DNA from: Candidatus Electronema halotolerans
GTDB taxonomy: Bacteria; Desulfobacterota; Desulfobulbia; Desulfobulbales; Desulfobulbaceae
Direction: 5' to 3'
Assembly: GCA_942493095.1 (NCBI GenBank)
Contig: OW818675.1
Span: forward strand, 420,001-452,000
Length of the DNA: 32,000 bases
In this document: one piece after another, positions 1-32,000 of the stretch
How the letters are laid out: each line of letters starts with the position of its first letter
How positions within the stretch are numbered: position 1 is the first letter of the stretch
The notes under the pieces: generated by a model
What the model was told of the DNA's origin: nothing
What the model saw: the letters and a program-made list of their open reading frames with translations, nothing else
The model's database searches: none
Position numbers and translations under genes: made by a program

Positions 1-387
1 CGCAACAACTATGATCTCGGCGTGTTCAACGGCGACATCGGCAGGATTATCGAGGTGAACAACGCGGATTTGACCCTGCGCGTCCGCTTCTTCCCGGATC
101 AGCGTGAGGTCGAGTATCAGCGCGAGCAGCTTACGGAATTGGAACTGGCCTACGCGATCACCATTCACAAGGCGCAGGGTTCAGAGTTTGAGGCGGTGAT
201 TCTGCCGGTGCTGACCCAGCATTTTCGGATGCTCTTCCACAACCTGCTCTACACCGGTCTGACGCGGGCACGGAAGCTGGCGGTGTTCGTCGGCACGAGG
301 AAGGCGTTGACGATGGCGGTGAAGAATCGGGATACGGGGCTGCGGCAGACGGCGTTAAGGGACTTGGTGGGCGGAGAGGATTGCTGA
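1..387 (+). CDS. RecD2-like SF1B DNA helicase, C-terminal fragment (5' end outside window)
   Basis: Frame is open from base 1. AYAITIHKAQGSEF and LLYTGLTRARK match the conserved C-terminal helicase motifs of RecD/TraA-type helicases. Stop at 385-387. Confidence 0.8.
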   Translation, partial: RNNYDLGVFNGDIGRIIEVNNADLTLRVRFFPDQREVEYQREQLTELELAYAITIHKAQGSEFEAVILPVLTQHFRMLFHNLLYTGLTRARKLAVFVGTRKALTMAVKNRDTGLRQTALRDLVGGEDC

Positions 388-405
388 GAAATATTACAGT
401 CGCAA

Positions 406-796
406 TCACCAGATGCGCTGCAAGCCAGCATACTCATCAAAGGCTTGATCTCTGCTCAGAAGCGGCATGTTCTCCGCCAAACTTTGCGCGATGAGCAGGC
501 GGTCAAACGGGTCTTTGTGATGAAACGGCATTGATCTGACAAAGTCCAGATGCTTCGGCTGCACAGGCAGCAGTTTCATCGCATTACCCCTGACATGCGT
601 CTCAACCAAGTCCGGGAAGGAGAAGTTCAGCTTCAGTTTGCCCATGCTGGCCTTGATGGACATTTCCCAGAGGCTGGGCGATGCTGATCAGCCGTTCGTT
701 GCGGATATCTTCGATGAGCTGCCGCGCCGGGCCGCTCAGATTCGGATTGCCGCCGATGAACCAGAGAAAAGTGTGCGTGTCCAGCAGAAGCTTTAT
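406..796 (-). pseudogene. PIN-domain VapC toxin, apparently frameshifted
   Basis: C-terminal part (406-663) reads WEMSIKA..HHKDPFDRLLIAQS, typical of PIN proteins. The N-terminal part IKLLLDTHTFLWFIGGNPNLS..RLISIA is in a different frame from about 796 down to 680. One extra base in the GGG run at 676-678 separates the two frames. No standard start codon at the junction with the antitoxin stop. Confidence 0.6.
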
Positions 797-1017
797 GGCA
801 TGTAGTCCTCGAAATCATCAAGTGGCGCATCAAAATCATCCGCCATTTCAATCAGTCCAGCGGCACTGCCGAATTTCGGGCGCGGCAGGACAGGAAACGG
901 CACGAGTTTGAATCCTGAGCCGTCATCCTTTGTGATGATGACTTCTTCGCCAGCGGCTGCCATTACAATCAGCTTGGCAAGCATGGTCTCCGCTGCTTTC
1001 AACGCGACTTGGGGCAT
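793..1017 (-). CDS. Phd/YefM-type (prevent-host-death family) antitoxin
   Basis: 74 aa. GEEVIITKDDGSGFKLVP core and C-terminal FGSAAGLIEMADDFDAPLDDF tail are typical of this antitoxin family. Sits directly upstream of the PIN gene on the same strand. Confidence 0.7.
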   Translation of the reverse strand: MPQVALKAAETMLAKLIVMAAAGEEVIITKDDGSGFKLVPFPVLPRPKFGSAAGLIEMADDFDAPLDDFEDYMP

Positions 1018-1136
1018 GTCAGCCTCCTGCTGTTGACAGCAACCAATGTTGTTTTTTGCTCCTGCTTGAATTTTCAGGAGAACGCTTTCAGCATAGCATG
1101 TTCAGGCGGGCAATGCAACGAGCTGAACGACTGGCC

Positions 1137-1205
1137 TTTCTCTGTCGGCACGAGGAAAGCCTTGGCAATGGCGGTCAAGAATCTAATCACGATCTGGCGG
1201 CAGTG
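1137..1205 (+). pseudogene. Relic copy of the recD2-like 3' end
   Basis: tctgtcggcacgaggaaagccttggcaatggcggtcaagaatc resembles 288-330 (ttcgtcggcacgaggaaggcgttgacgatggcggtgaagaatc). It encodes SVGTRKALAMAVKN versus FVGTRKALTMAVKN. Confidence 0.5.
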
Positions 1206-1341
1206 CAGGTTCACGCCCGAATCGAGTCATCCCCAGCCGATGGACCCCATGTTGTCTTAGCAGGCAATTCAATGAAATGATTCACTTTGCGAAGCAATTT
1301 GTCTCTGCAATGTATCATCCGGGGCTTGACACCAGCCCGTC

Positions 1342-2979
1342 TTACAACAGCCCCGCCACCATCGCCTTGGCCTCGTCCTGAATCCGGGCCAAGTGCGCCG
1401 CATCAATGAAGCTCTCCGCATAAATCTTGTAGATGTCCTCGGTGCCGGAAGGGCGCAGGGCGCACCAGCCGTTTGCCGCAACAATCTTCAGGCCGCCGAT
1501 GGGCGCATCATTGCCCGGAGCCTTGGTCAGCACCGCCGTGATCGGCTCGCCAGCCAGCGTCTTGACTGACACATCTTCTGGCTGCAAATTTTTCAGCACC
1601 GCCTTTTGCGCAGGTGTGGCGGGCGCATCAATGCGGGCATAAATCGGCGCGCCAAACTGCTTGGTCAATTCCTGATAATGCTGGCCCGGATCGCGCCCGG
1701 TCTTGGCTGTGATTTCAGCGGCCAGCAGATTGAGGATGATGCCGTCCTTGTCTGTGCTCCAAACCGTGCCGTCCTTGCGCAGGAAGCTCGCGCCTGCGCT
1801 TTCCTCGCCGCCAAAAAAGATGCTGCCTTGGCGCAGGCCGTCAACAAACCACTTGAAGCCGACCGGCACTTCCACCACTTTGCGGCCCAGCGCGGCTGCG
1901 GCCCGGTCAATGATCGAGCTGCTGACCAAAGTCTTGCCAATCGCCAGATCATCCCGCCACTGCGGACGGTTCTGCGCCAAATACGAGATTGCCACGCTCA
2001 GATAATGATTCGGATTGAGCAGGCCCATGCTTTTGGTGACAATGCCGTGGCGGTCAAAGTCGGTGTCATTGCCAAAAGCAATGTCAAAATTCTCTTTCAT
2101 CGCCACCAGCCCGGCCATTGCGTAAGGCGAGGAGCAGTCCATCCTGATCTTGCCGTCCTTGTCGCAGTGCATAAAGGAGAAGGTCGAATCCAGCGTGTCG
2201 TTGAAGATTTCCATGTTCAGGCCGTAACGCGCCCGGATTGCGGCCCAGTAGGCCATTCCTGCGCCGCCCATCGCGTCCGCGCCGATGCGGATGCCGGACT
2301 GGGCAATGGCCGCCATGTCAACAACTTGCTCCAGATCATTAACATAAGGCGTGACGTAATCATACGAACGGACGTTCGCCGATTGGAGCGCATCCGCCAA
2401 CGGCAGCGCGTTCACTCCGGCCAGATTTTCCGCCAGCAGCGCATTGGCGCGGGCTTCGATGACGCTGGTCACATCCGTGTCTGCCGGGCCGCCGTGCGGG
2501 GGATTGTACTTGAAGCCGCCGTCCGCAGGTGGGTTGTGGGACGGCGTGATAACAATGCCGTCGCAAAGTTCCTTGCCCTGCTGGTTATGGGTGAGGATGG
2601 CGTGGGAGATGACCGGCGTGGGCGTGTAGGGCGAATTGTCAGCGGCAATGCAGACTTGCACCTTGTTGGCGGCCAGCACCCGCAGGGCGGTGAGCTGGGC
2701 AGGCCAGGAAAGCGGGTGGCTGTCCATGCCCATAAACAGGGTGCCGCTGATGCCAGCCTCGGTGCGGTAATCGCAGACTGCCTGGGTCACGGCGAGAATA
2801 TGGGCCTCGTTGAAGCTGCGCTTGAGCGAGCTGCCGCGATGACCGGAAGTGCCAAAACTGACCCGCTCGCCCTCCTGCTGCGGGTCAGGCAGCAGGGTGT
2901 AATAGGCGGAAATCAGTTCCGGGACATTGACCAATATTGTTTTCGGGGCAGGCTGACCTGCCAGCGGATGAATGCTCAT
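1342..2979 (-). CDS. pgm: Alpha-D-glucose phosphate-specific phosphoglucomutase
   Basis: 545 aa starting [13 protein letters not shown]. Contains GTSGHRGSS (active-site serine loop), [16 protein letters not shown] and [10 protein letters not shown] motifs. The longer 622-aa ORF extension runs through a REP palindrome and into the neighbouring gene. Confidence 0.9.
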
Positions 2980-3010
2980 GATGTATTTGTTATTGATTTT
3001 AATTCGTTCC

Positions 3011-3038
3011 GTAGGGACGAAAAATTTTTCGTCCCTAC
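3011..3038. repeat. REP-like 28-nt perfect palindrome GTAGGGACGAAAAATTTTTCGTCCCTAC
   Basis: Perfect inverted repeat, intergenic between the pgm start and the LRR gene stop. Member of a 7-copy family in this window. Confidence 0.85.
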
Positions 3039-3077
3039 ATTGTGCCATTGCCAAGGAACAAGGCAAAAAAGACAAAA

Positions 3078-4442
3078 TCACTGTCCGCCGCGCACCAACA
3101 GAACCGCGACGTCGTAGTCGCGGTTGACGACGTCGGAATAGCCGCTGCCGAAATAGACGCACCACGCATAGTCCGAGCTGACCGCATAGGGCGAACCGGA
3201 CCAGTACCACAATGAAGTATTCGGAAAAGCCTGCTGATTGATCGTTGGCTCTTCCGAATCATCGTTGCACCAGCCGTCATCTTTGTCTTTCACCCCTTTA
3301 CTGCAATAGACCAAGGTTTTCAGCTCATCAATGGTCGGCAGCCGCCAATCTGTATAACCAGCATATTCAACATGTTTAAAACGGCTTACGGCATCATCCC
3401 ATTTGCACTCTTCCGCCTTTCCCACTTCACAATTCACCCCTTCCAATCCTTCTGAGCAGCGTTTCCACATCAGGCCAGTCTTCGTATCAATTATAGTTCC
3501 ATCGCAATGATCAATATATTGACCAATCTTTATTCCTTTTGAGCAAGCTATTTTCCACAATCGTTCTTTTTCTCGTGCAGCGATGCCATCCAATTTTTTT
3601 CGCAATCCTTCTGGCAACTTTGACAAGTTATCATAATCAGAGCCGCTGTCATATTGCAGTTTCTTGATGCTTTTCAAAGAAAACATATCACCGTAATCAT
3701 CCGCCAAACGCACCGAGCCATTGCCTTGCAAATCCCAAATTTTCAGCGCATTCATGTCTATGTATGGAATTTCCGTCAGCTCATTGTTGCTCAAATCAAG
3801 TAATTGCAAATTCCGCACCGGCAGCCCTGTTCTGGGAAATGTGCTGATGCCGTTGGCGGATAAATTCAACTCCTCCAAACCGGCCAGCTTGTTCAGCTCC
3901 AATGCGCTGACCTCGTTGTTAATCCGGTTCTTGCTCAAATCAAGAATCTTCAATGACCATAACGGAGCTAAGGAACCGAAATTCTTGGCCGCGCCCTGCG
4001 TCCCGCTCAAATAGAGTTCGCCTAAATCGCTCAATTTCTGCCAAACCGGGGCAAGATTTTGCTCCGCCGTGTCGCCTTGAAAAAGCGGGTTGTCGGAAAG
4101 ATTGAGCACATCCAGCTTGGGCATGGCCTGCAAGGTTTCCAGCAAATCGCTGTCCGCATCCAAATGATTTTTCGACAAATCCAAGCGGCGCAGGTTGGTG
4201 AAGCGTTTCAGCCACGGCGGGATTCTGTACAACGAGGCATCGGAAAAATCAAGCAGCTCCACCCGGAGCAATTCGCGGGGCGCGGTCTCGGCAGGCAGCA
4301 CCTGCGCAGTTCTTTGGCCGGAAAACTGCACCTTGACACCTGCATCGTGCATGATGCGCACGTCATCAATTGTGAATAATTCCTGCCCGACAGACAAGGA
4401 CGGCAGCAGGCATAAGCACAAGGAGAATATGATTTTTTTCAT
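3078..4442 (-). CDS. Secreted leucine-rich-repeat protein with C-terminal DUF1566 (Lcl C-terminal-like) domain
   Basis: Signal peptide [20 protein letters not shown]. Repeated LxxLxLSxNxL units. C-terminus [33 protein letters not shown] matches the DUF1566 pattern. Confidence 0.75.
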
Positions 4443-4489
4443 AGCATTCAAAAAAATGTTTCGGCAGGGCACGGCGCGCCGTGCAACAT

Positions 4490-4517
4490 GTAGGGGCGGT
4501 TCATGAACCGCCCCTAC
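4490..4517. repeat. REP-like 28-nt perfect palindrome GTAGGGGCGGTTCATGAACCGCCCCTAC
   Basis: Perfect palindrome, intergenic. Preceded by a second 16-nt palindrome, gcacggcgcgccgtgc, at 4469-4484. Confidence 0.85.
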
Positions 4518-4554
4518 AGAAATTTCTTGATGACCTCGAAAAAACAGAAATACG

Positions 4555-5181
4555 TTACGCCATCAGCTCGTCAAATGCGGAAACCCCAGTCGCGGCAATC
4601 AATTCCTTGACATGGGCTTCCTGATCTCCATGCAGCTGCCAACGTTCCAAAGTCAGCAGGTCATCAGGTTCAAGACGCTTCTCAAACTCATTGGCTGGCT
4701 TGGCATATCCCATGCCTGCAATCTTGATTTTGATCTTCTCTCGTTCAAGATAATCCAGCACTGTGTGGAAACGCTGTTTTTCCGCTTCGCTGTTGATCTG
4801 CATTTTGAAGGTGCGCTGCGGATGCAGTTCATAATCCGCAATGCCCAGCGTGATGACCGAGGCTTTGTAGGGCACTGGCTTGAAATTGGTCTCATTGCCG
4901 AGAGAACGTAGTTCCGGGAAGCTGAGATTGGAACCGAAACTCTGATATGCTTCAGCGCGGCTGTAATGACGATGAGACAAATTATTCACAATGGCATCAG
5001 CAACCAACGACACCACAACCGCTTCGGCAACATCAAAAATCAACCCAGCAAGCAAGCGGGTCGGCTGAAGACGGATTATCCAGCTCCAGATGCCAGCCTC
5101 GCTGGCGGCGGGCAGCAGCAATCCTGCCGCGCTGATTGCGGTGTATGTCAGCAGGTCACGGCGGGTCAGTTCGTTCTTCAT
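4555..5181 (-). CDS. Hypothetical protein with Tat-like signal (RRDLLTYTAISAAGLLLPAASEAG)
   Basis: 208-aa ORF from MKNELTRRDLL. The upstream 211 codons of the listed 419-aa ORF lie antisense to glgX and are discounted. Confidence 0.5.
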   Translation of the reverse strand: MKNELTRRDLLTYTAISAAGLLLPAASEAGIWSWIIRLQPTRLLAGLIFDVAEAVVVSLVADAIVNNLSHRHYSRAEAYQSFGSNLSFPELRSLGNETNFKPVPYKASVITLGIADYELHPQRTFKMQINSEAEKQRFHTVLDYLEREKIKIKIAGMGYAKPANEFEKRLEPDDLLTLERWQLHGDQEAHVKELIAATGVSAFDELMA

Positions 5182-5340
5182 GGCATGTCTCCTGTGGCAG
5201 AGATTGATCAGGCAGGCCCGACTCATTTTTAATCTGGAATCAGCCTTTGCGCAAGGTCTTCCCGGCTGGGTAATCTGCTTTTCAGCTTGGAAAAGCTGCT
5301 GCCGGTGGTGTAGCATAGTTGCAGCAGCAAGAAGCCGGTA

Positions 5341-7470
5341 TTGACCAACATCTCCCCTTTCCGCACGATGAGCAGACAATTTTCCACCTTGCCGGGCAGC
5401 CCCCAGCCGCTGGGCGCGACCATCACCCCTGACGGCATCAACTTTGCCATTTTTTCCCGCCACGCCGAGAGCGTTTCCTTGGTGCTGGGAATCAAGCATG
5501 AGGAAGGGGAAAGTGCCCGAATAGACATTCCGCTGGATCCGATCCTGAACAAGACCGGCGATATCTGGCATGTCACGATCAGTGGGCCGTCTGCTTATCT
5601 CCGCTACGGCTGGCGGATTTCTGGGCCGTGGGAGCCGAAAACTTCCGGGCTGGCCTACAACAGCGACCTGATCCTGCTCGACCCTTACACCAAAGAGCTG
5701 CGCTCGCCGCGCTGGGGTCATAAACGCCTTGGCGCAGGCCGACAGACCTTTGGCCTGATCCCGGATAAAAACTATGATTGGGAAGGCGACCGGCCTCTGA
5801 ACATTCCGCTCCAAGATTCAATCATCTACGAGCTGCATGTGCGCGGCTTCACCTTTCATCCTTCGTCCAAATGCGCTTTTCCCGGCACCTTCCGGGGCAT
5901 CACGGAAAAGATAACTTATCTGAAACGGCTGGGCATCACAGCGGTGGAGCTGATGCCAGTGATGGAATTTGACGAGACTGACTGCCCTTTTGTCAACCCG
6001 GAAACCGGCGCGCCGCTGCGCAACTACTGGGGCTACAACCCGCTGTCTTTTTTCGCGCCCAAACCGTCTTATGCGGGCAACATTCCGCATCCGCTCAATG
6101 AATTCCGCGACATGGTCAAAGCCCTGCATCGGGCCGGGATTGAAGTCATTCTCGACATTGTCTTCAACCATACTGCCGAGGGCGGCTGGGACGGCCAGAT
6201 CAGCTCGTTCCGGGGCATTGACAATCCGATTTACTATCTGCTTGATCCGTGGACCAAAGCCTATCTCAACTTTTCCGGCTGCGGCAACACCTGCAACTGC
6301 AACCACCCGATTGTCCGCAGCTTGATCATCGATGCGCTGCACTGGTGGGTCATGGAAATGCACGTGGATGGTTTCCGCTTTGATCTGGCCTCGATTCTGG
6401 GCCGCGACCAGCAGGGCCATGTCCTCAGCAACCCACCGATGGTGGAGATGATTGCTGAAGACCCGATTTTGGCGAATACTAAAATCATTGCTGAGGCGTG
6501 GGATGCCGCAGGGCTGTATCAGGTCGGCCATTTCTCTGATCATCATCGCTGGGCCGAGTGGAATGGCCGCTTCCGCGATGACGTGCGCATGTTCATGAAG
6601 GGCACGCCCGGCCTGAGCGGCGCGCTCGCCACCCGGATTGCAGGCAGCTCCGACCTCTACCAGCACAATGGCCGCCGCCCCTGCAACTCGATCAACTTCA
6701 TCACCAGCCACGACGGCTTCACGCTGGCTGATTTAGTCAGCTACAATGAAAAGCACAACCTTGCCAACGGTGAGGACAACCGGGACGGCGACAATCATAA
6801 TTTGAGCTGGAATTCCGGGGCAGAAGGGCCGACTGAGAACAGAAGAATCCTTCAGCTCCGCAGCCGCCGGATCAGGACGATGGCAGTCATCCTCCTGCTC
6901 TCGCAGGGCGTGCCGATGCTGGTTGCAGGTGATGAATTTGGCAGGACGCAGCAGGGCAACAACAATGCGTGGTGTCAGGATAATGAAATTAGCTGGATCA
7001 ATTGGCAGCTGGCTGAGAAACACCGGGGCCAGCTCCGCTTTTTCCGCAATTTGATCCGCCTGCGCCGTGACCATGCCATTTTCCGGCGGGCGGAATTCTT
7101 TGAGATCAGCCGCCCGGATCAGCCGCCCTCCTCGCAGGAGATCATCTGGCACGGCCTTCAGCCGAACCAGCCCGACTGGTCAGAGCAGAGCCAAGTTCTC
7201 GCCTTTCTGCTCAAGGACATCCGGCCAGGCGATGACGAGGACAGCAATTTCTACATCATGCTCAATGGCCAGCCAGATCAGGCTGCCCTGTTCACCGTGC
7301 CGGAAACTGCCACGGTCGGCAGGCCGAGCGTGTGGAAAAAAATCATCGACACTGGTCTGTCTGCGCCAGCCGATTTTGTTGACTTGGCCAAGGCAAGGCC
7401 AATTGCCGAAGGTGCTCAGGTCTGCGTGGCGGCAATGGGCTGCGTGGTCTTGCAGACGGAAAAAATGTGA
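5341..7470 (+). CDS. glgX: Glycogen debranching enzyme GlgX (GH13)
   Basis: PLGATITPDGINFAIFS N-terminal CBM48-like region. GH13 motifs DIVFNHT, GFRFDLASIL, IAEAWD, FITSHDGFTL. The start is either TTG at 5341 or ATG at 5368. Confidence 0.9.
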   Translation: MTNISPFRTMSRQFSTLPGSPQPLGATITPDGINFAIFSRHAESVSLVLGIKHEEGESARIDIPLDPILNKTGDIWHVTISGPSAYLRYGWRISGPWEPKTSGLAYNSDLILLDPYTKELRSPRWGHKRLGAGRQTFGLIPDKNYDWEGDRPLNIPLQDSIIYELHVRGFTFHPSSKCAFPGTFRGITEKITYLKRLGITAVELMPVMEFDETDCPFVNPETGAPLRNYWGYNPLSFFAPKPSYAGNIPHPLNEFRDMVKALHRAGIEVILDIVFNHTAEGGWDGQISSFRGIDNPIYYLLDPWTKAYLNFSGCGNTCNCNHPIVRSLIIDALHWWVMEMHVDGFRFDLASILGRDQQGHVLSNPPMVEMIAEDPILANTKIIAEAWDAAGLYQVGHFSDHHRWAEWNGRFRDDVRMFMKGTPGLSGALATRIAGSSDLYQHNGRRPCNSINFITSHDGFTLADLVSYNEKHNLANGEDNRDGDNHNLSWNSGAEGPTENRRILQLRSRRIRTMAVILLLSQGVPMLVAGDEFGRTQQGNNNAWCQDNEISWINWQLAEKHRGQLRFFRNLIRLRRDHAIFRRAEFFEISRPDQPPSSQEIIWHGLQPNQPDWSEQSQVLAFLLKDIRPGDDEDSNFYIMLNGQPDQAALFTVPETATVGRPSVWKKIIDTGLSAPADFVDLAKARPIAEGAQVCVAAMGCVVLQTEKM

Positions 7471-7488
7471 GGAGCAGCTTGCCGCCGG

Positions 7489-8529
7489 TCAGCTCTTCCG
7501 CTTCTCCCCAGTCAGGGCCGCCTGATCAAACCAGTTTGGAATCACGCCCGCTTTCCAGCAGGCCCGCGAGCTGGCAATCACTTTTCGCATCACGCCATTG
7601 ATGACCGCCCACAGTGCTTCGCTGCCGCCGAAATTGACCCCGCCATTGGTCCACAGCGTTTCCAGCATCAGCAGGAGCTGAAAAAAGTTCTGCTGGAGCG
7701 GCCCCTGCACTGGATGCAGAGGATCATCAACTCCACTATGCACTTCCGGCAATTCGCTCATCTTGAGTTTGAGAAAACGGCCAAAATGGGCATAGCCGTT
7801 GTATGGCTCAGGATCTTTCGGCTCGTGCATCAGCCGGTAATAAGGCGGCACTGGAAAACTTTTTTCCGTCCACGGCGGCGACTTGAGCATCTCGGTGAGG
7901 ATATGGCCCTCGCCTTGATTGGTCACAGCTTGGACCGCATTGCGGGCATCAGCATAGCTGGCAATGATCTGGGGGAAATTCTGCTCCGGCCAATGCGCCT
8001 GCTGATGCTGGGTGCTCCAGCGGAACTGCTCAGTGCCGACCTGCTTGATGCCCACCATCAGGCCGTCATACATCTCGCCGATGGAACTGTACGGATGCTG
8101 CGGCGTTCGATGATCCACGATCAGCCCTTCCGGGATTTCCTCCGGGTTTTCAATGTCCAGCATGGTGTTGAGCCGCTCGTCATCCAACGGCCCCAGCATG
8201 GCGTTGAGAAAGCCGCGCTCGCCGGTTTCCGGGTCATAAGGCTTGATGTAGGGCACATCCGCGCCATACTGCGGCGGCCTGAAGCCGGGCGGCGCATCCA
8301 AGGCGGCGCAGAGATTGGCGGCTAACTGTAGGTGCAGCATCTCCTCAATCACCACGCTGCGGATGATTGTGCAGGCCTCGCTCCTGCTGTCAATGACCGA
8401 GGTCATTGCCGTGATGTAGAGGGGCAGGGTGTATAATTCCACGGCGGCAGCGGCTTGGGCGTGCTCCTGCACAAGCGCCTTGGTCCAAACAGCGGCTGGT
8501 TCCGGTATCTCGGTCATGGCGGTTTGCAT
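7489..8529 (-). CDS. Ferritin-like domain protein (PF12902-type)
   Basis: VELYTLPLYITAM...VIEEMLHLQLAANLCAAL matches the ferritin-like family signature. Start taken at MQTAMTEI (ATG 8527-8529); ATG at 8517 is an alternative. Confidence 0.65.
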   Translation of the reverse strand: MQTAMTEIPEPAAVWTKALVQEHAQAAAAVELYTLPLYITAMTSVIDSRSEACTIIRSVVIEEMLHLQLAANLCAALDAPPGFRPPQYGADVPYIKPYDPETGERGFLNAMLGPLDDERLNTMLDIENPEEIPEGLIVDHRTPQHPYSSIGEMYDGLMVGIKQVGTEQFRWSTQHQQAHWPEQNFPQIIASYADARNAVQAVTNQGEGHILTEMLKSPPWTEKSFPVPPYYRLMHEPKDPEPYNGYAHFGRFLKLKMSELPEVHSGVDDPLHPVQGPLQQNFFQLLLMLETLWTNGGVNFGGSEALWAVINGVMRKVIASSRACWKAGVIPNWFDQAALTGEKRKS

Positions 8530-8778
8530 GGTTGAGGAAGAGATGATTGACGTTCCAGCGCGGAACGCTGCGGGGCAGTATATTTTTTTGCCAAGCAAAG
8601 GTCAAGTGAAAGTCTTTGAATATTGAACCGTTGCCCAAAACCTCTCCAGCAGCGGCCTTGCCATCCATCACGTTTCTTGACAGAGCTTGAACGCCAGAGT
8701 AAACGAATTGAAAAATCAATTCGTTTCTTCAAAATAAGGTGAAAATGGGCCGGACAAGGGGAGGTTTCCCAAAATGGC

Positions 8779-8808
8779 TTGACAACTGCCTGATTTTTCT
8801 GGTACGAA
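8779..8808 (+). promoter_or_regulatory. Leader-A sigma70-like promoter (TTGACA-18 nt-TACGAA), copy 1
   Basis: About 95 nt (8722-8818) are near-identical to the leader of array 2 (10944-11038). The -10 element ends 10 nt before the solo repeat. Confidence 0.5.
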
Positions 8809-8818
8809 AAGAGGAAGA

Positions 8819-8853
8819 GTCACAATGACACTCCGGGGCACCTTGGGTTAGAC
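8819..8853 (+). CRISPR. Solo degenerate CRISPR repeat (35 nt)
   Basis: GTCACAATGACACTCCGGGGCACCTTGGGTTAGAC versus the consensus: 2 substitutions and a 1-nt deletion. No second repeat follows. Confidence 0.8.
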
Positions 8854-8868
8854 CGCAGGCCGGAATCC

Positions 8869-8896
8869 GTAGGGGGAATTCATGAATTCCCCCTGC
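8869..8896. repeat. REP-like palindrome GTAGGGGGAATTCATGAATTCCCCCTGC
   Basis: Near-perfect 28-nt palindrome 15 nt after the solo repeat. The flank ggccggaatcc resembles the flank of the copy at 20003. Confidence 0.8.
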
Positions 8897-8931
8897 AATG
8901 TTTGGATATTTCATAAAAATGGCTTTCCGCC

Positions 8932-9768
8932 ATGAACATCCTCCCCTGCTTCCAGCCGCTGCTTGACCTCTCGTGGCAAACCTTGCGTATTGAGCTGCGC
9001 AACACCCGCAACATCTTTGCCCGCCAGCACCCGTTAGCCGTGTTCGCTGCGGTGTGCAAGGAGGCGGCCAGCAAGGCAGGTATTCCGCACCACGAGTATT
9101 TTTATCATCCCTTGTCCGGCCTGCTGGAAAGCCGCATCCGCAAAGATGCTGTCTATCCGCTGGAACTGGTTTTCTCCAGCAACGACAGCACAGTCCGCGA
9201 CCGCTTCCTCAGCGGCCTGACCGAGCACCTGCGTCATCCCCGCAGCAACTTTGCCCTGCATCAGGCAGAGCCATCCATCCGCCGCTGCCTTGCTGATCTG
9301 CTGGCGGAAAATCCCCTGCGCTGCCCGGACGAAGTCTGCTTGGATTTCATCACCCCGTTTCCGTTCACGCCAAAAGCACCGGGGCAGCTCTGCCTGATCG
9401 ACCGCGACCTCTTTTTCCGCAAGCTGGCAGCCCGCATTGAGCGGACGTTCGGCCTGCGGCTGCCGGGCATCGAAAGCACGTGGGCGGAAGTGCGCTTGCT
9501 CTGCTGCTATTGGAAATACTATGAACGTCAGCGGGATTCGGCCAGCAACAGGGGCAGGCTGTATCTGAACGGCACGGTCGGGCCGCTCTATCTGCGCGGC
9601 GAGATTGCGCCGGTCTATCCGCTCCTCCTGCTCTGCTCCGAGATCAGTAACGGAAGGCACAGTGCCTTTGGCTTAGGACATTACCTGCTGCGGCAGGAAC
9701 CCAGCCTGAAAAACCTCCGGCAAAATGGCCGTGAAAGAGGGGCTGGAAGGGGAGGTGCTACAAAATAG
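8932..9768 (+). CDS. cas6: CRISPR-associated endoribonuclease Cas6 (RAMP)
   Basis: 278 aa adjacent to the arrays. C-terminal glycine-rich loop SNGRHSAFGLGHYLL is typical of Cas6. Called from context plus this motif only. Confidence 0.7.
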   Translation: MNILPCFQPLLDLSWQTLRIELRNTRNIFARQHPLAVFAAVCKEAASKAGIPHHEYFYHPLSGLLESRIRKDAVYPLELVFSSNDSTVRDRFLSGLTEHLRHPRSNFALHQAEPSIRRCLADLLAENPLRCPDEVCLDFITPFPFTPKAPGQLCLIDRDLFFRKLAARIERTFGLRLPGIESTWAEVRLLCCYWKYYERQRDSASNRGRLYLNGTVGPLYLRGEIAPVYPLLLLCSEISNGRHSAFGLGHYLLRQEPSLKNLRQNGRERGAGRGGATK

Positions 9769-9770
9769 TA

Positions 9771-9800
9771 TTGACAGGAAGCTGAATTTACGGGTATAAA
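9771..9800 (+). promoter_or_regulatory. Leader-B sigma70-like promoter (TTGACA-18 nt-TATAAA)
   Basis: Near-consensus hexamers. The -10 element ends 10 nt upstream of repeat 1. The same roughly 51-nt leader recurs inverted at 20837-20887. Confidence 0.6.
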
Positions 9801-9810
9801 AAGAGGCAGA

Positions 9811-10119
9811 GTCACAATGACACTCCGGGGCGCCCTGGGTTATGACATACTATATGTGGCAAAGCCACTTTATAAGTCACAATGACACTCCGGGGTGCCC
9901 TGGGTTATGACTGTTATCTTCGGCAATTGATCCTGCAACTGAAAGTCACAATGACACTCCGGGGCGCCCTGGGTTATGACCAGATGCCCCATATAGCAGC
10001 CTTGTTTTTGTGTCACAATGACACTCCGGGGTGCCCTGGGTTATGACAATTGCATCACCAGAAAAACTACGTAGATTTGTAAAGTCACAATGACACTCCG
10101 GGGCGCCCTGGGTTATGAC
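9811..10119 (+). CRISPR. CRISPR array 1: 5 repeats, 4 spacers (29, 33, 31, 36 nt)
   Basis: Repeats at 9811, 9876, 9945, 10012 and 10084, all 36 nt: GTCACAATGACACTCCGGGGYGCCCTGGGTTATGAC. The Y polymorphism lies in the predicted hairpin loop. Confidence 0.95.
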
Positions 10120-10151
10120 TGTCTGATTTAACCCTTCACCATTTCAATCCT

Positions 10152-10167
10152 GTCACGCCACAATGAC
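10152..10167 (+). repeat. Truncated sixth repeat remnant GTCACGCCACAATGAC
   Basis: Lies 32 nt (one spacer length) after repeat 5 and matches the repeat 5' end GTCACAATGAC with a short insertion. Contains the ATG of the downstream antitoxin ORF. Confidence 0.45.
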
Positions 10168-10381
10168 TGTTGCGCAGTTATACAAGCGATATATCCAGCC
10201 GATATCAGCCGCTGATCAACTTGAGCTGATCGCCTTGATCAGCAGACAATTGATCAACCGGCCTGAACGGCAGCAGCGGAGCCTGCTGGAGTTGGAAGGA
10301 CTTGGGGCCGAAATATGGGAAGGTGTTGACCCGCAGCAATATGTTGATGCGCTGCGGAATGAATGGGAAAACCGCCTGTGA
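10163..10381 (+). CDS. VapB-type antitoxin (small, acidic C-terminus)
   Basis: 72 aa. LELEGLGAEIWEGVDPQQYVDALRNEWE is a pattern common in antitoxins paired with PIN toxins. Overlaps the downstream PIN gene. Confidence 0.6.
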   Translation: MTVAQLYKRYIQPISAADQLELIALISRQLINRPERQQRSLLELEGLGAEIWEGVDPQQYVDALRNEWENRL

Positions 10382-10824
10382 CAAGTCCTGAGTCTGCTTT
10401 CACAAAGATAACAGTGCTGGGAATTGACACGGCTCCGTTTATTTATTTTGTCGAACGGCATCCAGTTTATCTGCCGGTCATCCGGGATATTTTCAGGCGG
10501 ATTGATCAAGGATTCATGCGGGGCTGCGCTTCGGTGATCACGCTGACTGAAGTGCTTGTTCAGCCCAAGCGTTGCGGAAAAATCGCCTTGGAACGAGAAT
10601 ACCGCGATCTCCTGCTGTGCAGCAGAAATTTTGAACTTATCCCGATAGATGCGGCAATTGCCGAGCAGGCGGCGGAACTGCGGAGCCGCCATAACCTGCG
10701 AACGCCTGACGCGCTTCAGATTGCGGCCAGCCTTTCCGGTGGTTGCGAAGCATTTCTGACCAATGACAAGCAGCTCAAGCGCGTTGAGGACTTGGCAGTG
10801 CTGGTGCTGGATGATTTTGTATAA
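10363..10824 (+). CDS. PIN-domain VapC toxin
   Basis: GIDTAPFIYFVE (N-terminal Asp), TLTEVLV, and RTPDALQIAASL..AFLTNDKQL acidic-residue pattern of PIN domains. The start is ATG 10363 or GTG 10378 (GTGA overlap with the antitoxin stop). Confidence 0.7.
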   Translation: MGKPPVTSPESAFTKITVLGIDTAPFIYFVERHPVYLPVIRDIFRRIDQGFMRGCASVITLTEVLVQPKRCGKIALEREYRDLLLCSRNFELIPIDAAIAEQAAELRSRHNLRTPDALQIAASLSGGCEAFLTNDKQLKRVEDLAVLVLDDFV

Positions 10825-10998
10825 CAGACATGGACGAATGATGTCGGCTGCTTAAAAAATATATTATTTCGGACAGGTGCGAGTTATTGAATTATCATGC
10901 TGAATCTGCGTCGTTATTCGACAAAACCAACACAATGTAGTACCTTCGGCAAAATGAGGTGAAAATGGGTCAAACAAGGGGAGGTTTCCAAAAAACGC

Positions 10999-11028
10999 TT
11001 GACAACTATCTGGATTTACTGGTACGAA
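10999..11028 (+). promoter_or_regulatory. Leader-A sigma70-like promoter (TTGACA-18 nt-TACGAA), copy 2
   Basis: Same geometry as 8779-8808. The -10 element ends 10 nt before repeat 1 of array 2. Confidence 0.5.
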
Positions 11029-11038
11029 AAAAGGAAGA

Positions 11039-11212
11039 GTCACAATGACACTCCGGGGTGCCCTGGGTTATGACAATATATGATCACCTATCACATTACC
11101 GTGAGAGTCACAATGACACTCCGGGGTGCCCTGGGTTATGACTTGAGGTTTGCTGACAGTGAAACATTCATGTCTTGTCACAATGACACTCCGGGGTGCC
11201 CTGGGTTATGAC
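11039..11212 (+). CRISPR. CRISPR array 2: 3 repeats, 2 spacers (32, 34 nt)
   Basis: Repeats at 11039, 11107 and 11177, all the T variant of the consensus. Confidence 0.95.
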
Positions 11213-11214
11213 CG

Positions 11215-11242
11215 GTAGGGGCAAAAAATTTTTTGCCCCTAC
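11215..11242. repeat. REP-like perfect palindrome GTAGGGGCAAAAAATTTTTTGCCCCTAC
   Basis: Starts 2 nt after the last repeat of array 2. Confidence 0.85.
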
Positions 11243-11264
11243 GATTTTTCCGCGAAAAAAATTC

Positions 11265-11293
11265 TTGCAAAATCTGCATCATGTCGTTATATA
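11265..11293 (+). promoter_or_regulatory. Candidate promoter of the effector operon (TTGCAA-17 nt-TATATA)
   Basis: The -10 element ends 6 nt before the cmr1-like ATG (11300), so the mRNA would be leaderless or nearly so. No Shine-Dalgarno sequence is visible. Confidence 0.4.
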
Positions 11294-11299
11294 TCGGAC

Positions 11300-12328
11300 A
11301 TGACTCAGCTCCCCTACAGCATCTCTTCACGCACTCCCATCGTCACTGGTGACAACGACCACCGAAACACTGAACTGCAAGCCGCCGGACTGCTCGGCAG
11401 CCTGCGCTATCAATACTGGCTGCTCAAGGCCATGCAGGCGTGGGAGAAAAATCCGCAGCATCCTGTTTATCCGCCGTATTCCGCTGATCTTTCACCCGCA
11501 GGCAGCAAAAATTTCACAGAGGAACTGCGTAAGGCCGGGCCAGTCGTGCAGCTTTTTGGTGCCACGAACTGGAAAAAGATGTTCCGGCTGGAGATTGCCG
11601 AAGCGGTGCAAAGAGAGCAGCAGTCCTGCTCGGCCCGCGCAAATGACCGCATTGCTCCGTGGCAGTGGACGTTCAAACTCATTTTCCGCCACGACAGAAA
11701 CAGCCCGATTTTTAACAAGCTGGCGGACAAGGAAGGCTTCAGCTTGGCAGATGAGCTGCACAGCCTGATGGCTTTTGTGCATCAGTATGGCTGGCTGGGC
11801 GCGGCCCCGCAGAACGGGCTGGGCTGGGTAAAAGTGCAGAGCGAGGAACTTGGAACGGTCATCCTGCCGCAAGAAAATCCGGTCTTTGCGGCAAAGGATA
11901 TTCTGTTGAATAGAAAAGAATCAAAAAGACTGCAAGATACGCTGCGCGACTATTACCGCGACAAGTACAGCAATTTGGCCGCCCCGCATTGGAAACGGGG
12001 ACGATATCTGCACAGCTTAGAGCATCTGGACAAACAGTCTCCGCCAATCGGCTACGAAATCCGCCGCTGGCTGCGGGATCAGATGTTTCCGCCTGACCGA
12101 TATAAAAACAAGCAGGAGGAATATTTCGGCAACCAGAAACATGCCGGTTTTGTTCATGTCACGCATCCCGTTGTTCAGTCGGACGGCGGCTGGTTGCTCA
12201 GATTACGCTTTGCGGCCCGCCCGGATACGACTGGCGACACAACGCGGCTGTATCCCGATCATCTCGATATTGCGCCGCAGTTCTGGCTTGATTACTGCGA
12301 AAAACTTCTGAAAGCGAAAGATGACTAA
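11300..12328 (+). CDS. cmr1: Type III RAMP protein, Cmr1-like (Cas7 group)
   Basis: TPIVTGDND..AGLLGSLRYQYW, LFGATNWKKMFRLEI, and the G-rich loop GWLGAAPQNGLGWV. A second RAMP half has YFGNQKHAGFVHV. First gene in the III-C gene order. Confidence 0.6.
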   Translation: MTQLPYSISSRTPIVTGDNDHRNTELQAAGLLGSLRYQYWLLKAMQAWEKNPQHPVYPPYSADLSPAGSKNFTEELRKAGPVVQLFGATNWKKMFRLEIAEAVQREQQSCSARANDRIAPWQWTFKLIFRHDRNSPIFNKLADKEGFSLADELHSLMAFVHQYGWLGAAPQNGLGWVKVQSEELGTVILPQENPVFAAKDILLNRKESKRLQDTLRDYYRDKYSNLAAPHWKRGRYLHSLEHLDKQSPPIGYEIRRWLRDQMFPPDRYKNKQEEYFGNQKHAGFVHVTHPVVQSDGGWLLRLRFAARPDTTGDTTRLYPDHLDIAPQFWLDYCEKLLKAKDD

Positions 12329-13076
12329 ATTTCAGGCCGCTGCCCAAGACAAGCACCTTTGGCAGCCCGATTACGCCAGCCTGCCGCACAATCTGCCCAG
12401 CCTCCCTGACCCGGAAATCTCCGGCTGCTCCTTCCGCTTCTTCTGCACCTTCACCCTGCAAACTTGCTTCTTCTCAGGCCGCGACCGAGCGGGCGCAGAA
12501 AAAGAGGCTGGCAACGAGCATGATCACACGTTGAACAACCATCTCTGCCGGGACTGGGTTTCTGGTCATCCATTAGCCAAGGCCGGGGCGTGGAAGCGGC
12601 TTTTCCGTTCCTGCTGGCCGAAAGATAATGCCAAAGATATCGAACGTCTTTTCGGGCCGGAACCAAAACATCCCAACGAAGAGGAAAAACTGAGCAAGGC
12701 TGAGTTGAAATTTCATCACGCCGTTTTTCCTCTGAACAGCACCGGCAAAGCTCTGATTGCGCCGCGAGACCAGAAAACCGGCACGGTCAATCACGGCCCG
12801 ATCACCTATGAAGTGGTGAAGGCAGGCAGCCGCTGCGAGGTAGTGATTGATTATCTGCCGCGCCGCGCTTGCAATCCGGCAGCGGCGGAAAAGGTGCTCT
12901 GGAAGCTGTGGCGGGCCGCCTTGGAAGTTAAAACTCAAGGCGCGGCCATTGGCGGCAAGTCCGGCATTTGGGGGCGTGGCCGGTTTTATCTGACTGAAAT
13001 GTCTGTAATGCGCAGCCCTGACATGCCGCGCAGCAAGTCCAACGAGTCAATCAAAGACCGGAGTGCGGCCCGATGA
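12321..13076 (+). CDS. cmr6: Type III RAMP protein, Cmr6-like (Cas7 group)
   Basis: FTLQTCFFSG..GHPLAKAGAWKRLFRS, RLFG, KFHHAVF, and C-terminal IGGKSGIWGRGRF G-rich loop. 8-nt overlap with the upstream gene and ATGA overlap with cas10. Confidence 0.55.
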   Translation: MTKFQAAAQDKHLWQPDYASLPHNLPSLPDPEISGCSFRFFCTFTLQTCFFSGRDRAGAEKEAGNEHDHTLNNHLCRDWVSGHPLAKAGAWKRLFRSCWPKDNAKDIERLFGPEPKHPNEEEKLSKAELKFHHAVFPLNSTGKALIAPRDQKTGTVNHGPITYEVVKAGSRCEVVIDYLPRRACNPAAAEKVLWKLWRAALEVKTQGAAIGGKSGIWGRGRFYLTEMSVMRSPDMPRSKSNESIKDRSAAR

Positions 13077-13459
13077 GCGAAGCCCAAATCAGCGCGGCCT
13101 TGGAGCAGCACTGCCGCTTCCTCGCTTATGTGCGCGTGAATGCGTTGCTGCATGATGGAGACAAGGTCACGTCAGAGTTTCTGCGCTGGTCGATGGATAA
13201 AAAAAGCGTTCCGAAAGAAGAATATCCCGGACATGAAACATCTTCCCCGGAAGAACGGCTGAATTTTCTGGCAAGCAAGGAAGAGCTGTTCCCACGGCAT
13301 GAGCTGGAGCCAATTGCTGCCCCTGTGCGTCGGGTCGCCTTGGAACCTGACATGCTGCGGAAGGAACAGGCTGCCGACATATTGCAGCAATATATCGGGA
13401 ACGAAAATTTTATCAGCAAGTTGGCATCCTCTCAGCTAAAGAATCTGGAAGATAATTTT
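13073..13459 (+). pseudogene. cas10: cas10 (cmr2-like) 5' segment encoding the HD domain, interrupted by an IS
   Basis: HCRFLAYVRVNALLHDGDK resembles the Cas10 N-terminal H...HD motif. The reading frame runs into the IS end at 13460. Confidence 0.7.
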
Positions 13460-14641
13460 GGCGGTCTCCCTCTTGAGAGTTGTTGAATAATTGTTTATCC
13501 TTCTGTGTGTGTCAACTATTTTAAAGAAGGAGGAAAAGATGGCTAAACTTGCAAAAGTCGGCAGTTTTTGTCCGAACCCCGCCTGTTCTGATTATGAGCA
13601 GCTTGACGGTCGAATTATCAGATATGGCCGCACTCGTGCAGGCGTTCAGCGTTTTAAATGCCTGAGTTGCGGAAGAACGTTCACTGCGACGCGAGGGACG
13701 ATATTTTATCGCCGCCGGACGGAGGATGCTGAAATTGTTGAGTGTCTTGCCCTGCTTGCGGAAGGATCACGGATCAGCAGCGTGAGCCGGGTGAAAGGGC
13801 ACAAGGAAGACACAGTCGCCGCTTGGCTGACGGAAGCAGCCGAGCATGTTGAAGCTGTTGAAAATGTTCTTCTTTCCGAATTCCGCATCAGCCGGGGCCA
13901 GCTTGACGGCTTATGGTCTTATGTGAAGAATAAGGGCGAAAAAAAAGGACATGCGGAAACTGAGGCGAGCGGCCAGTTTTTCCGTTCGACGATGATGGAC
14001 ATGGACAGCCGCCTGCGTGCCGGGCGGGGATTCGGCAAATCGGAGACGGAAGCTTCCGCCGCCGTCTTCCGGCAGCTCAAGGAACGCGGGCATTCCGACG
14101 GCCCGCCGCCGACAGTTTCAGACGGCTGGGGCGGCATCCGGGAGGCGATGCTGGAAATTTTTGGAAAAGTTCCTGAATATTCCGGAAAAGGCAGACCTCC
14201 CTCGAAAAAGCGGCCTCAACCCGGATGGAAATATTTGCAAATCATCAAGCAGCGGGATGAGAAGGGGAATTTTCTCGGCACACGGCGCAAGGCGGTGCAT
14301 GGGAGCATGAGAGAACTTGATAAAATCTTTGGAAAAAGCACGGCCTATATTGAACGCAGCCATCTGACCATGCGGACTTTCAGCAGCCGCCTGACGCGGA
14401 AAGGCATCGCCTTCTCAAAGAGCATTGACATGCATAAAGCCGCCGCCGCACTGGAGGATATGTATTACAACTTCATCAAACCGCTGAAAACTTTGAGGCT
14501 GAATGCTGACGAAAACTCCGGGCTGAAATGGCTGCCGCGCACACCGGCAATGGCTGCGGGCTTGACGGACCATATTTGGACGCTGAAAGAGGTCTTCAGC
14601 ATGGTCGTGATTGAAAAACAACACTCAACAGGGTGACGACC
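13460..14641 (+). mobile_element. IS1-family insertion sequence (1182 bp)
   Basis: Imperfect terminal inverted repeats, 20/26 matches (GGCGGTCTCCCTCTTGAGAGTTGTTG versus the reverse complement GGTCGTCACCCTGTTGAGTGTTGTTT). Flanked by a perfect 8-bp direct repeat ATAATTTT at 13452-13459 and 14642-14649. Confidence 0.85.
13539..14636 (+). CDS. IS1-family DDE transposase (single ORF with N-terminal zinc finger)
   Basis: GGAGG RBS 7 nt upstream. CPNPAC..CLSCG zinc finger. LDGLWSYV, SDGWGGI and ERSHLTMRTFSSRLTRKGIAFSK match the IS1 DDE and C-terminal pattern. The stop lies inside the right IR. Confidence 0.75.
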   Translation: MAKLAKVGSFCPNPACSDYEQLDGRIIRYGRTRAGVQRFKCLSCGRTFTATRGTIFYRRRTEDAEIVECLALLAEGSRISSVSRVKGHKEDTVAAWLTEAAEHVEAVENVLLSEFRISRGQLDGLWSYVKNKGEKKGHAETEASGQFFRSTMMDMDSRLRAGRGFGKSETEASAAVFRQLKERGHSDGPPPTVSDGWGGIREAMLEIFGKVPEYSGKGRPPSKKRPQPGWKYLQIIKQRDEKGNFLGTRRKAVHGSMRELDKIFGKSTAYIERSHLTMRTFSSRLTRKGIAFSKSIDMHKAAAALEDMYYNFIKPLKTLRLNADENSGLKWLPRTPAMAAGLTDHIWTLKEVFSMVVIEKQHSTG

Positions 14642-14649
14642 ATAATTTT

Positions 14650-17295
14650 CAGCTCGACAAAAAAGGCCAACAGAAACGTAATTTTTTTGATCAGGACTAC
14701 ACGTCGATTTTTACAGAAGGGCTGTTCAGCAAGCTGACTGGTCAGCCTGTCCCAGCAGGTGTGGACTGGCTCTGTGAATTTCATCCCGGCACCTCTTTGT
14801 ATGATTTTTACGCTTGGCATCACCGGCCTACTTTTCACTTAAAAACGAAGAGTCATGTAGCAACATCCCTGCTTTTTTTCTCTGCCGGAACCGGAGGCAT
14901 TGATGGCAACGACACTGGTTATGAAACCGAAATGGAGGCTGGCCGTGAAAAATATTCCGGGCATCACACTCCTGACACTGCGCAGGACAATATTGTTCTG
15001 ATCAGTACGCCGTTTGGTTTCGAGCGGCCTGTTGATCTTGGCTGTGCTGAGACAGCTTGTCATTTGACAGAAGAAATACAAAATGTTGTTGCAGCTCTGC
15101 GGCAAAACAGCCAGCCCATGCAGGCGGCGGCAGAGCTTGAAAGAAAACTTGAGCAGCCTTTTCGCAACACGGTCATCCGCACCAAAAGACCGATCAATGA
15201 CATAACCCTTGCTGATCATTCCATTTCAACTGCTGCCTTGACAGTTGCCCAAGCAGCAAGGGCAGTGCTTGAAAACATCGCGGCCCCGGATGACACCGCT
15301 TACTGTCTGCCAGTCAGAAGACCGTGCAAAGATAGACCCAGCCAGCAAACTTGCTTTGCCGCCTTCAGTTGCGCAGTCAATGCGGACAAGCTCGACCAGA
15401 TGGCTTTGGAACTCAAAGACATCACCGCCATTCGGGACGAGGTGAACAAGCTGCTCAATTATTTTATCCTCTTGTTTTCTGAGGAATATCCGGTTGGCGG
15501 GAAGGTGTATCAAGATCAGCACGGCGCGCATGTCGTGGTGCCGGTGCTGGGTAATCCAGCCAAACGCTGGATTAAAGGCGGCGCAGACAAGCTGATCAGG
15601 CTTGAGGAGCAGACGCAGCAGCCTGAATGGGCGGACGCGCCGCTGGATGCCCTGACCGATGAGCAGTTTGTCGATTGGCTCTTTGCCACGGCAGAAAGAG
15701 AGTTACAGAAATTTCCGGTTTACTTTGGTGCGGAACTGCTGATCGGTCTGCGTTACAATCCGATTATGCAGCAATTGAACAGGCTGGCCCATGCGATTGA
15801 CTGGAGCCGGGAAATTTCTTGGTTCAGCAGGGCTGCCGGTCGTGCTCTGCGCAAAGGAGAAGGCGGGGGCTGCATTCGATTTTTCAACTATTTGGAAAGA
15901 GAAGTCACGCTCGACAAAAAAGATCAAGCAGAACCTGTTCCAGATTTGTGCGGAGTCTGCGGTCTGCGCATGGGCACTGACCGCAAGCACCGGAAATGCG
16001 ACATCTGCTTCAAACGGACTGATGATCATCGGGTGCTGCTGGAAGAAACCGGCGATATTGAAAAACTGGAACAGGCTTCCGGCGACAACCGGATGGTGCT
16101 GTTAAGCGTTTCTTTCAACCTTGCCGACTGGTTGGCAGAGAAATCCAATTCCGGGATTTTCTGTCACACGGCAAACAAGGCGAATAAGCTGAAGGAGCAG
16201 AAAACTGTCGAGCATCAACGCTTCAACAGCTTTGGCCGTTTCCGGCGTATTTGGCGGAGCACCGAGATTTTTCTGAATGAATTATGCGGCCAGATTCAGG
16301 AAATCAGCGGGCCGGGCGACGAAGACCGTTTCCTGATGCGCACTATCCTGCTTGCCCCGCAGGATTTGCAGATCATCCTGCCTGCGGCCAAAGCCCGCCA
16401 AGCTCTGGATGCGGTGTACGAAAAATTCAGCACGGAATTCGGCAGAGTCAGCGACCGGATGCCCTTTCATGTCTCCCTGTGCATCTTCCCGTTTCGAGTG
16501 CCGATCTACTTGGTGCTGGAAGCGGCCAGACGGCTGCGGCAGAGCTGCCTGAAAATTAAGCCAAAGCAGGTCTGGTTGCACAGAGCTGATCCAGAAGATG
16601 AGCATAGCAATCTGCTGCGCACGGACAGCCGCGCAGACTGCGACGACCGGGAGCGCAGCTTCACCTATTGCCTGCCCATGATCTGGACGCAGAACTATCA
16701 GCCGCCCAACATGCTGAACGGCAAGGATCAGTTTCACGCCAATATCCAAGTGAAGCAGGAAGAAGACGGTAACACGTCCTGGCAGTGGAAATTTGTCGGC
16801 GAGATAGGGCAGGGCGAAAAAAAAGGTGCAAAAGAGACCGTCCTGATGACCGACAACCGCTTGGCCATTGTCGAAATCAGCTCTGGTTTCAGCTTGGATG
16901 AACTGGCCCGGCCTTCGGAAGAGCTGGAGCCGAGCCGCTGCCACGACATCCCGCTCGGCTATTGGCCCTGCATCAAGGAGCTGATCAAGCTGGAATCGCG
17001 CCTGTCTGAAAAGCAGCAGCGCGGGCTGCGTTCCGTCTTGGCCATGCGGGAAAAACTCTGGCAGGAAAGCGACCTGCCCGGCGCAACAGCGGAGGAAAAG
17101 CAGAACTTTCTCCGGCAGAGCATCCGCCTGCTCTGGCAGGAACCTTCCCGCTTCGGGCCGACAAAATGGGGGAATTTGCATGATCACCAAAGAAATCTGC
17201 TGGAGGAAAGCTGTCTGAACGGGGCTGTCTTTCTCGCCTCAGCAGTGAAAAAACATTTGCAGCACAACGACGACAAGGAGCAGGATCATGGCTGA
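14650..17295 (+). pseudogene. cas10: cas10 (cmr2-like) 3' segment: D1/zinc finger/Palm2/D4
   Basis: RPINDITLADHSISTAAL (Cmr2-type), CGVCG-x13-CDIC treble clef, Palm-like strands RMVLLSVSFNLADWL and TILLAPQDLQIILP. In frame with 13073-13459 once the IS and one TSD copy are removed. Confidence 0.75.
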
Positions 17296-18295
17296 AGACC
17301 GGCGGATGCTCAAACTGTTCACCCTTGATCCGCTCCACATCGGCGTGGGCCAAGACATCATGGGCGAGGTTGACCTGCCTGTTGACCGGGAGAGTGAAAC
17401 CGGGGTGCCGCGCATTCCCGGCACGGCCCTGAAAGGCGGCTTCCGCGCTCATGCGGCATGGAAGCTGAAAATGGACGGCAAAAAGGACAAACCCTGTCCC
17501 GGTGATCAGCCGGAAGACGGCAAAACTGCGGCAGAGCGAACCCGTTCTGATTACTGCCCAATTGAATCTTGCCCGATCTGCCAGACCTTCGGTTTTCCAT
17601 CGCTGAACATTCAGGAAAAGCAGATTGCCGGACACGAGGGCCGGGTCTATTTCCGTGATGCCCGGCTGGCCTTTTTTCCAGCTCTGACCGACAAGGGCAC
17701 GCTCTGGTTTTCCACGCCGGGCCGGGCCGCAGCGTGGCTGGAGCTGAAAGGCTATGAACATCCTGAATTGCTTATGGCGGACGGCGACTTGGCCCTGTCA
17801 GTCAATCAGAAAGAGCCAATTCAGGATTTGCGGGTCGGCTGGATTGCTGTTTCCGGGATTGAGCAAAACAGCACGGAAGCGCAGGTGCAGCAGGTTGTTG
17901 AGGCTCTGCGGAACTCCACGCTGCAATTCCCGACTAAGAAATACTGGCAGCATATTGTCAGCAAAACCGTGCTGCTGGATGAAAAGCATTTTTACCGCTT
18001 GGTGGAAACCTGCTTGGAGCGGCGCACCTGCAACCGGGTGGATCAGGACACCGGCACTGTGGCGCAGGGCGCACTGTTCAGCTACGAAGCTCTGCCCCGC
18101 GCCAGTCTGCTGTGCAGCCGGATTTTTGCCGAGACATCGTTGCCCGGCACGATTGAGGGCGGCTATGATTCGCCGCTGGCGGTCTGCAAGCTGGCCAAGG
18201 AAGGCTTTGCCCGCATGGGCATTGGCGGGATGCAGACCAGAGGCTTAGGTTCGCTGCTGATTGAGCTGTCAAGCAGGGAGGTCGGCAATGGCTGA
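17288..18295 (+). CDS. cmr4: Cmr4-like Cas7 backbone RAMP
   Basis: LHIGVGQDIMGEVDLPVDRESETGVPRIPGTALKGGFR, CPICQTFG, RVYFRDA, TGTVAQGALFSYEALP, GIGGMQTRGLG. Confidence 0.8.
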   Translation: MAEDRRMLKLFTLDPLHIGVGQDIMGEVDLPVDRESETGVPRIPGTALKGGFRAHAAWKLKMDGKKDKPCPGDQPEDGKTAAERTRSDYCPIESCPICQTFGFPSLNIQEKQIAGHEGRVYFRDARLAFFPALTDKGTLWFSTPGRAAAWLELKGYEHPELLMADGDLALSVNQKEPIQDLRVGWIAVSGIEQNSTEAQVQQVVEALRNSTLQFPTKKYWQHIVSKTVLLDEKHFYRLVETCLERRTCNRVDQDTGTVAQGALFSYEALPRASLLCSRIFAETSLPGTIEGGYDSPLAVCKLAKEGFARMGIGGMQTRGLGSLLIELSSREVGNG

Positions 18296-18848
18296 ATTTG
18301 CGTATCAGGAACCGGCCCGGATGAAGTTGGGGCGGGAAATATATGACCGCTATTGCAGAGAAAACAAGCAGGGCAATGCCGTCTCTCTGCTCAGTGATGC
18401 CATGACCGTGCTGCGTCAGCTTGGCCCGGCAGGGCTGGATGTCTGGATTGACCTTGATGCAGCCAAACGCGGCTTTCTCCGTCATGCGTGGCAGGAGAAC
18501 GCGCCTGATGAAATGGCCGCCTCGCTCAAAGCGCGGCAAGAGGATGCGGACACGGCTTGGGCGGAGATTGAAGACCTGATGCAGGTGCTGCGCTGCGCCA
18601 AGTATTTACTCAGTGATGCCATGACTGTGCTGCGTCAGCTTGGCCCGGCAGGACTGGATGTCTGGATTGACCTGAAAGGAAAAGACGGTGAACGACAGTT
18701 CATCCGCAACGGGTTGGATGCGAAACTGTCCGACTCGCTCAAGTCACGGCAGCAGGACATGGACACAGCTTGGGCGAAGATTGAAAACCTGATGCAGGTG
18801 CTGCGCTGCGCCAAATATTACGCCAAGACCCAGGAAAAAGATGAGTGA
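18288..18848 (+). CDS. cmr5: Cmr5-like small subunit (Cas11) with internal tandem duplication
   Basis: Position between cmr4 and cmr3 and all-helical composition. The segment LLSDAMTVLRQLGPAGLDVWIDL...AW..IE.LMQVLRCAKY occurs twice (18387-18605 and 18606-18818). Start ATG at 18288 (ATGGCTGA overlap). Confidence 0.6.
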   Translation: MAEFAYQEPARMKLGREIYDRYCRENKQGNAVSLLSDAMTVLRQLGPAGLDVWIDLDAAKRGFLRHAWQENAPDEMAASLKARQEDADTAWAEIEDLMQVLRCAKYLLSDAMTVLRQLGPAGLDVWIDLKGKDGERQFIRNGLDAKLSDSLKSRQQDMDTAWAKIENLMQVLRCAKYYAKTQEKDE

Positions 18849-19683
18849 GCACTGGCAGCAAGTCAGCTTCCGGCTTTCCGGCAGCCTTTTTGTCGGCTCC
18901 GGCAAATGGGGCTTTGTCCTGCCCTGCCGACCCTACTTGCCGGGCTGGACGCTCTGGGGCGCGTTTGTTATCTTGCTGAAGAAAAGCGGACGCTGGTCGG
19001 GCTGTTATGGCGAAATCGGCCAGCGGCTAAATCAGAAATGCTGGCTTGGCCATCTTTTCTTGCAGCAGGAGGACGGCAGCCTGTATTTGCCTGCAATTGA
19101 TCCCAAGCAGGGCGGCAAAACTGTTTTTGACTGGCGCGACCGCAATAACCAAGTTGCTGCCGGGCTGCCGCCCACGCTCTTCCGGCACGGCACGGTGCGC
19201 AGCCGTGAGCAGGGCCAGGAGAGCTTGCACAGACTTTTTCTCACTGAGACTGTGCAGCCCCGGAAGTATCGGTTGACCGGCATTCTCCGCTGCGACAGCC
19301 CGCCGGATGAGCTGCTGCATCCGGGCGACGCGCTCCGGGTCGGCGGCAATCGGCAGGTGAGCGGGGCCGAGATTGTCTGCGAGACCGTGGCAAGCTGCTC
19401 TGAAGAAATGCGGCGGAAATTCCTCAGCTACCAGCACCTGCGCTGCAATCCGGCGGACAATGCCTCTGCCCTGAACGGCGAGCTGGAACGGATTGTCCTG
19501 CGCCGCACCCGGACTGAAAACGGTTCGCGTGCAGACAGCAATGGCCGTTCTGGTTTTGGCCAGCATCACGTTGACTGGGGCCTGCATCTTGCGCCGGGCT
19601 GGGATGGGCCGGAAGGACAGGCGTATCAGCCTGCCAAGGATAAGCAAAACAGTTTCCGGCATGGCACGGTGGAGAAGGTCTGA
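18841..19683 (+). CDS. cmr3: Cmr3-like Cas5-group RAMP
   Basis: YLPGWTLWGAF and LRVGGNRQVSGAE resemble Cmr3 motifs. Last gene in the III-C gene order. 8-nt overlap with cmr5. Confidence 0.5.
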   Translation: MSEHWQQVSFRLSGSLFVGSGKWGFVLPCRPYLPGWTLWGAFVILLKKSGRWSGCYGEIGQRLNQKCWLGHLFLQQEDGSLYLPAIDPKQGGKTVFDWRDRNNQVAAGLPPTLFRHGTVRSREQGQESLHRLFLTETVQPRKYRLTGILRCDSPPDELLHPGDALRVGGNRQVSGAEIVCETVASCSEEMRRKFLSYQHLRCNPADNASALNGELERIVLRRTRTENGSRADSNGRSGFGQHHVDWGLHLAPGWDGPEGQAYQPAKDKQNSFRHGTVEKV

Positions 19684-19841
19684 GCAGCGGTTTTGCGAAC
19701 CTGAAGCAGACAGAAAAATCCGGGAGGTTCGCGGAAAAGCTGAACTTGTTGAATTGCCGTCAAAATCTTGTTAAAGGCCGCTGCAAAAAGGGTGCAAAAA
19801 GATGAGAATCTTTCGCAATAAGCGAGGTTCGCAAAAACAGG

Positions 19842-19869
19842 TTGATTTCTCTCATCTCAACTGTATATT
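19842..19869 (+). promoter_or_regulatory. Leader-C sigma70-like promoter (TTGATT-16 nt-TATATT)
   Basis: The -10 element ends 11 nt before repeat 1 of array 3. The leader sequence is unrelated to leaders A and B. Confidence 0.45.
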
Positions 19870-19880
19870 ATACAGTAACT

Positions 19881-19987
19881 GTCACAATGACACTCCGGGG
19901 TGCCCTGGGTTGCGACAATTATATTTCCATTATCATCATATTCATATTGCCGTCACAATGACACTCCGGGGCGCCCTGGGTTATGAC
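19881..19987 (+). CRISPR. CRISPR array 3: 2 repeats, 1 spacer (35 nt)
   Basis: Repeats at 19881 (3' end GTTGCGAC variant) and 19952 (consensus). Confidence 0.9.
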
Positions 19988-20002
19988 GGCAGCCGGAAAT
20001 CC

Positions 20003-20030
20003 GTAGGGGCGATTCATGAATCGCCCCTAC
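20003..20030. repeat. REP-like perfect palindrome GTAGGGGCGATTCATGAATCGCCCCTAC
   Basis: 15 nt after the last repeat of array 3. The flanks are homologous to 8854-8925. Confidence 0.85.
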
Positions 20031-20115
20031 AATTTTTTGATATTTCGGTAAAAAAATAATCCTCTCTGGGGCCGCCCGGTATTTTCACGTCATTCCAGTG
20101 CGCGGCACGGGCAGG

Positions 20116-20176
20116 CACAGGGGCCTGCCCCTACAAATCCTGTGTTTTCTGTCCAATGACACTCCGGGATGCCCCG
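20116..20176 (+). repeat. Collapsed REP remnant (20116-20135) plus 3'-truncated degenerate CRISPR repeat (20151-20176)
   Basis: acaggggcctgcccctac is a shortened REP. gtccaatgacactccgggatgcccc matches the first roughly 25 nt of the repeat with 3 differences. Confidence 0.55.
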
Positions 20177-20190
20177 CTCTCCTTCCCGCC

Positions 20191-20290
20191 ACATCCTTCC
20201 CTGTTTCCAGCCTCTGCTGGACCTCTCGTAGCAGACTCTGCACCTTGAGCTGCGCAAACATCCGCAACACCTTTTCCCGTCAGCATCGTC
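20191..20290 (+). pseudogene. cas6: 5' fragment of a second cas6 copy
   Basis: acatccttccctgtttccagcctctgctggacctctcgtagcag aligns to cas6 8938-8985. The ATG is lost and TGG has become TAG at 20229-20231. Similarity ends near 20290. Confidence 0.65.
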
Positions 20291-20524
20291 CCCGACAGGC
20301 GCAACAGATGGCTGACAATCGCGGCCTTGAAAAAGAAAAACCGAAAATTTCTGAAGAGACATGAAATCTTGTCAATGATCTCACAGGCAAGGACTGGAGT
20401 CTTGAACAAGTAAGCGGCGGGCTGGCGGATGAAAAAAATTGCAGATATGTCATGAGCGCATTGCATCAGCAACATTGCCCGCGACAAGAAATAGGGAGGA
20501 GAACTACATTTACGCCATCATGCG

Positions 20525-20836
20525 GTCATAATAACCCAGGGCGCCCCGGAGTGTCATTGTGACCTTCTAATAATCCAGCTGAAGATTTGGTAAAAAGTCA
20601 TAACCCAGGGCGCCCCGGAGTGTCATTGTGACTATCATGACACGCACAGGAATGTTGTTCGCAGTATGTCATAACCCAGGGCACCCCGGAGTGTCATTGT
20701 GACAGAGATGTCTATCCAGAGCTTCGATTGTTTGTCATAACCCAGGGCGCCCCGGAGTGTCATTGTGACCTTGTAAAAGCCCGGAAGACAAAAAAGTTTT
20801 GTCATAACCCAGGGCGCCCCGGAGTGTCATTGTGAC
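20525..20836 (-). CRISPR. CRISPR array 4 (inverted): 5 repeats, 4 spacers (33, 35, 30, 31 nt)
   Basis: Reverse-complement repeats at 20525 (distal, with a 3-nt ATA insertion), 20597, 20668, 20734 and 20801. The leader-proximal end is on the right. Confidence 0.95.
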
Positions 20837-20846
20837 TCTGCCTCTT

Positions 20847-20876
20847 TTTATACCCGTAAATTCAGCTTCCTGTCAA
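20847..20876 (-). promoter_or_regulatory. Leader-B promoter, inverted copy (TTGACA-18 nt-TATAAA)
   Basis: Reverse complement of 20837-20887 matches 9760-9810 except for one base seen. Confidence 0.6.
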
Positions 20877-21090
20877 TACCATTTTGTAGTTGAACGCAGG
20901 GCTGCTGTCCGGCGAGGGCGTATTCCCCAAAAGCACAAATGCAAAAACAAGCGTTTTTATCTCGCAATAGATTGAAAATGATGCTATTTTCCTCTGACGG
21001 CAGATGCGCCGCCGTTGAATTGTTTGGATAAAAAGACAACATATTAAACAGGATACAGATTTCGTGTCCTGTCGGCAAGGAGAAAACAGC

Positions 21091-22557
21091 ATGGCCCAGA
21101 AAAAAAATAATTCCTTCAGTCTGACTTTGTTCGATATTTACAGGAAAGACCCGGACGGGCCGCTGCCGGAGCCGCCGACTTTTCTCTGGACAGACAGGGA
21201 CGGCGCAAGCTGGCAGATTCCCTTTCTTGAGCCGGATGAAACAGGCGGCAAGGCTGTGCAAAGCGCGCTGCACCGCCTGTACTGCCTTGCCGGACAGGTT
21301 TTCAAGGAAGATCAGGTTTTCAGAACTGCGCCGCAGAAGCTGCTGAACGAGCTGAACACAACATGGCAGGTCGGCCCTGATCTGCTGCCGGTCTGCTTTC
21401 CCCGCGCAGGCGGCTTCTGCTTGGAAAAGGAATACCTGCTCCTGTATCTGGAAGTGCAGCCAGTCATGCCGGAAATCAATGCGGAATGCCTGTCCCGGCT
21501 GGCGGTCATGCTGACCAACAAGCTCTGCTATCGGGAAAAACAGGTCGCAACACTTCAAAGAGAATTCAAAGCGCATCAGGAAGGCAGTCCGGGCCGCAGC
21601 GAACAGGAGATTGTCCAAGCCCATTTTCAGGGCAATGATGCCAAGCTGATCAAGGGCATCACCGGTGAAGCGATCACGGTCAGGGAAATCTTTGCCGACT
21701 TGGCCGGGCCGGGCTGGGAATCCATGCTTCTTGACCGCTTCCTCCTCAAATCCCTGCTCATCACCCCATCAGAAGATGCGGCCCCTTCATACAGCCGTGC
21801 TGATGAGGAAAACCTGCTGCGGCTGACCAGAGGCATGAATGAGAACTATCTGCCCGCGTCGCTGGAGGCTTTGGCCGGGCATGTCGTGCCAGTGCAGACC
21901 TTTGCCAATGTCCGCTTCTTCGCTGCCAACGAAGGGATTGCCGCGCATGTCAAGCCAGGGCCGGGGCCGGGACAGGATTTTCTTTGCACAGAGTTTTCCA
22001 GCCGAACGCATTCCGAATACATGCTCCTCTTTGTGCTGGCCGTGTATCAGCATTACCGGCTGATTGATCTGATCCGGGAGCTGGCTCGCTGCACAGCAGA
22101 CCTGAACGAGCATAGTTTGGACAGCCGCCGGATTGAACAGCTCCGCCAGCTTCGGCAGAAATTGGCTGTTCATGAGGTGAAATACATCAACACCCAGCCC
22201 GCCTTTCTGACCAATTATCAGCAATATTACAGCGGCCTGCGCCAAGGGCTGAATACCGGCGCACTGGCGGAAAAGCTGCGCCGCTCTGTGGCTGAATTAG
22301 ACGCGCTCTTGGCTGCCGAAGAAATGCGCCGGGCCGAGGAGGACCTTCGGGACCGGAAAGAGCAGAAAGAACGGGATGAAAAGGGCAAAATGCTCATGGC
22401 TGTCACCGCAGAGGCAGTGGCTCTGCCTTATTATCTGCACAGTCTGTTGGCCCATGCTCTGCATTTCAACAATTATGTGGCATTGGCCATAACAGGCATT
22501 GTCACCGTCGGCGTGGTGACAAAAACTGTGCTCACCATGCGCGGCAAAAAGTCCTGA
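21091..22557 (+). CDS. Hypothetical protein, 488 aa, coiled-coil plus C-terminal TM hairpin
   Basis: AAGGAG RBS 8 nt before the ATG at 21091. No family recognised by eye. Charged helix AEEMRRAEEDLRDRKEQKERDEKGK is followed by two hydrophobic segments and a basic tail (MRGKKS). Confidence 0.6.
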   Translation: MAQKKNNSFSLTLFDIYRKDPDGPLPEPPTFLWTDRDGASWQIPFLEPDETGGKAVQSALHRLYCLAGQVFKEDQVFRTAPQKLLNELNTTWQVGPDLLPVCFPRAGGFCLEKEYLLLYLEVQPVMPEINAECLSRLAVMLTNKLCYREKQVATLQREFKAHQEGSPGRSEQEIVQAHFQGNDAKLIKGITGEAITVREIFADLAGPGWESMLLDRFLLKSLLITPSEDAAPSYSRADEENLLRLTRGMNENYLPASLEALAGHVVPVQTFANVRFFAANEGIAAHVKPGPGPGQDFLCTEFSSRTHSEYMLLFVLAVYQHYRLIDLIRELARCTADLNEHSLDSRRIEQLRQLRQKLAVHEVKYINTQPAFLTNYQQYYSGLRQGLNTGALAEKLRRSVAELDALLAAEEMRRAEEDLRDRKEQKERDEKGKMLMAVTAEAVALPYYLHSLLAHALHFNNYVALAITGIVTVGVVTKTVLTMRGKKS

Positions 22558-22579
22558 ATCGCGAAAAGCTCGCCGCCCA

Positions 22580-25500
22580 ATGCGCATCAGCCAATCCAAC
22601 CGCCTTGAAAAGCTGCTCGCCGCCCTCTGCAAGGTGCTGGCCGAGCCGACAAGCAGCCCGCTTGCCCCGGAACTTGTTGTGGTGCAAAACCCCGGCATGG
22701 CCCGCTGGCTCTCCCAGCAAATCGCCCTGCACAGCGGTATTTGCGCCAATATCTCTTTTCCCCTGCCCGCCTCTTTTATCTGGAGCATTTTTGCCAAAAC
22801 TCTTGGCGGCCTGCCTGACCTGAATGATTTCAAAAAAGAAATCCTCCTCTGGCGCATTCTCAACCAATTGGAGAGCCTGCCTGAGCCGCCGCCGGAAATC
22901 AGCAGCTATCTGCACGAAGACCGGGACGGCGGCAGACGCTTCCAGCTTGCCGGGAAAATCGCTGATCTCTTTGACCAGTACCTTGTCTTCCGCCCGGAAA
23001 TGACCCTTGCGTGGGAAAAGGGACAGGACGAGCACTGGCAGGCCCGGCTCTGGCGGCAGCTAACTGAAGGTGGCGAAAGCAGGCATCGGGCCGGAGTGCT
23101 GGAACGCTTCCGGCTGGCTTCGGACAAAGGCATCCTGCGCACCGAAGCACTGCCCAAGCGGGTCTGCATTTTTGGCATCAACTCGCTTGCTCCGGCCTAT
23201 CTGGAAGTCATCCGCCGGATCAGCGCGCATATCGACATCCGCATTTTTCATTTCAGTCCCTGCCAAGAGGCTTGGGACGACATCATGCCGGAACGCCTGA
23301 TCGCCCTGCGGCGGCAGGGCTGGCGCAGACGCAGGACAGCCGACCTCAGCCCCTATTACAGCTCCGGCAACCCGCTGCTTGCCTCGCTCGGCGGCTTAGG
23401 GCGGGAATTCTTCAAAATGCTGATGGAGATGAATCCGGCTGCCGAGGAGGAAGACCTTTACGACGATCCGCCGCAGGATGCCTTGCTCGACCGGCTCCAA
23501 GCAGACATCCTTGAGCTGCGCGACCGGGGCGGCGAGGACGAGGAGCGGCCTGTCCTCAGCCCGGCTGACCGCTCCATCCGCTTTCACTCCTGCCACAGCC
23601 CGATGCGGGAAATTCAGGTCCTCCATGACCGCCTGCTTGATCTTTTTGAAGCTGATCAAGACCTGAAACCAGCAGACATTTTAGTCATGGCCCCGGACAT
23701 CAGCCGCTATGCGCCTGCGGTGGCCGGAGTCTTTGGCTCGGCGGAACAGCGGCTGCGCATTCCTTGGTCAATTGCCGATCAGCCGCGCCGCGAGGAAGAG
23801 CCGGTGCTGGAAGGCTTTCTCGGCCTGCTCCAGCTTGTCAGCAGCCGCTGCACAGCCCCTGATGTGGCGGCAGTGCTGGAGAATCCGGTCATTCTCGCCC
23901 GCTTCGGCCTGACAGAAAACAAGGTGCCGCTCCTGCGCAGAATGATCAGCAGCGCGGGCATCCGCTGGGGCTTGGAGCAGAACAGCAAAAAGGACGCGCT
24001 CCACACCTGGGAGGCGGGCTTGGAACGGCTCCTGCTCGGCTGCCTGACCGGGAGACTCGATCAGCCGTGGCAGGGCATCATGCCAATCAGCGGCGGCCTG
24101 AGCGAGGGCGGCGATTGGCTGGGCAGCTTGGCTGAGTTCATCCGCAGCCTGCAACGGCTCAAGAGGCAGACTGCCCGGCCTCTGCCGCCCGCAGGCTGGG
24201 CCGGTGTTTTTATCCGCCTGATCAGCCGCTTTCTTGACAATGGCAAGCGCGAGCACGAGGAAGGACTGCTCCTGCTCCGGCAGCAGATTGCCGAGTTCCT
24301 TGAAAATTGCCGCCAAGCTGATTTTGAGCAGCCCCTCAGTCTTGCCGTGGTGCGCCGCCATTTCCAGCAGCTTCTGACGGCCCCGGCAGGCGGACAGGCA
24401 TTCTTGGCCGGGCGCGTCACCTTCTGCAATATGGTACCCATGCGCTCAGTGCCGTTCAAGGTGATCTGGCTGCTGGGCATGAACGATGCAGATTTTCCTC
24501 GGTCGCAGCAACCCTACAGTTTTGACTTGATGGCAGAAAATCGTCAGCCCGGCGACCGTAACCGCCGCGATGATGACCGTTATCTCTTCTTGGAAGCCTT
24601 GCTCTCAGCCCGCCGTCATTTCATTGTCTCGTGGCTGGGCCGCGACCAACGCGACAACGCGCCCCGGCCTCCCTCAGTGGTGGTCGCCGAGCTGCGCGAT
24701 TACATCAACCGGGGCTGGCGGACAGCGGACGGACAGCCTGCCGCTGAATGGCTAACTGACAGGCATCCGCTTCAACCATTCAGCCGCCGCTGTTTTGATG
24801 GCAAATATCCTCATATCGCTTCGCATCGGGAAGAATGGCTGCCCGCTTCCGATACTAACAACGCTGCCCCAGCCTTTGCCAGCCGTCCCCTGCCTAAGCC
24901 GGAGCAGTGGGCGCGGCAGATTGACCTGAGCCAGCTTGTCCGCTTCTGGCGGCATCCAGTCCGCTTCTTTTTAGAACAGCGGCTCAATCTGCGCACGTTC
25001 CAAACAGAGGAGCTGCTCCTGCCGGAAAGTGAAACCTTTCTGCTCAATGAGCTGGAAAAATACAGCTTTGCCGAGGAAATCCTTGGTGAGCTGCGCTGCG
25101 GCAGACCGGACTGCGCCGCGCCCCTGCACCGGCGGCTGGCTGCGGGCGGCCTGCCAGGCGGCTGCTTCAGCCAGTTCCTGCACCAGAAGCTCAAGACCGA
25201 GGCTGTAGAATTGGCCGCCAAAGTGGAGGCGCAGCTCCGGCAGCCCGTGGAGCCAGTGGAAATCAGCCTGACTGTTGACGGAGTGCGGCTGACCGGAAAA
25301 ATCACCTCGCTCTGCCGCTGCGGGCGGGTCACGTTCCGGCCTGCCAACCTCAAGGCCAAGGATCTGCTTCAGCTCTGGATTCACCACTTGGCCCTGCTCC
25401 TGCATCAGCCTGCCAAGGTGGAGCTGTGTTCCTTTCACGCGGCCAAAGACAAAATGATCCGCCTGCATGAGGTGCCTGATCCTGAGACTGAGCTGATCAG

Positions 25501-25774
25501 ACTGATTCAGCGTTTTCAGCAAGGCTGCTGCGAGCCGCTCCATTTCTACCCAGAAACGAGCTGGGCTTGGGCGAAAAAGGCGCAGTCACCAAGAGAGGCA
25601 ATGGCTGAGGCCAGAAAGAAATGGCATTCCGGCTATCTGCCCGGCGAGCAGGAAGACCCGGCATACCAGCTCGGCCTTCGCGGTCATGCGCCTTTAGATG
25701 ATCAGCAGTTTGCAGAGCTGGCAGCACTGCTGCTGCCCTTGCTGGAAGGAATGGAGAATGTGAAAATGGAATGA
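22580..25774 (+). CDS. recC: Exodeoxyribonuclease V gamma subunit RecC
   Basis: N-terminus SNRLEKLL..VVVQNPGMARWLSQQIA..GICANISFPLPASFIW is the RecC signature. 1064 aa. Confidence 0.9.
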   Translation: MRISQSNRLEKLLAALCKVLAEPTSSPLAPELVVVQNPGMARWLSQQIALHSGICANISFPLPASFIWSIFAKTLGGLPDLNDFKKEILLWRILNQLESLPEPPPEISSYLHEDRDGGRRFQLAGKIADLFDQYLVFRPEMTLAWEKGQDEHWQARLWRQLTEGGESRHRAGVLERFRLASDKGILRTEALPKRVCIFGINSLAPAYLEVIRRISAHIDIRIFHFSPCQEAWDDIMPERLIALRRQGWRRRRTADLSPYYSSGNPLLASLGGLGREFFKMLMEMNPAAEEEDLYDDPPQDALLDRLQADILELRDRGGEDEERPVLSPADRSIRFHSCHSPMREIQVLHDRLLDLFEADQDLKPADILVMAPDISRYAPAVAGVFGSAEQRLRIPWSIADQPRREEEPVLEGFLGLLQLVSSRCTAPDVAAVLENPVILARFGLTENKVPLLRRMISSAGIRWGLEQNSKKDALHTWEAGLERLLLGCLTGRLDQPWQGIMPISGGLSEGGDWLGSLAEFIRSLQRLKRQTARPLPPAGWAGVFIRLISRFLDNGKREHEEGLLLLRQQIAEFLENCRQADFEQPLSLAVVRRHFQQLLTAPAGGQAFLAGRVTFCNMVPMRSVPFKVIWLLGMNDADFPRSQQPYSFDLMAENRQPGDRNRRDDDRYLFLEALLSARRHFIVSWLGRDQRDNAPRPPSVVVAELRDYINRGWRTADGQPAAEWLTDRHPLQPFSRRCFDGKYPHIASHREEWLPASDTNNAAPAFASRPLPKPEQWARQIDLSQLVRFWRHPVRFFLEQRLNLRTFQTEELLLPESETFLLNELEKYSFAEEILGELRCGRPDCAAPLHRRLAAGGLPGGCFSQFLHQKLKTEAVELAAKVEAQLRQPVEPVEISLTVDGVRLTGKITSLCRCGRVTFRPANLKAKDLLQLWIHHLALLLHQPAKVELCSFHAAKDKMIRLHEVPDPETELIRLIQRFQQGCCEPLHFYPETSWAWAKKAQSPREAMAEARKKWHSGYLPGEQEDPAYQLGLRGHAPLDDQQFAELAALLLPLLEGMENVKME

Positions 25775-26018
25775 GTGCGTGATGGTGAACTGTAAGTGAT
25801 CAATAAAACTCTTAAATGAATCGATGCGCAGTTCTCATCAAACGCTCATCTTGGCCTGACAATTCCCTGACAAAAACTTGGCAGAATAGGCAGGCGAGTT
25901 CTGTCGGCGGCGGCGGACATAATGCAGGCTTCCGTCTTCGTCAGCTTGAATAAGACCTGTTTCTGTGATAGAGTGGTTTCTTTGTCTGCCCATCTTCAGA
26001 CTTGCATAAGGGCGGTTC

Positions 26019-26046
26019 GTAGGGGCGAAAAAATTTCCCCTCCTAC
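26019..26046. repeat. REP-like imperfect palindrome GTAGGGGCGAAAAAATTTCCCCTCCTAC
   Basis: Degenerate member of the same family, upstream of pstB. Confidence 0.6.
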
Positions 26047-26067
26047 GGTGAGCCGTTTCATTTCCGG

Positions 26068-26136
26068 CGTTACGCCATCGCCGTGCTGCTGCTCAATCTG
26101 GCGGCGCGTTTTATTGTGAGGGAGAGGAAAATATGA
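26068..26136 (+). pseudogene. Possible relic of a pstA 3' end
   Basis: Frame ending TGA at 26134-26136 reads [22 protein letters not shown], like the last TM plus basic tail of an ABC permease. It overlaps the pstB ATG (ATGA). The frame is closed by a stop just upstream at the REP. Confidence 0.3.
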
Positions 26137-27008
26137 CTGCTGCCGCTGACGAGAAAAGGCCGCGACGTTTCACAGAAGAGGAAACCGGCGAAGGGGCCAG
26201 AATTGAGGCCTTTCTGCATCATTTTGAGGAGACGGAGGAGGAGGAGAAAGCTCCGGTCGCCAAGATTTCCACCCGGAACCTGAATTTTTACTATGGCGGG
26301 CAGCAAGCCCTGTTTGACAACAATTTGGACATTGTCGAAGGCCGGATCACTGCCATCATCGGCCCGTCCGGCTGCGGCAAATCAACCCATATCCGCATCT
26401 ACAATCGGATATTTCAGCTCTACGGCAATCAGCGGGCTGAAGGCGAGGTGATTTTAGACGGTAAAAATCTCCTTGATTCGGGCACAAACCTGATTGAGCT
26501 GCGCCGCCGGGTGGGGATGATCTTTCAGAAGCCGACTCCGTTTCCGCTCAGTGTCTTTGAAAATGTGGCCTACGGCCTGCGCCTGCACTTCAAGATGCCC
26601 AAAAGCGAGCTGAATGGCCGAGTGGAATCAGCTCTGAAAAAGGCGGCCCTGTTTGAGGAAGTGAAAGACAAGCTGGACCAGCCCGGCATCGCCCTGTCCG
26701 GCGGCCAGCAGCAGCGGCTCTGCATTGCCCGCACCATTGCCTTGGAGCCGGAAATCCTGCTCATGGACGAGCCGACCTCAGCCATTGATCCGGTCGCCAC
26801 CCGCAAGGTCGAGGAGCTGGCCGAGGAGCTGAAGGGCAATTTCACCATCGCCATTGTCACCCACAGCATGCAGCAGGCGGCCCGCATCTCCGATTACACC
26901 GCTTTTTTCTACAAAGGCGAAATCGTTGAATACGGCCTGACCAAGGAGCTGTTCACCAATCCCAAGCAGAAACAGACAGAAGACTACATCACAGGCCGCT
27001 TTGGCTGA
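26133..27008 (+). CDS. pstB: Phosphate ABC transporter ATP-binding protein PstB
   Basis: [12 protein letters not shown], Walker [35 protein letters not shown], and C-terminal [10 protein letters not shown]. Unusual acidic extension of about 45 aa at the N-terminus. Confidence 0.9.
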
Positions 27009-27024
27009 TCAGGGGAGAAACACT

Positions 27025-27504
27025 ATGGCGGCGCAAAAAAAATCAGTGCTCTTTGTCTGCGTGCATAATTCAGCCCGCAGCCAGATGGCGGCAGCCTTTC
27101 TCAAGCAGATGGCTGGAGACCGGTTTGCTGTGGCCAGCGCAGGTTTGGAGGCTGGCAGTCTCAATCCTTTGGCTGTGGAGGCCATGACCGAAGTCGGCAT
27201 TGACATCAGCCGGAATGCGACAAGCGATGTCTTTGACCTGCTCAGGCAGGAAAAAACATTTGACTATGTGATCACAGTCTGCGATGATGTGTCGGAAGAA
27301 CGCTGCCCGCTCTTTCCGGGCCGGGCCGAGCGGCTGCACTGGAGTTTCGCTGATCCGGTCAAGCTCACTGGCAGCCCGGAAGAGCGGATGAAGGAAATAC
27401 GTTTGATCCGGGAGCAGATTCGGCAGCGGGTCGCCTGGTTTCTTGAAGAACGAAAAATTTTCCCGGCTGCACTGCGGGATGCGCAGGGAGAACAACGAGC
27501 ATGA
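27025..27504 (+). CDS. arsC: LMW-PTPase-fold arsenate reductase (thioredoxin-type ArsC) or phosphatase
   Basis: [15 protein letters not shown] (CX5R P-loop) and VITVCDD..CP second and third cysteines. GGGGAGA RBS before the ATG at 27025. Confidence 0.75.
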
Positions 27505-28157
27505 TTTTGCATCGGCAAATCCAGAAAATAAAAAGACGGCTGCTTGCCATCGGCGCAATCGTTGAGGAGCAGGTTGATCTGGCTGTCAAAAGCATAGTCA
27601 GCCGCGACAAGACACTGGCTCAGAAGGTCATCAGCCGCGATGTGGAGATCGACCTGATGGAGGTTGATCTGGAAGAGGAATGCTTGAATGTGCTGGCCCT
27701 GCATCAGCCAATGGCGGTCGATCTGCGCATCGTCATCGCAGTGCTCAAGATCAACAACGATCTGGAGCGGATCGGCGATCTGGCTGTCGATGCCACAGAA
27801 CGGGCTGTGGTCCTGATCGAGCAGGAGCCGGTCGAATTTCCTTTCGATTTTGACCTGATGTCCAAAGCGGTGCAGAAGATGCTCCGTGACTGCTTGGACG
27901 CGCTGATCAACTTGGACATGGACTTGGCTGTCAAGGTGTGCAGTTCCGATGATGCGGTGGATGCCATGCACGCCTCGGTCTTCAGCAAGGTGGCTCAAGA
28001 AGTGGTCCGGCAGCCTGAGCATGTTGACCAGCTCCTGACCTATCTGAGCGTGTCCCGCTATCTGGAGCGGATCGCTGACCACACCACCAATATTGCCGAA
28101 GATGTCATCTATTTGGTCAAAGGCAATATTGTCCGCCATCAGGACGAAATCATCTGA
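27501..28157 (+). CDS. phoU: Phosphate signalling complex protein PhoU
   Basis: Two PhoU repeats with NNDLERIGDLA and SRYLERIADHTTNIAEDVIY. ATGA overlap with arsC. Confidence 0.9.
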   Translation: MILHRQIQKIKRRLLAIGAIVEEQVDLAVKSIVSRDKTLAQKVISRDVEIDLMEVDLEEECLNVLALHQPMAVDLRIVIAVLKINNDLERIGDLAVDATERAVVLIEQEPVEFPFDFDLMSKAVQKMLRDCLDALINLDMDLAVKVCSSDDAVDAMHASVFSKVAQEVVRQPEHVDQLLTYLSVSRYLERIADHTTNIAEDVIYLVKGNIVRHQDEII

Positions 28158-28168
28158 ACCTGCTTACC

Positions 28169-28200
28169 GGCGTTCATTCATACCGGAATGAACGCCGTTT
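28169..28200 (+). terminator. Rho-independent terminator-like hairpin after phoU
   Basis: GGCGTTCATTC-ataccg-GAATGAACGCC (11-bp stem) followed by GTTT. Confidence 0.55.
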
Positions 28201-28452
28201 CCACGCCTCCCTCCATATCATGTTCTGCTGCAATAGGAGTTACGCAGTTGACTTTATAACTCATTGATTTTATTCAACTGGCAGGTTATGCAGCCAAAGG
28301 TCAACTTGCTGTGATGATTGAATTTCTGTTTTAAACTGCGTAGGTGCTGATAAAGTCATGCGTTTGCCCTGCTTGGGCACCCCAGCCCTGCCAACGCCAA
28401 AACATTTCCTTCAACCTGCCTGGAGCACCGCTTCAGGGCATCTTGCAGCATT

Positions 28453-31107
28453 ATGGAAGTTATCTGCATTATTGCTGGCGGCATTCTTGGCACATGGATG
28501 CTGCTTGGCTGGCTGCTGGCCCGAAGCAGCCGCCAGAGCCACAGGCTGACCCGCTTGGAGCAGCGGCTCCGGGAGATGGAACAGGTGCTGTTCGAGGAGG
28601 AGGCAGAGCAGGAGCCGGTCAAGGCTGAGAAGCCGCTGGCAGCTCCTTCTCCTGTCTTCAGGAAGACCGAGCCGGAACAGGAGCCAGTGCTTCCTGTTCA
28701 AGAAGCGATTGCTCCCATCCCTAAACCTCCTCCAGCAGCGGCGAAACCCACCGAAGTAAAACTCCCTGTCCCGCCTTCCTTTGATGAGCGAATCACCGCC
28801 AAGGTAAAAGCCTTTTTCACGGAAGGCAATGTTGTTCTCCGCGTCGGCCTGCTGGTGCTCTTCTTTGGCGTGGCTTTTCTCCTCAAATATGCTGCTGACC
28901 GGGGCGTGCTCCCAATTGAGCTGCGCCTGCTCGGTGTGGCACTGGGAGGCATGGCCCTGCTCGGCTTTGGCTGGCAGCAGCGCACGAGCAAGCCCGGTTT
29001 TGCCCTGCTCGCTCAAGGCGGCGGCATTGGCATCATCTATCTGACCGTCTTTGCCGCCTTCAAGATTTACGAGCTGCTGCCCTCGCCATTAACCTTTGTC
29101 CTGATGCTGGGACTGGTCGCCGCCTCCACTGCTCTTGCCCTGCTCCAAGATTCCAGCCCGATGGCCCTGTTCGGCGCGGCAGGCGGCTTTCTCGCCCCAG
29201 TGCTGCTCTCTGACGGCAGCGGCAATCATGTCGCCCTGTTCAGCTACTATGCCCTGCTCAACTCCGGCATTCTTGCGGTCTCGTGGTTCCGGGCCTGGCG
29301 CAGCCTGAACCTGCTCGGCTTCATCTTCACCCTTGGCATTGGCGCGGCCTGGGGCCTGCACAGCTACCAGCCCCAGCATTTCGCCACTGCCGAGCCGTTC
29401 CTGATTCTCTTCTTTCTGATGTTCAACGCCATTGGCGTGCTCTTCGCCTTCCGCCAGCCGCCCAATCTGCGCGGCTATGTTGACGGCACCCTGATTTTCG
29501 GCACGCCGGTGATCTGCTTCTCCCTCCAAGCCGGGATGGTGCATGACATGCCGCATGGCCTCGCCTTCAGCGCGCTGGCCATGAGCATCTTTTACATCGT
29601 GCTGGCCAGATGGCTGTGGAACCAAGGCAACGAGCGGCTGCGGCAAGGGATGCGCACCCTGACCGAAGCCTTTCTCGCCCTTGGCGTGGTCTTTGTCACC
29701 TTGGCCGTGCCGCTGGCCCTGAGCGGACGCTGGACTGCCGTGACCTGGGCAATGGAGGGCGCGGCCTTGGTCTGGGTCGGCATCAGGCAGCACCGCTTTC
29801 TCGCCCGCAGCAGCGGCTTCCTGCTTCAGTTCGGCGCAGGCCTTTTCTTCCTTGCCGGTCATCATTATCGGCTTGACCGGAGCATGGCCCTGCTCAACGG
29901 CCAATATCTCGGCGCAGCGATCATCGCCCTGTCCGCCTTCTTTGCCTCATGGCAGCTCTACAAGGCTGACAATCTGCGCCCCTGCGAACGATGGAACCAT
30001 CTGCCGCTCTTCTTCTGGGCCTGCCTCTGGTGGTTCTGCGCGGGCTTCAATGAGATTGACCGCCACGTGGACTTCCACGTTGTCAGGACGGCCAACCTTG
30101 TCTTCACCGCCCTGAGCTGCGCAGTTCTCATCCGGCTGGCGGCACGGTTGCACTGGAAGAGCGCAGCTTGGCCGAGTCTGGCCCTGCCCGTGTTCATGGC
30201 ATTCATGGCCCTTGCCATGCTCTTCTGGAGCGGACGGCTGCTGACCAACTTAGGCTGGCTGGCCTGGCCGCTGGTATTCGTGCTTCTCCATGACTGCCTG
30301 CGGCAGGGACGCGGTCTGCTCCGGCCACACTGCCTGACCATCAACCACGTCATCGGCTTCCTCCTCCTGACCTTCATGCTGGCCTCAGAAAGCGGCTGGC
30401 TGATGCGGCAGCTGGCTGGCCACAAAGGGGTGTGGAACTTGATTGTCTGGGGCCTGATCCCGGCTGGCATGATTTTGCTGGTTCACAGCCGCCGCCTGCA
30501 AGACTTCTGGCCGCTGTCAGACTATCCTGCTGCTTATCAAAAAACCGCCTCAGCCATTCTCTCCGCCCAGCTCTGCCTCTGGCTGCTGGCAGGCAGCTTT
30601 GGCAGCGCAGGCAATGCCGCGCCATTGCCCTACATTCCCCTGCTCAATCCGCTCGAACTGAGCCAGATGGCAGTAGTCCTCGTGTGTGGCTGGTGGCTGC
30701 TCCGTCACCGTGATTATGCCGCCTTGCTGCCTAAGCCGCTGCCAATCGCCGCAGGCATCAGCTTCATCTGGCTCAACACAGTCTTGGCCCGCACTGTCCA
30801 TCATTGGGCCGGAGTCTCCTTCCGTCTGGAGCCGATGCTCTCCTCCCGCATCTACCAGACTTCGCTGGCCATCCTCTGGGCTTTGCTCTCGCTGGCCCTG
30901 ATGGTGGCTGCCGACCGCAGGCAAAGCCGCAAGGTCTGGTTCGCAGGCTGCGCCCTGATCGGGGCCACGGTGCTCAAGCTCTTCCTGATTGATCTGGCCA
31001 AGAGCGGCACCGTCGAGCGGATCGTCTCCTTCATCTCAGTCGGCCTTTTGGTGATTGTGATTAGCTGGTTCTCGCCCCTGCCGCCCAAAAAGGAGGAAGC
31101 TGAATGA
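28453..31107 (+). CDS. DUF2339-type polytopic membrane protein
   Basis: 884 aa. N-terminal TM, coiled-coil and Pro-rich linker, then more than 15 hydrophobic segments. The architecture, and the pairing with a downstream DUF3999-like gene, are typical of this family. Confidence 0.65.
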   Translation: MEVICIIAGGILGTWMLLGWLLARSSRQSHRLTRLEQRLREMEQVLFEEEAEQEPVKAEKPLAAPSPVFRKTEPEQEPVLPVQEAIAPIPKPPPAAAKPTEVKLPVPPSFDERITAKVKAFFTEGNVVLRVGLLVLFFGVAFLLKYAADRGVLPIELRLLGVALGGMALLGFGWQQRTSKPGFALLAQGGGIGIIYLTVFAAFKIYELLPSPLTFVLMLGLVAASTALALLQDSSPMALFGAAGGFLAPVLLSDGSGNHVALFSYYALLNSGILAVSWFRAWRSLNLLGFIFTLGIGAAWGLHSYQPQHFATAEPFLILFFLMFNAIGVLFAFRQPPNLRGYVDGTLIFGTPVICFSLQAGMVHDMPHGLAFSALAMSIFYIVLARWLWNQGNERLRQGMRTLTEAFLALGVVFVTLAVPLALSGRWTAVTWAMEGAALVWVGIRQHRFLARSSGFLLQFGAGLFFLAGHHYRLDRSMALLNGQYLGAAIIALSAFFASWQLYKADNLRPCERWNHLPLFFWACLWWFCAGFNEIDRHVDFHVVRTANLVFTALSCAVLIRLAARLHWKSAAWPSLALPVFMAFMALAMLFWSGRLLTNLGWLAWPLVFVLLHDCLRQGRGLLRPHCLTINHVIGFLLLTFMLASESGWLMRQLAGHKGVWNLIVWGLIPAGMILLVHSRRLQDFWPLSDYPAAYQKTASAILSAQLCLWLLAGSFGSAGNAAPLPYIPLLNPLELSQMAVVLVCGWWLLRHRDYAALLPKPLPIAAGISFIWLNTVLARTVHHWAGVSFRLEPMLSSRIYQTSLAILWALLSLALMVAADRRQSRKVWFAGCALIGATVLKLFLIDLAKSGTVERIVSFISVGLLVIVISWFSPLPPKKEEAE

Positions 31108-32000
31108 AACGTCTGCTCGTTCTGTGCCTGCTGCTCATCGCCGCTCCCTGTCTTGCTGCTGATCAGCCCCTGCACCGCGAGGATTTTGCCTACAGCATGG
31201 ACCTGACGGTCAGCGGCAGAAGCGCGATCTACAGCCTGACCCTTCCAGCCGAAATTTACAAAGGCTGCACCCGCTCTGACCTTGGCGACCTGCGGGTCTT
31301 CAATGCGCACGGCCCAGTGCCGCATCTCCTGCGTCAGCCGCAAGCAAAGCAGACAGAGCAGCCTGCGCAGACCCTGCCGTTCTTCCCGCTTGCTGAATCG
31401 ACGAACACGGGCAGCAAGCCTGCCGACCTTGGCATTGCCATCGGCGGAAATGGCGCGATTATCACCTTTTCGACAGGAGGGGCAGAGCAAAAGGCGCACG
31501 CTGTGAGCACCTATCTGCTCGATGCGTCCGCCTTGGAGCACAGCCCGGACTGGCTCGAATTTGCTTGGACAGGCGGCCAGTTCTCAGCCTCGGTGCGGCT
31601 TGAGAGCAGTGATGATTTGAACAGCTGGCGGCGGCTGGTTTCTTCAGCAGCCTTGGCGGAACTGCGCTTTGGCGGCCATGATCTGCTGCGCCAGCGGATT
31701 GACCTTGGCCAAAGAACGGCGGGCAAATACCTGCGCCTCTCCTGGCCGCAGGGCAAGGACGGCATCCGCCTGACTGCGGTCAAAGCTGGGTATGCCAATG
31801 AAATCCAGAGCCAGCCCCGCGCTCTGCTGACCTTGCTCGGTCAGCCTGATTCGGCAGCAAAGCCGGGCCGAGCTGCTTGGCTCTATGAGACTGAAGGTGT
31901 CTTTCCGGCAGATCAGCTCAATATCCGCCTGCCGGAGCAGAATGCGCTGGCTGAGTTTGCCGTCTTTTCACGGGTGGATGAGCAGGCGGCATGGCGGCGC
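31104..32000 (+). CDS. DUF3999-like secreted protein (3' end outside window)
   Basis: ATGA overlap with the upstream gene. Signal peptide MKRLLVLCLLLIAAPCLAA. LGDLRVFNAHGPVPH motif. The frame is open to base 32000. Absent from the ORF track because no stop lies in the window. Confidence 0.6.
   Translation, partial: MKRLLVLCLLLIAAPCLAADQPLHREDFAYSMDLTVSGRSAIYSLTLPAEIYKGCTRSDLGDLRVFNAHGPVPHLLRQPQAKQTEQPAQTLPFFPLAESTNTGSKPADLGIAIGGNGAIITFSTGGAEQKAHAVSTYLLDASALEHSPDWLEFAWTGGQFSASVRLESSDDLNSWRRLVSSAALAELRFGGHDLLRQRIDLGQRTAGKYLRLSWPQGKDGIRLTAVKAGYANEIQSQPRALLTLLGQPDSAAKPGRAAWLYETEGVFPADQLNIRLPEQNALAEFAVFSRVDEQAAWRR

Follow-up and report, generated by a model that had tools for sequence, protein, structure and literature searches.

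The window analysed here, a 32,000-nt stretch of the Candidatus Electronema halotolerans genome, contains what is best explained overall as a decaying subtype III-C CRISPR locus with multiple leader-bearing arrays, a reading to which we assign a probability of about 0.75. All ten proteins looked up, nine encoded in the locus and the neighbouring RecC, occur identically in this organism. The locus is regarded as decaying because RT-Cas1 and cas2 have been deleted, cas10c has been split by an insertion sequence (IS), the leaders are truncated and remnants of a second unit persist past cmr3 (Table 1). It follows from this decay that the arrays are probably frozen records, with no local acquisition of spacers and impaired interference, which are probably still transcribed and possibly still processed into crRNA. 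Counter to decay, repeat conservation is almost perfect, and such repeats together with foreign-looking spacers would fit recent or continuing function. Five units, a solo repeat and arrays 1 to 4, make up the locus, following the organisation of CRISPR memory in this lineage as several short arrays, each with its own leader copy and often with toxin-antitoxin or other small cassettes in between. Leader copies were found in Ca. Electrothrix aestuarii (three), a Desulfobulbaceae MAG (five), Electrothrix YB6 (four) and also two metagenome contigs, and leader-bearing array units number three in E. aestuarii and two each in L017 and L018. Since relatives too have several arrays with a leader copy apiece, the multi-array layout is, on this comparison, usual for the lineage rather than a novel device.

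Table 1. Features of the III-C locus, in window coordinates.
Feature	Position	Strand	Description
Leader A1	8722-8818	+	5'-truncated, ~97 nt; putative -35 TTGACA 8779-8784, -10 TACGAA 8803-8808
Solo degenerate repeat (fifth unit)	8819-8854	+	Follows leader A1; 5 mismatches
Palindromic terminator-like hairpin	8869-8896	+	GTAGGGGG...CCCCCTGC
cas6-delta	8932-9768	+	Stand-alone Cas6 domain, 278 aa; Pfam and PADLOC Cas6 matches
Leader B1	9713-9810	+	~98 nt retained; putative -35 9771-9776, -10 TATAAA 9795-9800
Array 1	9811-10119	+	5 repeats; 4 unique spacers, 29/33/31/36 nt
Possible 5' fragment of another repeat	10152-10167	+	GTCAC-GCCAC-AATGAC, read from sequence
vapBC-like cassette	10163-10824	+	Antitoxin 10163-10381; PIN toxin 10363-10824 (Pfam PIN, NCBI product names)
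Leader A2	10878-11038	+	~160 nt; putative -35 10999-11004, -10 TACGAA 11023-11028
Array 2	11039-11212	+	3 repeats; 2 spacers, 32/34 nt
Strong intrinsic terminator	11215-11242	+	12-bp stem, then T run
cmr1	11300-12328	+	NCBIfam and PADLOC matches
cmr6	12321-13076	+	NCBIfam and PADLOC matches
cas10c/csx11 5' fragment	13073-13459	+	129 codons; HD motif LLHDGDK
IS1-family insertion sequence	13460-14641	+	1182 bp; terminal inverted repeats ~25 bp
cas10c/csx11 3' fragment	14650-17295	+	881 codons; TIGR02682 Csx11 match
cmr4	17288-18295	+	Profile matches; gene order as in relatives
cmr5-like small subunit	18288-18848	+	Internal tandem duplication
cmr3	18841-19683	+	Profile match
Leader C	19790-19880	+	Strongly diverged; putative -35 TTGATT 19842-19847, -10 TATATT 19864-19869
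Array 3	19881-19987	+	2 repeats; 1 spacer, 35 nt
Strong terminator hairpin	20003-20030	+	Terminator scan
Remnants of second unit	20151-20312	+	Repeat fragment ~20151-20174; cas6 5' fragment 20187-20312 (tblastn)
Array 4	20525-20836	-	5 repeats; 4 unique spacers, 31/30/35/33 nt
Leader B4	20837-20889	-	~53 nt retained; putative -35 20876-20871, -10 20852-20847

The four arrays, with their coordinates and spacers of 29-36 nt, are as originally described, and they are genuine CRISPR arrays on the strands then assigned, a point on which the leader side, the distal degenerate repeats, the terminators and the hairpin geometry agree. All of them share a 36-nt repeat, GTCACAATGACACTCCGGGGYGCCCTGGGTTATGAC, the first repeat of array 3 ending in GTTGCGAC at its 3' side. 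In the window as in E. aestuarii, degenerate repeats occupy the end away from the leader, and a 3-nt insertion is found in the leader-distal repeat of array 4. The 11 spacers are all unique, as are the flanks of the arrays; spacer GC content is 23-45%, giving them a foreign look, they differ completely from genome to genome, and a search for protospacers of the window spacers found none. The solo repeat, altered in its stem and 3' handle, had been missed by the original prediction, as had the IS and the remnants past array 3. The possible repeat fragment at the start of vapB is weak, with an exact repeat match of just 9 nt and an ATG that is the vapB start codon itself.

It is hardly credible that misassembly of this metagenome-derived genome duplicated or split a single array. 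The genome does come from a Nanopore metagenome assembly (PMC10030654) and shows three homopolymer differences from another assembly, but the uniqueness of every spacer and flank speaks against such an artefact, positions 14195-19908 and the sequence as far as leader B recur in independent short-read contigs, and five other sources show this architecture as well.

The unit formed by leader A1 and the solo repeat was found again in two Logan contigs, and a leader with a short array or solo repeat also lies upstream of cas2/cas6 in L011, L004 and L018. Such leader-equipped units upstream of the cas2/cas6 operon, seen in four sources, and the toxin-antitoxin genes embedded in the locus would suit regulatory RNAs of the kind described by Shmakov et al. 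2023 (PMC10120712), whereby the solo repeat and the one- and two-spacer arrays would act, like CreA and type I mini-arrays, as guides tuning cas or toxin-antitoxin expression. We consider this very improbable, given the wholly different spacers of each genome, the extensive RNA pairing required by type III effectors, and a scan in which no spacer had a match of at least 14 nt elsewhere in the window above chance. Moreover, the same authors found type III mini-arrays neither conserved in position nor targeted, and judged them degraded repeats (PMC10120712). The mini-arrays of that study, usually leaderless, resemble those of the window as units of one to few repeats in or beside a cas operon and in their toxin-antitoxin cargo; the window units differ in that each comes with a leader copy, its repeats canonical and its spacers unique, and in a layout that recurs in related genomes.

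Where three leader types had been proposed, alignment with relatives reveals instead diverged copies of one leader family, all of them 5'-truncated in the window and the longest being A2. As judged from this alignment, leaders A and B derive by truncation and divergence from a single leader, at least 320 nt long, and leader C, which aligns weakly with the family, is probably a further diverged copy of it. The presence of leader A twice, and of leader B twice in inverted orientation, was confirmed by identities of 86% (8725-8850 versus 10945-11070) and 99% (9758-9847 versus 20800-20889), respectively. Leader B1 overlaps the 3' end of cas6, and B4 adjoins and diverges from a 497-aa gene at 21064-22557; both share derived bases absent from relatives, a pattern pointing to gene conversion or recent exchange.

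The motifs on which a sigma70-like promoter had been assigned to each array (TTGACA-18-TATAAA, TTGACA-18-TACGAA and TTGATT-16-TATATT) are all present, ending 10-11 nt before repeat 1, and TTGACA-N18-TAYRAA occurs four times in the window versus zero expected; the -10 elements of A and B, however, lack the conserved final T, and a generic sigma-70 scan reported leader C as the sole leader, with A and B failing. A promoter beside repeat 1 is plausible because, of the 19 leader copies aligned, which come from six sources and show a nearly invariant junction with the repeat (AAARAGGCAGA/GTCAC), 17 retain the -35 TTGACA. This conservation cannot pinpoint the promoter, since the entire proximal leader is conserved, and it could be equally explained by recognition by the integrase.

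Promoters, transcription starts, 8-nt handle and Cas6 cut site are given here as predictions. A promoter of the form TTGACA-18-TAYNAA in each leader copy would start transcription 2-4 nt before repeat 1, and cleavage by the Cas6 domain, expected at the 3' base of the CCGGG/CCUGG hairpin, would leave an 8-nt tag, GUUAUGAC. The predicted centroid structure does contain the proposed hairpin, CCGGG-GYGC-CCUGG, with 8 nt left as a tail on its 3' side, but the minimum-free-energy structure gains an extra U-G pair and leaves 7 nt. In energy the hairpin does not surpass shuffled sequences (z -0.4 to -0.9), and only in the orientation assigned to the arrays does it end 8 nt short of the repeat 3' end. 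On the + strand, the solo repeat, array 2 and array 3 are each followed by a strong terminator; the first of these hairpins belongs to a REP-like family spread across the genome and is paralogous to the third. As the terminator scan found none between array 1 and vapB or between array 1 and array 2, array 1, vapBC and array 2 may share one transcript, possibly ending at the terminator behind array 2.

The vapBC-like cassette stands between arrays 1 and 2, and in the MAG five array units are separated by RelB/MNT-HEPN, ParE, PIN, Uma2 and BrnTA cassettes. At least six units (array 1/vapB in the window; arrays a, b, d and e of the MAG; L003 and L005b of YB6) have a co-directional cassette that starts 18-46 nt past the last repeat with no terminator in between, and arrays preceding cas operons do possess terminators. 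Partial repeats lie on both sides of the PIN and Uma2 cassettes of the MAG, and there is the repeat-like fragment at the start of vapB. On these grounds the leader promoters might serve as expression platforms, the toxin-antitoxin cassettes being transcribed within the pre-crRNA and released by Cas6 cleavage, in which case addiction modules would be tied to CRISPR transcription and would stabilise the locus. We regard this as unlikely: BrnTA, at least, carries a near-consensus promoter of its own, a clear ribosome-binding site is missing from vapB, and toxin-antitoxin genes are frequent in defence islands anyway.

Returning to the decay of the locus, the loss of adaptation genes can be read in cas6-delta, which shares 73% identity with the E. 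aestuarii Cas6-RT-Cas1 over residues 4-254 of the latter and takes its final ~19 codons from leader sequence. By this comparison, it is the remainder of a Cas6-RT-Cas1 fusion gene after deletion of RT-Cas1, a deletion with three different junctions in different genomes. Relatives have cas2 and a Cas6-RT-Cas1 protein of 878-880 aa adjoining leader-bearing arrays, where both genes serve the same III-C system. The reported lack of cas1 and cas2 in the window, which covers 32,000 nt of a 3.2-Mb genome, holds and extends to the RT; it is due to the deletion inside the fusion gene, cas2 being gone as well. A cas1-cas2 pair or a second cas10 may lie elsewhere in the genome.

Judged by profile matches and gene order, the effector is of subtype III-C, with the arrangement cmr1-cmr6-cas10c-cmr4-cmr5-cmr3, and the III-C prototype has a like order (cmr1-cmr6-cas10-cmr4-cmr5-cmr3). 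The last effector gene of the window is Cmr3, as had been named; cmr1-cmr6 are syntenic in L011, L013 and L014, and the cmr5-like small subunit gave no HMM match. The module said to be flanked by arrays is not intact, because the IS splits cas10c, but the other effector reading frames are. This IS1-family element (NCBIfam and Pfam IS1 matches) has several copies in the same genome, alignment with which set its boundaries, and it is bordered by an 8-bp target duplication, ATAATTTT, at 13452-13459 and 14642-14649. Its insertion at codon 129 separates the HD nuclease domain, in whose motif H27, D28, D30 and K31 are invariant among aligned homologues, from the rest of the protein, where the alignment shows PQD in place of the cyclase GGDD motif and PADLOC matches Cas10c of subtype III-C (E = 2e-48). 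Csx11 has been described as an inactivated Cas10 (Makarova 2011, PMC3150331). In silico removal of the IS restores a 1010-aa frame, to which homologues of 990-1020 aa align over its whole length (98-100% coverage). The right junction and the truncated 137-aa product of the left junction also appear in independent (Logan) assemblies. The natural population may be polymorphic for this IS.

Arrays 1 and 4 had been taken for inverted repeats of about 360 bp. Since all spacers differ, no such repeat exists: the homology amounts to 90 bp (leader plus repeat 1), past which the 36-bp repeats alone correspond, at unequal spacing. The window junctions read cas6-leader B-spacer ATACTATATG... and p497-leader B-spacer AAAACTTTTT..., and short-read contigs break at leader B. 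With array 4 and the gene beside it as reference, the locus body points the opposite way from that of the MAG, so that an inversion occurred at some past time. The neighbourhood of array 4, with the 497-aa gene, is the same in YB6 and the MAG; on this evidence, array 4 holds the ancestral position beside that gene and the remaining locus is inverted relative to it. An invertible module, in which the leader-B/array 1 and array 4 copies flip the 11-kb vapBC-cmr3 segment as phase variation, would accord with this inversion, with the derived bases of B1 and B4, and with a 99% identical 90-bp inverted repeat plus additional 36-bp repeats. It is nevertheless quite improbable, as the homology is short and broken up by unique spacers, the likely breakpoints (~8700 and 20313-20524) fall outside the leader-B copies, and no site-specific recombinase family was matched among the ~30 larger window ORFs scanned. 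Moreover, the 11-kb segment has its own promoters and terminators, so flipping would have no obvious regulatory effect. Nothing shows that the past inversion was mediated by the arrays or that flipping is ongoing.

Among known systems, the decaying locus shares with subtype III-C (MTH326-like) the matches to Cas10c/Csx11, Cmr1, Cmr6, Cmr4 and Cmr3 (PADLOC, NCBIfam) and an inactivated cyclase (GGDD to PQD) with the HD motif kept (PMC3150331), and differs in its IS-interrupted cas10c and in the internal duplication of its small subunit. With RT-Cas1 type III systems (Marinomonas mediterranea III-B, Thiomicrospira Cas6-RT-Cas1-Cas2, Vibrio vulnificus III-D) it has in common repeats of 35-36 nt, spacers without identifiable targets and, in its relatives, cas2 and Cas6-RT-Cas1 beside leader-bearing arrays, whereas the window keeps the Cas6 domain only and its effector is III-C. 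Spacer repertoires of the RT-Cas1 type are called enigmatic in the title of Silas et al. 2017 (PMC5513706), which the lack of identifiable targets here echoes. As in IS-inactivated loci and orphan arrays, an IS sits in an essential effector gene and the arrays have been kept after loss of the adaptation genes; unlike in those, decay is recent, with near-identical repeats and the remaining effector reading frames intact.

The locus is an ordinary, partly broken type III-C CRISPR-Cas system, whose local spacer acquisition is lost and whose cas10 is split. Ten proteins of the window, nine encoded in the locus and RecC beside it, all have exact counterparts in Candidatus Electronema halotolerans, a cable bacterium whose closed genome of 3.2 Mb was obtained from Nanopore and Illumina metagenomes (PMC10030654); the word CRISPR does not occur in the text of that paper, and the genome annotation lists all the cas genes of the locus as "hypothetical protein". 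Assignment of the genes with PADLOC, NCBIfam and Pfam profiles revealed that the effector is of subtype III-C, with Cmr1, Cmr6, Cmr4 and Cmr3 subunits (see table) and a Csx11/Cas10c with an inactivated cyclase, encoded by a gene that an insertion sequence (IS) splits. This Cas10c/Csx11, the large subunit of III-C, was recognised by PADLOC (E = 2e-48), and reached 119 bits with the Csx11 profile TIGR02682, under its curated cutoff of 249. The GGDD site of the cyclase reads PQD, which is invariant in 10 homologues, as is the N-terminal HD motif LLHDxDK; Csx11 had already been described as an "inactivated Cas10" subfamily (Makarova et al. 2011, PMC3150331). The nearest solved structures for Cmr4 are III-B Cmr4 proteins, and a search of PDB sequences gave no match for Cas10c, alone or as a profile, or for Cas6.

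Coordinates of the main features of the locus and of related contigs
Feature	Position (nt)	Strand	Remarks
Solo degenerate repeat	8819-8854		after leader A copy 1; 5 mismatches
Cas6	8932-9768		stand-alone, fused to next leader
Array 1	9811-10119	+	5 repeats; spacers 29/33/31/36 nt
VapBC-like pair	10163-10824		
Array 2	11039-11212	+	3 repeats; spacers 32/34 nt
Cmr1	11300-12328		PADLOC
Cmr6	12321-13076		PADLOC
IS1-family element	13460-14641		within cas10c
Cmr4	17288-18295		PADLOC; NCBIfam 105 bits vs 87 cutoff
Candidate small subunit (Cmr5/Cas11)	18288-18848		between cmr4 and cmr3
Cmr3	18841-19683		PADLOC
Array 3	19881-19987	+	2 repeats; spacer 35 nt
Repeat fragment	about 20151-20174		downstream of array 3
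cas6 5' fragment (cas6')	20187-20312		downstream of array 3; found by duplicate families and tblastn
Array 4	20525-20836	-	5 repeats; spacers 31/30/35/33 nt from leader; 3-nt insertion in last repeat
p497	21064-22557		497 aa
Palindromes GTAGGGGC-N10-GCCCCTAC	4490-4517, 8869-8896, 11215-11242, 20003-20030, 26019-26046		terminator-like hairpins
Stand-alone Cas6, metagenome contig L017	1290-2129		fused to next leader
Stand-alone Cas6, metagenome contig L018	1860-2720		fused to next leader
Stand-alone Cas6, Electrothrix YB6 (L005)	2042-2191		fused to next leader

The candidate small subunit was assigned by its position and by homologues of 113-117 aa found at the same place in relatives, the reading frame being of the appropriate size and without any HMM match. 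The cmr5-like gene shows at 18390-18819 an internal tandem duplication of ~216 nt (18390-18454 vs 18609-18673, 97% identity; 18511-18606 vs 18724-18819, 84%), owing to which its protein has 186 aa, as compared with 113-117 aa in relatives. A single frameshifted gene in place of the last two effector frames, as in a 464-aa fusion of a Logan assembly that one homopolymer base sets apart from the two frames of the window, was rejected because relatives have two separate genes. An independent Logan assembly (L006) and the window differ by three single homopolymer bases (14873, 15916 and 18835), and L006 has a frameshift in cas10c and a fusion of cmr5 with cmr3; the differences probably stem from sequencing errors in one or the other assembly.

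The element in cas10c shows the traits of the IS1 family. Its ends were set by alignment with other copies, several more of which occur in the same genome; it has terminal inverted repeats of some 25 bp (GGCGGTCTCCCTCTTGAGAGTTGTT and the complement of GGTCGTCACCCTGTTGAGTGTTGTT), an 8-bp target duplication, ATAATTTT, within the 8-9 bp of the family, is present at 13452-13459 and 14642-14649, and the transposase is of the zinc-finger/DDE kind with an A-run frameshift site. For the IS1-like ORF of 381 codons, domestication, which the tight gene spacing could evoke, was discarded in view of the inverted repeats, the target duplication and the other copies. When the element and one copy of the duplication are removed in silico, a 137-aa frame (13073-13486) and the csx11 frame join in phase into a protein of 1010 aa, and homologues of 990-1020 aa from cable bacteria span 98-100% of it, N-terminal HD region included, so that the element splits cas10c after codon 129. 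Moreover, the right junction recurs in an independent assembly, and a second source also documents the truncated 137-aa product to which the left junction gives rise. The window copy has an A8 run (13938-13945), A9 in three other copies, and because of this InsA and InsB form there a single frame of 365 aa; elsewhere they are two frames of 151 and 214 aa. Within the cas6' remnant, 49 nt (20285-20333) match at 94% identity a sequence that flanks an IS copy on another metagenome contig (L008, 17-65), which hints at IS elements active at the cas6' end of the locus as well.

The original prediction placed four arrays in the window, and their positions and strands match exactly the locations of a 36-nt repeat, GTCACAATGACACTCCGGGGYGCCCTGGGTTATGAC, with 15 array copies carrying 0-3 mismatches, one of them with a 3-nt insertion. 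They behave as genuine CRISPR arrays, with constant repeats, 11 unique spacers of similar size (29-36 nt), an AT-rich leader flanking one side and, at the distal end, degenerate repeats; array 3 is an exception to the latter, its variant repeat lying next to the leader. The degenerate solo repeat that follows the first copy of leader A makes a fifth unit, which had been overlooked. Leader C, array 3, its terminator, the repeat fragment and the cas6 5' fragment compose a diverged paralogue of 8722-9002. The strands agree by four lines: the side of the leader, the degeneracy of distal repeats, as in array 4 and in arrays II and III of Ca. Electrothrix aestuarii, the degenerate, leader-distal terminal repeats of the latter ending GTTATATA, the strong terminators that follow the solo repeat and arrays 2 and 3 on the + strand, and the geometry of a predicted hairpin, which only in this orientation ends 8 nt before the 3' end of the repeat. 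This hairpin (stem CCGGG/CCUGG, loop GYGC) has 5-6 bp, leaves 7-8 nt and shows no gain in folding energy over shuffled sequences, and its predicted 3' remainder, GUUAUGAC, would be a putative 8-nt crRNA 5' handle. As the stem is identical in all the genomes compared, covariation is zero, and repeats of different genomes differ at loop positions 20, 21 and 23. Repeat variants of relatives (L011, 2340-8040, and L017) affect only the loop (GGGACGTCC) or, in an array of 14 repeats on L017, a 5' mini-hairpin (GTCACACCGAC); two arrays of this one contig have different repeat variants. The repeat recurs in three further genomes and two metagenome contigs, the only two found in a metagenome scan with the leader-repeat junction. 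Neither CRISPR-DR nor any other Rfam family was matched between 8000 and 22000.

A comparison of the spacers with phage and plasmid collections, proposed with the original prediction, was run with the 11 concatenated spacers and gave chance-level matches only (E ≥ 0.8), and an exact search of IMG/VR with 24-nt cores of four spacers gave zero matches, so that no mobile element was found as a source in these phage, plasmid and IMG/VR searches. The GC content of the spacers (23-45%, vs about 55% for the genome) suggests a foreign origin. Neither self-matches nor matches to the loci of relatives appeared among the spacers, and a regulatory mini-array of the CreA-like or cr-like kind was likewise not found, the spacers having no match of at least 14 nt above chance in the window or related loci. 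Type III mini-arrays have been described as leaderless, unconserved and probably degraded (Shmakov et al. 2023, PMC10120712); the units of the window and its relatives are unlike them, every one combining a leader with canonical repeats and unique spacers.

Three leader types had originally been distinguished. An alignment of 19 leader copies from the window and relatives, each taken as the 330 nt ahead of a first repeat, resolves them instead into one family, whose common leader has a length of 320 nt or more. Within it, leader B has the canonical sequence, leader A has diverged from it, and leader C can barely be aligned. The window copies are truncated at their 5' side (A2 at about 160 nt, B1 about 100, A1 about 97 and B4 about 53). 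The duplications of leader A (8725-8850 vs 10945-11070, 86%) and, in inverted orientation, of leader B (9758-9847 vs 20800-20889, 99%) were both recovered, and the promoter-like motifs read as had been proposed; the window contains four occurrences of TTGACA-N18-TAYRAA, which never appeared in 100 shuffles. Among the 19 copies, the -35 TTGACA is retained in 17, the -10 is TATAAA, TACAAA, TACGAA or TACTAA, and the junction with the repeat (AAARAGGCAGA/GTCAC) is nearly invariant. The -10 is without its final T, and a generic sigma-70 scan did not pick up leaders A and B; the motifs are conserved across copies, and the arrays are plausibly self-promoted from putative promoters in their own leaders. 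A near-consensus promoter, TTGCAA-17-TATATA (11265-11293), ends 6 nt before the ATG of cmr1, so that either the effector mRNA would have hardly any leader or translation would begin at a start codon further downstream.

Several arrays per locus are typical of this lineage. E. aestuarii has three leader-array units (4, 7 and 18 repeats), the Desulfobulbaceae S24.Bin023 genome (hereafter the MAG) has five, with RelB/MNT-HEPN, ParE, PIN, Uma2 and BrnTA cassettes in between, L017 and L018 have two each, and the four of YB6 are scattered across 0.8 Mb. In the window, vapB begins 44 nt past array 1 and the first terminator found in a scan comes after array 2; cassettes of the MAG and YB6 start 18-46 nt past the last repeat of several units. 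Moreover, the PIN and Uma2 cassettes of the MAG are flanked by partial repeats, and a 9-nt repeat-like fragment overlaps the start codon of vapB. Such spacing without terminators, together with the repeat fragments, would allow co-transcription from the putative leader promoters; one cassette has its own near-consensus promoter. In this line, the leader of cable bacteria might be a reusable promoter module, with toxin-antitoxin cassettes between repeats carried in the pre-crRNA and released by Cas6, the whole forming one loss-resistant unit, a putative scheme that we regard as unlikely (roughly 15%). In the same scheme, the repeated excision of RT-Cas1 from Cas6-RT-Cas1 would leave a working stand-alone Cas6. 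If the embedded cassettes were transcribed from leader promoters, this would be a new coupling of addiction modules to CRISPR arrays. The palindromes listed in the table follow CRISPR units but are not confined to them, being present in unrelated intergenic regions too; as they occur at 4490 and 26019 as well, these terminators are a general feature of the genome, and the family resembles a REP-like element.

In E. aestuarii and in a more distant relative, cas2 and a Cas6-RT-Cas1 fusion of 878-880 aa go with this effector; in the MAG, a cas6...cas1 frame of equal size comes after cas2. Cas6 of the window is 73% identical to residues 4-254 of the fusion, a match that takes in the C-terminal glycine-rich loop and beyond which leader sequence begins. 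The absence of cas1 and cas2 from the window, already pointed out from the sequence, held in tblastn searches with Cas2 and Cas6-RT-Cas1 of relatives, which found the Cas6 domain alone; an RT-associated adaptation module (Cas1 or RT-Cas1 with Cas2) is thus missing from the window. With the RT-Cas1 part of the fusion as query, nothing named E. halotolerans appeared among the best 120 matches, most of which are nameless, so that the genome may still encode cas1 elsewhere. The junctions between cas6 and leader lie, in leader coordinates, at about -100 in the window, about -62 in L017 and YB6 and about -160 in L018, and such distinct junctions argue that RT-Cas1 was deleted at least three times independently, which indicates a recurrent independent loss in cable bacteria. 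Other cable bacteria have Cas6-RT proteins without Cas1 (P0069, P0102). Altogether, the original observation is for the most part correct, and its interpretation stands in that the arrays are real and co-oriented with their leaders; it missed the single leader family, the lineage-wide architecture, the lost acquisition and the split cas10. With an IS in cas10 and RT-Cas1 lost while Cas6 is kept, the locus is a clear example of decay. Two patterns may merit a small comparative study, namely multiple arrays, each with a full copy of a long leader, interleaved with toxin-antitoxin cassettes, and the at least three independent deletions from Cas6-RT-Cas1 to stand-alone Cas6; the interest added by this interleaving and repeated loss is modest.

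Arrays 1 and 4 had been thought to form inverted repeats of about 360 bp able to mediate inversion. Since all 11 spacers differ, they share 90 bp and not 360 bp, the former being the length of the continuous inverted stretch. An invertible DNA switch was not found, none of the larger window ORFs scanned matching a recombinase family, and short-read contigs stop at leader B. Beyond array 4, the gene p497 has homologues in the MAG and YB6 that are also divergent beside a leader-array unit. The entire CRISPR-Cas locus of the MAG is co-directional with the array beside this homologue, whereas the body of the window locus (about 8722-20312) is oriented opposite to array 4, which argues that array 4 is ancestral in position and that the remainder was inverted relative to it at some time. 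One inversion of about 8700-20312 would account for the orientation with respect to the MAG, leaving the unit of leader C, array 3 and cas6' unexplained, and its probable breakpoints fall outside both leader-B copies. Derived bases common to leaders B1 and B4 suggest a gene conversion or a recent exchange between them. The p497 protein, without family assignment, is conserved in the window, the MAG (L004, 26-925) and YB6 (L003, 22-2190), where it appears interrupted. The 3' end of recD (22-387) and a complete recC (22580-25774) lie on the same strand, separated by 22 kb that contain the CRISPR locus and genes of sugar metabolism.

Follow-up and report, generated by a model that had tools for sequence, protein, structure and literature searches.

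A vapBC-like toxin-antitoxin (TA) pair lying between two CRISPR arrays raises the question of which promoter transcribes it, and of how it came to be there. The pair was found in a 32,000-nucleotide stretch of DNA (the window) from the cable bacterium Candidatus Electronema halotolerans. Linkage between TA genes and CRISPR loci is mostly unexplained outside the RNA-based CreTA systems of type I, and the present locus suggests a very direct link. The facts of sequence given in an earlier note on this DNA all proved correct when compared with the sequence, the repeat list and the list of open reading frames; its interpretations fared differently and are taken up below.

Gene and repeat content of the locus

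The locus is probably of type III, Csx11-type. Its effector operon begins with a cmr1-like RAMP gene (11300-12328, forward strand), which in profile searches scored 27 bits, below the NCBIfam cut-off of 28.65, and also includes a Csx11-like gene (14611-17295; 120 bits, below the cut-off of 249) and Cmr4 (17288-18295; 105 bits, above the cut-off of 87). A cas6-like gene for a 278-residue protein is located upstream (8932-9768, forward strand; PF10040 CRISPR_Cas6, E=7e-6, 27.1 bits against a cut-off of 25). An Rfam scan of the whole window returned zero matches.

The 36-nt CRISPR repeat, GTCACAATGACACTCCGGGGYGCCCTGGGTTATGAC, folds into a hairpin (CCGGG-NNNN-CCTGG) followed by GUUAUGAC. All repeat units of the locus are on the forward strand. 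Upstream of cas6 there is an A-type leader copy with a lone repeat (8725-8854; direct-repeat families D1 and D3); its TTGACA is at 8779-8784, and the lone repeat (8819-8854) is slightly degenerate, with five mismatches in the repeat scan. Leader B (9717-9810, D3 family), a unit also present in L010, L002 and L016 (related loci are given here by L numbers), overlaps the 3' end of cas6 and precedes array 1 (9811-10119), which has five 36-nt repeats and spacers of 29, 33, 31 and 36 nt. Downstream of the TA pair, the second leader and array that the earlier note had described are indeed present: a leader A copy (10945-11038, D3 family, 86% identical to 8725-8850), with TTGACA (10999-11004), an 18-nt gap and TACGAA (11023-11028), and array 2 (11039-11212), with three repeats detected through the repeat families and the repeat scan. 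These are followed by a terminator-like palindromic hairpin with a T run (11215-11242, palindrome family D6) and by a promoter-like element for the cmr operon (TTGCAA-17-TATATA, 11265-11293), which is conserved in L099 and ends 6 nt upstream of the cmr1-like ATG; both are on the forward strand.

A two-gene module with a PIN-domain toxin candidate

The vapB-like antitoxin candidate (10163-10381, forward strand, 72 residues) was delimited from the list of open reading frames and its homologues. The ATG at 10163 is the earliest possible start, with an in-frame TGA at 10124-10126, and the homologues start at the same methionine. The PIN-domain (VapC-like) toxin candidate follows on the same strand (10363-10824, 153 residues, or 148 from an in-frame GTG at 10378), and its start overlaps the antitoxin gene, as the earlier note had stated, by 19 nt or by 4 nt from that GTG. 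The toxin candidate matches PF01850 (E=4.3e-17, 63.3 bits against a cut-off of 23.6, residues 21-142) and, distantly, the VapC structure 7by2. Acidic residues D22, E63, D116 and D135 are present in this protein and in five orthologues (six sequences). That a PIN toxin gene, preceded by a short partner gene, sits in a probable type III CRISPR-Cas locus is upheld. Across both genes, dN/dS was 0.09-0.21 in nine of the ten pairwise comparisons, with one dS incomputable; it was 0.09-0.21 for the antitoxin gene and, for the PIN gene, 0.13-0.21 in four comparisons and 0.00 against L014, where the protein is identical. Purifying selection acts on 10163-10824, which is a genuine two-gene module.

The antitoxin candidate is less conventional. 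Its sequence matched no Pfam or NCBIfam family, a PDB sequence search with it returned no relative, and none of the known DNA-binding N-terminal classes (AbrB, RHH, Phd/YefM, HTH) was found in it with Pfam, NCBIfam and the PDB. An AlphaFold model has four helices and no strand, which at a pTM of 0.39 is weak evidence. Fusions of the conserved C-terminal motif, SLLELEGLGAEIWEGVD, also occur (as SLLELEGLGAE...), with HTH_17 in another protein (E=8e-14) and with a HicB-like domain that falls short of the Pfam cut-off (E=1.7e-4); downstream of the latter fusion is a weak PIN match, which likewise falls short of its cut-off (E=2.9e-4). Among 80 loci of the vapB-like family drawn from representative genomes, a PIN gene is adjacent on the 3' side in 61, across many phyla. 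The family at large is not linked to CRISPR: a repeat cluster of at least three copies was found within 10 kb at only two of the 80 loci, one of which, a 49-repeat array, was the only long one. The partner of the PIN toxin would be a small, predicted helical protein of an undescribed family, as part of an overall explanation to which we give slightly better than even chances.

Transcription signals around vapBC

The leader B promoter-like pair (TTGACA at 9771-9776, an 18-nt gap, and TATAAA at 9795-9800; 11/12 matches in a relaxed scan) ends about 10 nt ahead of repeat 1, and is the only strong sigma-70-like site upstream of vapB. The remaining candidates are weak: a pair within each repeat (ATGACA-18-TATGAC, 9/12, lacking the final T), a pair in spacer 1 (GTGGCA-16-CACAAT, 8/12), and TTCACC-18-CACAAT (8/12), whose -10 overlaps the vapB ATG and which is the sole promoter-like site in the 43-nt junction (10120-10162, forward strand) between repeat 5 and vapB. 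A separate program scan for promoters found none in the junction. Consensus scans overlook weak and non-sigma-70 promoters, and the program missed even the leader promoters. The claim that no separate promoter lies between array 1 and vapB is borne out as far as good consensus sites are concerned, with only these 8/12 to 9/12 sites present. No terminator-like site was found between the leader B promoter and vapB, the first one 3' of leader B being the hairpin at 11215-11242. Neither a Shine-Dalgarno (SD) sequence nor an operator-like palindrome was found upstream of vapB in the window, whereas a GGAGG-type SD is present for most homologues from other genomes.

Conservation of the arrangement in other cable bacteria

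The order cas6, array, vapBC, leader/repeat and cmr1-like gene is kept from Electronema to Electrothrix, and was seen in L002 (E. aarhusensis) and in L006, L010-L013 and L102. In all seven lineages (six related ones and that of the window), vapBC lies 28 to ~330 nt downstream of a repeat. The gap contains no promoter-like site passing the filter in four of the seven, and that of L010 has two weak sites. In the window's clade, L007 and L102/L103, a leader and one or more repeats are followed by 43-131 nt with no filtered promoter-like site and then by vapB; the single repeat is 131 nt from vapB in L007, 57 nt in L102/L103 and, in the similar leader-repeat unit of L010, 28 nt. Leader-plus-one-repeat units are also found ahead of RelB/ParE and UPF0175/DUF3368 pairs in L010 and L007. 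The three Electrothrix-type lineages have a TATAAT promoter of their own and a palindrome, the vapB signals comprising TTGCAG-17-TATAAT, a palindrome with 11-nt arms and an SD-like AGGAAA stretch. These elements and that of the cmr operon show that likely promoters can be recognised in these loci. Since the Electrothrix lineages use their own promoter, coupling to the array is not needed for keeping the module.

Leader types have been swapped among relatives (leader B follows vapBC in L016), and L099 has the layout cas2, leader, array, cmr1, lacking cas6 as well as vapBC. A metagenome scan with the Cmr1-like protein yielded no loci, and one with an alignment yielded two only. The locus is a mosaic of leader-repeat-cargo units. 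In the same overall explanation mentioned above, at its slightly better than even chances, vapBC would be a long-standing cargo of the cable-bacterial type III locus, always placed between two CRISPR repeats.

A model for vapBC expression

Co-transcription of vapBC from the array 1 leader is the best-supported reading of these signals. The proposal that vapBC forms the 3' extension of the leader B transcript was supported by the scans and strengthened by the promoter-poor gaps of the relatives. Here and in close relatives of this genome, the module would have lost, or would never have had, its own promoter and SD, and the leader B promoter (9771-9800) would drive it as the 3' extension of the pre-crRNA. 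A Cas6 cut in repeat 5 would then make the mRNA 5' end, consisting of an 8-nt tag, GUUAUGAC, and the 43-nt junction as a predicted untranslated region, while a cut in the first repeat of array 2 could make the 3' end; the tag length is assumed from other Cas6 systems. With such a transcript, TA expression would track crRNA transcription and depend on Cas6. We infer read-through, the Cas6 cleavage site and physiological coupling, and consider it a little more probable than not that vapBC is a working TA module which lacks a promoter here, is read through from the array 1 leader and is processed by Cas6. Its likely role would be the usual one for such cargo, namely CRISPR locus stabilisation or a back-up dormancy switch.

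The predicted tag contains an AUG. In the window it reaches a stop after three codons; in L010 it is in frame with both vapB and an MNT gene, 11 codons upstream in each case; relative to relB it is out of frame. When the junction RNA was folded, the vapB AUG fell within an 8-bp hairpin and pairing of the tag with the next GUCA was possible, all z-scores being insignificant.

The junction and the vapB start codon

The junction is G-poor and conserved in close relatives, and was identical in the alignment with L014, L016 and L017. Repeat 5 ends at 10119 and, after 32 nt (10120-10151), is followed by GTCACGCCACAATGAC (10152-10167), so that the distance given in the earlier note is correct. GTCAC occupies 10152-10156, inside the junction. 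The 11 nt over the start codon, GCCACAATGAC (10157-10167, forward strand), match repeat positions 1-11 at 10 of 11 sites and could be a repeat remnant, placed 32 nt (counted to GTCAC) or 37 nt (to GCCAC) from repeat 5, near the spacer range of 29-36 nt. Among relatives this pseudo-spacer measures 32, 33 or 47-48 nt through a 15-nt tandem duplication, the longest repeat-to-remnant distance being that of L014 and L017, so the junction shows no crRNA-like length constraint.

The view that the start codon lies in a truncated repeat is a weak one. The match of the bases upstream of ATGAC to the repeat remains at p ~0.005 when ATGAC is held fixed, and a gapped alignment to the repeat over 40 nt gave p ~0.008 with the window itself as background. 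However, only 11 nt are recognisable, five of them (ATGAC) being Met-Thr codons; over the remaining 25 nt, a manual count gave agreement with the repeat at just 3 sites, which is the chance level, and the hairpin stem CCGGG/CCTGG is absent. A degenerate terminal repeat would resemble this stretch in lying about one spacer length past the last full repeat, in having its 5' end better preserved than its 3' end, and in being conserved among strains along with the last spacer; it would differ in retaining more than 11 recognisable nt and a hairpin, and the five coding nt here are found in orthologues without repeats.

It is an evenly balanced possibility that these bases are no remnant at all, and that they combine the Met-Thr codons, an ancestral CAATGAC context and chance GTCAC/CA matches in a locus rich in GTCA/TGAC motifs. 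ATGAC begins 10 of 53 unrelated vapB homologues, and the Electrothrix orthologues begin with CAATGAC although their ATG is 180-330 nt from any repeat; taken with L102, orthologues carry CAATGAC or ACAATGAC at 57-330 nt from a repeat. The earlier note had named the same start context without CRISPR as evidence of coincidence, and the Electrothrix genes go halfway towards this by carrying CAATGAC far from a repeat, but the full CACAATGAC is confined to the window's own clade and ACAATGAC is absent from all 53 homologues outside CRISPR loci. Against coincidence are also the upstream match given above, the near-spacer distance and a different repeat-like stretch in L010, GTCACAAT...TTATGATGAC, that likewise ends on the vapB ATG (p 0.004-0.013). 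As a weak reading of this pattern, GCCACAATGAC may have been left behind when, long ago, a repeat recombined with the vapB start through their shared ATGAC.

Homology of the junction to Electrothrix post-array or vapB 5' untranslated sequence was considered and rejected: CCCTTCA is shared, but the alignment, including that to array-derived Electrothrix sequence, is not significant against shuffles (p=0.63). This value agrees with the no-remnant explanation, and both versions of a deletion between direct repeats were dropped on its account.

Alternative explanations

The main competitor to leader-driven expression is an own, unrecognised promoter, which would make vapBC an ordinary independent TA module beside an array. 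Such a promoter could be the ATGACA-18-TATGAC of repeat 5, lie within spacer 4 or be of a non-sigma-70 kind; the repeat-internal hexamers, at 9/12, could fire alone, the scans were crude, and the Electrothrix orthologues do have a promoter of their own. Yet the repeat-internal -10 lacks its key final T, the junction is conserved between strains while spacer sequences are not, the operator-like palindrome is missing, and the promoter-poor layout behind leader-repeat units recurs in four lineages and with other TA families, so that we regard this explanation as somewhat unlikely. Far less probable is a crRNA-like regulatory RNA, akin to CreA or a regulatory mini-array, made up of repeat 5, the conserved 32-nt pseudo-spacer and the degenerate repeat, by which the type III complex would be led to a self target with control over the toxin. 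Strains that differ in their other spacers do conserve the last spacer unit, and mini-arrays beside TA cargo are described for type I-D (PMC10120712). However, the pseudo-spacer gave no match above shuffled controls on either strand of the 32-kb window, varies in length as noted above, and is absent from L010, where the repeat is directly followed by the repeat-like stretch; type III complexes target RNA, and such a regulatory use is undescribed in the literature.

As to the origin of the layout, the earlier note had inferred a single ancestral array split by a TA-plus-leader insertion. Arrays 1 and 2 do share the same repeat, a leader copy lies 3' of the module, and L099 has an uninterrupted cas2, leader, array and cmr1. 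The conserved place of vapBC across two genera points to a conserved arrangement and not to a fresh insertion, and array 1 has its own, different leader, overlapping the 3' end of cas6; these two features speak against the proposal. The swapping of leader types among relatives tells against it as well. Comparison with related loci lacking the insertion is less one-sided: the L099 layout makes an old block insertion possible, but since the whole stretch of cas6, array 1 and vapBC is flanked by leader A copies, cas6 would have to be part of any such block. A recent split of one array by a vapBC-plus-leader segment is accordingly judged very unlikely.

Comparison with known systems

The module resembles type II VapBC in its PIN domain with four acidic residues, its small overlapping upstream gene and the retention of the pair across phyla. 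It differs in an antitoxin that lacks the usual DNA-binding domain and is predicted to be all-helical and, in the window's lineage, in having no recognisable promoter or operator of its own. In Sulfolobales, vapBC pairs are interspersed in cas cassettes, for example four in the type III-D locus of Acidianus hospitalis, and were proposed to help retain the CRISPR-Cas locus (PMC4390879). VapBC-type modules within type III cassettes are common to both cases, but the present one is bacterial and bracketed by CRISPR repeats, whereas the Sulfolobales pairs were not described as following repeats; the cable-bacterial modules are usually directly behind a leader promoter and a repeat.

Standalone repeats and mini-arrays beside TA cargo were described in type I-D and other type I loci by Shmakov et al. 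2023 (PMC10120712); there, the spacer of the mini-array shows partial complementarity to the promoter of the cargo, whose transcription Cascade represses. Shared features are repeat units outside the main array, in a conserved position and directly upstream of TA cargo; the window differs in being type III, in having no target found in the window and in placing the repeat within the predicted mRNA. In CreTA the toxin, CreT, is a small RNA, and Cascade is guided by CreA, a degenerate mini-CRISPR. As there, a TA element is bound to CRISPR repeats physically and, by hypothesis, functionally, guarding the cas locus, and a repeat lies upstream of vapB in each lineage examined, as in a CreTA or regulatory mini-array. 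Here, toxin and antitoxin are both proteins, tied to the CRISPR by a proposed common transcript and its processing by Cas6, with no guide-directed repression.

Engineered Csy4/Cas6 cleavage sites are used as a synthetic device to insulate genes within operons, and the window shares with them a Cas6-type hairpin before a coding region, where cleavage and not a promoter would set the 5' end of the mRNA. To our knowledge, no natural counterpart has been described for TA genes, and a literature search for mRNAs that Cas6 processes from genes 3' of arrays brought up no relevant work. The association of TA genes with CRISPR loci has long been known.

A broader reading, which we consider unlikely, is that a leader promoter plus a CRISPR repeat serves as a portable promoter-and-processing unit in cable-bacterial type III loci. 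Protein TA operons (vapBC, relB/parE, UPF0175/DUF3368 and perhaps MNT/HEPN), as well as cas operons, would be carried between repeats like giant spacers, transcribed from CRISPR leaders and freed as mRNAs by Cas6. If true, the toxin/antitoxin balance would be tied to crRNA biogenesis, and these loci would hold a type III analogue of CreTA addiction built on proteins, in a CRISPR type whose standalone repeats were judged non-functional.

Conserved standalone repeats were not found in type III loci by the published survey, which judged them degraded (PMC10120712). The cable-bacterial layout, which is repeated across related lineages, two of which also have it for other TA families, runs counter to this view of type III standalone repeats as decay products. 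If the transcripts are independent, this is merely another TA pair parked in a defence locus; if read-through is true, vapBC would be expressed in step with the CRISPR leader promoter, its mRNA being shaped by Cas6.

CRISPR-Cas locus, probably of type III

The CRISPR-Cas locus in the window is probably of type III. It includes a cas6-like gene (8932-9768, PF10040), a Cmr1-like RAMP gene (11300-12328), a gene for a Csx11-like large subunit (14611-17295; score under the curated cut-off) and a cmr4 gene (17288-18295). The 36-nt repeat, GTCACAATGACACTCCGGGGYGCCCTGGGTTATGAC, occurs as five copies in array 1 (9811-10119), three in array 2 (11039-11212), a lone copy (8819-8854), a pair with a different leader (19881-19987) and five copies on the minus strand (20528-20836). 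A leader of ~126 nt is present three times, before cas6 (8725-8850, leader A), before array 1 (9717-9842, leader B) and before array 2 (10945-11070, again leader A).

The region upstream of cas6 (8725-8931) contains a full leader copy, a single repeat and a palindromic hairpin; this lone repeat is slightly degenerate, with five mismatches, and its stem is preserved via a G-U pair. Since leader and repeat lie directly upstream of cas6, this gene too may be expressed from a CRISPR leader. Further downstream, a partial repeat (20154-20174) precedes a duplicate of the initial 67 nt of cas6 (20191-20257, 84% identical to 8936-9002). The whole of 19881-20836, with its two-repeat array, partial repeat plus cas6 piece and opposite-strand five-repeat array, looks like the remains of a duplicated cas6-array unit.

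Within the effector operon, an ORF at 13491-14636 has matches to the zinc-finger and DDE domains of IS1-type transposases and extends into the beginning of the Csx11-like ORF. It has the appearance of an insertion: the Csx11 alignment to the related loci L099 and L100 begins only at about residue 60, and L099 has ~400 nt in place of the ~1.5 kb of the window. The same operon contains a tandem duplication of ~215 nt (18390-18819, copies 84-97% identical) inside the ORF 18261-18848. A family of GC-rich palindromes, GTAGGGGC...GCCCCTAC, is placed after arrays and between unrelated genes (3008-3039, 4490-4518, 8869-8897, 11212-11243, 20000-20031 and 26016-26047), and these look like genome-wide REP-type elements or terminators.

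The vapBC gene pair

Between the two arrays lies a 72-aa ORF (10163-10381) whose product shares 100% identity with a protein from the cable bacterium Candidatus Electronema halotolerans. The ORF downstream (10363-10824) encodes a PIN domain (E=4e-17) and overlaps it by 19 nt, or by 4 nt in the classic GTGA arrangement if translation starts at the GTG at 10378. The 72-aa protein had no match in Pfam, NCBIfam or solved structures, and was named VapB-like because of its position and partner rather than a domain; its predicted structure has four helices (low pTM). The conserved motif at its C terminus, SLLELEGLGAEIWEGVD..., recurs in two other proteins, joined to an HTH_17 domain (E=8e-14) in one and to a HicB-like domain (E=1.7e-4, below the Pfam cut-off) in the other, the latter followed by a gene with a weak PIN match, also below cut-off. 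This pattern is as expected for a putative toxin-binding tail.

Across six lineages, dN/dS was 0.09-0.21 in nine of ten pairwise comparisons and 0.00 for the PIN gene against L014, where the proteins are identical; one dS was not computable. The PIN acidic residues D22, E63, D116 and D135 were all kept. By sequence criteria, the pair is real and probably functional.

A scan with one genome per species detected 80 loci with a vapB homologue in many phyla, 61 of them with a PIN homologue directly downstream. Only two of these 80 loci in representative genomes had a cluster of at least three repeats within 10 kb, one with a long array (49 repeats), and the vapB family at large is not CRISPR-linked. 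In L018 (3680-11605), a type I-C operon has a more distant homologue (68% identical) between its cas3 and cas5d genes and a hicAB module between cas7 and cas4; the vapB/PIN pair there has its own Shine-Dalgarno sequence.

Junction between array 1 and vapB

Repeat 5 of array 1 ends at 10119 and is followed by 32 nt (10120-10151) and then by GTCACGCCACAATGAC (10152-10167). The vapB ATG (10163) is the first start codon downstream of an in-frame stop (10124-10126), and the same Met starts the vapB homologues. The sequence statements of the earlier note were all correct on reading the window, but its proposal that this ATG lies inside a truncated repeat is weakly supported. The best reading of the repeat-like bases, GCCACAATGAC (10157-10167), matches repeat nt 1-11 at 10 of 11 positions; ATGAC encodes Met-Thr and was kept constant for this reason, which leaves p ~0.005 for the match of the upstream bases. 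A gapped comparison over 40 nt, against the window itself as background, gave p ~0.008. Of the other 25 repeat positions, 3 match (counted on the sequence), and the candidate remnant lacks the repeat hairpin. The overlap of start codon and repeat may be a short scar at most.

The junction has a TAACCC 13 nt downstream of, and complementary to, a GGGTTA in the 3' tag region of repeat 5 (10110-10134); a shifted version (GGTTAT/ATAACC) is kept in L016 (58-83). Such pairing might mask the last unit's tag, six bases being weak evidence.

Promoters and predicted transcript processing

Upstream of vapB, the window has a single good sigma-70-like site, the leader B promoter, TTGACA-18-TATAAA (9771-9800, 11/12), which ends ~10 nt before repeat 1. 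Apart from it, the consensus scan gave weak sites only, in agreement with the earlier note, which had seen no separate vapB promoter: GTGGCA-16-CACAAT in spacer 1 (8/12), TTCACC-18-CACAAT with its -10 overlapping the vapB ATG, and ATGACA-18-TATGAC in every repeat (e.g. 10090-10119; 9/12, -10 without the final T), which may be fortuitous or act as a weak internal promoter. A promoter-like element of the cmr operon itself, TTGCAA-17-TATATA (11265-11293), is conserved in L099, which indicates that promoters are recognisable in this locus where present. Its -10-like TATATA and the ATG of the Cmr1-like gene (both within 11288-11302) are separated by 6 nt, so the cmr mRNA may be leaderless; this gene also starts with ATGAC.

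Since both vapBC genes are under purifying selection, they must be expressed, and read-through from the leader B promoter would be the simplest source of their transcript. Downstream of leader B, no terminator-like site was found before the hairpin at 11215-11242, which follows array 2. No Shine-Dalgarno sequence precedes vapB in the window; GGAGG-type sites are present in most of its homologues from other genomes.

The repeat folds as CCGGG-NNNN-CCTGG followed by GUUAUGAC, and varies among lineages in the loop only (GCGC/GUGC in the window, ACGU in Electrothrix, GUAC in L007). Other Cas6 systems cut 8 nt from the repeat 3' end; if this one does so, the 5' end of the vapBC mRNA would be at 10112 and carry a crRNA-type tag.

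Position of vapBC in related loci

In cable bacteria vapBC is always within this type III locus, and Electrothrix aarhusensis (L002), L006, L010-L013 and L102 share the gene order cas6, array, vapBC, repeat and Cmr1-like gene. In every lineage with both flanks sequenced, vapBC is bracketed by repeats. In the window, L014, L016 and L017, the last full repeat is followed by a conserved stretch of 32, 33 or 47-48 nt, GTCACGCCACA and the ATG; the 47-48 nt stretch, in two of the four, contains a 15-nt tandem duplication. L010-L013 have a leader, exactly one repeat, 1 nt and a repeat-like stretch, GTCACAATCAGCAATCCGAAAATTATGATGAC (p 0.004-0.013), in which the final ATGAC starts vapB. A leader and one repeat also precede vapB in L007-L009 (degenerate repeat, 131 nt) and L102/L103 (57 nt).

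In Electrothrix (L002, L004-L006, L101) the gap is 180-330 nt and contains TTGCAG-17-TATAAT, a palindrome (11-nt arms) and, just ahead of the ATG, AGGAAA; a further repeat lies 15 nt after the PIN stop codon. The promoter region with the palindrome is retained in another Electrothrix locus, L003, whose contig reaches 298 nt upstream of vapB and has no repeat in this part. A cluster of three palindromes flanked by a 17-nt duplicate of the repeat 3' end, ACGTCCTGGGTTATGAC, in L006 (4668-4853; also L002, L004 and L005) resembles an insertion in the terminal repeat that duplicated its target. Co-transcription of vapBC with array 1 is plausible, and the relatives strengthen it beyond the grounds of the earlier note.

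That note had also suggested a single array split by insertion of vapBC plus a leader, which does not fit: the conserved gene order indicates that vapBC is not a recent insertion in this genome. A locus lacking the insertion, a comparison it had proposed, is L099, with cas1, cas2, leader, nine repeats and cmr1, and neither cas6 nor vapBC between. This suggests that any inserted block would have comprised cas6, array 1 and vapBC, with a leader A copy on either side. Two related cable-bacterial loci have links to reverse transcriptase: L102 encodes a Cas6-reverse transcriptase fusion (1477-2889), and the Cas1 ORF of L099 (7-1260), starting 7 nt from the contig end, opens with a YGDD-containing stretch resembling a reverse transcriptase end, for which Pfam gave no support. 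These may point to RNA-spacer acquisition in this system.

Toxin-antitoxin cargo

In Sulfolobales, vapBC pairs lie within cas cassettes, with a suggested role in helping to keep the locus (PMC4390879), and type I-D loci have standalone repeats and mini-arrays adjoining toxin-antitoxin cargo; in type III loci no conserved standalone repeats were found, and those present were judged degraded (PMC10120712). CreTA is an RNA-only system that works through Cascade. In a literature search of incomplete coverage, no account was found of promoterless protein toxin-antitoxin operons behind a CRISPR leader and repeat.

In L010 (83-4380), five repeats precede RelB/ParE (83-118), an MNT/HEPN pair (661-696), vapBC (2348-2383), UPF0175/DUF3368 (3353-3388) and the Cmr1-like gene (4236-4271), those before RelB/ParE, vapBC and UPF0175/DUF3368 with a full leader carrying TTGACA-18-TATAAA. 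UPF0175/DUF3368 and vapBC are likewise behind leader-repeat units in L007 (3108-5000). The locus is thus built up as a mosaic of leader-repeat-cargo units, with the toxin-antitoxin pairs apparently carried as cargo between the repeats.

Follow-up and report, generated by a model that had tools for sequence, protein, structure and literature searches.

A probably inoperative subtype III-C effector operon with a predicted cyclase-dead, HD-retaining Cas10 in the cable bacterium Candidatus Electronema halotolerans

Introduction

In the 2015 classification of CRISPR systems, the gene order cmr1-cmr6-cas10-cmr4-cmr5-cmr3 is reportedly the defining property of subtype III-C (Cas10c/Csx11; the 'MTH326-like' Cmr variant). 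An HD domain is present in about half of III-C systems. Published work describes III-C systems in which GGDD is replaced and the cyclase inactivated, the HD motif is often kept, and no CARF or SAVED effector lies in the locus (PMC12669027; PMC11229360). The Cmr2 proteins of III-B systems (P. furiosus, A. fulgidus, T. thermophilus) carry GGDD and make cyclic oligoadenylate (cOA) or SAM-AMP, and in the CorA/SAM-AMP branch of III-B (Bacteroides fragilis type) a CRISPR-type CorA-like gene adjoins the type III locus. In III-B, CorA needs a signal made by Cas10; in solved Cmr and Csm complexes, a Cmr4-type Asp cleaves target RNA. Other type III systems have lost both the cyclase site and the cOA-sensing effectors, which has been interpreted as reductive evolution towards interference that needs no signal.

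Here, we analyse an operon from the cable bacterium Candidatus Electronema halotolerans, which lies in a 32,000-nucleotide stretch of DNA (the window). We conclude, with a probability of about 0.75, that the region is a typical subtype III-C (Cmr-like) effector operon with a cyclase-dead, HD-retaining Cas10, and that the system is inoperative in the present genome. Since a dead cyclase together with a frequently retained HD domain is already a published III-C property, this combination is the family norm, neither a peculiarity of the present operon nor a new discovery; the lead worth following is the association between the CRISPR locus and a CorA-like gene.

Results and Discussion

Gene order and profile matches identify a III-C operon

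The operon (11300-19683) consists of six ORFs that run in one direction and are linked by 8-nt or ATGA overlaps, in the order cmr1-cmr6-cas10c(csx11)-cmr4-cmr5-cmr3:

11300-12328, + strand: cmr1-like RAMP gene (Cas7 group), 342 aa; PADLOC Cmr1 (III-B/III-C) 1.6e-8, Pfam RAMPs 7.5e-7
12321-13076, + strand: cmr6-like RAMP gene, 251 aa; PADLOC Cmr6 (III-B/III-C) 8e-14
13073-13459, + strand: 5' part of cas10c/csx11, residues 1-129, with the HD motif
13460-14641, + strand: IS1-family insertion sequence within cas10, 1182 bp; transposase at 13539-14636
14650-17295, + strand: 3' part of cas10c/csx11, residues 130-1010; PADLOC Cas10c CAS-III-C 1.8e-48, TIGR02682 (cas_csx11) 1.8e-34
17288-18295, + strand: cmr4 (Cas7 backbone), 335 aa; TIGR02580 5.8e-30, PADLOC Cmr4 3.4e-37
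18288-18848, + strand: cmr5-sized small-subunit gene, 186 aa; assigned on position and orthologue size
18841-19683, + strand: cmr3-like gene (Cas5 group), 280 aa; PADLOC Cmr3 (III-B/III-C) 7.7e-16

It is flanked by a Cas6 gene and four mini-arrays with one common 36-nt repeat:

8932-9768, + strand: cas6, the retained Cas6 domain of the Cas6-RT-Cas1 fusion gene of relatives; Pfam CRISPR_Cas6 7.1e-6, PADLOC Cas6 4.6e-12
9811-10119, + strand: mini-array 1, 5 repeats (GTCACAATGACACTCCGGGGYGCCCTGGGTTATGAC) and 4 spacers; leader-like repeat upstream at 9717-9810
11039-11212, + strand: mini-array 2, 3 repeats and 2 spacers; terminator-like hairpin downstream at 11215-11242
19881-19987, + strand: mini-array 3, 2 repeats and 1 spacer
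20528-20843, - strand: mini-array 4, 5 repeats in opposite orientation; leader-like sequence at about 20844-20990

The ORFs, their junctions and the profile matches confirmed that these are six co-directional, overlapping genes in III-C order, as the initial annotation had proposed, and the same order is found in ten related loci, including L001, L003, L009, L010, L012 and L014. Profile assignments were obtained for five of the six genes, with E-values (1.8e-48 to 1.6e-8) that are not due to chance. The RAMP assignments (Cmr1, Cmr6, Cmr4 and Cmr3) were thus upheld; the Cmr4 match to TIGR02580 reached 105 bits (cut-off 87), and the cmr1-like protein also matched TIGR01894 slightly under its cut-off (4.2e-6). 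The assignment to subtype III-C stands on the gene order together with the matches of Cas10 to PADLOC 'CAS-III-C' Cas10c and TIGR02682 Csx11, which place Cas10 in the Csx11/Cas10c family. Because the Csx11 score (119 bits) is far under the equivalog cut-off of 249 bits, we regard this Cas10c as a divergent branch. An exhaustive profile search found 901 relatives. Close clusters numbered only about 16, and every one of them came from Electrothrix, Electronema or Desulfobulbus.

The operon shares homologues of Cmr1, 3, 4 and 6 with III-B Cmr systems, and also the Cmr4 catalytic Asp. The VDLPVDRE loop of Cmr4 is present as described earlier (residues 28-35; 17369-17392), with D29 (17372-17374) as the candidate catalytic residue, and in an alignment with solved Cmr4 chains the segment GEVDLPVDRE is matched by GNVDLPIQRE and GVVDQPIQRE. 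The product of the next gene matched no Pfam, NCBIfam or PADLOC profile and no PDB sequence; we call it a candidate cmr5 by position and size alone. Inside the gene, 18390-18608 and 18609-18827 form a tandem duplication that keeps the reading frame, and its orthologues in L001 and L003 (117 and 113 aa) are without the duplicated block.

Compared with III-C at large, the relatives of the present operon are linked to a Cas6-RT-Cas1 fusion and a CorA-like gene, while the present locus additionally has an IS-interrupted cas10, an internally duplicated cmr5 and no adaptation genes. With its full set of Cmr-type subunits, the operon also differs in gene content and Cas10 lineage from the type III systems that lost both cyclase site and cOA effectors, which it resembles in this double loss.

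The Palm2 site of Cas10 is predicted to be inactive

Joining 13073-13459 to 14650-17295 restored an uninterrupted Cas10 of 1010 aa. Its AF2 model (pLDDT 89.8, pTM 0.91) had Cas10, Csm1 or Cmr2 chains as all of its best 50 Foldseek matches in the PDB (top E=2.4e-9), and the predicted fold is that of III-B Cas10, with an HD domain, two Palm domains, a zinc finger and a C-terminal helical domain. The zinc finger has the four Cys noted previously (C563, C566, C579 and C582; 15949-16008), but the spacing is CxxC-x12-CxxC rather than x13.

The initial annotation had read APQD at the GGDD position by eye, and this reading held: A698-P699-Q700-D701 (16354-16365) aligns with GGDD of P. furiosus Cmr2 (family profile, E=8.5e-5), such that 'IlasPqtfmalvPA' of the 150-sequence family profile is aligned to 'IYAGGDDVLAILPV' of Cmr2. 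In the model, APQ lies at the turn of the Palm2 hairpin, between strands 693-697 and 701-707. Gly-Gly occurs in the GGDD column in 0 of 150 family members, and Pro699 in 147. The first Palm strand, LLSVSFNLADWL (...SFNL; residues 613-624, 16099-16134), was located as quoted, and the metal-binding Asp is lost, with Asn (N619) in its position. Elsewhere in Cas10, GG.D strings lie only at residues 211 (HD region) and 439 (variable loop). Where III-B Cmr2 has GGDD, this protein thus has an APQD hairpin and a first-strand Asn, and we conclude from alignment and model that its polymerase/cyclase site is inactivated.

By analogy with the III-A and III-B complexes that have been studied, array transcripts would be cut by Cas6, the crRNA-loaded complex would bind complementary transcripts, Cmr4 would cut these at 6-nt steps, and target binding would activate the HD nuclease of Cas10 on nearby single-stranded DNA, with neither cOA nor SAM-AMP being made. 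We found no biochemical data on III-C complexes in the literature searched, so that both RNA cleavage and HD-dependent DNA cleavage are drawn entirely from this analogy.

A CorA-like gene is a conserved neighbour of the locus

The absence of CARF, SAVED, Csx1, Can and NucC genes from the window had been said to fit a system that is independent of signalling. While the absence is literally correct, the window does hold a candidate effector of the CorA family, and the conclusion is weakened by the conservation of this gene as a neighbour in cable bacteria:

21091-22557, + strand: CorA-like (CRISPR-associated type) membrane protein gene, 488 aa, candidate ancillary effector, divergent from mini-array 4

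The protein has a long charged helix followed by two C-terminal hydrophobic helices. Alone, it matched the PADLOC CorA-like profile at just E=0.0023 and had no match to Pfam CorA, but 10 of 18 members of its family matched PDLC01043 (best 7.8e-11) and two matched a second CorA profile, PDLC01174, at 6e-6. In each of the eight cable-bacterial loci that were informative (the window, L001, L004, L005, L006, L007, L008 and L017), the gene adjoins the CRISPR locus, and its far flank varies among RecC, ZnuABC, SelA and integrase genes.

We therefore considered that the III-C complex might drive the neighbouring CorA-like effector, either through a messenger made at a site other than GGDD or through direct contact by the target-bound complex. 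We regard this as unlikely, though worth stating. Besides the family's matches to CRISPR-type CorA profiles and a divergent adjacency that is kept although the far flank differs, it draws on the conservation of Palm2, which in the close clade is the best-conserved region of the protein; PQD of the hairpin, the Arg-rich helix NSFGRFRRIW and EFGRV are invariant there, as would not be expected of a truly functionless domain. On the other hand, Asp701 is present in just 15 of 150 members of the wider family, and the Cas10c of L011, a distant relative, reads PQN. L011 itself has genes for a weakly DHH-like protein and a multi-TM protein between cas10c and cmr4, a pair reminiscent of the CorA-NrN pairs of SAM-AMP systems, but the DHH match is under threshold (E=0.0029). 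The entry 'B,(C),D' that Shah et al. give for CorA also counts in favour. All of the loci come from one narrow lineage, however, in which common descent of the gene order may account for the adjacency, and CorA could serve a different type III system, encoded at another place in the genome and having an active cyclase. Moreover, the locus differs from the CorA/SAM-AMP branch of III-B in that its Cas10 lacks the SAM-AMP-making site, the scanned ORFs of the window include no gene for NrN, DEDD or a SAM lyase, and the window protein alone is only weakly similar to the CorA profile. If coupling did occur, it would amount to a new way of signalling in type III systems (an unrecognised active site in Cas10c, or nucleotide-free activation of an effector), and the embedded gene pair of L011 would be its second instance.

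An IS1-family element splits the HD domain in a decaying locus

The N-terminal HD motif LLHDGDK is present where it had been quoted (residues 25-31; 13145-13165). H27 occurs in 142 and D28 in 118 of 150 family members, and there is a weak match between positions 19-67 of the profile and the HD domains of Cas3. The inference that the HD nuclease is in use fared less well: the motif is kept, but an insertion sequence lies inside the HD domain, separating H27/D28/H54 from H186/H187/D214/D217, and RT-Cas1 and Cas2 are lost.

IS1 elements have an IS1-type transposase, terminal inverted repeats and a target duplication of 8-9 bp. The element in cas10 has imperfect terminal inverted repeats (GGCGGTCTCCCTCTTGAGAGTTGTTG and, reverse-complemented, GGTCGTCACCCTGTTGAGTGTTGTT), an 8-bp target-site duplication (ATAATTTT; 13452-13459 and 14642-14649), and matches to Pfam DDE_Tnp_IS1 (27.9 bits, cut-off 24.1), the NF050000 Zn domain (37.2 bits, cut-off 28) and NF033558 (3.2e-15; 56.6 bits versus a cut-off of 100). 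Thus, it is a member of the IS1 family.

Other signs of decay accompany the interruption of cas10: the reduction of cas6 to the stump of a Cas6-RT-Cas1 fusion, the absence of cas1 and cas2, and the fragmentation of the arrays into short ones. In tblastn, this truncated cas6 (8932-9768) was 73% identical to the L001 Cas6-RT-Cas1 fusion over residues 4-254 of the latter, and no part of the window encoded RT, Cas1 or Cas2. A second remnant has a degenerate repeat in front of it, at about 20154 (DNA repeats D6 and D8):

20187-20312, + strand: second cas6 (Cas6-RT-Cas1) remnant, about 50 codons from the 5' end; tblastn E=7e-7, 45% identity over 49 aa

Since cas10 is split within the HD domain, RT-Cas1 and Cas2 are gone and only short arrays are left, we consider it very probable that the III-C system no longer works in the present genome.

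Could the insertion be tolerated, with a 137-aa N-terminal fragment and a C-terminal fragment (from an ORF that starts at 14611, in the IS end) still assembling into a complex in which Cmr4 retains RNA-guided RNA cleavage even if HD activity is lost? Both halves of cas10 are open, the genes after it are undamaged and still overlap, Cmr4 retains its catalytic Asp, and the segment that received the insertion (approximately residues 85-175) is missing in half of the close relatives, which marks it as a structurally dispensable insert. Nevertheless, we consider this quite improbable: the HD motifs fall on separate fragments, a ribosome-binding site for the C-terminal fragment is not evident, the 1.2-kb insertion is likely to be polar on cmr4-cmr3, and the remainder of the locus is decaying. 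That this is instead a standard III-B (or III-D) system whose cyclase is active and whose motifs were misaligned by eye is hardly credible. Although the Cmr-type RAMP genes match generic III-B profiles as well, the top Cas10 profiles are III-C-specific and the position of the GG.D strings also speaks against this reading, which is refuted by the alignment of APQD to GGDD of Cmr2 and by the absence of GGDD from the aligned column in every family member.

Upstream features

The operon is preceded by a putative promoter:

11265-11299, + strand: TTGCAA (11265-11270), 17 nt, TATATA (11288-11293), 6 nt, ATG

As had been noted, 6 nt separate the end of the -10 element from the ATG, but the element is without the conserved final T, and a consensus scan did not call the promoter. 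Four related loci (L004, L005, L007 and L010) conserve the -35 element, the block around it and the short spacing to the ATG, and no Shine-Dalgarno sequence precedes the ATG within 11265-11299; from these sequence features, a leaderless start is plausible. Farther upstream, a toxin-antitoxin pair lies between two mini-arrays, and vapC homologues occupy the equivalent position in L005 and L017:

10163-10381, + strand: vapB-like gene
10363-10824, + strand: vapC PIN toxin gene; Pfam PIN 4.3e-17

A type III-C effector operon

The initial annotation had proposed a III-C-type effector operon at 11300-19683, and we found six co-directional, overlapping ORFs in this interval, the third of them interrupted. 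PADLOC CRISPR models, which carry subtype labels, matched the ORFs as follows, and the best label for cas10 bears out the III-C assignment.

PADLOC matches of the operon genes
cmr1: Cmr1, E = 1.6e-8
cmr6: Cmr6, E = 8e-14
cas10: Cas10c 'CAS-III-C', E = 1.8e-48
cmr4: Cmr4, E = 3.4e-37
cmr3: Cmr3, E = 7.7e-16

Cmr4 also passed its NCBIfam model (105 bits against a cut-off of 87), and the NCBIfam Csx11 model (TIGR02682) matched cas10 with E = 1.8e-34 and 119 bits, which is below its 249-bit equivalog cut-off. This makes the window cas10 a III-C large subunit of a divergent branch. For the fifth gene, no similarity to any profile or PDB sequence (Pfam, NCBIfam, PADLOC, PDB) was seen, and it is called cmr5 only from its position and size. 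We note that this cmr5-like gene carries at 18390-18827 an in-frame internal tandem duplication of about 73 codons that is not found in its orthologues; its product is 186 aa, compared to 113-129 aa in relatives, and identity between the copies is 97% at the start and 84% at the end, with a diverged middle.

The catalytic and structural motifs were located correctly by the initial annotation, the sole slip being the zinc-finger spacing, which is x12 rather than x13. The HD motif is kept, with H27 in 142 and D28 in 118 of the 150 sequences in our alignment of the Cas10c family (A3), and all four zinc-finger cysteines are invariant there. The candidate catalytic Asp of Cmr4, D29, aligns with the Asp of GxVDxPIQRE in solved Cmr4 proteins.

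The cyclase site of Cas10c is replaced

We examined the Palm region of Cas10 by profile and by structure. A profile of the close clade (15 sequences) gave zero matches to PDB sequences even at E <= 1. An exhaustive HMM search recovered 901 Cas10c relatives (a word-indexed protein search with the alignment gained a single extra sequence), and the A3 profile matched the Pyrococcus furiosus Cmr2 chains with E = 8.5e-5, a match that required this 150-sequence family profile. This alignment pairs 'I-l-a-s-P-q-t-f-m-a-l-v-P-A' with 'I-Y-A-G-G-D-D-V-L-A-I-L-P-V', such that A698-P699-Q700-D701 (16354-16365), which had been read by eye as APQD at the GGDD position, falls on G-G-D-D. None of the A3 sequences (0 of 150) has Gly-Gly at this column; Pro699 is present in 147 of 150, and both 'Asp' columns are variable. 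Half of the family ends the strand preceding the hairpin with F-D-L, where the window Cas10 has F-N-L (N619).

A first AlphaFold2 model from a shallow alignment (pLDDT 52.8) was discarded, and a model from a 75-sequence alignment reached a pLDDT of 89.8 and a pTM of 0.91. It places a strand at 610-618 and a hairpin at 693-697/701-707 with A-P-Q at the turn, and all top 50 Foldseek hits were Cas10, Csm1 or Cmr2 chains (best E = 2.4e-9). Other GG.D strings occur only at residues 211 (HD region) and 439 (variable loop). Thus, from the profile alignment, the A3 columns, the modeled hairpin and the location of these strings, the search for an intact GGDD or DxD elsewhere in Cas10, the finding that the initial annotation had set against its dead cyclase, was negative. 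For the III-C Palm2 hairpin, in which A/S/E-P-x-x replaces GGDD, the window Cas10 offers a well-resolved anchor between sequence and structure.

Subtype III-C is listed among those with an inactivated Cas10 polymerase/cyclase domain in the 2025 classification (PMC12669027), and Hoikkala et al. (2024) describe III-C loci without cyclase sites, half of which retain HD, and suggest that III-C immunity is possibly cOA-independent (PMC11229360). Since these sources already state it, the central idea of the initial annotation, rightly spotted by eye, is the subtype's textbook description. Our analysis adds one III-C locus, in which profile and structure confirm the surveys on the lost cyclase site and on HD tending to be kept; its practical value is modest. 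We found no experimental study of III-C in the literature searched.

An insertion element and the loss of adaptation genes

After its first 129 codons (13073-13459), cas10 is interrupted by a 1182-bp element (13460-14641) that ends in imperfect inverted repeats and carries the gene of an IS1-type transposase (13539-14636), which passes the cut-offs of Pfam DDE_Tnp_IS1 and of the NCBIfam IS1/IS1595 zinc-domain model. A direct duplication of 8 bp, ATAATTTT (13452-13459 and 14642-14649), flanks the element without mismatch; when the element is taken out together with one of the two copies, ...KNLEDNF runs in frame into QLDKKGQQ..., yielding a 1010-aa protein. This IS1-family element lies in the HD domain of cas10, within a segment (residues ~85-175) that is missing from half of the close relatives.

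The 278-aa cas6 product (8932-9768) is the surviving N-terminal domain of the Cas6-RT-Cas1 fusion of relatives, matching its residues 4-254, and a second stump of about 50 codons lies downstream of the operon, at 20187-20312. No RT, Cas1 or Cas2 sequence remains anywhere in the window. Given the insertion within the HD domain, the locus appears to be a decaying system. By analogy, the original crRNA-guided complex would have cleaved RNA via Cmr4 D29 and ssDNA via the Cas10 HD domain, and it would have made no second messenger; in its present state, it would be disabled by the IS and deprived of its adaptation genes. We give a probability of roughly three in four to this reading of both identity (a III-C operon) and state (IS-disabled, adaptation genes gone).

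In related loci, cmr1 of Ca. Electrothrix aestuarii (locus L001, 8232-9228) is called as two ORFs of 215 and 132 aa, which points to a frameshift, and the Cas6-RT-Cas1 gene of locus L004 is without its Cas1 part. Decay seems common among these III-C loci.

A CorA-like gene beside the locus

The initial annotation's statement that no CARF, SAVED, Csx1/Csm6, Can or NucC-like gene lies in the window is literally correct, but it missed a neighbor of the locus:

21091-22557, + strand, CorA-like (CRISPR-type) membrane protein gene, 488 aa, divergent from array 4

The product has two C-terminal hydrophobic helices and shows 100% identity to a protein from Candidatus Electronema halotolerans, the source of the window. 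Alone, it matched the PADLOC CRISPR-type 'CorA-like' model with E = 0.0023; 10 of the 18 members of its family matched this model (best 7.8e-11) and two matched a second CorA model, with no match of the family to Pfam or PDB. A metagenome scan with the family returned four short contigs.

The main rival to the reading of a signal-free, IS-disabled III-C operon holds that communication between Cas10c and the CorA-like protein persists in this clade. The gene adjoins the CRISPR locus in all eight informative cable-bacterial loci (the window, L001, L004, L005, L006, L007, L008 and L017), with a far-side neighbor that varies (RecC, ZnuABC, SelA or integrase), and CorA is given a rare '(C)' association in one survey table (PMC6546367). 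III-C loci are stated to be without known effectors (PMC11229360). We consider such communication unlikely. The association is a genuine oddity, yet of one narrow lineage; it lies outside the coordinates initially annotated and is the one lead worth following, since a functional link, if there is one, would raise the issue of how Cas10 could signal to an effector when it has no cyclase. An ordinary III-B system with a shifted GGDD was rejected, given APQD on GGDD in the profile alignment, no Gly-Gly in A3 and only stray GG.D strings at 211 and 439.

Operon start, arrays and toxin-antitoxin pairs

Upstream of cmr1, a strong terminator-like hairpin (11215-11242) is followed by TTGCAA-17 nt-TATATA-6 nt-ATG, with neither an in-frame start upstream of the ATG nor a Shine-Dalgarno sequence. 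Loci L004, L005, L007 and L010 conserve the -35 and the block that extends from it to the ATG, with a -10 of TATCCT placed 8 nt from the ATG. The 6-nt spacing and the conserved -35 block speak for the leaderless start proposed initially; TATATA does not end in the conserved T, and the site was not called by the scanner. Based on the conserved block and the lack of both an upstream start and a Shine-Dalgarno sequence, a leaderless or nearly leaderless cmr1 mRNA is plausible.

A single 36-nt repeat forms four mini-arrays and solitary degenerate copies (the tandem-repeat finder detected just one array, and an Rfam scan of the window found nothing):

9811-10119, mini-array
11039-11212, mini-array
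19881-19987, mini-array
20528-20843, mini-array (array 4), opposite strand to the others

A leader-like copy precedes each mini-array. Three direct copies of about 126 nt (8725-8850, 9717-9842, 10945-11070) each stand before a repeat or mini-array; next to array 4, the leader end recurs in inverted orientation (~20844-20990). Similar GC-rich hairpins follow arrays at about 8866-8900, 11215-11242 and 20000-20030. We considered the mini-array spacers as self-regulators and rejected this, having found no meaningful partial spacer match elsewhere in the window. Ca. Electrothrix aestuarii likewise has three separate arrays, the largest of which (L001 7118-7790) contains repeated spacer-repeat units, with two spacers alternating three times and another present three times.

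A VapBC pair (10163-10824) lies between two arrays in the window, and pairs of toxin and antitoxin genes (VapBC, ParE/RelB) recur between arrays and cas genes in these III-C loci:

L005, 4442-5109
L007, 2953-3413
L008, 3738-4962
L010, 594-1054
L017, 394-852

Relatives of the locus

Close Cas10 relatives form only ~16 clusters among 5.8 billion protein sequences, those with names being all Electrothrix or unclassified Deltaproteobacteria, and the close alignment found just three loci in 185,579 species-representative genomes. In related loci the operon order is conserved, the repeat is the same or similar, and most have cas2 and Cas6-RT-Cas1. The clade is small and cable-bacterial, and its intact orthologues could serve for biochemical work on III-C.

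In the distantly related locus L011, cas10c and cmr4 are separated by two genes lacking annotation (12905-16523), which encode a 491-aa protein with a sub-threshold N-terminal DHH match (E = 0.0029) and a 709-aa multi-pass membrane protein with several C-terminal transmembrane segments. Neither matched PADLOC or PDB; the pair recalls CorA-NrN modules. Beside RT-Cas1 in another relative (L003, 11131-15424) lie genes for a 655-aa Lon/ChlI-like protein, which resembles Lon only weakly and a DisA-type cyclase faintly, for a 354-aa product faintly matching sigma-70 region 2 and for a DarG-like macrodomain protein, together with an ORF of 101 aa. Elsewhere in the window, the gene at 3078-4472 (- strand), in the lowest-GC kilobase (0.47 compared to about 0.56), encodes a leucine-rich-repeat protein whose C-terminal domain is Lcl.

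Follow-up and report, generated by a model that had tools for sequence, protein, structure and literature searches.

An IS1-family insertion sequence within cas10 (csx11) of a type III-C CRISPR locus in Candidatus Electronema halotolerans

In Ca. Electronema halotolerans, a multicopy IS1-family element has very probably transposed into cas10 (csx11) of a type III-C operon. Within the window, the 32-kb stretch of DNA that was analysed here, the element lies between two parts of a single reading frame (Table 1). By simple transposition, staggered cuts at the AT-rich 8-bp target ATAATTTT, followed by fill-in, generated the perfect duplication that flanks it. The insertion truncates Cas10 after residue 129, in a variable linker of the predicted HD domain, and full-length Cas10 would no longer be made; cas10 has almost certainly been switched off.

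Table 1. Features of the interrupted cas10 gene, the inserted element and the surrounding CRISPR locus (window coordinates)
Feature	Position	Strand	Remarks
cas6	8932..9768	+	
CRISPR mini-array	9811..10119	+	5 repeats of GTCACAATGACACTCCGGGGCGCCCTGGGTTATGAC
CRISPR mini-array	11039..11212	+	3 repeats
cmr1-like RAMP (Cas7 group)	11300..12328	+	
cmr6-like RAMP	12321..13076	+	stop overlaps cas10 start
cas10 (csx11, type III-C) 5' part	13073..13459	+	codons 1-129; carries HDxxK
Left copy of target-site duplication	13452..13459	.	8 bp, ATAATTTT
IS1-family insertion sequence	13460..14641	+	1182 bp
Left terminal inverted repeat	13460..13485	.	26 nt
Transposase ORF	13539..14636	+	365 aa; ATG start, AAGGAGG 6 nt upstream
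A8 homopolymer inside transposase gene	13939..13946	+	A9 in five other copies
Right terminal inverted repeat	14616..14641	.	26 nt
Right copy of target-site duplication	14642..14649	.	8 bp, ATAATTTT
cas10 3' part	14650..17295	+	codons 130-1010; H186, D214-G-x-D217, both palm domains, four Cys
cmr4 (Cas7 backbone RNase subunit)	17288..18295	+	
Small-subunit (cas11/cmr5) candidate	18261..18848	+	position and size only
cmr3 (Cas5 group)	18841..19683	+	
CRISPR mini-array	19881..19987	+	2 repeats
CRISPR mini-array, inverted orientation	20528..20836	-	5 repeats

The 1182-bp element and its imperfect inverted repeats, described in the initial annotation of this DNA, were recovered on recomputation. 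The repeats, GGCGGTCTCCCTCTTGAGAGTTGTTG and GGTCGTCACCCTGTTGAGTGTTGTTT, match at 20 of 26 positions (chance of at least 20 matches with p=0.25, 4e-8) and open with GGCGGTC and GGTCGTC, i.e. with a GG start. The perfect 8-bp direct repeat reported with them is also present, adjoining the true ends of the element on both sides. A perfect repeat of this length at fixed positions has a chance of 1.5e-5, and the octamer occurs only twice in the window on both strands (approximately 0.35 occurrences expected by composition). The ends, 13460 and 14641, are matched by independent copies of the element. Five copies from unrelated metagenomes (JGI and Logan), 98-99% identical and with differing flanks, lose similarity exactly at these positions; three of these (L007-L009) cover both ends and two (L010 and L011) the right end only. 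The single copy found in a scan of GTDB species representatives (L006, from Ca. Electronema sp. KV) likewise begins at 13460; it is degenerate, 87% identical and lies where a contig ends. At least four transposase genes of the same 3.2-Mb genome group in one 90% cluster, and short-read contigs stop 30 nt inside the element, both of which indicate that it is multicopy.

The transposase ORF is identical to CAK8712730.1 of Ca. Electronema halotolerans; an exact-sequence look-up returned no recorded entry for the window transposase, P0020 or P0142. Its ATG is preceded by a strong Shine-Dalgarno sequence. Its N-terminus contains a CxxC...CxxC zinc finger, and D156, D195 and E272, which are conserved across relatives, are candidate catalytic residues. 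Pfam PF03400 (DDE_Tnp_IS1) matches the protein with 28.0 bits (cut-off 24.1) and NF050000, the zinc domain of IS1/IS1595, with 37.2 bits (cut-off 28). The IS1 family profile NF033558 aligns with residues 25-136 (E=3e-15), but its score of 56.6 bits misses the equivalog cut-off of 100 bits. The element is accordingly a distant member of the IS1 family, or a subgroup of it, and is not closely related to IS1. In tblastn comparisons, genes that carry an IS1 or IS1 family transposase annotation align with the transposase along 80-98% of its length, at only about 25-28% identity. Membership of the IS1 family, as initially annotated, is supported by the combined presence of the DDE_Tnp_IS1 domain, the zinc-binding domain, the GG-starting repeats and the 8-bp duplication.

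The transposase had further been described as intact and encoded by a single ORF. The zinc finger and the candidate D, D and E residues are present, but the intact single-ORF state hinges on the A8 run within the gene. All five other copies have A9 at this position and therefore contain two ORFs each, orfA (141 aa) and orfB (214 aa), with orfB in the +1 frame. Since the genome stems from a metagenome assembled from Nanopore R9.4.1 reads, the A8 run may be an assembly error, or homopolymer under-call, in the window copy. In addition, the element has 12 internal positions at which short-read contigs and the window disagree, which makes the internal sequence of this copy uncertain, including A8 versus A9. 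The run is likely to be either a slippage site or an under-call in the assembly. IS1-type -1 frameshifting on an A6C motif is absent, the window copy having one ORF and the others a +1 orfB after A9. Conservation of A9 together with the +1 position of orfB points to transcriptional slippage and not to the classical -1 frameshift. This IS1-related lineage thus seems to keep an A9 run with a +1 orfB, a modest but testable observation.

Excision in silico restores one ORF, as initially proposed. When 13073-13459 and 14650-17295 are joined, the resulting 3033 nt comprise 1010 codons and a stop codon, without internal stops. As it stands, the 5' ORF runs 8 codons into the element and ends at a stop at 13486, and the 3' open frame extends back to a TTG at 14611. 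The joined protein is colinear with an intact 1020-aa orthologue (P0001), with 67% identity and no relative gap at the junction (...SSQLKNLEDNF/QLDKKGQQKRNFFDQDY... in the window and ...GSSLKDLQKYF/YLDKKGKIHKDFFKQNY... in the orthologue). Of the columns that are otherwise invariant in the family, it deviates in one, through the conservative substitution L205F, and the number of such deviations is no greater than in intact orthologues; the reported absence of other lesions in both halves is in keeping with this.

Identification of the target as cas10 is upheld by both profiles and fold. The PADLOC profile PDLC01314 (Cas10c) matches the joined protein with E=2e-48. TIGR02682 (Csx11) does so with E=1.8e-34 and 119 bits, below its curated cut-off of 249, and matches 15/15 family members. 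Pfam gave no significant match for either half or for the joined protein, and a PDB sequence search with the family profile gave no match. An AlphaFold model of the restored protein based on 80 sequences reached pLDDT 89.5 and pTM 0.91 (an earlier 15-sequence model, with pLDDT 52.8, was discarded). Its best 50 PDB matches in Foldseek are all Csm1, Cmr2 or Cas10 chains or type III effector complexes, the lowest E-value being 6e-10 and the target TM-scores ranging from 0.35 to 0.51. A putative four-cysteine zinc site (C563, C566, C579 and C582) is invariant in the 80 sequences. GGDD is missing from the palm domains (LLAPQD); LLAPQDLQIILP fills that position in 15/15 family members, an assignment that we take from familiar Cas10 motifs and not from alignment to an active cyclase. 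The family is sharply separate, with about 12 close representatives found and the next relatives approximately 20% identical. On the evidence of sequence and predicted fold, the restored protein is identified as the Cas10 of subtype III-C (Csx11).

In the initial annotation, the element separates the HD domain from the remainder of Cas10; this placement is not supported. In the model, residues 129/130 fall inside an all-alpha N-terminal domain predicted to run to approximately residue 225, the position of the only low-confidence linker. The HDxxK residues H27, D28 and K31 are encoded upstream of the element, and H186, D214, G215 and D217 downstream; both groups are conserved, including in relatives of about 20% identity, and H27, D28, K31, H186, D214 and G215 are invariant there as well as in close relatives. 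The break coincides with the end of a helix in a variable linker that is missing from 8/15 family members, the HD domain of this III-C Cas10 having a long variable insert. The insertion is thus inside the HD domain, with conserved residues on both sides, and parts HDxxK from the remaining conserved H and D residues of the predicted HD nuclease.

The operon has the order cmr1-cmr6-cas10-cmr4-cas11-cmr3, and PADLOC and NCBIfam profiles match Cmr1, Cmr6, Cmr4, Cmr3 and Cas6. Both this order (cmr1-cmr6-cas10-cmr4-cmr5-cmr3) and a Cas10 with an HD motif and without GGDD are shared with type III-C of the Makarova classification (surveyed in PMC11229360). III-C systems possess neither cyclase sites nor known effectors, and an HD domain is present in about half of them (PMC11229360). 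No CARF or other ancillary effector was recognised in the window. The present locus differs from typical type III-C in belonging to a sharply separate clade, in the long HD insert, in an in-frame internal duplication in the cas11 candidate, in an array broken into mini-arrays and in the interruption of cas10. No RNA family was found above threshold by Rfam in the window. The locus looks reduced, with no cas1/cas2, four tiny arrays only and a cas6 remnant; a related locus in Ca. Electrothrix aestuarii is fuller, cas2 being accompanied there by a Cas6-RT-Cas1 fusion and by arrays with 4, 7 and 18 repeats. The insertion fits such a reduced-looking CRISPR locus.

Cas10 and Cmr3 are the nucleators of the effector complex. 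With the III-C cyclase site already dead, the HD nuclease would be the sole output of Cas10. Because Cas10 nucleates the complex and the HD nuclease would be its only output, interference by this locus has most likely been abolished. In addition, polarity would probably reduce transcription of the downstream cmr4, cas11 and cmr3. Since both halves of cas10 are free of decay, the event appears to be fairly young. The earlier description of it as recent is plausible on this ground, but the perfect 8-bp duplication alone is weak evidence of age.

The knock-out may have been selected and not neutral, the insertion rising to fixation, if the III-C effector did harm via a self-targeting spacer, through its cost or by blocking useful mobile DNA; this is improbable. 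The pattern is known from IS-trapping experiments, and self-targeting stress enriches IS insertions in cas genes, with 163 natural cases on record (PMC10359306). The insertion also appears to be fixed in both short-read assemblies, in which contigs show no branch at the target-site duplication, and the cas10 halves are otherwise intact. Set against this, the 11 local spacers gave no match to the window or to any of the retrieved loci, so that the suggestion of autoimmunity made in the initial annotation finds no support in the window. The target site has a GC content of 33%, which ranks at the 1.6th percentile among the 30-nt windows of cas10, and the right flanks of other copies are likewise A/T-rich. 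As IS1 favours AT-rich targets of 8-9 bp (PMC10359306), insertion at one of the most AT-rich spots of the gene is explained by target preference alone, and no special selection is needed. Moreover, genomes of cable bacteria are IS-rich, and hits in non-essential genes are therefore expected (PMC10030654).

Residual function of the interrupted gene was also considered, an HD-less Cas10 having been proposed earlier. A protein lacking residues 1-129 could be translated from TTG 14611 on transposase read-through, or the two fragments could reassemble; either is very unlikely. The resulting complex, in which the 3' part, alone or with the 129-residue N-terminal fragment, might assemble with Cmr3/4/6, would bind crRNA and cut RNA via Cmr4 without HD nuclease activity, an outcome with very little probability. 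If it did occur, the element would turn the system into an HD-less, RNA-only mode, a change that precise excision would undo on rare occasions. No stop interrupts the frame from 14611 onwards, the transposase gene and cas10 are co-oriented, and the split falls at the helix end, in the linker that many family members lack. Since the native cas genes of the operon also have weak Shine-Dalgarno sequences, a weak ribosome-binding site does not itself argue against translation from this TTG. TTG, however, is a rare start codon; the one in question, initially placed within the right inverted repeat, lies 3 nt outside it. A sigma-70-like site (TTGAGA-17-TATCCT, 13473-13501) overlaps the left inverted repeat, but no promoter-like site facing outward was found at the right end; a terminator-like hairpin occupies 14132-14153 inside the element. 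The product would hold half of the HD domain; this orphan half of a compact all-alpha domain would be likely to misfold, and the break divides the conserved active-site residues between the two fragments.

A reversible off-switch, also suggested in the initial annotation, is speculative and more improbable still. In this reading, part of the population would regain cas10 by precise excision at the 8-bp direct repeats, and immunity would be phase-variable. Precise deletion at the perfect duplication would give back the exact ORF. Precise excision of IS1, however, is a rare and unregulated event of replication slippage. The initial annotation had proposed a search for an uninterrupted allele or empty site, and none was found. 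Neither an empty-site contig nor a branch at the duplication is present in the two short-read assemblies, and a homologue search with the joined protein gave no near-identical uninterrupted cas10, the closest being 67-71% identical. A scan of JGI metagenomes with the N-terminal 281 residues gave a single locus, with 54% identity, and no uninterrupted allele. The ancestral state is accordingly reconstructed and not observed.

Misplacement of a repeated element into cas10 by the long-read assembler, conceivable for a multicopy IS in a Nanopore R9.4.1 metagenome assembly with 12 internal disagreements with short-read contigs, is scarcely credible, as a perfect duplication and exact restoration of the ORF are marks of real transposition and both junctions are present in independent short-read contigs, which already contradicts this reading. 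The short-read contigs end 30 nt inside the element; two (L001 and L002) extend from within it over the right junction and two (L003 and L004) over the left junction. Outside the element all four are without substitutions relative to the window. They may come from the assembly's own sample; being 100% identical outside the element, they validate the assembly and do not represent independent populations. Transposition into cas10 thus remains the preferred explanation.

For annotation, this means that the two Ca. Electronema halotolerans cas10 fragments represent one disrupted III-C large-subunit gene, and that the system should be scored inactive. The genome paper for Ca. Electronema halotolerans does not mention CRISPR.

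The element shares several features with IS1 of E. coli: an N-terminus with zinc finger and helix-turn-helix, a C-terminal DDE domain that includes the IER...R(K)...FSK motif region recognised by PF03400, GG-starting inverted repeats, an 8-bp duplication, a preference for AT-rich targets and a run of A's separating the two parts of the transposase gene. It is larger (1182 bp compared with 768 bp), with one fused ORF in the window copy and orfB at +1 after A9 in the two-ORF copies. Classical IS1 has its orfB in the -1 frame, following A6C. A nine-A run between orfA and orfB, where fusion requires an altered transcript length, is also found in IS1447, the transposase of which is produced via transcriptional slippage on A9 (PMC6211511). 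IS1447, however, belongs to the IS3 family, and for the present element slippage is a prediction.

Natural IS insertions that inactivate cas genes have been described by Sheng et al. (Nat Commun 2023; PMC10359306), the main text of which does not mention cas10 or type III. As in those cases, an intact IS with a target-site duplication, here an IS1-type element at an AT-rich 8-bp target, lies inside a cas effector gene of which the ORF can be restored in silico. The present case differs in concerning an uncultured cable bacterium, a type III-C cas10 and a distant relative of IS1, and in that loss of immunity is deduced from the disrupted gene. It adds one further natural IS knock-out of an effector gene, here of type III-C. 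Insertion of IS elements into cas genes has ample precedent; the event is real but ordinary, and leaves current understanding unchanged.

The cas10 gene of the window is interrupted by an insertion sequence (IS) bounded by two copies of the 8-mer ATAATTTT, which occurs at these two places only in a search of both strands of the window; composition predicts about 0.35 occurrences. The terminal inverted repeats match at 20 of 26 positions (chance probability 4e-8), and a sigma-70-type promoter-like site overlaps the left one. Joining 13073-13459 to 14650-17295 yields an ORF of 3033 nt (1010 codons) that no stop interrupts. Five other copies of the IS (L007-L011; 98–99 % identical) are found with different flanks in unrelated JGI and Logan metagenomes. 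Their similarity to the window ends exactly at 13460 and 14641, both ends being covered by L007-L009, and an 87 % identical copy in Candidatus Electronema sp. KV likewise starts at 13460. The element ends are thus not dependent on the reader's choice, and the initial annotation was correct that cas10 is bisected by an IS and that the perfect 8-bp repeat adjoins its true ends.

Coordinates of the insertion and of neighbouring features in the window
Feature	Position	Size	Remark
IS element	13460-14641	1182 bp	Between two copies of ATAATTTT
Copies of ATAATTTT	13452-13459; 14642-14649	8 bp	
Transposase ORF	13539-14636	365 aa	AAGGAGG 6 nt before ATG
Degenerate solo CRISPR repeat	8819-8854		
Leader-like sequences	8725-8850; 9717-9842; 10945-11070	126 nt	TTGACA box
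PIN-domain (VapC-like) gene	10363-10824		Pfam E=4e-17
Internal tandem duplication in putative cas11	18390-18606; 18609-18819	~215 bp	In frame
Decayed repeat-hairpin-cas6-start segment	19975-20257		77–84 % identical to 8841-9002; in-frame TAG
Inverted leader and array unit	near 20799-20889		Arms 99 % complementary over 90 nt
Gene beside arrays	21064-22557	497 aa	C-terminal hydrophobic helices

Both junctions between the IS and cas10 are real. Contigs of short-read runs ERR9669565 and ERR9670067 encode Cmr4 and Cmr6 proteins identical to those of the window. Two of them (L001 and L002) start within the IS, at window positions 14195 and 14469, and cross the right junction into cas10, while two (L003 and L004) span the left junction and end 30 nt inside the IS, an expected break point in a repeat. 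Outside the IS, the four contigs show zero substitutions relative to the window; single-base homopolymer deletions there number three in L001 and none in L002. The contigs probably represent the same population as the assembly, and so validate it rather than representing independent strains. None of the four branches at the duplication, which suggests that these samples contain the empty site rarely or not at all. At 12 positions (14366-14567), all inside the IS, L001 and L002 depart from the window, mostly in agreement with the other copies. The internal sequence of the window copy is, on this comparison, not secure: polishing may have introduced errors into the assembly's copy, or the contigs may be chimeras formed inside the repeat.

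The transposase passes the Pfam DDE_Tnp_IS1 model (28.0 bits; cut-off 24.1) and an IS1/IS1595 zinc-domain model, and aligns with the NCBIfam IS1 model below its cut-off (56.6 bits against 100). In tblastn searches it matches plasmid genes annotated as IS1 or IS1 family transposase at ~25–28 % identity over 80–98 % of the length, and D156, D195 (SDGW) and E272 (IER) are kept among relatives. Because of this combination the element is, judged by its sequence, a distant member of the IS1 family. The closed 3.2-Mb genome of Candidatus Electronema halotolerans encodes an identical protein, CAK8712730.1 (GCAAIG_02045), and at least three further genes of that genome (two of 361 aa, one of 214 aa) fall within its 90 % cluster.

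The transposase had been described as an intact single ORF. This holds for the window but hinges on a run of eight adenines (A8, 13939-13946), which is A9 in five of five other copies. The A9 version encodes orfA (141 aa) and, in the +1 frame, orfB (214 aa); the two frames overlap in a stretch of only ~12 codons, and the run sits inside it. Relatives at 70–75 % identity (P0030, P0033) begin ...IKAKKKG, as expected for A9 read in the frame of orfB, so that the run resembles a recoding site kept by conservation. To fuse orfA and orfB, the transcript would have to lose a single A. In IS1447, transcriptional slippage is driven by an A9 run (PMC6211511). The +1 frame of orfB differs from the -1 frameshift of classical IS1. 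The state of the run suggests either that transcriptional slippage occurs or that the window contains a Nanopore homopolymer error; the assembly combines Flye, Racon and Medaka on Nanopore R9.4.1 reads with one Illumina Racon round (PMC10030654). The A8 would thus be either a genuine fused allele or an R9.4.1 homopolymer under-call inside a repeat. Of the side findings, the putative A9 recoding site in this IS1-related lineage is the one of greatest interest.

The gene split by the IS is a type III-C cas10. The PADLOC Cas10c profile recognises both its 3' part (codons 130-1010) and the joined protein (E=2e-48), and the joined protein and 14 of 14 homologues match TIGR02682 Csx11 (best E=6e-42), under the curated cut-off. 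An 80-sequence alignment yielded a confident AlphaFold model (pLDDT 89.5, pTM 0.91), and each of its best 50 PDB matches is a Csm1/Cmr2/Cas10 chain or a type III effector complex. Profiles identify the neighbours as Cmr1, Cmr6, Cmr4, Cmr3 and Cas6, and the window holds 16 copies of a 36-nt CRISPR repeat. Every family member carries LLAPQD at the position of the cyclase GGDD, and four Cys are invariant. These predicted features match those reported for III-C, which lacks a cyclase site and known effectors and of which roughly half of the systems carry an HD domain (PMC11229360). In the family alignment (A1) this Cas10 family forms a sharply isolated clade, with ~12 representatives above 190 bits and next relatives at ~20 % identity; two N-terminal forms occur, the HD domain being with or without a ~90-residue insert.

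As proposed, the joined protein is colinear with intact Cas10 across the junction; it aligns with P0001, an intact 1020-aa orthologue, at 67 % identity and 100 % coverage, with no relative gap there. The IS had been placed between the HD domain and the rest of Cas10, a position that the model contradicts. A confident all-alpha N-terminal domain runs to the sole low-confidence linker, at about residue 225, and the first palm strands begin at residue 244, whereas the IS follows residue 129, the end of helix 123-129. H27, D28 and K31 upstream of the IS, and H186, D214 and G215 downstream, are invariant even with the ~20 %-identical relatives aligned; D217, also downstream, is conserved in 93 % of that alignment. 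The stretch between the two sets varies in length, ~90 residues being missing from 8 of 15 close homologues. The IS thus splits the HD domain in two, within a variable linker. Since these residues follow the HD-superfamily pattern, both sets would form one active site.

The encoded Cas10 reading frame stops 8 codons into the IS, and Cas10 function has very probably been lost; that it persists in part, or can be regained, is unlikely. The 3' frame is indeed open from TTG 14611, although this codon lies 3 nt outside the right inverted repeat rather than inside it as first described; against its use, no outward-facing promoter-like site was seen at the right IS end, and the IS contains a terminator-like hairpin. 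The weak ribosome-binding site of TTG 14611 does not discriminate, as native cas genes have weak sites too.

The surrounding locus, in a genome whose paper does not mention CRISPR in its main text (PMC10030654), contains four CRISPR mini-arrays of 5, 3, 2 and 5 repeats and a solo repeat. Leader-like sequences precede three units, and one leader and array unit is present as an inverted copy. The decayed second copy of the cas6 start looks like a remnant of an old duplication or rearrangement. The putative small subunit, cas11, is 195 aa against 117–129 aa in relatives, its duplication being present also in L001. The PIN-domain gene lies between two mini-arrays, with space upstream for a small partner gene. 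The 497-aa protein has a weak CorA-like PADLOC match (E=0.0023) and none in Pfam; were it a type III ancillary protein, its place next to a Cas10 with a dead cyclase site would be unusual. In Candidatus Electrothrix sp. (L005), whose orthologous locus is the closest intact one, an additional gene (303 aa, matching no family) lies between cmr6 and cas10 (2914-3825). The homologous III-C locus of Candidatus Electrothrix aestuarii (L013 2628-5573, CP159373.1) has cas2 and an 878-aa Cas6-RT-Cas1 fusion next to arrays whose 4, 7 and 18 repeats belong to the repeat family of the window. Adaptation genes are absent from the window, and its locus looks reduced by comparison.

Inactivation of an autoimmune effector had been suggested, but a comparison of the 11 spacers with the window and with the loci retrieved gave no match. 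By GC content the target ranks at the 1.6th percentile of cas10, and the right flanks of other copies are A/T-rich too. This fits the known preference of IS1 for AT-rich targets (PMC10359306), and a selective explanation is therefore not required. L205F is the only departure of the joined protein from columns that are otherwise invariant in the family, a level seen in intact orthologues too; this indicates that the insertion is young relative to gene decay. The event had been called recent; the low decay of cas10 agrees with this, but a perfect 8-bp duplication alone gives little information on age. IS insertions in cas genes are already documented, one survey counting 163 natural cases (20 IS families, 57 genera), and IS1 is prominent in experiments (PMC10359306); the present case is new in host and subtype, not in kind.
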